Of a stretch of DNA of 32,000 nt, positions 1 to 32,000 are shown in pieces. This DNA is from Nostoc punctiforme PCC 73102 (GTDB taxonomy: Bacteria > Cyanobacteriota > Cyanobacteriia > Cyanobacteriales > Nostocaceae): positions 6,720,001 to 6,752,000 of the forward strand of contig NC_010628.1 in NCBI RefSeq assembly GCF_000020025.1. Reading direction: 5' to 3'. The number at the start of each line of letters is the position of its first letter. Position 1 is the first letter of the stretch. Below the pieces are notes generated by a model. It was not told the origin of the DNA. It worked only from the letters and a program-made list of their open reading frames with translations, and ran no database searches. The position numbers were made by a program, and so were the translations under genes.

Positions 1-928
1 CAGGGTTGTTGTCTTCAAATGCCCTTTGAATTGCCGTTTCTGGCCTCCACAAATCCAAATCGGTGTCGTACTTTGCATCCCATGCCAAGATTGCCGCATC
101 GCCTAAACCTAAACCCACCAAAGCAAACAACCGTGCATTTTCGGAAAAGCTCAGACATCTCAATTTAGAGACAATCTGGGTTATGCTATAAAGTTGTCCA
201 GGTGGCTTATATGTTCCATCAAGATCATTTGCCCAGAAAAGAGCAATATCGGTTTGTTCTTGAGTCCGTTCAGTAGAGTTAGCAGCACCAAGCCGTTTTA
301 CTTCATTTACTTGAGCAGCATATTCAACACTGGCCAGTAGATCCTGTTTACTGCTGAAGCCTGCTGGTTTAGTCGGACGAAACTTCTTAATTAAGGTTGG
401 TGAAAAAGGTTTTACTTTGCCCCAATTTGGGGTAGTTGCAGGGCCAGAACCAGTTGGTCGCCAATCACCAGGCTGATGTCCTGATTTGTAATCGGTCTTG
501 TCATCAAAGCCGTCCCCTTCTCGATTTTTGAGGATTGCTTTAGCTGCGGCGATTCCAAGTTCTTTACCATCATCAATGCTCTGTTGCGACACACCACTAC
601 TTTTAATTTCATGGATGGCTTTCTCTCGTTCTGCGTCAAAAAAGCTCTGGTTTTTATTTTTTGATTTGGGAAAATTGGCATTAGGATAAACAGTGTCGCT
701 ACTTAATACAGTAAATGCGGCATAAACTGCTGCTGCTTCTTTAGAAGCTCCTAATTTTACCGGAAGAATTTCTAAATATGGTTTGTAGTCTTGATCAATG
801 GAATTGACAGCATCGTATATTGCAGCATGTAATATAGCACCAGTACGAGAGATTGGCCCAGGTGCGCCACCGTTCAAACGAATTGTTTGTAAATATACAT
901 TGTTCCAATTAATAACTTGATCTGTCAT
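1..928 (-). CDS. PAP2-superfamily / vanadium-dependent haloperoxidase-like protein, N-terminal ~309 codons (3' end runs off the window)
   Basis: Absent from the ORF track because it is open at the window edge. My reverse-complement translation from the ATG at 928..926 is stop-free down to base 1: MTDQVINWNNVYLQTIRLNGGAPGPISRTGAILHAAIYDAVNS...DIALFWANDLDGTYKPPGQLYS...AWDAKYDTDLDLWRPETAIQ. The FWA-D-x-GT-x-PPG block and the K..(n)..RPE-TAI block are typical of bacterial acid-phosphatase/V-haloperoxidase-like proteins. Confidence 0.6.
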   Translation of the reverse strand, partial: MTDQVINWNNVYLQTIRLNGGAPGPISRTGAILHAAIYDAVNSIDQDYKPYLEILPVKLGASKEAAAVYAAFTVLSSDTVYPNANFPKSKNKNQSFFDAEREKAIHEIKSSGVSQQSIDDGKELGIAAAKAILKNREGDGFDDKTDYKSGHQPGDWRPTGSGPATTPNWGKVKPFSPTLIKKFRPTKPAGFSSKQDLLASVEYAAQVNEVKRLGAANSTERTQEQTDIALFWANDLDGTYKPPGQLYSITQIVSKLRCLSFSENARLFALVGLGLGDAAILAWDAKYDTDLDLWRPETAIQRAFEDNNP

Positions 929-1005
929 AAATATTTCTTTGCTTAATTTTGCCTTTACCCTGGTTGCGGATCTAATTTTCAAGACAAAAGTAAACTAATA
1001 CCCCT

Positions 1006-1030
1006 TCTCTACGAGATGCTACGCGAACGC
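1006..1030. repeat. Short dispersed repeat core (tctctacgagatgctacgcgaacgc)
   Basis: Shares the core tctacgag-N2-gctacgc with the sequence at 12990..13009 inside a CDS. Partly echoed at 30440..30455 (ggctacggcacgcg). Confidence 0.45.
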
Positions 1031-1515
1031 ATAATTCTGAATTCGTAATTACTGTTGCGTAGGGGTTTTAGATATTTGATAAGGGTGGCTTATTTATGCC
1101 AACCTCTACTAGAGTAGGTAGCGGAAATAACTATCCAGTTTAGTAAGGCTTAAAAGTTTACTTTACAAGCTTTCTCACTTTTTAACCTTTCCTAAACTCT
1201 GCGTAGCTTGACGCTTCCCCGTTGGCATCCGGGTGATGCTCAATAATTCGCCAACACCACCCAATCAAATAGCTTACCTTTTGCCTTTTTGCACTAGACT
1301 CTACCAGGGTTTGTATTCCGAATATAGAAGTATTTCTGAATGCTTAATAGTACCCCAGAGGGTACTATTTCCAATGCTGCGTGCATAAACTGCTTTCACT
1401 TTTACTACAACCGCCTCTATTTGCTTCTTTTAAAACCGAAGTGCTTTGGTAGCAAGGCTTTGGAAGAGTGTGTGCTACAATTGGACAACCACGCAGCTAT
1501 CGTGTCGTGCTTTGT

Positions 1516-2571
1516 ATGAAAAAAGTCGTCGTTGGTCTTTCTGGTGGCGTTGACAGTTCCACCGCCGCAGCTATCCTGCACCATCAGGGCTATGAAGTGA
1601 TTGGTTTGACTCTTTGGCTAATGAAAGGCAAAGGTCAATGTTGCTCTGAAGGTATGATCGACGCGGCTGATCTCTGTGAACAACTGGGCGTTCCCCATCA
1701 AATTGTAGATATTCGGGATCTCTTTCAAACGCATATTGTCGATTACCTGGTGACTGGCTACAGTGCTGGAATCACGCCTTTGCCTTGTTCACAATGCAAT
1801 AAAACGGTGAAGTTTGGGCCAATGGTGCAGTATGCTCGTGAAGAATTGGGATGCGATCGCATCGCCACTGGTCATTATGCCCGAATTAGTTATGACGAAG
1901 CAACTGGACGTTACCAGTTATTAAGAGCTATTGACCGCAACAAAGACCAATCATACTTCCTCTATGATTTGTCTCAAGATTTACTTGCAGCAACTATATT
2001 TCCTCTCGGCGAACTAGAAAAAACTGATACGCGCCGCATTGCGACTGAATACGGATTGAAAACTGCTGATAAGCCCGAAAGTCAAGACTTGTGCTTAGTG
2101 GAAAGTAATGGTTCCATGCGGGCATTTTTGGATAAATATTTAGCTCCCAAAAGTGGCGATATTGTCGATACCACAGGCAAAATTTTGGGACAACATGATG
2201 GTGTGCATCACTACACCATTGGCCAGCGCAAAGGTTTGGGGATTGCTGCTGCCGAACCTCTGTATGTGATTGAATTAGATGCGGAAAATAATAAAGTAGT
2301 AGTAGGCGATCGCACTAAGGTAACTCAACCAGAATGCACTGTAAATCGGGTAAATTGGGTTTCCATTGCTGAACCATCTACCCCAATTCATGCCGAAGTG
2401 CAAATTCGCTATCGTTCAACCCCTACACCAGTAACGGTGATTCCGTTGGAAAACTCTCGCGTGCGTTTGGTGTTTGATGAACCCCAATTCAGCATCACTC
2501 CCGGACAAGCGGCGGTGTGGTACGACGGCGAGAAAGTCTTAGGTGGCGGAATAATTGAACAATTTAGTTAG
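1516..2571 (+). CDS. mnmA: tRNA 2-thiouridine(34) synthase MnmA
   Basis: The N-terminus [15 protein letters not shown] is a PP-loop. [12 protein letters not shown] and the C-terminal [19 protein letters not shown] are also MnmA-like. The ORF track starts at 1468, but the ATG at 1516 gives the canonical N-terminus. Confidence 0.93.
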
Positions 2572-2605
2572 AATCTTACCCCGGTTTTGGCAGAAACCAA
2601 AACCA

Positions 2606-2639
2606 CCCCTTCTCATCAATGAGGAGGGGTATTTTATTG
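2606..2639 (+). terminator. Rho-independent terminator after mnmA
   Basis: A 10-bp stem (ccccttctca 2606-2615 with tgaggagggg 2620-2629, one G-U pair), loop tcaa, then tattttatt. Confidence 0.6.
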
Positions 2640-2767
2640 CTAATACTGCGTAGAATTGGCCTTCGACTTTGTATCTCTTACGATACTCATGCTATGATTT
2701 ACGGCACATTCCATGCACAAATCCAGCAAGGAATGTTACAACTTAGAGTTTCAAGGCTTTCTCTGCT

Positions 2768-3913
2768 ATGTCTTTTGACCTTGCCTTGTTTAGCTCCAAA
2801 CTCAGAAGATGCCGAGAGCAATTTGAAAAGTCTCTTGTAGAAGTCACAACAGCCACAGGCATCCCTGAAAACATTCTGGCTGCTCTGGAAAATGGGGAAA
2901 GGCAACCAACAGGTGATGAAGTTTTGATTTTTGCTGACTATTACCTATGTGATTACCAGTTTTTTATTTCTAACGAGCGCGTAGCTTCTTTTGATCAAAC
3001 AGAAACTTTGTTCCGAAGATATGGAGAAGAATTTTCAAAAGAAGACCGATTGGCAGTACAAGAATTTTTATTCTTATGTGAGTGTGAAGATTTTCTGTTA
3101 AAACTGGTTCAAACACATATTTATAAGCCTTTTAGCTTTATTAAGAGAGGTAACTATTACATAGGACATGGAAAAGAGGCGGCAAAGGCACTTAGAAAAC
3201 ATTTAGGGTATGCCTCTAATGCAGTTCGCATGGATGTTTATGAAGATTTTCGTTCTTTGGGGTTTCATATTTTTCGTCGCCAGTTGGGTAACTCAAACAT
3301 CTCTGGTTTATTCATCAAACATCCCACAGCAGGCAAGTGCATATTAGTGAACTACAGCGAAGATATTTATAGGCAGAGATTTACTGCTGCTCATGAATCG
3401 GCTCATGGGATTTTGGATGATGAGCAGGAATTTGTTATTTCTTTGAAAACAGACAAAAAGAATTTAGTTGAAGTAAGAGCTAACAACTTTGCATCCGATT
3501 ATTTAATGCCACCAGAATTTTTACAGAAAATTCCAGATTCTCAAACTTGGACTCCTGAAAAAGCTATTGAATGGGCAAATAAGCTTAAGGTCAGTACAGA
3601 AGCATTAGCTAATGCCTTAAAAAGTGCCAATTTCATATCTGAAAATGTAGAAATACAAATAAAAGCTGTGAGAGTACCAAGAGATTTGAAAGTTGATCCA
3701 GAACTGCCTGAAAGCCTCTCATTCGGTTCTCGCCAACGTCGGGAGAAGCTACTAAAAAGAGGTTTGTCAAATTTCTATGTTGGACTTTGCTTTGACGTGT
3801 ATGAGCAGGGTTTTATTTCAGCAGGTCGAGTAGCAGAAATGCTTCTAGTTAGCAAATATGAATTAACAGAAATAGCAAGTATCTACGGGAGAACTATTAG
3901 GTATGGGGATTGA
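2768..3913 (+). CDS. XRE-family HTH fused to an ImmA/IrrE (COG2856, M78-like) zinc metallopeptidase domain plus a C-terminal extension
   Basis: The N-terminus LRRCREQFEKSLVEVTTATGIPENILAALENGERQPTGDE is HTH_XRE-like. The HEXXH motif is AAHESAHGI (HESAH = 3392..3406), with a downstream E-x-x-AN-x-FA-x-x-x-LMP block (EVRANNFASDYLMP). The last ~120 aa are unassigned. Confidence 0.85.
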   Translation: MSFDLALFSSKLRRCREQFEKSLVEVTTATGIPENILAALENGERQPTGDEVLIFADYYLCDYQFFISNERVASFDQTETLFRRYGEEFSKEDRLAVQEFLFLCECEDFLLKLVQTHIYKPFSFIKRGNYYIGHGKEAAKALRKHLGYASNAVRMDVYEDFRSLGFHIFRRQLGNSNISGLFIKHPTAGKCILVNYSEDIYRQRFTAAHESAHGILDDEQEFVISLKTDKKNLVEVRANNFASDYLMPPEFLQKIPDSQTWTPEKAIEWANKLKVSTEALANALKSANFISENVEIQIKAVRVPRDLKVDPELPESLSFGSRQRREKLLKRGLSNFYVGLCFDVYEQGFISAGRVAEMLLVSKYELTEIASIYGRTIRYGD

Positions 3914-4496
3914 TCCATCAAACTTTCATAAATATAACGTTATAGATACTTGTGCTATTTGGAATATTCTTTCATCTCAACTTCTCTATACAACAGCTAA
4001 CAATGCTGGATGCTTATTCTCTTGTACATATTTTGTTTATTACGAGTGCTTATACAAGCCACGTACAAATCCGAAGCAGGCAGAAATAGAATTGCAAAAT
4101 CGTTTTCGTCAGGAATACGAAAATGGAAAATTCAAATATTATCATTTAACTATTGAAGACCTTCAAGATGTAGAAGTTCTCCAGGGAAGAAAGAAAAAAG
4201 ATAAAGGGGAACTTGCATCTATTGCTTTTGCAAAGAAAACCCGTCAAGCTTTTCTAACAGATGATACAGGAGCTAGAAAACAAGCTGCTAAGAGCATGAA
4301 TAGTAAAATGGTACAGACCACACCTCATTTACTAGCTTGGTTGATATTTATAAACTATTTGAGTGATAGTGACTTGCAACCAATAATCTGTGAACATAAA
4401 AAATCTGATAGACCTCTTGAAAAACACTTCTTAGATGCATACAAAATAGTTTTGGAATATAGATTAATAGCTTTAAGCCCTAAAATAACGGAATAA
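3903..4496 (+). CDS. PIN-like nuclease domain protein (putative toxin/effector)
   Basis: Its ATG lies 11 nt inside the upstream gene (3903 versus stop at 3911-3913). NVIDTCAIWNIL supplies D15. GELASIAFAKKTRQAFLTDDTGARK supplies E103 and D120/D121 in the classic PIN 'D/E-x-x-iAa-A-(n)-l-T-x-D' arrangement. E48 or E61/E63 is a candidate second acidic residue. This is a motif-level call only. Confidence 0.6.
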   Translation: MGIDPSNFHKYNVIDTCAIWNILSSQLLYTTANNAGCLFSCTYFVYYECLYKPRTNPKQAEIELQNRFRQEYENGKFKYYHLTIEDLQDVEVLQGRKKKDKGELASIAFAKKTRQAFLTDDTGARKQAAKSMNSKMVQTTPHLLAWLIFINYLSDSDLQPIICEHKKSDRPLEKHFLDAYKIVLEYRLIALSPKITE

Positions 4497-4501
4497 AATC
4501 A

Positions 4502-5155
4502 TCAAAAACTACTTCTATCTAATGCCTCTTCAAACTCTTTCAAAGCTTGTACGGTTCCTACTTGCCAAGCTTGTTCAACTGTAGCGGCAATAATTTGAGT
4601 TAGAGGGATATTCGGAAAGTTAGGACTGCGATCGGATTCGATGTAATGTCCATCGCTGAGTAAATAAATTCTCAGCTTTTTACTATCGTAAATCCATAGT
4701 TCTGGAACTGCGATCGCTTCGTAAGCATCAAGAGTTGTTTTTGATGTCACATCTGTTTCAATTGCCAAATCAGGAGGCGGATCGTCTGGTTCGAGTTTGC
4801 GACGACCAATCATTCTTTGGTAATTCTGGATGTAAAAGCAAGCATCTGGTTCTACCCCCGCTATATTTTCTCGCTTGAAGGTGGTTGAACCGAAGGGTTC
4901 ATAACTTTTCCCGGCGATCTTCAACAAGATTTTGACAATATCCGAAATTAAGTCCTTTGATTTTTCGTGTTCGGGTAGAGGAAGCATAATTTCTAACGTA
5001 GACTTGCTGTAAGCAACTCGTCGCGATCGCTTTTCGCCCAGTTCTTGCAAAATAGACTCAAATTCCTCCCAACTCATATCCTGGATATTCACTGTACTAC
5101 CAGGCGCTAGCCGCATTTGGCTAACAGGTTTAACAACGGGGGATACAGCAGTCAT
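4502..5155 (-). CDS. Uma2-family (DUF820) PD-(D/E)xK-like endonuclease
   Basis: MSWEEFESI...PLPEHEKSK...EPDACFYIQ...PPDLAIETDVTSKT...YEAIAVPELWIYD is the typical cyanobacterial Uma2 pattern. The ORF-track start at 5167 is a TTG, so I prefer the ATG at 5155. Its stop is only 5 bp from the PIN gene stop (convergent). Confidence 0.85.
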   Translation of the reverse strand: MTAVSPVVKPVSQMRLAPGSTVNIQDMSWEEFESILQELGEKRSRRVAYSKSTLEIMLPLPEHEKSKDLISDIVKILLKIAGKSYEPFGSTTFKRENIAGVEPDACFYIQNYQRMIGRRKLEPDDPPPDLAIETDVTSKTTLDAYEAIAVPELWIYDSKKLRIYLLSDGHYIESDRSPNFPNIPLTQIIAATVEQAWQVGTVQALKEFEEALDRSSF

Positions 5156-5349
5156 AAGCAATTCCAAAGAAAGGAACTATTCTGAAACTTGAAGCTGGAT
5201 TAGCTTTAGCGTAACCTAATCAGATCGCTTAGAGGCTAGTTGCAAAATTTTCCTCCATTCCCTAAACTCTTTTTTTTCTCAGTACCAGCATTTTGATAAG
5301 TTAGTACATAATCTGAAACAATAACAGTAAAAGCAAAGAGGGGATTACG

Positions 5350-6528
5350 TTGAGTCACAATCCAGATGCCATAGCCCCCCACGGTGGACAGTTGGTTAAC
5401 CGTATCGCCACACCAGAGCAAAGAGAAGAGTTTCTCTCAAAAGCTGACTTTTTGCCGCGAGTGCAACTTGACGATCGCGCCGTTTCGGATGTAGAAATGA
5501 TTGCGATCGGTGCTTTTAGTCCACTCACGGGTTTTATGAGCCAAGAAGACTACGATCGCACTGTTACAGAAATGCGACTAGCTAATGGTCTTGTGTGGTC
5601 AATTCCGATTACACTATCGGTCACTGAAGAAGTAGCTTCCCCATTGCAAGAAGGTGGCTTAATCCGTCTGGATAACTCCAGAGGTGAATTTATTGCAGTT
5701 TTGCAACTCACGCAAAAATATAATTACGACAAAACCCGCGAAGCCATTAATGTCTACCGCACTGATGATGTCAAACATCCAGGCGTGCAGGTACTCTATA
5801 GCCAAGGTACTGTACATCTGGCGGGTGATATTTGGCTGTTGCAGCGCGAACCTCATCCCCAGTTTCCCACTTACCAAATAGATCCATCTGCCTCACGGCA
5901 ACTATTTAAAGATAAGGGTTGGAAAACAATCGTTGGTTTCCAAACTCGCAACCCTATCCACCGCGCTCATGAATATATTCAAAAGTGCGCTTTAGAAATT
6001 GTTGATGGTCTATTTTTGCACCCATTAGTTGGGGCAACAAAAGAAGATGATATTGCCGCCGATGTGCGGATGCGTTGCTATGAAATTTTGCTGGAACATT
6101 ACTACCCCTTAGACCGGGTAACTTTGGCAATTAATCCAGCCGCAATGCGCTATGCCGGGCCTCGTGAGGCAATATTCCATGCTTTAGTCCGCAAAAACTA
6201 CGGCTGTACTCACTTTATCGTCGGACGGGATCATGCTGGCGTTGGTGACTATTACGGTACTTACGATGCACAATATATCTTTGATGAATTTGCCCCAGGC
6301 GAATTGGGCATTGTGCCGATGAAATTTGAACACGCTTTCTACTGCACGCGCACTAAGCAGATGGCAACATCTAAAACCAGTCCCAGCAGGCCAGAAGAAC
6401 GTATTCACCTATCGGGGACAAAAGTCCGAGAAATGCTGCGGCGTGGTGAATTACCTCCACCAGAATTTTCTCGTCCAGAGGTAGCAGCAGAGTTGGCACG
6501 GGCAATGCGGATAGAAGTACCTGTTTAG
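5350..6528 (+). CDS. sat: Sulfate adenylyltransferase (ATP sulfurylase)
   Basis: [21 protein letters not shown] and GRDHAGVG motifs. The only in-frame start upstream of the conserved N-terminus is the TTG at 5350. Confidence 0.93.
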
Positions 6529-6650
6529 GGAATTGGGAATTGGGCACAACAGTTCCGTTAGCGGATAGCCAAGGTTTAGCCCGTGCTGAGTGAGGAGTTA
6601 GGAGTTAGGAGTTATGAATTCTCTCCCTGCCCCCTGCTCCCTTGCCCCTC
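6529..6650 (+). repeat. Heptamer repeats plus a ~110-bp dispersed repeat, copy A
   Basis: Begins right after the sat stop codon: (GGGAATT)x2, then ttgggcacaacagttccgttagcggatagccaaggtttagcccgtg, then (GGAGTTA)x3 at 6594-6614, then gaattctc...cccctgctccc. A near-identical element in the same orientation lies at 17911..18006. Confidence 0.75.
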
Positions 6651-6723
6651 CTTTTGTAACTTTACAATACAGAGTTCAGCCCTGTAAGCTGCTAGCTAAT
6701 GGGCTTAGGGCTGATAGCTAATT

Positions 6724-8847
6724 ATGAAACGCCGCACGTTTTTACATAAAATTGGCTCAATACTCGCGGTATTGGGAGTAACGGAAGCTGAGTGGTTGAC
6801 TTTAGGAAATCGCTATTATCAGGCTTTGGCACAACCGAACTCGCGCAAGTTGGCATTGTTAATAGGTATTAACCAATACTCCAAAATCCCAAACCTCAGT
6901 GGTTGTCTGACAGATGTAGAACTGCAAAGAGAACTTTTGATTAACCGCTTTGGTTTTCAAGGGTCAGATATTTTAACCTTAACTGACGAACAAGCCAGCA
7001 GGGAATTCATTGAGGCGGCTTTTGCAGATCATCTGGGCAAACAAGCTAAACCTGGTGATATAACTTTTTTCCACTTTAGCGGTTATGGCACTCGTGTCAA
7101 ATTGGAAACATCGCCAGATACAATGCAAAATGCTCTGGTGACAGCTAATGTAGCTCTTGACTTACAAGATGACAAAATAGTCAATTATATATTAGAAGAA
7201 ACTCTACTGCTATTACTGCGATCGCTCCCTACAGACCGAGTAACAGCAGTATTGGATACTAGCTATGATGCTCCTAACACAGTAATAGGATTAAAAACTC
7301 GTGCCCTTCAGGAGTCGGCAGCAAAGCTAGCAACAGAAGAACTCGACTTTCTCAAACAACTTAAAACTCAGAAGTTATCCAATACTCCGATTGTTTTAGC
7401 AGCTAGCTCAGAACCAAAGCAGCCAGCAAGGGAAGGTCTTTTTTCTGGTTTTAGTGCTGGGTTATTTACCTACGCCTTGACGCAGTATTTGTGGGAATTC
7501 ACGCCAGCCACCAAAATTCAAGTCGCCCTTTCCCATGTGGAAAATTCTTTATATAAATCAGGTAGTAAACAGAAACCAGCGTTATTAAGTAGTCAGAAAA
7601 ATCCAGATGTAACGTCTCTAGTGGCAGACGATATCATTGGTGCAGAAGGTGCGGTGAGTGATATTGAAGAAGATGGTAAAACCGTACATTTATGGTTAGC
7701 AGGATTACCCCCACAAGTACTGCTATACTACGGAGTGAATTCTCGATTTACACTACAAACAAAAGAGCAATTAGTATTGCGATCGCGCGCTGGGTTAACA
7801 GCAAAAGCGCAAATTTCCAAAATTGAAGGTGCAAATCCTCTACAAATCGGGCAACTCGTCCAAGAAGCAGTCCGGGTTTTACCCCGAAATATTAATTTAA
7901 CAATAGCTTTCGATACTGGATTAGAAAGAATTGAGCGGGTAGACGCTACAAGTGCCTTTGCGGGATTTTCCCATGTATCTACTGTAGTCGCAGGTGAAAA
8001 ACCAGCTGATTATGTATTTGCCAAGCTACAGGAAACTCCCAGTCGTTATGGTCTATTTTCTCTTGGTGGCGAGCCAATTCCCAATACCACTGGTGAAGTA
8101 GGAGAAGCAATAAAATTAACTGTGCAAAGGTTAGCGCCAAAATTATCAACCTTACTAGCAGCCAAGTTATGGCGACTCACAGAAAATCAAGGTTCTTCCC
8201 GCTTGCCTCTCAAAGCAACCTTAGAAATAATTAATAATATCTCGCCTCGCGTCGTCATGCAGCGCGAAACAGTGCGAACCTTCAAAGCTGAAACTTCGAT
8301 TAAAAAATCAGCACAGACGCGATTAATCGCGTCTCTCCCCACTCCCATTGTGCCTATCGGTAGTCGAATGCAATATCGAGTGGAAAACCAGAGCGATCAC
8401 CCAGTATATTTAATCTTGCTGGGATTAAACAATAATCATACGGCAGTTGCCTTCTACTCTTGGGAAACCCCCCAAGAACCAAATACTGCGGATACTAAGC
8501 CCATTCTCCAAGAAGTCGTCATCGCCCCGGGTAAAAGCCTCACACTACCCCAAAATACTGCTTCGCAATGGGTGATTTCAGGGCCAGCTTCTGAGTGCGA
8601 ACAACAACTGATTTTTAGTACTACACCCTTTAGCGGAACTCTTTCCGCCTTGAATACTGCTCAATATTCCACAGCCGAAGAAGGGCCGATTGGCCCATTG
8701 TTAAATCCTTTAGACGTTGCACAAGCCTTGTTACAAGACTTGCATAATGCCAGCGCCCTCAAAACTGAGATAAACGGTACAGCCGACTCATATATTTTAG
8801 ATGTGAATAATTGGGCAAGTCTTAGCTTTAGTTTTCAAGTAGTGTAA
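6724..8847 (+). CDS. Pseudo-orthocaspase (peptidase C14-like p20 domain with the catalytic dyad replaced), Tat-type signal, long C-terminal region
   Basis: MKRRTFLHKIGSILAVLGV matches the twin-arginine pattern RR-x-F-L-x-K plus an h-region. The caspase-like blocks are LALLIGINQY, FFHFSGYG (Tyr121, 7084-7086, where His is expected) and AVLDTSYD (Ser180, 7261-7263, where Cys is expected). The C-terminal stretch MQYRVENQSDHPVYLILLGLNNNHTAVAFYSW looks like a DUF4384-type beta domain. Confidence 0.8.
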   Translation: MKRRTFLHKIGSILAVLGVTEAEWLTLGNRYYQALAQPNSRKLALLIGINQYSKIPNLSGCLTDVELQRELLINRFGFQGSDILTLTDEQASREFIEAAFADHLGKQAKPGDITFFHFSGYGTRVKLETSPDTMQNALVTANVALDLQDDKIVNYILEETLLLLLRSLPTDRVTAVLDTSYDAPNTVIGLKTRALQESAAKLATEELDFLKQLKTQKLSNTPIVLAASSEPKQPAREGLFSGFSAGLFTYALTQYLWEFTPATKIQVALSHVENSLYKSGSKQKPALLSSQKNPDVTSLVADDIIGAEGAVSDIEEDGKTVHLWLAGLPPQVLLYYGVNSRFTLQTKEQLVLRSRAGLTAKAQISKIEGANPLQIGQLVQEAVRVLPRNINLTIAFDTGLERIERVDATSAFAGFSHVSTVVAGEKPADYVFAKLQETPSRYGLFSLGGEPIPNTTGEVGEAIKLTVQRLAPKLSTLLAAKLWRLTENQGSSRLPLKATLEIINNISPRVVMQRETVRTFKAETSIKKSAQTRLIASLPTPIVPIGSRMQYRVENQSDHPVYLILLGLNNNHTAVAFYSWETPQEPNTADTKPILQEVVIAPGKSLTLPQNTASQWVISGPASECEQQLIFSTTPFSGTLSALNTAQYSTAEEGPIGPLLNPLDVAQALLQDLHNASALKTEINGTADSYILDVNNWASLSFSFQVV
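8315..8334. repeat. Perfect 20-bp palindrome AGACGCGATTAATCGCGTCT inside the orthocaspase CDS
   Basis: Exact self-complementary 20-mer, read in frame as ..TRLIASL... The same 20-mer is at 21444..21463 and a one-mismatch copy is at 21241..21260, both intergenic. Confidence 0.85.
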
Positions 8848-8914
8848 ACATGGAATTCAGGAATTTAGTTGTGTATATAACTATGGTTCCTGTATTAACA
8901 CTTAATAGAGTTTC

Positions 8915-10030
8915 ATGAAAATCAAGAATCGGGTAGGGTTAGCGTTCTCACTCGTCTTATTATCTGCCAGTATTGCTACCGCCCAACCAAAGCCAACTGA
9001 CTTGCCCAATCCGACAATTTCAACTCAGCAGCAAGACCAACTAGAAAAACTACAACAAGAAAAAGAAATACGCGATCGCGTTCAATCTGAAGTAGATCGG
9101 GCTTTTGGTCATAGCACAACCCTACTCAACATTTTGCTAATCGTATTAACTTTTTTGCCAATCTTAGCGGCGGCTGGTGTTTGGTTGCTACGTCGTAGTG
9201 TAGTTAGTGAATTAGTAACTGAAACAAAGCAACAATTAGAGACAGAAGTCAAAACACAACTAGAAAAAGAAGTCGCGGCAGAGGTAAAAAAACAAACAGA
9301 AGATTTTAAGCAAGAACTAGAAATATTAAAGTCCGACTTTTTAGGGCAATTATCCCAATTAAATAATCTATTTTTAGATGCTCAAAACCAAAAAGAGCTA
9401 ATTCTTCAGCAACTTTCTGGATTAACACCTTCCCCATCATTGACACAAGATTATGTTCACCCAGAAATTCAGCAAAAAATCCAAGAATTAACAACACAAC
9501 TAGAAATACTCAAGGCTGGAAATACTCATTTATTTTTTACTGCTAATGATTATCTTAAACAAGGAGATGCTTTATTTTTTGAAGGTCGATATGAAGATTC
9601 ATTAGCCTGCTATGAACAAGTTATTCAGAGAGAACCTAATTCTTTTCTTGCTTGGATCAATCACGGCTGGGCACTGAGAAGATTAGGGCGCTATCCAAAA
9701 GCATTATTATCATATCAAAAAGCAATTGCTATCCAATCAGATAACTATATAGCTTGGTTTGGGTGCGGTAATTCACTTAGAAAACTACAACGACATGATG
9801 AAGCGATCGCTTCTTATGAGAGAGCCTTAGAACTTCAGCCTGAATTTCATTGGGCTTGGTGCCATAAAGCCCGTTGTCATGCATTAAAAAACGATCGTGA
9901 TTTAGCTATTGAAAGTTTGACACAGGCAATTAAATTAAGAGGCGATCAACATCGAGAGTTAGCAAAAAATAATTCTGACTTTGATTTAATTCGAGCAGAT
10001 GAACGGTTTAAGAAAATACTTGCAGGTTAG
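8915..10030 (+). CDS. Membrane-anchored coiled-coil / TPR-repeat protein
   Basis: Signal-like N-terminus (LAFSLVLLSASIATAQ), a TM helix (LLNILLIVLTFLPILAAAGVWLL), a Q/E/K-rich coiled-coil, then about 4 TPR units (e.g. ALFFEGRYEDSLACYEQVIQREPN, AWINHGWALRRLGRYPKALLSYQKAIAIQ). Only 67 bp downstream of the orthocaspase gene. Confidence 0.8.
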   Translation: MKIKNRVGLAFSLVLLSASIATAQPKPTDLPNPTISTQQQDQLEKLQQEKEIRDRVQSEVDRAFGHSTTLLNILLIVLTFLPILAAAGVWLLRRSVVSELVTETKQQLETEVKTQLEKEVAAEVKKQTEDFKQELEILKSDFLGQLSQLNNLFLDAQNQKELILQQLSGLTPSPSLTQDYVHPEIQQKIQELTTQLEILKAGNTHLFFTANDYLKQGDALFFEGRYEDSLACYEQVIQREPNSFLAWINHGWALRRLGRYPKALLSYQKAIAIQSDNYIAWFGCGNSLRKLQRHDEAIASYERALELQPEFHWAWCHKARCHALKNDRDLAIESLTQAIKLRGDQHRELAKNNSDFDLIRADERFKKILAG

Positions 10031-10340
10031 ATTTTGCGCCTCCCATTTCTTTGTTTTTTTACCGTTCTAGTCTTTGGATGTTACATAAGTGCCTCTGTAC
10101 TGGCTAGCCTTCGAGATAAAACATTTCAAGCAATTTTTGATACCAGTATAAATTAGAGCTTTTTATGACTTTAGTTGTACTCCTATTGATTGGCCTAAGT
10201 GTTCAAATTGAGTATTTTGCTCATAAAGGATGAATTATAAACCAGAAAATATCTCAACTGAATTCAGTCGCCAGCAGGATGAGATTCAGCACAATATTTT
10301 TTACACTCAGAACAGTTATAAACAAACCTGGAAACAGCGT

Positions 10341-11183
10341 ATGCCTCTTCATAAACTTGAACATTTTGATCCAAACTATCGAGAAACTTTTGGTGGAGAC
10401 GACGTTAAATCACTGGTTCTTTATACTGAGGGAGGAGACAGAGTTGGCTCAGTAGCTGATGTTTTAGTTGATGATGATGGTCATTTCCGATATTTAGTTA
10501 TTGACACAAGCGAAGATTTTTCCGGTAAAAAAATCTTATTACCAATTGGTCTTTCCCGGATTGATTATCCTGCAAAACGTGTCTATGTTGATGGGTTAAG
10601 CAAACACCAAGTAGAAGGTTTAGTTGAGTATAAAGAAGACACAATCTTTGATCGTGATTACGAAGAAAAGGTACGTAGTGGATTTCGTTCTCCAACTAGC
10701 GGTGTAACTTACGATCGCAATACATACAATTACCAGACAGAACCAGCTTTATACGGTTTAAATGAGCAATCTCATCAAACTTTCAAACTCTATGAAGAAC
10801 GATTAATTGCTAATAAACACCGGATCAAAACCGGAGAAGTATCAGTTGGTAAACACATTGAAACAGACACTGCACGTGTTACAGTGCCTATTCAAAAAGA
10901 ACGAGTTCTAATTGAGCGAGTTGTGCCAACAGAAGGAGGAAAGATTGTAGATCCCAATGAACTGAAGTTCCAAGAAGGGGAAGTAGCACGTATAGAAGTG
11001 TATGAAGAAACACCAGAAATACATAAAGAAGCATTTGTGCGTGAAGAAGTCCGAGTCAAGAAAGTCGTAGAAAGAGATACAGTGGAAGCACAAGACACCA
11101 TTCGTCGAGAAGAATTAGATGTTGATACTGCGGGTAATTTACATGTGAATGAACATGGCAGTACTACACATGAAACTATTTAA
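10341..11183 (+). CDS. PRC-barrel + DUF2382 (YsnF/AvaK-like) protein, paralog 1
   Basis: The N-terminus from the ATG at 10341 (MPLHKLEHFDPNYRETFGG) parallels paralog 2 (MVLYKLEDFEPNYRDAFEG). The ORF track extends to 10230. PRC-barrel: GSVADVLVDDDGHFRYLVID. DUF2382: LYEERLIANKHRIKTGEVSVGKHIETDTARVTVPIQKERVLIER...REEVRVKK. Confidence 0.8.
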   Translation: MPLHKLEHFDPNYRETFGGDDVKSLVLYTEGGDRVGSVADVLVDDDGHFRYLVIDTSEDFSGKKILLPIGLSRIDYPAKRVYVDGLSKHQVEGLVEYKEDTIFDRDYEEKVRSGFRSPTSGVTYDRNTYNYQTEPALYGLNEQSHQTFKLYEERLIANKHRIKTGEVSVGKHIETDTARVTVPIQKERVLIERVVPTEGGKIVDPNELKFQEGEVARIEVYEETPEIHKEAFVREEVRVKKVVERDTVEAQDTIRREELDVDTAGNLHVNEHGSTTHETI

Positions 11184-11204
11184 GAGGATTGGATTTTTAA
11201 AACT

Positions 11205-11287
11205 TGTAGAGACGTGGGATGTTAGCGTAGCCGAGCATTTCCGATAAGGTTTCCTAGAGAAGCCCAGGTCAGTTTACCATCTCTACA
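11205..11287. repeat. 83-bp element bounded by inverted termini (MITE-like / small dispersed repeat)
   Basis: tgtagagacgtgg (11205-) pairs with ccatctctaca (-11287), whose reverse complement is tgtagagatgg. The interior gttagcgtagccgag...aaggttt resembles the gttagcggatagccaaggttt core of the 6540/17911 repeat. Confidence 0.45.
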
Positions 11288-11351
11288 GTATTTTAATTAC
11301 AACCAAAACTCCTAACTTCTTAAATTTGTTTTGTGAAAATTTTTAGTATTT

Positions 11352-11391
11352 ATATCCCTGACTTTTTTGAAAAGTTGGGGATATAATTTTT
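11352..11391 (+). terminator. Long hairpin with T-run (possible terminator or repeat hairpin)
   Basis: A 15-bp stem (atatccctgactttt with aaaagttggggatat, two G-U pairs), 3-nt loop, then aattttt. It lies about 170 nt past the stop of paralog 1. Confidence 0.4.
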
Positions 11392-11561
11392 AAACTATCA
11401 TTCATTTAGGACTGCTTTTATCTGCCATCAAGAAAAATAACTATAACTTTTGGTTATTTAACTATTGAAATAATTCATTCGACAGAAGGATGTAAAGAAG
11501 TCAAAAAATTTTTATCATAGTTGCTATGAATTGAAAAGAAAAATATTGAGGTTAAATAATA

Positions 11562-12458
11562 ATGGTACTCTACAAATTAGAAGATTTTGAGCCTAACTAT
11601 CGTGATGCATTTGAAGGTCACGATATTTCTGGGCTTGGGGTTTATACACAAGGTACTGATGAAAAAATTGGCACTGTCAGCGATGTTTTAGTTGACGAAG
11701 AAGGTCATTTTCGCTATTTAGTTGTTGACTTAGGCTTCTGGATTTTTGGTAAAAAAGTATTACTACCAATTGGTCGTGCCCGTATCGACTATAACGTCGA
11801 TCGCGTCTACACAATTGGCTTGACTAGAGAGCAAGCGGAAGATTTACCTGAGTTCAATGAACGTCAAGCGCTTGATTACGATTACGAAGAACGGGTGCGT
11901 GGCGTATATCGTCAACCAGCATATTCCACCAATACTTTAGATGCATCAGCACCTGTAGAAGCATCAATACCTGTAGATACAACCTATCAGCCAGCGACGA
12001 CTACGCCAATTTATAATCGTGATAGCTACAATTACGAACATGAGCCTTCTTTATTCGGGTTAAATGAGCAAGATCATCAAACTCTGAGATTGTATGAAGA
12101 ACGGCTGATTGCCAGCAAACATCGCCAAAAAACTGGAGAAGTATCCATTGGCAAGCGTGTTGAAACTGATACTGCACGGGTTGCAGTGCCAGTAGAAAGA
12201 GAGCGAGTTGTGATTGAACGTGTAACTCCAGTAGATGCAGGTACTGCCGTTTCTGGACGCGAAGCAGATTTCCGTGAAGGCGAAGTTGCTCGTCTAGAAA
12301 TCCATGAAGAAACTCCTGATGTTCGTAAAGAAGCATTTTTGCGTGAAGAAGTCAGAGTTAGAAAGGTGGTCGATCAAGACACAGTTGAAACGCAAGAAAC
12401 TGTGCGACGTGAAGAGCTAGATGTGAATTCTGGTAATCTTCCCATTGAAGAACGCTAA
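11562..12458 (+). CDS. PRC-barrel + DUF2382 (YsnF/AvaK-like) protein, paralog 2
   Basis: GTVSDVLVDEEGHFRYLVVD. LYEERLIASKHRQKTGEVSIGKRVETDTARVAVPVERERVVIER...REEVRVRK. By eye roughly 70% identical to paralog 1 across the C-terminal domain. Confidence 0.87.
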   Translation: MVLYKLEDFEPNYRDAFEGHDISGLGVYTQGTDEKIGTVSDVLVDEEGHFRYLVVDLGFWIFGKKVLLPIGRARIDYNVDRVYTIGLTREQAEDLPEFNERQALDYDYEERVRGVYRQPAYSTNTLDASAPVEASIPVDTTYQPATTTPIYNRDSYNYEHEPSLFGLNEQDHQTLRLYEERLIASKHRQKTGEVSIGKRVETDTARVAVPVERERVVIERVTPVDAGTAVSGREADFREGEVARLEIHEETPDVRKEAFLREEVRVRKVVDQDTVETQETVRREELDVNSGNLPIEER

Positions 12459-12467
12459 CCAAACATA

Positions 12468-12502
12468 GTCATTAGTTAGTAGCTAATGACTAATAATTAA
12501 TT
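12468..12502 (+). terminator. Hairpin after paralog 2 (candidate terminator)
   Basis: gtcattag (12468-75) pairs with ctaatgac (12483-90), 7-nt loop, followed by an A/T-rich tail. A second 8-bp hairpin is acaggtaa (12512-19) with ttacctgt (12537-44). Confidence 0.35.
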
Positions 12503-12617
12503 CGACACAGTACAGGTAAGGCCGATTGAATTAGCTTTACCTGTGCTTCCAATAGCTTAAAATGAGAAATACATTTAATTTAGCTAAGTAAAAAGCAGTT
12601 TATAAACTTTGTATATT

Positions 12618-13529
12618 ATGAATAGCCAACCGATGACAAAAAACATTGGACAGGCAAATAGTAATTCTGGCACTAACACCTCAATAGCAGATTTGAAAAA
12701 GAGGGTGAAGAATTTTGCTGTGTTCGATAACCAAGGTCAGCTAGTAGGAGTAGTTTATGATTTGATTGTGGATGCTAATAGGCGGTTAAACCTAGTTATA
12801 TCAAACCAGGTCAATCAACAAACTCTAGAATATGGCGAGCAGTTAGCCGATAAACATCCTTCTTTTTTTCGATTGCAGAGCCAGAGAATAAAAAAAATTG
12901 ACAAGCCGACTAAATCTGTTTTCATAGACTTCAACAAATCAGAAATCGAATATATGCCTGAATATTCAGAAGCAGAAAAAACCGGCGATGTCTACGAGGG
13001 GCTACGCCTAGACAACCCAACTGAGCAATTGGTTAATAATCAAACTCAAAATAGCGCAGTTGAGCCAGTAGATTTAGAAGAGGTCAGCGAAGAACAAATT
13101 ATTCGTCTACTAGAAGAACGACTAGTTGTTGAAAGCAGTAAGCGAAAAGTTGGTGAGGTGATTGTTCGCAAAGTCATCGAAACCCAGATGATCCAAGTTC
13201 CTGTCCGGCGTGAAAAGCTGATTGTGGAACAAATTAGCCCAGAACATAAACAACTCGCAGAAATTGATTTAGGTCAAGAGGAAATTGCTAATGTTGACTT
13301 GACCGGAGTAGAAAGACTCGAAGGTACATATTTTGAAAGCGGTTTAACAATAAGCGGCGAATTTAACTCGCCGAAAACTGCTAGTTTATTGTTGAATGCG
13401 ATCGCACTAGAGCAAAATCACGGCTGCAATCGGGTGCGTGTTACCATTGCTGTTGAAGATGAGTCACACAAGAATAAATACCAGGAGTGGTTTGATCGCT
13501 GTTCGAAAGATCAATCACCCAAGCCGTAA
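12618..13529 (+). CDS. Divergent PRC-like + DUF2382 domain protein, paralog 3
   Basis: The ATG at 12618 is preferred over the TTG at 12609. Degenerate PRC-like stretch: FAVFDNQGQLVGVVYDLIVDANRRLNLVIS. Clear DUF2382 core: LLEERLVVESSKRKVGEVIVRKVIETQMIQVPVRREKLIVEQ. It has a unique C-terminal ~90 aa. Confidence 0.7.
   Translation: MNSQPMTKNIGQANSNSGTNTSIADLKKRVKNFAVFDNQGQLVGVVYDLIVDANRRLNLVISNQVNQQTLEYGEQLADKHPSFFRLQSQRIKKIDKPTKSVFIDFNKSEIEYMPEYSEAEKTGDVYEGLRLDNPTEQLVNNQTQNSAVEPVDLEEVSEEQIIRLLEERLVVESSKRKVGEVIVRKVIETQMIQVPVRREKLIVEQISPEHKQLAEIDLGQEEIANVDLTGVERLEGTYFESGLTISGEFNSPKTASLLLNAIALEQNHGCNRVRVTIAVEDESHKNKYQEWFDRCSKDQSPKP
12985..13012. repeat. Short dispersed-repeat-like sequence in frame inside paralog 3
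   Basis: gcgatgtctacgaggggctacgcctaga, translated as GDVYEGLRLD. It shares tctacgag-NN-gctacgc with the intergenic copy at 1006..1030. Confidence 0.45.
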
Positions 13530-13556
13530 AAATAAGTTTCTAGCAGATAAATTTAG

Positions 13557-13587
13557 TAGGATGGGCATTACCCATCCTATTTTTTTG
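13557..13587 (+). terminator. Rho-independent terminator after paralog 3
   Basis: taggatggg (13557-65) pairs with cccatccta (13571-79), loop catta, followed by a T7 run. Confidence 0.8.
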
Positions 13588-13656
13588 CTTATTTAATCAC
13601 TTCAGCTCAGAGAGTGTCAAAATACTAAGCAGTTGCCGTTCTTTTGGCTACTTGCA

Positions 13657-14580
13657 ATGAAATTTCGACTGAAGAGACTTTCACGGAAGAAACAACAGCG
13701 TCTGATTTTACCTATTCAGATTCAAGTTCGAGACGGAAAATTTGAGATTATGGGTATGGGTGTATGGCATTCTTACTGGCGCGATCCCTACCATTTGCTG
13801 TTAACGATTCCCTGGGCTGGCTTTCTACTGCTGATTTGTACTTTCTATATAACTATCAATGCTCTATTTGCCCTAGCTTACTTGATAGGAGGAGATTGTA
13901 TTGCCAACGCCCGGCCAGGCTCTTTTTTAGATGTCTTTTTCTTCAGCGTGCAAACCCTAGCATCCATTGGCTATGGGGCGATGTATCCCAAAACAACTTA
14001 CGCCAACATTATTGTCACCATTGAAGCAATGATCGGTTTGGTGGGAATTGCTGTGATGACGGGGCTAGCCTTTGCTCGATTTTCCCGACCTACAGCTAGG
14101 GTACTTTTTAGTCGTATTGCTGTAATTACACCTCATAATGCAATGCCAACTCTCATATTTCGCACCGCTAATCAGCGTCGCAATATGATTCTAGAGGCGC
14201 AGATGCGAGTCTACTTAATGCGTGACGAAATAACCCTAGAAGGGCAATTTATGCGTCGGTTCTACGATCTCAAACTGTTAAGGAACCAAACGCCTAGCTT
14301 CACGTTAAGCTGGTCAGTGATGCATGTCATTGATGAGTTTAGTCCTCTATATGGCATGACACCAGAATCCTTAATCCAGACAAATACTATCCTAATTGTC
14401 TCTTTGAGTGGCATTGATGAAACGGTTGCACAGGTAGTCCATGCCCGTCATACTTATGCTGCTAATGAAATTTTGTGGAATAATCAATTTGCCGATATCT
14501 TCTACCACGCACCCGATGGACATCGCTACATTGATTACAACCGCTTTCACGATGTTTCGCCTTTAGATGAAATGCTTTAA
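13657..14580 (+). CDS. Inward-rectifier-type potassium channel (KirBac family)
   Basis: Selectivity filter TLASIGYGAMYP (GYG = 13969..13977), two TM helices flanking the pore helix, and a Kir-type cytoplasmic beta-rich C-terminal domain. The ATG at 13657 is preferred over the TTG at 13633. Confidence 0.88.
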   Translation: MKFRLKRLSRKKQQRLILPIQIQVRDGKFEIMGMGVWHSYWRDPYHLLLTIPWAGFLLLICTFYITINALFALAYLIGGDCIANARPGSFLDVFFFSVQTLASIGYGAMYPKTTYANIIVTIEAMIGLVGIAVMTGLAFARFSRPTARVLFSRIAVITPHNAMPTLIFRTANQRRNMILEAQMRVYLMRDEITLEGQFMRRFYDLKLLRNQTPSFTLSWSVMHVIDEFSPLYGMTPESLIQTNTILIVSLSGIDETVAQVVHARHTYAANEILWNNQFADIFYHAPDGHRYIDYNRFHDVSPLDEML

Positions 14581-14894
14581 ATGTCTGAAACTTACTCGGA
14601 ATTCTGATTGTCTGAGGATTGTAAGGCTTTAACAACGACTCGACCATTTTCAACTACAGTGCAATTTTTAACCATACTTTTGCTGTGGTTAACTTGTACA
14701 TCCTTACACTGGTTCTGGTGGGAGATATTTTGCTCCTGTTGTTGGTTGAGGACGACAACACAACAGGCGGAGGGGGAAAAGGACATATAAAGTATTTTGA
14801 TCTCTATATCTATTATCGCGCTACTGATGATGTTTGGCTGAAAAATTTGCTACCCATCTGTTTTGATTAAAACCAATTAAATATAGTTCCAACA

Positions 14895-14930
14895 AAAAAG
14901 CGCCCCCCATTGCTGGAGGGCGCTTTTTAT
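14895..14930 (-). terminator. Rho-independent terminator of psbA
   Basis: On the minus strand: gcgccctcc / loop agcaat / ggggggcgc (9 bp, one G-U pair), then ttttttgtt. It starts 18 nt after the psbA stop. Confidence 0.8.
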
Positions 14931-14947
14931 TTAGCTAATCTTCAGAA

Positions 14948-16030
14948 TTAACCGTTGATAGCAGGAGCAGTCATTGCTACAGGAGTAATTTCACCAGCAG
15001 CTAAGTCTAGGGGGAAGTTGTGAGCGTTACGCTCGTGCATTACTTCCATACCTAAGTTAGCGCGGTTGATTACGTCTGCCCAGGTGCTGATAACGCGACC
15101 TTGAGAGTCAATGATTGATTGGTTGAAGTTGAAACCGTTCAGGTTGAACGCCATCGTGCTGATACCCAAAGCGGTGAACCAGATACCGACGACAGGCCAA
15201 GCTGCTAAGAAGAAGTGCAGTGAACGGCTGTTGTTGAAGGAAGCGTATTGGAAGATCAAACGACCGAAGTAACCGTGGGCTGCAACGATGTTGTAGGTTT
15301 CTTCTTCTTGACCGAATTTGTAACCGTAGTTAAGGGATTCGGTTTCGGTGGTTTCACGCACCAAGGAAGAAGTTACTAGAGAACCGTGCATTGCAGAGAA
15401 CAAGGAACCGCCGAATACACCAGCCACACCTAACATGTGGAAGGGGTGCATCAAGATGTTGTGTTCTGCTTGGAACACGATCATGAAGTTGAAGGTTCCA
15501 GAGATACCCAAAGGCATACCATCAGAGAAAGAACCTTGACCGATGGGGTAGATCAAGAATACTGCGGTAGCAGAAGCCAAAGGTGCGCTGTAAGCTACGC
15601 AGATCCAAGGACGCATACCTAAGCGGTAAGAAAGTTCCCACTGACGACCCAGGTAGCAAGCGCAACCGATCAAGAAGTGGAAAACTACCAATTGGTAAGG
15701 ACCACCGTTGTACAACCACTCATCTAAGGAAGCAGCTTCCCAGATTGGGTAGAAGTGCAAGCCAATAGCGTTTGAGGAAGGAACAACTGCACCAGAGATG
15801 ATGTTGTTTCCGTAGATCAAAGAACCTGCAACTGGTTCACGGATACCATCAATGTCTACTGGAGGTGCTGCGATGAAGGCAATTACGAAGCAAGCAGTAG
15901 CTGCTAGTAGGGTTGGGATCATCAGTACACCAAACCAACCGACATATATACGGTTGTCAGTGCTGGTAATCCACTCGCAAAAGCGATCCCAAACGTTAGC
16001 GCCAGAGCGCCGTTGTAAGGTTGTGGTCAT
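14948..16030 (-). CDS. psbA: Photosystem II reaction-centre protein D1 (360 aa, Q130 isoform)
   Basis: [35 protein letters not shown]...[16 protein letters not shown]...APAING. The canonical start is the ATG at 16030, so the ORF-track start at 16072 adds 14 non-conserved residues. Codon 130 is CAG (15641-15643). Confidence 0.97.
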
Positions 16031-16379
16031 TGTTTTATAAGTGCTATTTTTTGTTAAAAATGGAACAAGCAAATTTTGTTTTGCCTGTTGAATTACAGTC
16101 TACATGAATTTACTTTGACACGATCTTTGGCTTAATATTCTGTAATAGAATTCTTTAACAAGATCGTCGAAATGTAAAGTTTTTCTACTATGAATAATAG
16201 TGATAAAAGTAAGCGATTAAAGCTTTCTAAGCTATTACAAAATTAAACTGGCTATAACTTTCAATGACGCGATCGCCTAGTTTATTGTCTTTACATTCCG
16301 TTACAAATAGCCAGGATAATCTGTAACGAAATAATAAGTTGTACATTGTCTTATGTTGCTGTTGATTGTTTGTAGAAAC

Positions 16380-17879
16380 CTAAAAATCAAAGTATATATA
16401 GGGCAAGCTGCCTTCAGGAGCTAATAACCAAACAGCGTAGAAACATAGAGGGACAAAGACAAGCTTAATGGGCCAGTTAAACTCTAACTTCAGCATCCGG
16501 TTAAAGGCATAAACTACAGCCATCAGAGCAGCCAAAGTTAGCAGCACCCAAGTGAGTTGGTATTGGCTAATATTTAAAGCATCCACATAGACCTTTTGAG
16601 CAAACTGGGCATCAGCAGGATAACGCCAAAGGTGTCGAATTACCAAAGAAGAGTCTGCGATATTCGGTAGACGGAACCAAATCCAAGAGGTAAAAACCAT
16701 CAGTTGGGTCAAAAACCAAGCGACGAAGATACCTAGAGGATTTTGCCAGAATTGCTCCAGATTTTCAAAGCGATCGCTCATAGCATCTGTAAGTCGATGA
16801 ACCACTAAGGCTAACCCGTGGAATATGCCCCAAACTACATAACCCAAAGCAGCCCCATGCCAGATACCAGCGATTAGCATCACAGTAAATAAATTCCAGC
16901 AGGTGCGGATTAAACCGCGACGCGAACCGCCCAAAGGAAAGTAGACATAGTTGCGTAGCCAATCTCCGAGAGTGATATGCCAGCGCCGCCAAAATTCTCC
17001 AATACTGGTGCTGAAGTAGGGAAAGTCAAAATTTTCAGGTAGAACCAAGCCGAAAAGTAAGGCACTCCCACGGGCAATATCTACGTAACCGTTGAAATCT
17101 AGATATAACTGCAAACCGTAGGCAAATGTTGCTAACCAGAGATCGGTACTACCCGCCCGTTGTAAGTTACCAAAGCATAAATCAACAAAAATTCCCAGGT
17201 GATCTGCAAAAATACCTTTTTTGACTGCACCTCTAGCAATTAACCACAGCGCCTCTGCTACTCTATCGGCACTGGGAAAGTCTAGCGTATTGAATTGATT
17301 TGCTAAGTTGTGGTAGCGCGTAATCGGGCCGGAAATCAGTTTGGCGAAGAATAATTTATAGGTTGCAAATTTAAGAAACTGATCGGTAGCAGGCGCACCA
17401 CGATAGACATCTATTAAATAGGCAATACACTCAAAGGTGAAAAATGAAATTCCCAAAGGTGCAATCAATTTAAAAGAGCTATCTGGTGAGTTTGCTTGGA
17501 TATTGAAAACAAACTTAAATAGAGGGGTTAGATACTTAAAAGCTAATAATAGTAAAACATTTAGAGCTATACCTAGCCACAAAACTTTTAGACGACGACG
17601 ATTCCAGTCGCCTTGGGCAAATTGCCACTCTTCATTAGAAATTTGCCAGTCAAGAGAATGTTTCCCTGGTGATGTATTTTTTCCAATCTCTAGCCCCAAA
17701 CGAAAATTGATAAACGTCAATGCTAATAACAATGGTATGTACTGGATGTGCAAAGATGCGTAGAAAACCAAACTAGCAATTAGCAACGTCCATAATCGTA
17801 ATTTCTGTTGTGCTAAAGACCAGTAAATTCCTAAAACACTCAACAAGAAAAGACCATAGAAAATTGATATAAAGTTCAT
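16380..17879 (-). CDS. MBOAT-family membrane-bound O-acyltransferase (AlgI/DltB-like)
   Basis: A 499-aa polytopic protein. FWRRWHITLGDWLRNYVYFPLGGSR and AGIWHGA are the hallmark MBOAT His-containing blocks. Confidence 0.9.
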   Translation of the reverse strand: MNFISIFYGLFLLSVLGIYWSLAQQKLRLWTLLIASLVFYASLHIQYIPLLLALTFINFRLGLEIGKNTSPGKHSLDWQISNEEWQFAQGDWNRRRLKVLWLGIALNVLLLLAFKYLTPLFKFVFNIQANSPDSSFKLIAPLGISFFTFECIAYLIDVYRGAPATDQFLKFATYKLFFAKLISGPITRYHNLANQFNTLDFPSADRVAEALWLIARGAVKKGIFADHLGIFVDLCFGNLQRAGSTDLWLATFAYGLQLYLDFNGYVDIARGSALLFGLVLPENFDFPYFSTSIGEFWRRWHITLGDWLRNYVYFPLGGSRRGLIRTCWNLFTVMLIAGIWHGAALGYVVWGIFHGLALVVHRLTDAMSDRFENLEQFWQNPLGIFVAWFLTQLMVFTSWIWFRLPNIADSSLVIRHLWRYPADAQFAQKVYVDALNISQYQLTWVLLTLAALMAVVYAFNRMLKLEFNWPIKLVFVPLCFYAVWLLAPEGSLPYIYFDF

Positions 17880-17885
17880 TTTTTA

Positions 17886-18006
17886 GTCATTTGTTATTTG
17901 TCATTTGTCATTGGGCAAAACAGTTCCAAATGCTGTTAGCGGATAGCTAAGGTTTAGCCCGTGAAGAGTTAGGAGTTACGAATTCTCCCCCATTCCCCTG
18001 CTCCCT
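17886..18006 (+). repeat. Heptamer array plus ~95-bp dispersed repeat, copy B, filling the intercistronic spacer
   Basis: (GTCATTT-like)x4 at 17886-17913, then ttgggcaaaacagttcc..gttagcggatagctaaggtttagcccgtg..ttaggagttacgaattctc..cccctgctccc. Collinear with 6540..6650. Confidence 0.75.
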
Positions 18007-21000
18007 ACTTCACTGGCCAAGGAATCATCGGGTCATTAGCCAGCTTTTTGGAGACTTCGTATGCTCCAAAGCGGTTGAGATGGCTGGGATCTGAGAAGTA
18101 GTCATGTGCTTTGGGCCACTTTTGGCTCAGATCCCGATAAATAAAGTTGGGATTAGTAGCTAGACGCAACATATATTGCTGAAATTGTTGCTCATATTGT
18201 CTACGCACTGGATCTAAATAATCTGCCGTGAGAGGCATATTGACAAACACTAAGGAAATTTTCTGAGACTGGGTAAACTGAAGCACTTCTTGAAGAGCAG
18301 CATCTTGCTGTCCTTCTACTTGGAAAGATTTATAGTCGTTGTCGTAATTTCCGGTAACTCTAGAATGTTTTTGATAGTATCTAGCAGGATTGAAGCGAAT
18401 AGACAAAGGTAGAAAACCATCAAAATCAACTGCTTGCTGGGAAATACTCTCATCTGAAGTTCCGTCTGTTAGCTGTTTTTGTGATGCAACTGTCTGATTG
18501 CTACCAAATATAAGCAATTGTTTTTGCAGTAAGCCTTTAATTTGGTCGCGGTTTTGATAGCTAGCAGAAAGAGATGCCAGACCCTGATTTAAGGAATCAT
18601 TGACAGCTTGATATGTGCTAATCTCCTGTTTTTCTTCTTTTACCTTCTCTTCTGGCGAACTTTCCTGATTTTTGGGCGATTCGCTGCTATTCGCTATTGT
18701 TGGGTTTTTTTGGAATGCTTGCTTATAACCAGCTGATGCTGCGATGGATTTAAAGGTAATGTCCTCGCGTCCACCGTTGAAAGCACGGGCCCCATCCGCC
18801 CAGAGAATTATTTTAGGCAGTTCTGATGGTTCCAGCACGTGACGAAGCACAAAGTCTACAACTTGTGCAGTAGCACCGTTGATCCCAAAGTTAAACACGT
18901 CAATATTGGGATAGCCTTGAGTCGCTAAAGCTTTAGAAAGTTCTGCTGGGTCTACTCCTCTGAGGGCGCGGGAGGAGCCAATAATCAACACATCGGGCGG
19001 TGTACCAGTTCTCGCTAAACGCTGTTTATACAGTGCTAGTTGCTCATCTAACTGCCTGACATTGAAACTTGGCATCTGCGATCGCGCTGCTAAAAGAATA
19101 GCTGTTGCGGTTGCTTTTTCTTTCAGTGGTGCGGCTGCCAAATTCTTTGTCGAAGTATCATCACTTTGGGTAAACTCAGAAGCATTAAATACAGAACTCT
19201 GATTTGCAGGAGATTTTGTTTTAGAACTGCTGCTAAAAAATACCGTTTTCTCACTCTGAGTTTTTTCAGATGTTAAAGATGCCTTTTGTCCAGATGATGA
19301 AGGTAAAACACTGGCTACTTTTGGCAAACTCGGTTTAGTCTGTGCAGTAATTCGACCCAATACCCAATCAGTTTGGAGAGTGAGTAATAATCCCAGTGTC
19401 CCCCAAACTAGAGCAATCTTAAGTCCTTGATCGTCAGGATTTTCTTCTCCTAACTCGTGGCTTTCGGTAAATAGCTGGCTTTTTAACAGGAACTTTTTCG
19501 CGGTTGCACTCGCCGTTGCTATCCAATCTCGCGCTACTTCTGTTACAAAACTTTGAACTTCTTCTGTTGTTAAGTCTGGGCGCAAAATTGGTTCACTAGT
19601 CTCAGAGGGTATTAAATCATCTACGTATTTAGAAGTGGCAGCGAATTCTGGGGTTGCTTCTGGTACTAAACGTTGGCGATGTTCAAGATCAACGCCATAG
19701 TGCCAAAAAGGTTCTTTATTCCCAGCCCGGCGACCGTATATACGTATTCCCATAATACCGGGAATTTTCAAATGGCGGATAAACTGCGTAATTTTACTTG
19801 CTACTTGTTGACGACCTGGACAAACAGGCGCATCACACATGATGTGTAATAAATCATTTTTGTTCAGTAAGAGGACACGAATTCCACCTGTCAATAAACG
19901 CCAATCTAGGTCAGGATTGAGTAAACGCTCTAGTAAAAATGTGATGGCTGGTTCATCACCAGTATTAGCTAAATCTAGCGGTGATGTGGCAAAGGCGGGA
20001 TGGGTGGTGGCGGGTAAAGCTAGCCAATCAATCCAAGTGGGTTGTTTGTCGCCTGCTTTTTGCCCGTAGATGGTGGCAGCGAGAATGCCTTGAGGTGCGA
20101 TCGCTTCTAACTGGGGTACAATAGCCTCTAAGCACACTGCTTTGTCTGGGATTGGCGCAGTTCCTAAAGGATCAAAAGCTGGCGTACAAAAGATGTGTAG
20201 AGTTGATTCTTTCAGAGAAGCTTGGACAGAAACTTTTAATCCTGACAATACCTCAGTTAATAGCCGAGCGATCGCTTGGATATCACCCCAACGCGCCCAT
20301 TCTTTCAGCATTACCTCTGATGGGGTCAAATCGACACGCAGCAACCAATCAGGGGCTGTTTCGCCGCTTACCTGGGAAACAATTACGGCATCTTGGTAGC
20401 CGTAAAGTTTGAGATAACGCAATTTCTCTGCTATTGGTTCCGCAAGCAATGAGGCATCGGGGCTATAGCTCGACTGGCAAAATATCCACAGGCGGTTTTC
20501 TTCCGGCTGAGAGTTCTTTGGCTGATACGGCTTAATCTTTGCCTGTACCGATACACCTAACGTACTCAGAGTTTCGCTGAGATATCTAGCGATCGCCTCT
20601 GGATTGCCTTGGCGTGCCAAACTTTCGTTAGAGACAATGAGTGCCCCAGCCGACTGTTTTGATTTTTCCGCATCTGCTAGCAAGGCTTGCTCCACCTGCT
20701 CCAGATGCTTATCTATTTGATTCAAGTAAACCCGATGGCACCATTTGGGGCGCTGTTCCCCTTTTCTTCGGCCATAGACAAATACTTGATATATTGAGGT
20801 TTGTTCGCTGCTTGTGAGAATATCTAAGTTTGTTTGCTGTAATGCTTGCAGCAAATCAGACAAAGTACGCCAACGCTGCGGACATTCTGTGCCTTCACAA
20901 AGAATATGAAGGTCATTTCCCCGTAACCGGACTTTCACCCCGAAAGTGTTAATCCCTGTGGCTTGGCTTACCCATTGCACTAAGGATTGCTGGCGATCTG

Positions 21001-21016
21001 GTAATACTGTTTTCAT
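18005..21016 (-). CDS. 1003-aa bitopic protein with four N-terminal repeats of an unrecognised domain, one TM helix, an S/T-rich linker and a C-terminal SGNH/DltD-like (DUF1574-like) domain
   Basis: The repeats (aa ~1-105, ~138-232, ~243-335, ~353-446) each carry L-(H/W)-I-x-C and, in three of four, (I/V)YG(R/Q)xxGxxxPxW. The TM helix is LKIALVWGTLGLLLTLQTDWVLG (aa ~532-555). The C-terminal domain has VLIIGSSRA, FGINGAT, WADGARAFNGG and SDPSHLN, which resemble SGNH blocks I, II, III and V. Confidence 0.85.
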   Translation of the reverse strand: MKTVLPDRQQSLVQWVSQATGINTFGVKVRLRGNDLHILCEGTECPQRWRTLSDLLQALQQTNLDILTSSEQTSIYQVFVYGRRKGEQRPKWCHRVYLNQIDKHLEQVEQALLADAEKSKQSAGALIVSNESLARQGNPEAIARYLSETLSTLGVSVQAKIKPYQPKNSQPEENRLWIFCQSSYSPDASLLAEPIAEKLRYLKLYGYQDAVIVSQVSGETAPDWLLRVDLTPSEVMLKEWARWGDIQAIARLLTEVLSGLKVSVQASLKESTLHIFCTPAFDPLGTAPIPDKAVCLEAIVPQLEAIAPQGILAATIYGQKAGDKQPTWIDWLALPATTHPAFATSPLDLANTGDEPAITFLLERLLNPDLDWRLLTGGIRVLLLNKNDLLHIMCDAPVCPGRQQVASKITQFIRHLKIPGIMGIRIYGRRAGNKEPFWHYGVDLEHRQRLVPEATPEFAATSKYVDDLIPSETSEPILRPDLTTEEVQSFVTEVARDWIATASATAKKFLLKSQLFTESHELGEENPDDQGLKIALVWGTLGLLLTLQTDWVLGRITAQTKPSLPKVASVLPSSSGQKASLTSEKTQSEKTVFFSSSSKTKSPANQSSVFNASEFTQSDDTSTKNLAAAPLKEKATATAILLAARSQMPSFNVRQLDEQLALYKQRLARTGTPPDVLIIGSSRALRGVDPAELSKALATQGYPNIDVFNFGINGATAQVVDFVLRHVLEPSELPKIILWADGARAFNGGREDITFKSIAASAGYKQAFQKNPTIANSSESPKNQESSPEEKVKEEKQEISTYQAVNDSLNQGLASLSASYQNRDQIKGLLQKQLLIFGSNQTVASQKQLTDGTSDESISQQAVDFDGFLPLSIRFNPARYYQKHSRVTGNYDNDYKSFQVEGQQDAALQEVLQFTQSQKISLVFVNMPLTADYLDPVRRQYEQQFQQYMLRLATNPNFIYRDLSQKWPKAHDYFSDPSHLNRFGAYEVSKKLANDPMIPWPVK

Positions 21017-21240
21017 GGGAAGTTAACTTTACAGGAAGCGATGGTTGGGGGATAGTGCCTGCACTTGTAAACTAGAACCATAGGTCTATCACACTCTGAC
21101 GTTTTTTTTTAACAATTTTGTTACCTTCGTAGCTCACAAAATCGGCCAAGATAGTCTTGTACAGGTTGTAAGTCTGACTAATATTGAGTTTTGCGTTTAT
21201 TTTACTAATAGGGAGTCATAAATCAGAAGTTAGGAGTTAG

Positions 21241-21260
21241 AGACGCGATTAATCGTGTCT
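21241..21260. repeat. Palindromic repeat copy (agacgcgattaatcgtgtct, one mismatch)
   Basis: Preceded by the gttaggagttag heptamer-type sequence. In the divergent spacer between the 1003-aa gene and ppc. Confidence 0.8.
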
Positions 21261-21443
21261 GTACAAAAGCCAAGAGTCAGAATAATTCTATATGACTGAC
21301 TGATGACTTGTCCTTTAAAGCTAGACTTGCCTTCCACTGCGCTAACGCCCCTGATCGGTGAAACAACCAACAAGCTTATCTCATTTCAATTCCATCTCTT
21401 GATCGTTGGAGTTATCCTAGCTCCTAACTCTTAATTCCTATAC

Positions 21444-21463
21444 AGACGCGATTAATCGCGTCT
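21444..21463. repeat. Palindromic repeat copy (AGACGCGATTAATCGCGTCT, perfect)
   Basis: Identical to 8315..8334, including the flanking ac...ct. Preceded by ctcctaactc, the reverse complement of the gagttaggag motif. Confidence 0.85.
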
Positions 21464-21502
21464 CTAGGTCTCTACTCATATTCCCCTAACCAAAAATTAG
21501 CA

Positions 21503-21739
21503 ATGCCTCCTGCCAACGAACAACCCTCAACTAACCTGCCATCCCATCTCGATTTATTTACCATTCCCCAATCGTTCCTTTTACAAATAGGTACAGCGTC
21601 TATATTACTGCTGCTCATTACCGGAAAAACCACCGTAAGGGCACTAGAAAGCATAGGGGAAGCCAGTGAAGAATTGTTTCGAGGCGATCGCCTACCCATT
21701 CTCGACTTCCCAGAGGAGCGCGAAACTAATCAAACTTAG
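21503..21739 (+). CDS. Small hypothetical membrane protein (78 aa)
   Basis: One hydrophobic helix (FLLQIGTASILLLLITG) and an acidic tail. It overlaps an antisense ORF of similar size, so the coding status is uncertain. Confidence 0.4.
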   Translation: MPPANEQPSTNLPSHLDLFTIPQSFLLQIGTASILLLLITGKTTVRALESIGEASEELFRGDRLPILDFPEERETNQT

Positions 21740-21840
21740 AAAATATACACCGAATAATTATTTGCTCAGGAATAACCCGATGAGCATTCAGTAGAAAACC
21801 TAGAAGCGTAAACAGTTATTAGCTTTACAAGATAGAGAAT

Positions 21841-24800
21841 ATGGGTTCCCTTTTATACTCTTCGTCTCAAACTGCGGATATATACCCGGTGTCGGAATTA
21901 TTTTTGCGTCATCGTCTCCAGGTAGTGGAAGAATTGTGGGAGTCTGTTCTCCGGCAAGAATGCGGTCAAAACATGGTAGACTTGTTGCGGCAGCTGCGCG
22001 ATCTGTGTTCGCCAGAAGGACAGGCAACAAATGACCAAGCATCCTCAGCCGTCAAATTAATTGAACAACTAAATATCAACGAAGCAATCCGCGCGGCTCG
22101 TGCTTTCGCTCTGTATTTTCAGCTGATTAACATCATAGAGCAGGAATACGAGCAAAGGCAGCAACTGAGTCGCTATGAAGCAGAAACAGAGCCTACAGAC
22201 TCAGAAAGAGCATCTAATGTCAATTACTCGTCCAATCAAAGAGAAGATGATGCGCCTGTTAGCAAGGGAATAGCAGCAGAATTGCTAGCAAAGAACTATC
22301 TAGAAAAAGCGCAAGTCAAACCAAAAGGGACTTTCGCTGCCTTGTTTCCCTATTTATTCAAACAGAATGTACCACCCCAGCAGATTCAACGTCTCATTGC
22401 TCATCTAGATGTGCGCTTAGTTTTCACAGCGCACCCGACGGAAATTGTTCGTCATACCATCCGAGATAAGCAGCGACAGGTGGTACAACTCTTGCAAAAA
22501 CTGGATACCTTAGAAAACCATGCTGGTGGTACAGGTGGCGGATATGCTTGGGAAGCAGCAGATGTCCGCGAACAATTGCTTGAAGAAATTCGCCTCTGGT
22601 GGCGCACGGACGAACTTCACCAGTTCAAACCTACTGTGCTAGATGAAGTAGATTATGCCCTCCACTACTTCCAAGAAGTTTTATTTGATGGCATTCCTCA
22701 ACTTTATAAACGTTTCAAACATACACTATCTAATACCTTTCCTTGGCTAGAACCACCAAGTAAAAACTTTTGTTCTTTTGGCTCTTGGGTAGGCTCAGAT
22801 AGGGATGGGAACCCATCAGTTACACCAGAAGTGACCTGGCAAACAGCTTGCTATCAGCGCAAAATGGTCCTGGGGAGATATATTCAGTCAGTGAAAAATC
22901 TGATTGAATTGTTGAGTGTGTCGATGCACTGGAGTGATGTCTTACCAGATTTGCTGGAATCTCTAGAGTTAGATCAGTCCCAGTTGAGTGAGGTATATGA
23001 TGCACTGGCGCTGCGTTATCGGCAAGAACCCTATCGGCTGAAACTCGCTTATGTACTGAAACGACTAGAAAATACTCGCGATCGCAATCTAGCTTTGTAC
23101 AATCGGGAAACGCCAAAAAATCAAGATAGTCCCCTGTATCGTTCGGGAGACGATTTTTTAGCTGAACTGCGGATGATTCAGCGTAACTTGACAGAAACAG
23201 GTTTAAGCTGTCGAGATTTAGAAAATCTCATCTGTCAGGTAGAAATTTTTGGTTTTAACTTGACACAGCTAGATATCCGTCAAGAATCATCCCGCCATGC
23301 TGATGCGCTAAATGAAATCCTACAATACCTGCAAATATTACCTCAACCTTACAACGAACTATCTGAGGAGCAAAAAGTTGCTTGGCTTACAGGAGAACTG
23401 CAAACCCGCCGGCCATTAATTCCAGCAGAATTGCCATTTTCTGAAAAAACCAACGATGTAATTGAAACCTTTCGCGTCGTGCGATCGCTGCAACAAGAAT
23501 TTGGTCTAAATATCTGCCAAACTTACATTATCAGCATGTGCCGCGACGTGAGCGACGTGCTAGAAGTACTACTGTTAGCCAAAGAAGCCAGACTTTTTGA
23601 CCCCGCCATAGCCGTGGGAACCATTCAAGTTGTCCCCTTATTTGAAACAGTAGAAGACTTACAACGCTCCAGAAGCGTCATGCGGAAACTGTTTGAACTC
23701 CCGTTATATCGCGCTTTGTTAGCCGGTGGCTACGAACAAACAAAAACAGAGAGTGTTGTCGTGGATGAAAATTCATCCTCCCTTGCCTCCCCTGCCCCCC
23801 CTGCTTCCCCCGCTTCCCCTGCCCCCTCCCCCTCCCCCCTCACCCCTAACTTGCAAGAAGTGATGCTGGGGTATTCTGACAGCAACAAAGACTCTGGTTT
23901 TTTAAGCAGCAACTGGGAAATTCATAAAGCCCAAAAATCACTGCAACAAATAGCAGAAGGCTACGATATAAATTTGCGGATTTTCCACGGACGCGGCGGT
24001 TCTGTAGGGCGGGGTGGTGGCCCTGCTTACGAGGCAATTTTGGCTCAACCGGGTCATAGTATCAATGGGCGAATCAAGATTACCGAACAAGGAGAAGTTT
24101 TGGCTTCTAAATACTCCTTGTTGGACTTGGCTTTGTACCACATGGAAACCATCACCACTGCTGTGATTCAAGCTAGCCTGCTGCGGACAGGGTTTGATGA
24201 TATTGAACCCTGGAATGAGATTATGGAAGAATTAGCAGCGCGATCGCGGCAACATTATCGGGCTTTAATTTATGAACAGCCTGATTTTGTGGACTTTTTC
24301 CATCAAGTAACCCCCATTGAAGAAATTAGCCAGCTACAAATTAGTTCCCGTCCAGCCCGTCGCCCATCTGGTAAGAAAGATTTAAGCAGTCTGCGAGCTA
24401 TTCCTTGGGTATTTAGTTGGACGCAAACCCGCTTTTTGCTTCCTTCCTGGTATGGCGTTGGCACAGCGTTACAAGAATTCTTGAATGCAGAACCAGAAGA
24501 ACACTTGAAATTAATGCGCTACTTTTACGTTAAGTGGCCCTTTTTCAAGATGGTGATTTCTAAGGCCGAGATGACTTTGGCAAAAGTAGATATGCAAATG
24601 GCACATCACTACGTTCAAGAATTGTCACAATCAGAAGATCAACTCCGCTTTGCTAAGGTTTTTGACCAAATTGCCAGCGAGTTCTATCTCACAAGGGATT
24701 TGGTGTTAAAAATCACCGATCACAATCAATTGTTAGATGGCGATCCTGTCTTGCAACGATCTGTGCAGTTACGCAATGGCACAATTGTCCCCTTGGGATT

Positions 24801-24954
24801 TATCCAAGTTTCCCTGCTCAAGCGCCTACGCCAGTCTATGAATACTAATGCCACTTCTGGAGTCATCCATTCTCGTTACAGCAAAGGCGAGTTACTACGA
24901 GGTGCATTGTTAACTATTAATGGAATTGCAGCCGGGATGAGAAATACAGGTTGA
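21841..24954 (+). CDS. ppc: Phosphoenolpyruvate carboxylase
   Basis: [38 protein letters not shown] and the C-terminal [12 protein letters not shown]. It contains a P/S/A-rich insert just before the GYSDSNKD block. Confidence 0.97.
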
Positions 24955-25017
24955 TTGGGAATGGGGAATGGGGAATGGGAAATGGGAAATGGGAAATGGG
25001 GAATGGGGAATGGGGAA
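24955..25017 (+). repeat. Nine tandem heptamers (TTGGGAA, TGGGGAA x2, TGGGAAA x3, TGGGGAA x3)
   Basis: Read directly from the sequence. The array starts at the base after the ppc stop codon. Confidence 0.95.
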
Positions 25018-25077
25018 GCAGAAGAGTAGAGAGCAGAGGTGTAAAGATGTAAAATTTTTCATTCTCCCCAATTCCGA

Positions 25078-25338
25078 ATGCCAATGATGAAAAACAGGAT
25101 TTTAATTTGCACTTTTTTGGCGCTATCATCAGGTTTTTTTGGTGCTTACACTAGTGGGCAAATCACCATAATGCTGCATAGCCAAAAGTGTCAAAACCAA
25201 TCTTGGGGTTTCCAGGTGATGTGCAACGCTTGGATGACACCAGGAGCAATATGGCAAGGTAGCACAACAGGATTATGGACAGGAACTATTTTAGGGGCAT
25301 TTGTTGGGGGTTTGGTGACGCGACAAGCTCGTGATTAA
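25078..25338 (+). CDS. Small hypothetical membrane/secreted protein (86 aa)
   Basis: Signal-like N-terminus (ILICTFLALSSGFFGA) and a glycine-zipper-like C-terminal helix (GTILGAFVGGLVT). A hairpin terminator lies downstream. Confidence 0.4.
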   Translation: MPMMKNRILICTFLALSSGFFGAYTSGQITIMLHSQKCQNQSWGFQVMCNAWMTPGAIWQGSTTGLWTGTILGAFVGGLVTRQARD

Positions 25339-25393
25339 TCTGTTAAACGTGAGTTAGACGAACCTCTACCTGCCTTAAACTAAAGTTCAAGTC

Positions 25394-25430
25394 TTTCCCT
25401 CTCCGAATCGGAGAGGGAAGATTTTATTTA
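25394..25430 (+). terminator. Rho-independent terminator
   Basis: The ccctctcc / ggagaggg stem extends to about 11 bp (25395-25420), followed by attttattta. Confidence 0.6.
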
Positions 25431-25542
25431 GTAAAACCAGAAAGAGGTTTATTGATTCAGACAATTGCAATTAACCCTCAGCAGGAGAAAGGTGTCAGCA
25501 AGGCTGGTAAAATCTACCCATAGCAAAGAAGAGCAAATTACC

Positions 25543-25848
25543 ATGCCTACCGAAACTAACCCAGGGAATCAAACTACTACAGGTGCTGACGCTATTGATG
25601 AAGCGATCGCACGGGGAATTGATTTTGACGGTTCTCCCATTCCACCTGCCAAACTAGAACTTTATGGTAAAGTCATGGCGCTAGAGGGTAATAGACAGCG
25701 CAGTGGCGTATCTAATACTATGCGATCGCGAATTGTGCGAATTGGTGCAAAACACATTCCCCAAGCAGAACTCGACCAATTACTTGTGGATGCTGGTTTT
25801 GCACCCCTAAAAGAAAAAGAAATTGCGTTTTTTTATAGCGGTAAATAA
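25543..25848 (+). CDS. Hypothetical protein (101 aa from the ATG at 25543)
   Basis: Protein-like composition (IDFDGSPIPPAKLELYGKVMALEGNRQRSG...LLVDAGFAPLKEKEIAFFY). I do not recognise a family. The ORF-track start at 25465 is a non-ATG codon. Confidence 0.55.
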   Translation: MPTETNPGNQTTTGADAIDEAIARGIDFDGSPIPPAKLELYGKVMALEGNRQRSGVSNTMRSRIVRIGAKHIPQAELDQLLVDAGFAPLKEKEIAFFYSGK

Positions 25849-26063
25849 ATATAGCAGTACAGCACAGTCAGGTTCTATATATTCGCGGCTACACAAACAA
25901 GTAAAGTAGCCGTGAAATTACTGTAAATAAACGAACAATTAACCCATCCATAACCTATCTGTCATCGACAATCCGGTAATCTAATTTCTCACCGAAAGGG
26001 CGTGAGCAAGGAGCTAATTCTCCAAAATGCGCTCGCGATCCCAAAGAATAATCGAGGATAGAG

Positions 26064-27221
26064 ATGATGACAAAGGTTGGGTACTCAGTGTTTCAACGCG
26101 TCACCACTGCGCGTTTGCTGCGTAAAATATGCTTACTGGCGCTGGCTGTGCCGTTCCTGACAAGTTCTGCAATCGGTTTGGCGACTGCCAACGAGAGGAA
26201 GTACGAGTACGAGGGCGAGAACGAGACATACGCCATCGGACTTTGGGGCGATATGCCCTACTCGGATCTCCAGGCGACAACGGGAGTCCCGAACCTAATC
26301 GCTGATATGAACGCGCAAGACCTGGCCTTTACTGTCCACGATGGCGACCTAAAGGCGGGCAACTCTACACCCGGCTCGGTAACACCGACAATGTGCAGTA
26401 ATGAACTCTACACTCAGGCGCTCGGCTACTTCAACTCCCTGAAGGCACCAGCAGCCTTTACCCCAGGTGACAATGATTGGACTGATTGCGATCGCCCCTC
26501 AAACGGTGGATTCAATTCACGCGAACGCCTCGACTACCAGCGTCAGGTATTCTTCAGCAATAAATTTTCCCTTGGGCAGAGGCGGCTAGTCCAAGAGGTG
26601 CAGACAACACCACTTTGTCTTGGTGTAACAGGTGCAGTGCCCTGTGTTGAAAACCGCCGTTGGACGGTTGGTAAGGTTACTTATGCGACACTCAATATCC
26701 AGGGTTCGTGCAACAACCTATGTGATACTGCGCCCGATCCATCGGAGTACGCAGCACGAAACACCGCTGATATTGCATGGATGAGAGAGACTTTTCAAGT
26801 GGCAAAAACACGCAATTCGGTGGCGGTTATGTTTATCTCCCAAGCCGATCCGGGCTGGGATCTAACCGACGGAACCAGAGCGCCTTTGCGCGATCCAAAG
26901 ACCCTCGCGCAAACCGATGGACAGCCTGATGGCTTCAAGGAGTTTTTATTAGCGTTCCGCGATGAGGCGATCGCTTTCCGCAAACCAATTGCCTATGTAT
27001 ACGGCGACTCGCACTACTACCGCGTTGACAAGCCATTTCTGGATGCTCAAGGCAGACGCATTGAGAACTTTACTCGGGTTGAGACATTTGGCGACAATGC
27101 GCCGAATGGGACTAACGATGTGAATTGGGTCAAAGTGACTGTAAATCCCCGTAGCCGAGAGGTATTTTCTTATCAGCCACAGATTGTTCCTGGCAATCGA
27201 GTAGCGGTTCCGTCTCCTTAA
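26064..27221 (+). CDS. Secreted calcineurin-like metallophosphoesterase family protein
   Basis: Signal-like N-terminus (ICLLALAVPFLTSSAIGLATA). Metallophosphatase-like blocks are WGDMPY, HDGDLK, PGDNDW and YGDSHY. Visibly GC-richer than its neighbours. Confidence 0.7.
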   Translation: MMTKVGYSVFQRVTTARLLRKICLLALAVPFLTSSAIGLATANERKYEYEGENETYAIGLWGDMPYSDLQATTGVPNLIADMNAQDLAFTVHDGDLKAGNSTPGSVTPTMCSNELYTQALGYFNSLKAPAAFTPGDNDWTDCDRPSNGGFNSRERLDYQRQVFFSNKFSLGQRRLVQEVQTTPLCLGVTGAVPCVENRRWTVGKVTYATLNIQGSCNNLCDTAPDPSEYAARNTADIAWMRETFQVAKTRNSVAVMFISQADPGWDLTDGTRAPLRDPKTLAQTDGQPDGFKEFLLAFRDEAIAFRKPIAYVYGDSHYYRVDKPFLDAQGRRIENFTRVETFGDNAPNGTNDVNWVKVTVNPRSREVFSYQPQIVPGNRVAVPSP

Positions 27222-27318
27222 CGTCACCCAGTTTCTAATTATTGGGAACTGCAAACATAAAAGTCCAAAACTACAATTTTGAGTTGTCACGGGATAACTC
27301 AAACCTTAATTTTCCGAT

Positions 27319-27342
27319 AGTGGCAATTCATGAATTGCCACT
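27319..27342. repeat. Perfect 24-bp palindrome agtggcaattcatgaattgccact
   Basis: Exactly self-complementary. About 100 bp after the phosphoesterase stop and about 200 bp before the aldo/keto reductase start. Confidence 0.9.
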
Positions 27343-27538
27343 ACCGCCTGTAGTTTTGCATTATTCCTATCTTTATCTCAGACATTTCAAATTGCCATCG
27401 ATATTTCGGCTTCTTCAGTCTTTTCCTAATCTGTTCAAAAACTGTATCTTCAGCAAGATATTGTCAATTTTCCCTTGCATTTTGAATTGGCACACGGCTA
27501 TATGTACTTAAGTAATAGCTGAAAGACTTGGAGAACAG

Positions 27539-28501
27539 ATGTCAGGAACTACGCCAAATTCAGAAATGCAATATCGAGTTCTCGGTAGTACAGGAGAGAG
27601 AGTTTCTGCGATTGGATTGGGTGGTTGGCACATTGCCTTAAAACACGTTGATGAGCAACTGGCTATCCGAATTGTTAGAACAGCGATCGATCGCGGCATC
27701 ACTTTTATGGATAACAGTTGGGATTACAACGGTGGAGTCAGTGAGATTCGTATGGGAAAAGCCCTGCGCGATCGCTACCGTGACAAAGTTTTCCTGATGA
27801 CGAAAATCGATGGACGCTCTAAAAAAGAAGCAGCAAGACAACTAGACGAATCGCTTCAACGCCTGCAAGTTGATTGCATCGATCTCGTTCAGCACCACGA
27901 AATTCTTCGACACGAAGATCCGCATCGAGTTTTTGACGAAGAAGGGGCGAATGCTGCTTTTCTTGAGGCGAAACAAGCCGGCAAACTCCGATATATTGGT
28001 TTTACTGGGCATAAAGACCCCTATGTTCATCTTCATATGTTGGAAGTTGCAGCCGCAAACGGGTTTAAATTTGATACAGTGCAGATGCCGCTCAATGTCA
28101 TGGATGCTCACTATCGGAGTTTTGCAAAGCTGGTTGTGCCAGAACTGGTTAAACAAAACATCGGCGTTCTGGGAATGAAAAGCTTGGCAAACGGTATTCT
28201 TTTACGGTCAAATACTGTAACGCCAATTGAGTGTTTACACTATGCTTTGAATCTGCCCACATCGGTTGTGATTACCGGAATTGACAGCATAGAGATTCTA
28301 GAGCAAGCTTTTGAAGCAGTGCGGACTTTCCAGCCGATGAATGACGAGCAAGTGCGATCGCTCTTAGCAAAAACAGCAGAAGCAGGATCGCGTGGTGAGT
28401 TTGAGCCTTTCAAAACTTCATCAATCTTTGATAGCACTGCCCAAAATCCAGATTGGCTAGGAGAAGAACCACAGCGCCTCCAGCAATTGATGTCAGCATG
28501 A
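27539..28501 (+). CDS. Aldo/keto reductase family oxidoreductase
   Basis: GLGGWHI, FMDNSWDYNGGVSEIRMGKAL, IDLVQHHE, GFTGHK and the overall ~320-aa AKR architecture. Confidence 0.9.
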   Translation: MSGTTPNSEMQYRVLGSTGERVSAIGLGGWHIALKHVDEQLAIRIVRTAIDRGITFMDNSWDYNGGVSEIRMGKALRDRYRDKVFLMTKIDGRSKKEAARQLDESLQRLQVDCIDLVQHHEILRHEDPHRVFDEEGANAAFLEAKQAGKLRYIGFTGHKDPYVHLHMLEVAAANGFKFDTVQMPLNVMDAHYRSFAKLVVPELVKQNIGVLGMKSLANGILLRSNTVTPIECLHYALNLPTSVVITGIDSIEILEQAFEAVRTFQPMNDEQVRSLLAKTAEAGSRGEFEPFKTSSIFDSTAQNPDWLGEEPQRLQQLMSA

Positions 28502-28547
28502 TGCTTTTTTAGTGCTGTCTCTGGAAGAGGTTCACACATCGACTATG

Positions 28548-28727
28548 CTACCACTGATATCTTTCTGGTTTCATTCGCTCCCAAGCAAAATTCATTTTTA
28601 CCCAAGCATCCCGCCAGTAACTTTTAAAACTATGCCCTCCGGCTCTGAGTGCGCGATGATGACCAATCCAGACTAGAATCACTGGTACAAAACTCAGCAT
28701 TAGCCTTGTAGTAGGTGTACCACTCAT
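28548..28727 (-). CDS. Possible 59-aa small membrane protein (just below the ORF-track cut-off)
   Basis: My own translation is MSGTPTTRLMLSFVPVILVWIGHHRALRAGGHSFKSYWRDAWVKMNFAWERMKPERYQW. A 48-codon ORF in another frame (28630..28776) overlaps it, which may indicate a frameshifted remnant. Confidence 0.2.
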   Translation of the reverse strand: MSGTPTTRLMLSFVPVILVWIGHHRALRAGGHSFKSYWRDAWVKMNFAWERMKPERYQW

Positions 28728-28885
28728 CAGATGTTGTGATTGAAGATAAAGTAGGTAAGAGTTTATGAGGATTCATTAAAACTCCAAATGTGTGTGGCAT
28801 TGTATTGTTTTAATGATTCCCAAAACTGACTCTAAACTCCTTAGACTGTAATTGCGATCGCTACGTTATCTAATGCAACCTTCTG

Positions 28886-28969
28886 CAATGCCATTGTTTT
28901 GACTGACAATGCTATTGTTTCGGCTGACAATGCCATTGCTTCGACTGACAATGCCATTGTTTTGACATG
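28886..28969. repeat. Four contiguous 21-bp direct repeats, each containing CAATG-N-CATTG
   Basis: The units are caatgccattgttttgactga / caatgctattgtttcggctga / caatgccattgcttcgactga / caatgccattgttttgacatg (28886, 28907, 28928, 28949). Confidence 0.95.
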
Positions 28970-29082
28970 CAAAAATTAACTCACGGTTTTTTAACCTTGT
29001 TCGATCTAAAAATCTCACTTTATTGCTAGTTTTTTTGTCCCAATGGGCACATTAAAGGTATATCCTATACCAGTATATTTAT

Positions 29083-29457
29083 ATGACCACCCAAGATAGA
29101 ACACGCCGTTTGCCCTCTCAATCAATTAGTCAAGATATAACCTCATTGCACGGTTTGCAAACTATCACCACATACAATACAAGCCGTGCTGATGCGTCTG
29201 TAGCAAATTTACAGCAAGCTTATCAGACTATGTTGGCGCAGAAACAAGCCGAAACCGAAAAACTAACTTTATACCGTGCTGCTACTGATGCTGCACGGTT
29301 AGCAGAATGGGAATTTCATAATGCTGTATTAGCGATGAAAGAAGTTGTACGCGGACAATACGGTTCGGATAGCGATCAAGCCCAAGCAGTTGGACTGAAG
29401 AAAAAATCAGAACGCAAACGTCCCAACCGGAAAAAGTCAGTTGCAATCGCAATTTAA
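29083..29457 (+). CDS. Hypothetical protein (124 aa), helical with a basic C-terminal tail
   Basis: ORF with plausible composition. The C-terminus KKKSERKRPNRKKS is strongly basic. No family recognised. Confidence 0.45.
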   Translation: MTTQDRTRRLPSQSISQDITSLHGLQTITTYNTSRADASVANLQQAYQTMLAQKQAETEKLTLYRAATDAARLAEWEFHNAVLAMKEVVRGQYGSDSDQAQAVGLKKKSERKRPNRKKSVAIAI

Positions 29458-29688
29458 TTAATTGAACAGCGATCGCTAACTTTTACCCAAGTGCGTTAGC
29501 ATAGCTCACCGTAGGTATCGCCCGTCCATATCTAAAATCTGTCTTTGATTTGCAGCAAAAAAATCTTTCCTAAAAATTCAATCTATCAAAATAGTGAATT
29601 CTTTTCATAACTAATGATGTAAGAACTTCTATCTAGGGATCGATATGGTGAATAAGCTAAATAAAGTAGATTTAGTATACTAAATCAC

Positions 29689-30150
29689 ATGAGATTGTAT
29701 TGTATGAAATCGAATTATTTTACAAAACAGCTATCCACCGTAAAACGCTGGATGACTACAACACTGTTTTGTATGTTAGCAATCGCTTTCGTTTGGCAAG
29801 GTGCGTTTTTCTCGAACACCTCAGCAATGGCTGAACCTACTGCAACCTTGATCGCATCAAAAGACGCAGGCGATAAAGTTCAAGAAAAAACCAGTAAAGA
29901 TGCTGGACGAGCCAAAAATTTTATCGACGATACGGCAGATAAAGTTAAGGATGCTGCCAAAAGTAATGCCAGTAAAGTTGACCAAGCAACAGACGGTGGT
30001 AGTTTTGCTGAACGCAAAGCAAAAAGAGATGCGGCTACAATTCAGAAAAGAGCAAACGAAGATGCATCTCGGACTAAAGAAGCAGTAGACAACACAAAGA
30101 ATGTTGTTGAGCGTACCGTTGATAACATCAAGGATGCTTTTGGTAAATAG
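29689..30150 (+). CDS. Exported LEA-like/low-complexity K-D-A-rich protein
   Basis: Hydrophobic leader ending AMA-EP (candidate signal peptidase site). It is followed by repeated hydrophilic segments (KDAGDKVQEKTSKDAGRAKNFIDDTADKVKDAAKSNASKVDQ...). The start is ambiguous (29689, 29704 or 29752). Confidence 0.6.
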   Translation: MRLYCMKSNYFTKQLSTVKRWMTTTLFCMLAIAFVWQGAFFSNTSAMAEPTATLIASKDAGDKVQEKTSKDAGRAKNFIDDTADKVKDAAKSNASKVDQATDGGSFAERKAKRDAATIQKRANEDASRTKEAVDNTKNVVERTVDNIKDAFGK

Positions 30151-30185
30151 CAATCTAATTTGATTTCGTTCAAATCAAAAGGCTT

Positions 30186-30226
30186 AGATCCCCGATTTCT
30201 CAAATAAATCGGGGATCTTGTTGTTG
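30186..30226 (+). terminator. Rho-independent terminator / repeat hairpin
   Basis: Perfect 13-bp stem (agatccccgattt with aaatcggggatct), 7-nt loop, then tgttgttg. Confidence 0.65.
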
Positions 30227-30395
30227 AGGAAGATTATTAAGTAAATAAATACTGAATGTATTTAAAATAGTTAAGTATTTTTAAATACATATTTGTTGCA
30301 CCTAGATTAACTAGCGATCGCAGATAAAATTAGCTGCTATAGAACTCATATTTTGATTTTTAAAAAACTCAGTACAACTTAAAAAGCCTTCTTTA

Positions 30396-30423
30396 CCTCT
30401 TGCCTCTTGCCTCTTGCCTGCCC
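30396..30423 (+). repeat. Heptamer array (CCTCTTG x3, then CCTGCCC)
   Basis: Read directly. Followed by acgctagtaagtatggctacggcacgcg, which resembles the dispersed-repeat core. Confidence 0.85.
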
Positions 30424-30652
30424 ACGCTAGTAAGTATGGCTACGGCACGCGAATAAGAGAAAAAATAATTGTTAAATTGTTTGCTAGCAATTAGGCTGCT
30501 CGTCGTATAGCTGGAAACAGAATATTTAACTTTCTTTTTTAATCGTTTAAAAAGCCAAAAGCGAGCGAGCTAGTTAAGGAATTTCCGCAAAACAATTTTG
30601 AAAAGTTGATTTTATATACAAATCATGTAATCTATTTAAGTGACATTACTTA

Positions 30653-30681
30653 TTGACAAATGTGCTGTGGCTTTATGTAAT
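30653..30681 (+). promoter_or_regulatory. Candidate sigma70-type promoter upstream of dxs
   Basis: TTGACA (30653-58), a 17-nt spacer, then TGTAAT (30676-81), about 180 nt upstream of the dxs ATG. This is a pattern match only, in AT-rich DNA. Confidence 0.2.
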
Positions 30682-30858
30682 TACAACCTGATTTTGACAA
30701 TTTGTTAATGGTTAACAAATTTTCCACCATTATTAATTACGAAGTTATACTTTCCACTACAACTTAGTAACAATGTAAGAGTGTGATTATATGGACAACC
30801 CGACCGTGGGAAAATCAAAATACTGAAAAAGTGAAATTAGAGAGGAAAACACTATAAT

Positions 30859-32000
30859 ATGCACTTGAGCGAAATCACCCATCCTAATCAGTTGCACGGT
30901 TTATCTGTTCGCCAACTGCAACAGATTGCCCGTCAGATTCGAGATAAGCATCTCCAAACCGTAGCAGTTAATGGTGGACACTTGGGGCCAGGGTTGGGTG
31001 TTGTAGAATTAACACTAGGACTTTACCAGACACTGGATTTAGATCGGGATAAAGTGATTTGGGATGTAGGACACCAAGCTTATCCCCACAAACTGCTTAC
31101 AGGACGCTACGATCGCTTCCACACCCTTAGACAAAAGGACGGAGTTGCAGGTTATCTCAAACTCTGTGAAAACAAATTTGATCACTTTGGGGCTGGACAT
31201 GCTTCTACAAGTATTTCAGCAGCATTAGGCATGGCTTTAGCGCGAGACTTGAAAGGCGAAAAATTTAAAGCCGTCGCTGTTATTGGGGATGGGGCGCTGA
31301 CTGGAGGTATGGCATTAGAAGCCATCAACCATGCGGGACACATGCCAAAAACTAACCTGTTGGTTGTTCTCAACGACAACGACATGTCCATATCTCGCAA
31401 CGTCGGCGCAATTCCCCGCTATCTGAACAAAATGCGCCTCAGCCAGCCGGTGCAATTTATTAAAGATAATCTTGAGGAACAATTTAAGCAGATTCCCTTC
31501 GTGGGTGAATCTCTGTCTCCCGAACTCGGACGCATCAAAGAAGGTATGAAACGTTTGGCTGTTCCCAAGGTAGGGGCAGTGTTTGAAGAACTCGGCTTTA
31601 CCTACATTGGACCAGTAGATGGGCATAATCTCGAAGAATTGATTACCACCTTTCAACAGGCACATCAGATACAAGGCCCTGTTTTAGTACATGTGGCAAC
31701 AGTGAAAGGCAAAGGCTATGAAATTGCTGAACTAGATCAAGTTGGCTACCACGCCCAAAGTCCCTTTAACGTTGCAACTGGCAAAGCTATTCCTTCTAAT
31801 AAACCCAAACCTCCAGCTTATGCCAAAGTCTTTTCTCACACTCTGGTAAAACTTGCCGAACAAAACCCCAAAATCGTTGGGATTACTGCGGCTATGGCAA
31901 CGGGAACAGGTTTAGATAAACTTCAAGCCAAACTGCCCAATCAATATGTTGATGTCGGCATTGCTGAACAACACGCAATCACCCTAGCAGCAGGACTGGC
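30859..32000 (+). CDS. dxs: 1-deoxy-D-xylulose-5-phosphate synthase, N-terminal ~380 codons (runs off the window)
   Basis: My translation from the ATG at 30859 is [32 protein letters not shown]...[18 protein letters not shown]...[16 protein letters not shown]...[16 protein letters not shown]...[19 protein letters not shown]. These are the TPP-binding and Dxs signature blocks. Confidence 0.95.

What the first reader, a model, noticed from the sequence alone, without database searches (positions are those of the whole stretch)
2768..4496. Overlapping XRE-HTH/ImmA-IrrE protease + PIN-like nuclease pair in a low-GC islet: candidate toxin-antitoxin or phage-defence module
Two genes overlap by 11 nt (ATG 3903, upstream stop 3911-3913), which suggests translational coupling.

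Gene 1 fuses an XRE helix-turn-helix to an intact HEXXH metalloprotease of the ImmA/IrrE (COG2856) type, followed by an unassigned ~120-aa C-terminal domain.

Gene 2 (197 aa) has the acidic-residue spacing of a PIN nuclease: D15 in NVIDTCAI, E103 in GELASIAFA and D120/D121 in FLTDD.

The pair is clearly AT-richer than the flanking mnmA and sat genes. One sampled 60-nt line was ~28% GC, against ~45% in mnmA. It also contains none of the ~28 HIP1 sites I counted in the window. Both points are consistent with an accessory insertion between housekeeping genes.

Xre/COG2856 regulator-protease modules are known partners of toxins and of prophage induction switches. A fused HTH-protease gating a PIN effector could act as a protease-triggered abortive-infection switch. 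This fusion with this particular PIN-like partner is not a system I can name.
Basis: partly seen in the sequence, partly recalled or inferred. Interest (0 to 1): 0.72.

Follow-up and report, generated by a model that had tools for sequence, protein, structure and literature searches.

The report
HTH-protease antitoxin with PIN toxin
This is a real, mobile two-gene toxin-antitoxin-type module: a DNA-binding zinc protease paired with a PIN-fold nuclease, inserted in a cassette hotspot between two housekeeping genes. It is an uncharacterised member of a kind of system already described (RosmerTA-like / Xre-COG2856 with PIN), not a new kind.

Summary
Two + strand genes (2768-3913, 381 aa; 3903-4496, 197 aa) overlap by 11 nt.

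- **Gene 1:** XRE HTH plus M78 (ImmA/IrrE) peptidase with invariant H209-E210-x-x-H213 and E235, followed by a 92-aa helical C-terminal domain found only in this family.
- **Gene 2:** a confident PIN/VapC fold with invariant D15, E48, E103 and D120.
- **Co-occurrence:** the pair is obligate. All 77 loci that could be assessed have both genes, and 66 of 67 keep the 11-nt overlap. It occurs in at least six phyla, and both genes have dN/dS of 0.13-0.20.
- **Insertion:** mnmA and sat lie 150-250 nt apart in other cyanobacteria. Close Nostoc relatives carry other cargo in the same slot, including ParDE.
- **Composition:** low GC is real but modest. The absence of HIP1 is not significant (P=0.22).

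The architecture is already published (Makarova 2009; Matelska 2017; RosmerTA, Millman 2022; NetFlax, Ernits 2023). Gene 1 matches PADLOC RmrA at 9e-19. Gene 2 matches no RmrT model, only the candidate models PDC-M69C and PDC-S70.

The most likely mechanism is inferred, not shown. Gene 1 represses the operon and neutralises the PIN RNase through its C-terminal domain, and activation of the protease releases the toxin. Toxicity and phage defence are untested.

Verdict: new member of a known kind, with modest interest.

The parts
2605..2640 (+). mnmA intrinsic terminator. It marks the left edge of the variable slot and is context, not part of the module.
   Evidence: The terminator-like hairpin with T tail was found. 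Homology to Nostoc genomes that lack the pair ends at about 2635-2649.
2668..2698 (+). Promoter-like element: -35 TTGTAT (2669-2674), a 17-nt spacer, and an extended -10 TGCTATGAT (2690-2698). It lies in a roughly 100-nt upstream stretch that travels with the pair.
   Evidence: Read by eye; the consensus scan did not report it. The stretch from about 2668 is conserved in Komarekiella (L050) and in Nodularia (L014), where the pair sits at a different locus. Promoter function is inferred.
2706..2736 (.). Inverted repeat ACATTCCATGC-N9-GCAAGGAATGT, just downstream of the -10. Candidate operator for the XRE HTH.
   Evidence: the repeat finder pair I2 is 91% complementary. The arms are conserved in L010, L050 and L014. 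Anabaena cylindrica has a different palindrome next to its own extended -10. Binding was not tested.
2768..3913 (+). Gene 1, 381 aa: fused regulator, protease and putative antitoxin (RmrA-like).
   Evidence: ORF. Pfam HTH_3 and Peptidase_M78 both score above their cut-offs. PADLOC RmrA 9e-19 and capP 9e-17. There are 1744 homologues, the best 120 being about 381 aa at 59-99% identity. dN/dS is 0.13-0.18.
2801..2953 (+). XRE-type helix-turn-helix (aa 12-62).
   Evidence: Pfam PF01381, 27.2 bits against a cut-off of 23.
3254..3622 (+). M78 (ImmA/IrrE, COG2856) zinc peptidase domain (aa 163-285). HEXXH lies at nt 3392-3406 and the third ligand E235 at nt 3470-3472.
   Evidence: Pfam PF06114, 64.5 bits against a cut-off of 22. 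H209, E210, H213 and E235 are invariant in 66 sequences.
3635..3910 (+). Family-specific C-terminal helical domain (aa 290-381; DPELP...RGLSxFYVxLCFxAY...ISAGRLAEMLL). Proposed toxin-binding or neutralising module.
   Evidence: AF2 gives pLDDT 88 and five helices. There is no significant PDB fold match; only weak HTH/wHTH hits. UPF0175 hits fall below threshold in 16 of 36 members. Only 167 relatives exist among 1.84 billion representatives, mostly in proteins of about 380 aa or shorter pieces that look like fragments of them. RmrA, capP and spr1629 profiles stop at about residue 298. Its divergence shows the highest partial correlation with gene 2 divergence.
3887..3913 (+). Coupling junction: an SD-like GGGAG (3887-3891) inside gene 1, the gene 2 ATG at 3903, and the gene 1 TGA at 3911-3913.
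   Evidence: The 11-nt overlap is present in 66 of 67 measurable loci. The junction consensus is tAcGG..GGAG.cT....tATGgCgaTTGAtCC over 69 unique sequences.
3903..4496 (+). Gene 2, 197 aa: PIN-fold nuclease and putative toxin.
   Evidence: AF2 gives pLDDT 89.7 and pTM 0.88. Top Foldseek PDB hits are nearly all VapC/PIN chains, with probability 1.00 and TM to target mostly 0.53-0.74. D15, E48, E103 and D120 are invariant. There are weak Pfam PIN-clan hits, PADLOC PDC-S70 in 63 of 64 members and PDC-M69C in 53 of 64. dN/dS is 0.17-0.20.
4502..5167 (-). Uma2-family gene, convergent with gene 2 and 5 nt from its stop. It is a neighbour and not part of the module.
   Evidence: Pfam Uma2 5e-17 and PADLOC PDC-S17 2e-36. 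It is present next to sat in most Nostoc genomes whether or not the pair is there.

Best explanation
The pair is a self-contained, horizontally mobile type II toxin-antitoxin-like module of the RosmerTA / Xre-COG2856 kind.

**Gene 2** is a PIN-fold, Mg-dependent ribonuclease and acts as the toxin or effector.

**Gene 1** is a three-part partner.
1. Its N-terminal XRE HTH represses the operon. The candidate operator is the inverted repeat at 2706-2736.
2. Its family-specific C-terminal helical domain binds and neutralises the PIN protein.
3. Its M78 zinc peptidase is the sensor or switch. When activated, it cleaves gene 1 protein (in cis or between subunits). By analogy with CapP, IrrE and ImmA, the activating cue could be single-stranded DNA, DNA damage or a phage cue. 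Cleavage frees the nuclease, which halts growth and so gives addiction or abortive infection.

The conserved 11-nt overlap with an internal SD-like GGAG couples translation of the two proteins.

**Shown here:** the domains, the fold, the intact active sites, obligate co-occurrence, purifying selection, mobility and the insertion site.

**Inferred:** toxicity, which domain neutralises, the substrate and trigger of the protease, the operator, and any anti-phage role.
For: - **Domains and active sites:**
- **PIN fold:**
- **Obligate pairing:** all 77 assessable metagenome and viral loci have both genes, and 66 of 67 have the 11-nt overlap. So does every locus from direct look-ups.
- **Coupling signal:** the junction consensus has an SD-like GGAG.
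- **Selection:** dN/dS is 0.13-0.20 for both genes.
- **Mobility:** the pair occurs in Cyanobacteria, Planctomycetes, Syntrophobacteria, Acidobacteria, Chloroflexota and Verrucomicrobia at 50-60% identity or more. Flanks differ between loci.
- **Insertion site:** there is an empty mnmA-sat site, and alternative TA cargo (ParD/ParE) occupies the same slot in close relatives.
- **C-terminal domain:** it is unique to this family, lies outside the RmrA, capP and spr1629 profiles, and co-varies most with gene 2. Its partial r is 0.42 and it ranks top in 446 of 500 half-samples. One 551-aa protein fuses gene 1 and gene 2 (P0309).
- **Literature:** deletion of rmrA could not be transformed, possibly because of toxicity, and RosmerTA defends against phage (bioRxiv 10.1101/2022.05.11.491447). 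ImmA-type antitoxins associate with PIN toxins, and hub antitoxin domains are accompanied by dedicated neutralisation domains (PMC10440598). CapP is a ssDNA-activated M78 peptidase that cleaves an HTH repressor (bioRxiv 10.1101/2022.04.27.489752 and 10.64898/2026.05.16.725639).
Against: - No experiment or co-fold supports toxicity, neutralisation or self-cleavage.
- Gene 2 matches no RmrT model and reaches no Pfam family cut-off.
- The identity of the C-terminal domain is unresolved. UPF0175 hits fall below threshold and there is no significant fold match.
- The mirror-tree signal may partly reflect the C-terminal domain being the fastest-evolving segment.
- Gene 1 lacks the GAF domain that, together with the peptidase domain, forms the ssDNA-binding groove in CapP and IrrE, so the trigger may differ.
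- The pair is essentially absent from 50,697 phage and 72,556 plasmid records. Only one of about ten well-sampled contexts is a clear defence island. A defence role is therefore not indicated by context.
- The promoter was read by eye; the scan did not call it.
Confidence: 0.7

Rival explanations
1. The pair is a pure addiction or stabilisation module. It behaves as a selfish TA cassette that persists in a recombination hotspot and has no role in phage defence. The protease only tunes antitoxin turnover or autoregulation.
For: - The slot between mnmA and sat holds other classical TA pairs (ParD/ParE) in sister strains.
- In Nodularia the pair sits beside two VapBC-like pairs.
- Most flanks are housekeeping genes.
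- The pair is absent from the phage collection.
Against: - Related Zn-peptidase antitoxin systems (RosmerTA) do defend against phage (bioRxiv 10.1101/2022.05.11.491447; PMC10440598).
- One locus lies inside a DUF1156/DUF499/SNF2/Schlafen-type island.
- The protease active site is invariant across phyla, which suggests a signalling role rather than a dispensable one.
Confidence: 0.3
2. The roles follow the original 2009 prediction. The COG2856 protease is the toxic component, or it acts on a separate Xre repressor elsewhere. The PIN protein is then an accessory or regulatory partner, as in a 'three-component' system.
For: Makarova et al. 2009 listed COG2856 as the predicted toxin with Xre as antitoxin, and proposed three-component circuits with PIN or RelE (PMC2701414). 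Matelska et al. 2017 repeated the three-component idea (PMC5499597).
Against: - No third gene is conserved next to the pair in any locus.
- HTH and protease are fused in one chain.
- In RosmerTA the Zn-peptidase protein is the antitoxin (bioRxiv 10.1101/2022.05.11.491447; PMC10440598).
- The PIN catalytic residues are invariant.
Confidence: 0.07
3. The pair is an ImmR/ImmA- or CapH/CapP-type transcriptional switch. It would control a neighbouring mobile element or immune operon rather than form a TA pair.
For: Gene 1 hits capP at 9e-17 and phage 'transcriptional regulator' phrog_2439 at 5.5e-29. M78 plus HTH pairs regulate ICEs, prophages and CBASS (bioRxiv 10.1101/2022.04.27.489752).
Against: - There is no integrase, prophage or conserved downstream operon. 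The only constant neighbour is gene 2, and the flanks differ everywhere.
- The window has no tRNA, and the module has no terminal repeats.
- The pair moves as a unit of about 1.85 kb.
Confidence: 0.05

Closest known systems
RosmerTA (RmrT/RmrA) anti-phage toxin-antitoxin system
   Same: The partner protein has an XRE HTH plus M78 Zn-peptidase. Gene 1 matches 16 PADLOC RmrA models, the best at 9e-19 over residues 9-298. The module has two genes, and toxins are known to vary between RosmerTA systems.
   Different: Gene 2 and its 63 relatives hit no RmrT model. The experimentally tested Gordonia phage Kita RmrT depolarises membranes (PMC10440598), whereas here the effector is a PIN nuclease. Gene 1's C-terminal 92 aa lie outside the RmrA profiles.
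Predicted Xre-COG2856(DUF955) + PIN 'three-component' TA systems (Makarova 2009, PMC2701414; Matelska 2017, PMC5499597)
   Same: The domain content is identical: an HTH fused to a COG2856 peptidase, in an operon with a PIN-like protein. One described case has HTH-DUF955 upstream of a COG2405 PIN in Geobacillus.
   Different: Those are bioinformatic predictions with no mechanism, and they often include a separate Xre gene. Here the system is strictly two genes, with a conserved 11-nt overlap and an extra C-terminal domain that neither paper mentions.
PADLOC candidate systems PDC-M69 (B, C) and PDC-S70
   Same: Gene 1 hits PDC-M69B at 4e-8 and gene 2 hits PDC-M69C at 8e-6. Of the gene 2 relatives, 63 of 64 hit PDC-S70 and 53 of 64 hit PDC-M69C.
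   Different: The matches are weak and partial, covering residues 76-135 of gene 2. These are candidate entries, and no paper in the library mentions PDC-M69. I could not determine their composition or any test of function.
VapBC, especially UPF0175 (COG2886) antitoxin with COG2405/DUF3368 PIN toxin
   Same: Gene 2 has a PIN/VapC fold and the catalytic acidic residues. Many gene 2 homologues carry weak precomputed PF11848 hits. The gene 1 C-terminus gives recurrent UPF0175 hits below threshold (16 of 36). UPF0175 is reported only next to COG2405 (PMC5499597).
   Different: No hit reaches a Pfam cut-off. A fresh scan of 64 gene 2 relatives finds PF01850 and PF20698 weakly, but not PF11848. The antitoxin here is a 381-aa multidomain protease, not a small DNA-binding protein.
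[quoted passage not shown]
   Same: All have an M78 peptidase with the HExxH...E zinc site acting on an XRE HTH partner. Gene 1 hits capP at 9e-17. They are the source of the proposed trigger logic.
   Different: In those systems the protease and repressor are separate proteins, CapP and IrrE carry a GAF domain, and the output is transcription of other genes. Here the HTH and protease are fused, no GAF domain was detected, and the only constant partner is a nuclease.

Membership tests
RosmerTA | RmrA-type partner with an XRE HTH and an M78 Zn-peptidase in one protein | tested here: met
   PADLOC RmrA 9e-19 over residues 9-298. Pfam HTH_3 and Peptidase_M78 both score above their cut-offs.
RosmerTA | Adjacent toxin belonging to a catalogued RmrT family | tested here: not met
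   Gene 2 has no RmrT hit at E<=1. None of the 64 family members has one at E<=0.01.
RosmerTA | Toxin is lethal without the antitoxin, and the system protects against phage | not testable with these tools
   Needs expression and plaque assays.
PIN domain superfamily (VapC group) | PIN alpha/beta/alpha fold | tested here: met
   The AF2 model has pLDDT 89.7. Top Foldseek PDB hits are almost all VapC/PIN chains, with probability 1.00, TM to target mostly 0.53-0.74 and best E 2.5e-3.
PIN domain superfamily (VapC group) | Conserved acidic catalytic residues (D after beta1, E in a helix, D/E-xx-IAA helix, TxD motif) | tested here: met
   D15, E48, E103, T119 and D120 are invariant in 64 sequences.
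PIN domain superfamily (VapC group) | Scores above the curated cut-off of a Pfam PIN-clan family | tested here: not met
   The window protein has no Pfam hit. Relatives give only weak hits to PF20698 (28 of 64) and PF01850 (24 of 64), the best at about 4e-4.
Peptidase M78 (ImmA/IrrE, COG2856) | PF06114 above its cut-off, with HExxH and a downstream Glu ligand | tested here: met
   64.5 bits against a cut-off of 22. H209, E210, H213 and E235 are invariant.
UPF0175 (PF03683) antitoxin domain | C-terminal domain of gene 1 scores as UPF0175 | tested here: inconclusive
   Scores 17.3 bits against a cut-off of 27.9. UPF0175 is the only recurrent family (16 of 36 members, best 3.7e-4), and the hits cover only the HTH core. 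Divergent relatives give no bridging hits. There is no significant fold match.
DUF3368 / COG2405 PIN subfamily | Gene 2 scores as PF11848 | tested here: inconclusive
   Most homologues carry precomputed PF11848 hits flagged weak or faint. The current scan finds none at E<=0.1. PDB 2mdt (SSO1118) ranks only 39th in the fold search.
Type II toxin-antitoxin module (generic) | Two small co-oriented overlapping genes, one with a DNA-binding domain; patchy, horizontally mobile distribution | tested here: met
   The 11-nt overlap is conserved in 66 of 67 loci. The pair occurs in six or more phyla with unrelated flanks. It is present or absent among close Nostoc relatives.
Type II toxin-antitoxin module (generic) | Direct protein-protein neutralisation of the toxin by the antitoxin | not testable with these tools
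The only indirect hints are the co-variation result and one fusion protein.
CapH/CapP-type regulator | Separate HTH repressor and an M78 peptidase with HTH and GAF domains, controlling a neighbouring immune operon | tested here: not met
   The HTH is fused. The capP match covers only the peptidase, residues 137-281. No conserved downstream operon exists.

The most novel reading that the evidence does not exclude
Gene 1 is a self-cleaving, 'single-chain' sensor-antitoxin. Its family-specific C-terminal domain, possibly a diverged UPF0175-type module, caps the PIN active site. The in-cis M78 protease cuts this domain off when it senses a phage or DNA-damage cue, perhaps gated by the conserved cysteines C104, C106 and C341. 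That would turn a VapBC-like pair into a protease-triggered abortive-infection switch. If so, it would give a direct mechanistic model for how RmrA-type antitoxins sense infection.
Probability: 0.25. Interest if true: 0.6.

Novelty: new member of a known kind. Interest (0 to 1): 0.3.

Why it matters
How fused HTH-Zn-peptidase antitoxins (RmrA and its relatives) sense a trigger and release their toxins is not addressed in the papers I could find.

This family is compact and very conserved: about 381 aa plus about 197 aa, at roughly 50% identity or more across at least six phyla, with an invariant protease site, an invariant nuclease site and a fixed 11-nt overlap. The effector has a well-understood fold. 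That makes it a clean candidate model for dissecting the switch.

The locus also documents a TA-cassette exchange hotspot between mnmA and sat in Nostoc. That is useful for studies of strain-level variation in lichen-associated and free-living Nostoc.

None of this changes current understanding; it fills in one member of a known class.

Tried and rejected
**Searches that led nowhere**
- Sequence profile searches against PDB gave nothing for gene 2 and only chance-level hits for the C-terminal domain.
- tblastn of gene 2 and of the C-terminal domain against plasmids and phages gave no real match.
- Profile searches of all ORFs in the fetched loci found no canonical DUF3368 or stand-alone C-terminal-like genes.
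- Pfam scans of the most divergent C-terminal relatives gave no bridge to UPF0175.
- The PADLOC model PDLC05076 (PDC-S70) was hit by only 6 of 36 C-terminal sequences.
- The window has no Rfam family and no tRNA.
- No direct or inverted repeats flank the module, so no transposon-like ends were found.
- No paper mentions PDC-M69, and PMC9670203 is not held.

**Readings considered and rejected**
- An ICE or prophage ImmR/ImmA switch: there are no element genes, and the only constant neighbour is gene 2.
- The protease as toxin: the HTH and protease are fused, and RmrA precedent makes this protein the antitoxin.
- HIP1 depletion as evidence of foreign origin: P=0.22.
- Uma2 as a third component: it is present in strains that lack the pair.

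Model coordinates are not exposed, so active-site geometry and interfaces could not be examined.
Full report
**1. Observation**

The window has two + strand ORFs, at 2768..3913 (381 aa) and 3903..4496 (197 aa). They overlap by 11 nt, ATGGGGATTGA.

Gene 1 scores above the Pfam cut-offs for HTH_3 (aa 12-62) and Peptidase_M78 (aa 163-285). It carries H209-E210-S-A-H213.

Gene 2 has no direct Pfam hit.

The pair is 36.0% GC, against 45.8% for mnmA, 47.1% for sat and 42.2% for the window. That is the 2nd percentile of same-size windows. Gene 2 is the most AT-rich of 20 long ORFs (GC3 0.233), although ORFs at 8909-11180 come close.

I count the same 28 HIP1 sites, with none in the pair. At that density, zero sites in 1729 nt has P=0.22, so HIP1 says nothing.

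**2. Gene 2 is a PIN-fold protein with an intact site**

There are 459 homologues. Many of the 120 listed carry weak precomputed PF11848 (DUF3368) hits.

In an alignment of 64 homologues, D15, E48, E103, T119 and D120 are invariant. This matches the PIN pattern as I recall it: D after beta1, E in a helix, an acidic residue at the start of the xxIAxA helix, and TxD.

AlphaFold2 with this alignment gives pLDDT 89.7 and pTM 0.88. Top Foldseek matches against PDB are almost all VapC/PIN chains. Probability is 1.00 and TM to target is mostly 0.53-0.74, but E-values are only about 3e-3 and identity is 6-17%.

Scanning the 64 members individually gives only weak hits to PIN-clan families: PF20698 in 28 and PF01850 in 24. 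Against PADLOC, 63 of 64 hit PDC-S70, 53 of 64 hit PDC-M69C, and none hit RmrT.

So gene 2 belongs to the PIN superfamily by fold and motifs. Its subfamily is unassigned.

**3. Gene 1**

PADLOC matches 16 RmrA (RosmerTA antitoxin) models. The best is 9e-19 over residues 9-298. It also matches capP (9e-17, peptidase only) and PDC-M69B. NCBIfam gives the spr1629 repressor/antitoxin family far below its cut-off. PHROGs gives a phage 'transcriptional regulator' family at 5.5e-29.

The 120 best homologues are almost all about 381 aa, at 59-99% identity. They come from Cyanobacteria, Planctomycetes, Syntrophobacteria, Korobacteraceae, Chloroflexota and Verrucomicrobiales. H209, E210, H213 and E235 are invariant, so the protease is very likely active.

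**4. The C-terminal domain (290-381)**

- It is predicted with confidence as five helices (pLDDT 88).
- It has no significant PDB fold match. The weak hits are HTH/wHTH domains.
- Individually scanned, 16 of 36 members hit UPF0175 below threshold (best 3.7e-4, HTH core only). No other family recurs.
- A profile search of 1.84 billion representative proteins finds only 167 relatives. Most are about 380 aa, or shorter pieces that look like fragments of such proteins.
- The RmrA, capP and spr1629 profiles all stop aligning near residue 298.

The domain is therefore specific to this gene 1 family.

UPF0175 is reported only next to COG2405 PIN toxins (PMC5499597), which makes the weak hit suggestive. 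Attempts to bridge the families failed, so I leave it as inconclusive.

**5. Co-occurrence**

Every locus recovered through a gene 2 homologue has a gene 1 homologue immediately upstream.

Among 81 metagenome and viral loci, 77 have gene 1. The other 4 have gene 2 within 108 nt of the contig end, so gene 1 could not be seen. The overlap is 11 nt in 66 of 67 measurable cases.

The junction consensus over 69 unique sequences is tAcGG..GGAG.cT....tATGgCgaTTGAtCC. It places an SD-like GGAG about 10 nt before the gene 2 ATG, inside the conserved YGR codons of gene 1. This supports translational coupling.

dN/dS is 0.13-0.20 for both genes.

Over 63 distinct pairs, divergence of the C-terminal domain has the highest correlation with gene 2 divergence. 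Its partial r is 0.42, against 0.29 for the HTH, 0.20 for the middle segment and 0.09 for M78. It ranks top in 446 of 500 half-samples, and 0 of 500 label permutations reach the observed value. This is a hint only, because the C-terminal domain is also the fastest-evolving segment.

One 551-aa protein (P0309) fuses gene 1 to the PIN domain. It could be a Rosetta-stone case or an assembly artefact.

**6. The locus**

I anchored on sat and fetched 80 species-representative genomes.

- **Empty site:** mnmA and sat are adjacent with gaps of 151-250 nt in Scytonema, Brasilonema, Anabaenopsis and a Chroococcidiopsidaceae genome.
- **Expanded gap:** in Nostoc the gap is 1.1-4.3 kb. A Uma2 gene sits next to sat in most of these genomes.
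- **Rarity:** the pair occurs in only 2 of the roughly 30 loci that show both flanks, Komarekiella and Anabaena cylindrica UHCC 0172.
- **Boundaries:** against Nostoc genomes that lack the pair, homology stops just after the mnmA terminator (about 2635-2649) and resumes at 4501, the Uma2 stop.
- **Alternative cargo:** the same slot elsewhere holds a ParD/ParE pair (Pfam-confirmed), an unknown overlapping pair of 117 and 136 aa, an HNH-like protein and others.
- **Different locus:** in Nodularia CChRGM 3473 the pair sits elsewhere, beside two VapBC-like pairs. It keeps the same roughly 100 nt of upstream DNA. That stretch contains an extended -10 (TGCTATGAT, 2690-2698) and the inverted repeat at 2706-2736.

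No terminal repeats, tRNA or Rfam element mark the insertion. Exchange by recombination through the conserved flanks is the likely route; this is inference.

Broader contexts are mixed. They include housekeeping genes (L007, L177), transposases (L178) and one clear defence island with DUF1156/DUF499, an SNF2 helicase and a Schlafen-like ATPase (L179).

The pair is essentially absent from plasmid and phage collections. It occurs on one IMG/VR contig.

**7. Mechanism**

Shown here: a fused HTH, active-looking M78 peptidase and private C-terminal domain, always translationally coupled to a PIN protein with an intact catalytic set, moving as a unit of about 1.85 kb under purifying selection.

Inferred:
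1. Gene 1 autoregulates through the repeat.
2. Gene 1 holds the PIN RNase inactive through its C-terminal domain.
3. Protease activation releases the toxin.

The inference rests on four published points.
- In RosmerTA the Zn-peptidase protein is the antitoxin, and a strain deleted for rmrA could not be obtained (bioRxiv 10.1101/2022.05.11.491447).
- NetFlax finds that the ImmA antitoxin node pairs with PIN domains. It also finds that hub antitoxin domains usually come with separate neutralisation domains (PMC10440598).
- CapP, a related M78 peptidase, is switched on by single-stranded DNA and cleaves an XRE HTH partner (bioRxiv 10.1101/2022.04.27.489752; 10.64898/2026.05.16.725639).
- The related M78 peptidase IrrE likewise cleaves an XRE repressor, DdrO (PMC6868357), and ssDNA binding stimulates it (PMC10904395).

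Gene 1 lacks the GAF domain of CapP and IrrE, so the cue may differ.

Rival readings are scored in their own section: pure addiction cassette, protease as toxin or three-component circuit, and a regulator of other genes.

**8. Comparison and novelty**

The architecture is in the literature.
- Makarova et al. 2009 counted Xre-fused COG2856 genes in operons with PIN and RelE toxins (PMC2701414).
- Matelska et al. 2017 listed COG2405, DUF4411, PIN_14, PIN_20 and PIN_26 co-transcribed with HTH and DUF955. They gave an HTH-DUF955 plus COG2405 example (PMC5499597).

This family fails the RmrT criterion for RosmerTA and reaches no PIN-family cut-off. I therefore file it as RosmerTA-like, that is, a new and uncharacterised member of a known kind.

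The possibly new detail is the private C-terminal domain as the neutraliser. That claim is untested.

Noticed in passing
window 2572-5349; loci L016-L065: The mnmA-sat intergenic region is a cassette-exchange hotspot in Nostoc. The gap is 151-250 nt in Scytonema, Brasilonema, Anabaenopsis and Chroococcidiopsidaceae, but 1.1-4.3 kb in Nostoc. Cargo alternates between this pair, ParD/ParE, an HNH-like protein and other small ORFs.
   Followed up: partly
L040 about 6146-6890; also L018 and L044: An unknown overlapping pair of 117 aa and 136 aa (MGYMPE..., MESMMTKAIL...) occupies the same slot in several Nostoc genomes. It has no Pfam hit and may be another uncharacterised TA-like pair.
   Followed up: partly
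window 4502-5167 (-): A Uma2-family (PF05685) gene hits the PADLOC candidate PDC-S17 at 2e-36. It converges on gene 2 with only 5 nt between the stop codons. It is nearly constant next to sat in Nostoc, whatever the cargo.
   Followed up: partly
protein P0309 (551 aa): A single chain combines HTH, M78, the C-terminal domain and the PIN domain, with about 25 residues missing at the junction. It is either a natural fusion, which would be a Rosetta-stone hint of interaction, or a frameshift or assembly artefact.
   Followed up: no
L179 1-16618: In one metagenome contig the pair, plus a 295-aa ORF, sits between a 118-aa DUF1156 fragment and a full DUF1156-DUF499 locus. An HTH-SNF2 helicase and a Schlafen/AlbA_2 protein are nearby, so it looks like an insertion into a defence island.
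   Followed up: no
window 3077-3085, 3338-3340 and 3788-3790 (gene 1 C104, C106, C191, C341): Gene 1 has conserved cysteines: the FLCECE motif between the HTH and the peptidase, C191, and C341 (invariant in the 36-sequence C-terminal alignment). CapP uses a 'cysteine switch' on its zinc site (bioRxiv 10.64898/2026.05.16.725639). The analogy is untested.
   Followed up: no
window 8909-11180: Two further ORFs (373 aa and 318 aa) are nearly as AT-rich as the pair, with GC 0.37-0.38 and GC3 0.24. A 300-nt stretch near 9300-9600 falls to 31% GC. This may be another accessory segment.
   Followed up: no
window 6724-8847: The large ORF downstream of sat is a Peptidase_C14 (caspase-like) protein, according to the annotation of the identical locus.
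   Followed up: no
L031 (CAZZZY010000098.1): A contig binned as 'uncultured Acetobacteraceae bacterium' carries a sat gene 95% identical to the Nostoc one. It is probably a mis-binned cyanobiont contig from a lichen metagenome.
   Followed up: no
L014 3138-4620: In Nodularia CChRGM 3473 the pair lies next to two small PIN-containing pairs that look like VapBC, forming a local TA cluster.
   Followed up: no

Follow-up and report, generated by a model that had tools for sequence, protein, structure and literature searches.

A putative MBOAT–SGNH acyltransferase pair in Nostoc punctiforme with four unannotated repeats on the SGNH partner

In the characterised MBOAT–SGNH systems known to us, the SGNH partner is a simple ectoenzyme anchored by a transmembrane (TM) helix. 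In a 32,000-nucleotide window of the Nostoc punctiforme PCC 73102 genome (the whole stretch of DNA analysed here, from whose first letter all positions are counted), an MBOAT gene lies beside a gene for a much larger SGNH-like protein headed by four repeats. Do these genes encode an acylation machine, and what might the repeats contribute to it? Pairs of this type decorate peptidoglycan, teichoic acids, alginate and cellulose, and affect lysozyme resistance, autolysin control and biofilm (PMC12148441). We favour, at a probability of roughly 0.6, a PatA/PatB-type MBOAT–SGNH machine that O-acylates an extracytoplasmic envelope polymer and carries a novel repeat head.

The gene pair and its conservation

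Both genes are on the minus strand and occupy the positions given in the initial annotation. The upstream gene (18005–21016) encodes a 1003-aa bitopic protein in which four repeats at the N terminus are followed by a predicted TM helix, then a disordered spacer and finally the DUF1574/SGNH domain, a domain map that we drew up across 117 orthologs; the downstream gene (16380–17879) encodes the MBOAT (499 aa). The 125-bp intergenic spacer (17880–18004, minus strand) contains no terminator-like site, a promoter and terminator scan gave no more sites than shuffled sequence, and an Rfam search of the whole window gave zero matches. The large protein is 99% identical to Nostoc entries named 'DUF1574 family protein' and is probably the ortholog of Anabaena alr4863. 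In the literature alr4863 is listed as a hypothetical "signature" protein, and the papers found mention it as a hypothetical protein only; the literature searched contained no functional study of DUF1574, of PF27429 or of cyanobacterial MBOAT/DltD/AlgI proteins. An earlier publication inferred that alr4863 is filament-specific, which the present results correct. The same architecture occurs in cyanobacteria ranging from unicellular to heterocystous forms, and relatives of the SGNH partner are encoded in at least 565 species-representative genomes.

The pair, which had been read as an operon, is co-conserved. In 74 of the 75 loci in which both genes were mapped, including those of Waterburya, Lusitaniella and another distant lineage, the next gene downstream, in the same orientation, is that for the MBOAT (gap 27–294 bp, median 121 bp). 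In the 75th (L081) it is 2.6 kb away, and it was not found within 6–8 kb in L051, L085 and Picosynechococcus (L088). Adjacency alone is weak evidence of coupling, because synteny with the pair extends equally, throughout the phylum, to ppc, a small ORF and psbA. In Lusitaniella, the pair has remained adjacent though ppc is lost. An upstream ORF of 78 aa, which is conserved, has ...EERETNQT as its C-terminal sequence and no FxYxxF motif.

The MBOAT protein

The assignment of the downstream product as an MBOAT with a conserved His holds: it matches Pfam MBOAT (E 1.9e-29), and its WHG motif (16854–16862, minus strand), containing the predicted catalytic His341, aligns with the catalytic-His region of DltB in structure 6bug (E = 2e-25). 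The protein ends in YIYFDF (16383–16400, minus strand), a putative acyl-shuttle motif missing from the initial annotation. His341 and Tyr496 of this tail are invariant in 76 sequences, and all 75 complete orthologs end in [Y/F/H][I/V]YF[D/A/S][F/Y], which is of the FxYxxF type with mostly Tyr rather than Phe at position 1. An FxYxxF acyl shuttle has been shown experimentally for PatA, and a C-terminal Tyr shuttle motif has been described in bacterial MBOATs that act together with an SGNH protein (PMC12148441); its presence here strengthens the MBOAT–SGNH logic of the pair.

The SGNH domain and the case for a stand-alone esterase

The C-terminal half of the large protein (aa 641–1003; 18008–19096, minus strand) is SGNH-like, as first proposed, on the basis of SGNH-clan Pfam matches, invariant blocks and moderate fold matches. 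Pfam DUF1574 (PF07611) matches the window protein at 32.0 bits (gathering cut-off 29.1; profile positions 65–326 of 342), and among 37 diverse orthologs (E ≤ 0.01) DUF1574 was found in 34 and Lipase_GDSL_2 in 14; these marginal DUF1574 scores place the cyanobacterial proteins in a distant subgroup of the family. A translation check recovered all the quoted motifs at their residues (GSSR, NGA, ADGARAFN and DPSH), and the GSSR (18968–18979), NG (18872–18880), ADGARAFN (18776–18799) and DPSH (18080–18091) blocks lie on the minus strand together with a disordered insert in the domain (18422–18721). G680-S-S-R683, N713-G714, D741, N747 and D976-x-x-H979 are invariant in the 37 orthologs, down to ~37% identity, and give the canonical S-G-N-H order (S681, G714, N747 and H979). 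Foldseek matched this half of the full-length AF2 model, where pLDDT is 50–77, to SGNH esterases (PAF-AH, probability 0.92; Axe2, 0.84; E ~0.1), and a PDB sequence search with two family profiles returned nothing, even at E ≤ 10. One source names a homolog of the large protein DltD. DUF1574 is listed without known activity or structure (PMC9487903).

Most characterised SGNH proteins are hydrolases (PMC12148441), and some databases name the large protein 'lysophospholipase L1 or related esterase'. It might accordingly be a periplasmic esterase or lipase that acts alone, either removing acyl groups as Ape1 does or working as a lysophospholipase, and that adjoins the MBOAT gene through inherited gene order, much as ppc, the small ORF and psbA do; in the three loci in which no MBOAT gene was found nearby, the catalytic residues are still invariant. 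We nevertheless judge this reading unlikely. The MBOAT bears the Tyr shuttle motif described for SGNH-partnered MBOATs (PMC12148441) and has no other SGNH gene beside it, the pair has outlasted the loss of ppc in Lusitaniella, and the TM anchor followed by a spacer repeats the layout of PatB and DltD. The unusually conserved TM sequence (see below) also suggests an intramembrane partner.

The N-terminal repeats form an unannotated family

The four repeats lie on the minus strand at 20696–20998 (R1, aa 7–107), 20303–20629 (R2, aa 130–238), 19997–20311 (R3, aa 236–340) and 19667–19981 (R4, aa 346–450). R3 abuts R2 without a linker, whereas R1, the most divergent copy, is joined to R2 by a variable one. 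That the window protein carries four tandem copies is real and far beyond chance, with copies of 101–109 aa instead of the 95–140 aa first estimated. BLASTP between repeats gave 4.6e-15 (R2/R3), 1.9e-10 (R1/R4) and 6.5e-9 (R3/R4); Smith–Waterman z scores against 300 shuffles were 8–19 for five of the six pairs and 3.4 for R1/R2; and a profile built from 76 diverse copies found all four at domain E values of 2e-26 to 3e-32 (R2, 1e-30; R3, 1e-31; R4, 3e-32). The [IV]YG[RQ]xxGxxxPxW motif was confirmed in three repeats (positions 80, 316 and 426). Mean identity to distant orthologs is 33% for R1, 52% for R2 and 51% for R4, the range for R2–R4 (45–52%) being close to that of the catalytic core (55–60%) and far above that of the linkers (~15%). 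R1 is a separate ORF in locus L085, and inserts of 450–570 aa follow it in orthologs P0121 and P0123.

The repeats fall outside characterised families, in line with the earlier failure to recognise them. Pfam matched the N terminus in none of the 37 orthologs and gave no recurring family for the 76 separate copies, NCBIfam has no model for them, the profile searches of PDB sequences gave no match to them, and proteins made of the repeat only carry no Pfam domain in newer precomputed annotation either. One candidate, PF27429 ('LB_356'), which is absent from the Pfam copy used locally, appears only in precomputed annotation of close homologs as a faint match alongside DUF1574, at a presumed position. 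We rejected it as the repeat model because of this faintness beside DUF1574 and the lack of any Pfam domain in the repeat-only proteins.

Structure prediction gave a confident model for a single repeat (R3; pLDDT 92, pTM 0.84) with the order α0-α1-β1-β2-α2-β3-β4, and R2 in the full-length AF2 model is α-β-β-α-β-β (pLDDT 70–81). Against the PDB, the R3 model had no convincing Foldseek match (best E = 0.089, TM ≤ 0.5), including none to a metal-binding or thioredoxin-like fold, and the full-length model gave weak matches only, of mixed kind. Among the weak matches were ring-building motifs (FliF, PrgK and CdsD), BON domains (OsmY and DolP) and GerMN, which are likewise small two-layer α/β modules, arranged in tandem beside a membrane anchor. 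These are periplasmic, whereas the repeats here are predicted to be cytoplasmic, and the repeat differs from them in its two N-terminal helices and fourth strand; we rejected a ring-building or BON identity on the match scores (E ≥ 0.089, TM ≤ 0.5), the different order of secondary structure and the lack of sequence similarity. As modelled, the ~105-aa repeat is an unannotated domain family with a predicted well-folded module.

This module occurs in 1,627 cluster representatives and was N-terminal in every example examined. The module is mobile, and in some proteins it is joined to other membrane-associated domains; proteins headed by it continue with TM+TPR(+GUN4), DUF726, EcsC or PPPDE/LRAT domains. 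When the repeat alone served as query, a word-index search returned 14 proteins, all hypothetical, and the only other module-bearing gene in the window plus 1.19 Mb of fetched loci was the split-off R1 in L085.

What the repeat head may do

Because the same module heads other membrane-associated cyanobacterial proteins, the head is most likely a general cytoplasmic scaffolding or regulatory unit, lying against the MBOAT on its cytoplasmic side and serving assembly, localisation or the binding of partners, outside the acyl-transfer chemistry. Tentatively, and with less confidence than we attach to the acylation machine itself, we suggest a fuller picture: the repeat would be a previously undescribed family seen so far only in cyanobacteria, with an α/β fold of its own and use as a portable cytoplasmic head, and the four-copy array could couple a cytoplasmic signal or assembly state, via the TM helix, to the MBOAT–SGNH acyltransferase.

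A more specific role would be to dock an acyl donor or its carrier where the MBOAT opens to the cytoplasm, as DltC docks on DltB, so that the head sets the acyl group. Contact between the TM helix and the MBOAT of the kind modelled for PatAB and DltBD (PMC12148441) would place the head beside the cytoplasmic face of the MBOAT, and the conservation of R2–R4 approaches that of the catalytic domain. We hold such docking to be quite improbable. The unrelated C-terminal parts under the same module argue for a general role over one specific to an acyl donor, the shuttle motif is part of the MBOAT itself, as in the PatA class, which uses acyl-CoA and needs no carrier protein (PMC12148441), and no carrier-protein or ligase gene was found near the pair.

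The initial annotation had stressed an invariant Cys in each repeat. The motif is indeed present in all four copies of the window protein (LHILC, LWIFC, LHIFC and LHIMC, starting at residues 36, 176, 273 and 390), but the Cys is not invariant across the 37 diverse orthologs: C180 and C277 are retained in 35, C40 in 25, and C394 becomes Thr or Ser outside Nostocales. Could these residues make the head a cytoplasmic redox or metal sensor, gating acylation by photosynthetic redox state through the Cys (and His) of L-H-I-x-C and C-x4-C-P? The inferred location in the cytoplasm of a phototroph, the C-x4-C pairs in R1 and R4, the retention of C180, C277 and C399 in 34–35 of the 37 orthologs and that of His37, His274 and His391 in 28–36 would fit a sensor. 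Yet C45 is kept in only 15 of the 37, and in the wider module family the Cys position holds Cys in 42 of 76 copies and otherwise Leu, Val, Ser or Ala. Variation of this kind fits a β-strand residue packed in the core, and the Cys is probably such a buried structural residue; the near-universal residues of the module (Gly9, Leu38, Pro55, Tyr-Gly and Trp93) also read as structural, and the fold search gave no metal-binding or thioredoxin-like match. A sensor thus seems very doubtful to us.

Membrane topology

A single predicted TM helix (aa 529–556; 19349–19432, minus strand; motif VWGxxGLLLxxQxDW) lies between the repeats and the SGNH domain. Its hydrophobicity in the window protein is weak (Kyte–Doolittle 1.36); across the 117 orthologs the segment is conserved and more hydrophobic (mean 1.71), the AF2 model makes it one long helix (530–559), and its identity to distant orthologs is 49%, against ~15% for the flanking linkers. 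The Lys+Arg bias around it is weak (1.8 versus 1.3). From this layout we infer that the ~530-aa head is cytoplasmic and that the Ser/Thr/Lys/Ala-rich, poorly conserved spacer that follows (aa 557–640; 19097–19348, minus strand; pLDDT <35, 15% identity) is periplasmic. The reverse arrangement, with periplasmic ring-building- or BON-like repeats and a cytoplasmic SGNH domain, could appeal to the weak charge bias and to weak fold matches with periplasmic FliF/PrgK/CdsD, OsmY/DolP BON, GerM and pilotins, but is highly improbable given that those matches are not significant (E ≥ 0.089, TM ≤ 0.5), that none of the 117 orthologs has an N-terminal signal peptide or anchor able to export the head, and that the shuttle Tyr and SGNH domain are extracytoplasmic in characterised systems (PMC12148441).

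A model for the pair

The analysis establishes the domain architecture, catalytic motifs, fold confidence, conservation and gene adjacency; the topology, the acyl donor, the polymer, the physical coupling of the two proteins and the role of the head are what the model proposes. The MBOAT would take an acyl group, most likely acetyl, from cytoplasmic acyl-CoA, and His341 would load it onto Tyr496 of YIYFDF at the outer face of the membrane. The periplasmic SGNH domain may then collect it on its block-I serine (Ser681 or Ser682), in a triad with Asp976 and His979, and pass it to the polymer, for which the gene content of the window gives no pointer. The conserved TM helix would hold the large protein against the MBOAT, like the anchors of PatB and DltD, while the disordered Ser/Thr-rich spacer would give the catalytic domain reach to its substrate. 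In the head, which would be cytoplasmic, R2–R4 are joined with little or no linker and R1 sits on a variable one. The model offers the DUF1574 family a mechanistic hypothesis, and the mobile domain may have a general role in cyanobacterial membrane proteins.

Comparison with known acylation systems

The pair resembles the AlgI/AlgJ/AlgX and WssH/WssI systems in combining an MBOAT with an SGNH-like protein, there for acetylation of exopolysaccharide (PMC12148441, PMC9487903). In AlgJ and AlgX, the blocks are circularly permuted to the order H-S-G-N (PMC9487903), in contrast to the canonical order here; none of the 37 orthologs had an AlgX-family Pfam match at E ≤ 0.01, and no AlgF, synthase or export gene was found near the pair. 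Ester-linked acetyl groups have been reported on cyanobacterial exopolysaccharides (EPS), and the analysis of an earlier survey omitted MBOAT/AlgI-type modification (PMC4594306). For O-acylation of the envelope or EPS of cyanobacteria, the pair offers a candidate that is concrete and can be tested.

In sequence, the MBOAT is most similar to DltB structures, and the large protein is TM-anchored like DltD, with a weak Pfam DltD match in six of the 37 orthologs. We nonetheless rejected membership of the DltB/DltD system: the NCBIfam DltB model TIGR04091 scores 154.6 bits (E = 4e-45), far below its cut-off of 375 bits, the window contains no dltA, dltC or dltX gene, and the shuttle motif is fused to the MBOAT instead of residing in a DltX microprotein. 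Cyanobacteria are diderms, and teichoic acids, to our knowledge, have not been described in them.

In its sequence features, the pair stands nearer to the PatA/PatB system than to DltB/DltD. The Pfam family of PatB is, we presume, PF04311 (DUF459). As in PatA/PatB, the genes are adjacent and co-oriented, a separate MBOAT has a putative catalytic His and an FxYxxF-type Tyr motif at the chain end (with Tyr, not Phe, at position 1 here), and the SGNH domain resides in a separate protein, which keeps the canonical order of blocks and has one predicted TM anchor, joined to the catalytic domain by a linker modelled at low confidence (PMC12148441). The SGNH partners belong to different families, PatB to DUF459 (PMC9487903) and the protein here to DUF1574, whose match covers the C-terminal domain only and leaves the repeats outside, and no Ape1-like esterase gene adjoins the pair. 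Above all, PatB begins with its TM helix (PMC12148441), whereas here ~530 residues with four folded repeats precede it. The new feature is thus a four-copy head of an unannotated, presumably cytoplasmic domain on an SGNH partner, which, if our reading is correct, would make this the first MBOAT–SGNH system that we know of in which that partner itself includes a cytoplasmic unit for control or scaffolding.

The MBOAT and its predicted SGNH partner

The sequence features of the two genes point to a PatA/PatB-like MBOAT–SGNH pair in which the SGNH partner (DUF1574) bears an array of four copies of an undescribed domain. The MBOAT (499 aa; 16380–17879, minus strand) matches the Pfam MBOAT family (1.9e-29) and DltB structures (E = 2e-25), and falls well short of the NCBIfam DltB equivalog cut-off (154.6 versus 375 bits). 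According to a 2025 study of PatA/PatB, bacterial MBOATs with SGNH partners use a catalytic His and auto-acylate the invariant Tyr of an FxYxxF hexapeptide, the ‘acyl shuttle’, at their C terminus; the Dlt system instead obtains this peptide from the microprotein DltX (PMC12148441). The window MBOAT ends in YIYFDF, His341 and Tyr496 are invariant across 76 MBOAT sequences, and all 75 complete orthologs have the tail [Y/F/H][I/V]YF[D/A/S][F/Y]. Judged by these residues, the window MBOAT is a predicted member of the self-shuttling, PatA-like class, with the shuttle motif at its own C terminus rather than on DltX as in Dlt.

The large protein (1,003 aa; 18005–21016, minus strand) shares 98–99% identity with proteins entered as ‘DUF1574 family protein’ for Nostoc sp. 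LEGE 12450, N. punctiforme UO1 and others. Its own DUF1574 match (aa 676–980) lies just above the gathering score (32.0 versus 29.1 bits); DUF1574 is an SGNH family listed without known activity or structure (PMC9487903). Among 37 orthologs, most of them only 35–49% identical, Pfam matches were to DUF1574 (34), Lipase_GDSL_2 (14) and DltD (6), all of which are SGNH-type families, and the residues G680-S-S-R683, N713-G714, A740-D-G742, N747 and S975-D-P-S-H979 are invariant. These SGNH-clan matches and invariant catalytic blocks bear out the C-terminal SGNH/DltD-like domain proposed in the initial annotation, all of whose quoted motifs were located at the residues assigned to them. The order of the blocks is the canonical S-G-N-H, which excludes the permuted AlgJ/AlgX type, and SGNH esterases were recovered, with weak E-values, as fold matches for the C-terminal half of the structural model. 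With SGNH blocks in the partner and a shuttle Tyr motif in the MBOAT, the MBOAT–SGNH interpretation of the pair is supported.

The hydrophobic segment between the repeats and the SGNH domain is weakly hydrophobic in the window copy and conserved across 117 orthologs (motif VWGxxGLLLxxQxDW; mean Kyte–Doolittle value, 1.71), none of which has a signal-peptide-like N terminus. Given this transmembrane (TM) helix, the lack of a signal peptide and the location of PatA’s shuttle Tyr outside the cytoplasm (PMC12148441), we infer—the charge bias around the helix being weak—that the repeats would be cytoplasmic and the SGNH domain outside. Distant orthologs share on average 33% identity in the first repeat (R1), 52% in R2, 45% in R3, 51% in R4, 49% in the TM helix, 55–60% in the SGNH core and about 15% in the linkers and insert; the constraint on the repeat-bearing head is thus comparable to that on the enzyme.

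The N-terminal repeats

The four repeats are real: pairwise BLASTP E-values reach down to 4.6e-15, five of the six pairs score 8–19 standard deviations above shuffled controls (R1/R2, z = 3.4), and a profile of 76 diverse copies detects each repeat (domain E = 2e-26 to 3e-32) and matches no other ORF in the window. They span aa 7–107 (R1), 130–238 (R2), 236–340 (R3) and 346–450 (R4); R2, R3 and R4 follow one another almost or entirely without a linker, and R1 is attached through a variable one. An AlphaFold2 model of the full-length protein (mean pLDDT, 53; approximately 55–85 in the repeats) has a common alpha-beta-beta-alpha-beta-beta core in every copy, a long helix at 530–559 and disorder at 447–651 and 770–897. 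The model of a single repeat, obtained with very high confidence (pLDDT 92, pTM 0.84) from an alignment of 76 sequences, folds as alpha0(2–7)-alpha1(11–25)-beta1-beta2-alpha2(57–71)-beta3-beta4. The R1–R2 linker is a hotspot for change, with inserts of approximately 450–570 aa in two homologs (P0121, 1,510 aa; P0123, 1,655 aa), in one case containing pentapeptide repeats. At another homologous locus (L085, 6315–6785), R1 is encoded on its own, in a 148-aa ORF immediately before that of a ‘three-repeat’ protein, which could reflect a gene split or a frameshift.

The initial annotation had called the repeats unrecognised, and no Pfam, NCBIfam or PDB family accounts for them: there was no Pfam match in the N-terminal part of any of the 37 orthologs, no Pfam family recurred among the 76 separately scanned copies (maximum, 2 of 76), and neither NCBIfam nor PDB sequence searches with family profiles gave a match. 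Foldseek searches with the pLDDT-92 model returned at best E = 0.089 with TM ≤ 0.5, the weak matches being generic two-layer alpha/beta folds (pilotins, KH-II, GerMN, FliF ring-building motifs, BON and CzrB). PF27429 (‘LB_356’), which appears as a faint precomputed match alongside DUF1574 on some homologs, was rejected as a model of the repeat—repeat-only proteins carry no precomputed Pfam domain—and is probably a related SGNH-type family.

When 1.84 billion cluster representatives were searched exhaustively with a profile, the module was found in 1,627 proteins (E ≤ 0.001). Among the best 150 of these, 117 have the repeats–TM–SGNH architecture, in which four repeats are the usual number and two or three occur in some proteins; the remainder are mostly incomplete sequences. 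In a second group, two or three repeats at the extreme N terminus are followed by other domains, and stand-alone module proteins of 129–190 aa also exist. Members of the second group (P0264, P0266, P0268, P0269, P0253 and P0262) combine the module with a Gly-zipper/TM segment and TPRs, or with DUF726, EcsC or a PPPDE/LRAT-type peptidase domain; P0266 has GUN4 as well as TPRs. GUN4 and TPR domains are usually cytoplasmic. All named sources of module proteins are cyanobacterial, and the repeat appears to be a mobile domain, hitherto undescribed and known to date only from cyanobacteria.

The Cys of the L-(H/W)-I-x-C motif, described as invariant in the initial annotation, is so among the four copies of the large protein but not across orthologs or the module family. 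C180, C277 and C399 are kept in 34–35 of 37 orthologs, C40 in 25 and C45 in 15, C394 is Thr or Ser in orthologs outside Nostocales, and the position is Cys in only 42 of 76 module copies, being otherwise Leu, Val, Ser or Ala, a pattern as would be expected for a buried beta-strand residue. Given these substitutions and the near-universal presence of other residues (Gly9, Leu38, Pro55, Tyr82-Gly83 and Trp93, the last in 76 of 76 copies), a thiol-based function is not favoured, and a redox sensor is a less likely role for the head.

Gene linkage and taxonomic range

The MBOAT ORF begins 125 bp after that of the large protein, with no terminator-like site found in this gap. Downstream of the pair is psbA (14948–16072, minus strand); upstream are a 78-aa ORF (21503–21739, plus strand) and the PEP carboxylase gene (ppc; 21841–24954, plus strand). 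A pattern scan detected relatives of the large protein in at least 565 species-representative genomes, and the 80 loci kept were all from Nostocales. The proposed gene pairing held in 74 of the 75 loci in which both genes were mapped, with the MBOAT adjacent, downstream and on the same strand (gap, 27–294 bp; median, 121); in the other (L081) it lies 2.6 kb downstream, with two genes between. As the whole block ppc/small ORF/large protein/MBOAT/psbA is syntenic, more distant lineages matter for the linkage. The five-gene block is identical in Waterburya (L090), Lusitaniella (L089) has large protein–MBOAT–psbA without ppc, and L086 has ppc–small ORF–large protein–MBOAT, but no MBOAT was found within 7 kb in L085, 8 kb in Picosynechococcus PCC 8807 (L088) or 6 kb in Scytonema (L051). 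The adjacency is old and frequent, not universal. The catalytic residues of the large protein are invariant in these lineages too.

The order of the five genes (14948–24954) is kept from Nostocales to Waterburya and partly in Picosynechococcus, where an opposite-strand radical-SAM gene takes the place of the MBOAT; such synteny is unusually deep for functionally unrelated genes. The 78-aa ORF, between ppc and the large gene and on the ppc strand, encodes one hydrophobic segment, has no Pfam family and gave tblastn matches in 84 of the 90 loci fetched, among them the distant L085, L086, L088 and L090. It was rejected as DltX-like because it lacks the FxYxxF tail. The psbA ORF as mechanically listed has a TTG start and 374 aa; as the alignment with many orthologous loci starts only at residue 19 and MTTTLQRR starts at residue 15, the true start is probably downstream.

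The remaining genes of the window are unrelated (caspase-like peptidase, TPR protein, three PRC-barrel/DUF2382 proteins, Kir-type channel, DUF4090 and aldo-keto reductase), and the window has neither polysaccharide-synthesis genes nor Rfam families. The caspase-domain protein (707 aa; Peptidase_C14, with DUF4384 at the C terminus) and the TPR protein directly after it (371 aa) together occupy 6724–10030 on the plus strand; no Pfam family matches the N-terminal 210 aa of the TPR protein, to which the repeat-module profile gives no match. Three tandem paralogous genes (317, 298 and 306 aa; 10230–13529, plus strand) encode PRC-barrel and DUF2382 domains in the first two, with DUF2382 detected only in part in the third, and are followed by a Kir-like (inward-rectifier-type) bacterial potassium channel with IRK_C and Ion_trans_2 domains (13633–14580, plus strand).

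Full-length orthologs of the large protein occur in unicellular Picosynechococcus and Synechococcus NIES-970, Leptolyngbya PCC 7376, Limnothrix, Moorea, Lusitaniella, Waterburya and Nostocales. In the literature on Anabaena PCC 7120, all4861 is ppc, asl4862 a 77-aa hypothetical protein, alr4863 a 999-aa hypothetical protein and alr4866 psbA; this region reproduces the gene order, strands and sizes of the window, so alr4863 is very probably the ortholog, on the basis of synteny and length, not sequence. The 78-aa ORF matches asl4862, a cyanobacterial ‘signature protein’, in position and size. No functional study was found in the literature, where alr4863 is named among the ‘signature proteins’ of Nostocales and Oscillatoriales and is also placed in a ‘core set’ of genes reportedly restricted to filamentous species (PMC2821919). 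The unicellular orthologs contradict this restriction; four repeats, TM helix and SGNH domain are present at full length in unicellular Picosynechococcus sp. PCC 8807 (L088) and in P0232 and P0317.

Proposed mechanism

We propose that the acyl group would pass from acyl-CoA to His341 of the MBOAT and on to Tyr496 of its C-terminal shuttle peptide, and from there to the block-I Ser of the periplasmic DUF1574 domain and a putative envelope polymer. The large protein may dock on the MBOAT through its conserved TM helix, in line with the model for PatB and the finding for DltD (PMC12148441), which would place the head on the cytoplasmic side of the MBOAT. Because the module also heads unrelated membrane-associated proteins, the head is most economically read as having a general role in scaffolding, localisation or regulation; docking of the acyl donor is less likely. 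Ester-linked acetyl groups are present on cyanobacterial EPS (PMC4594306). An AlgI homolog is reported to be absent from Synechocystis PCC 6803, and the modification is therefore not essential to all cyanobacteria. The enzymology is as expected; the predicted cytoplasmic head is unusual and raises testable questions. The likeness to PatA/PatB lies in the MBOAT–SGNH pair, to which the large protein adds an array of its own, the four-copy repeat.
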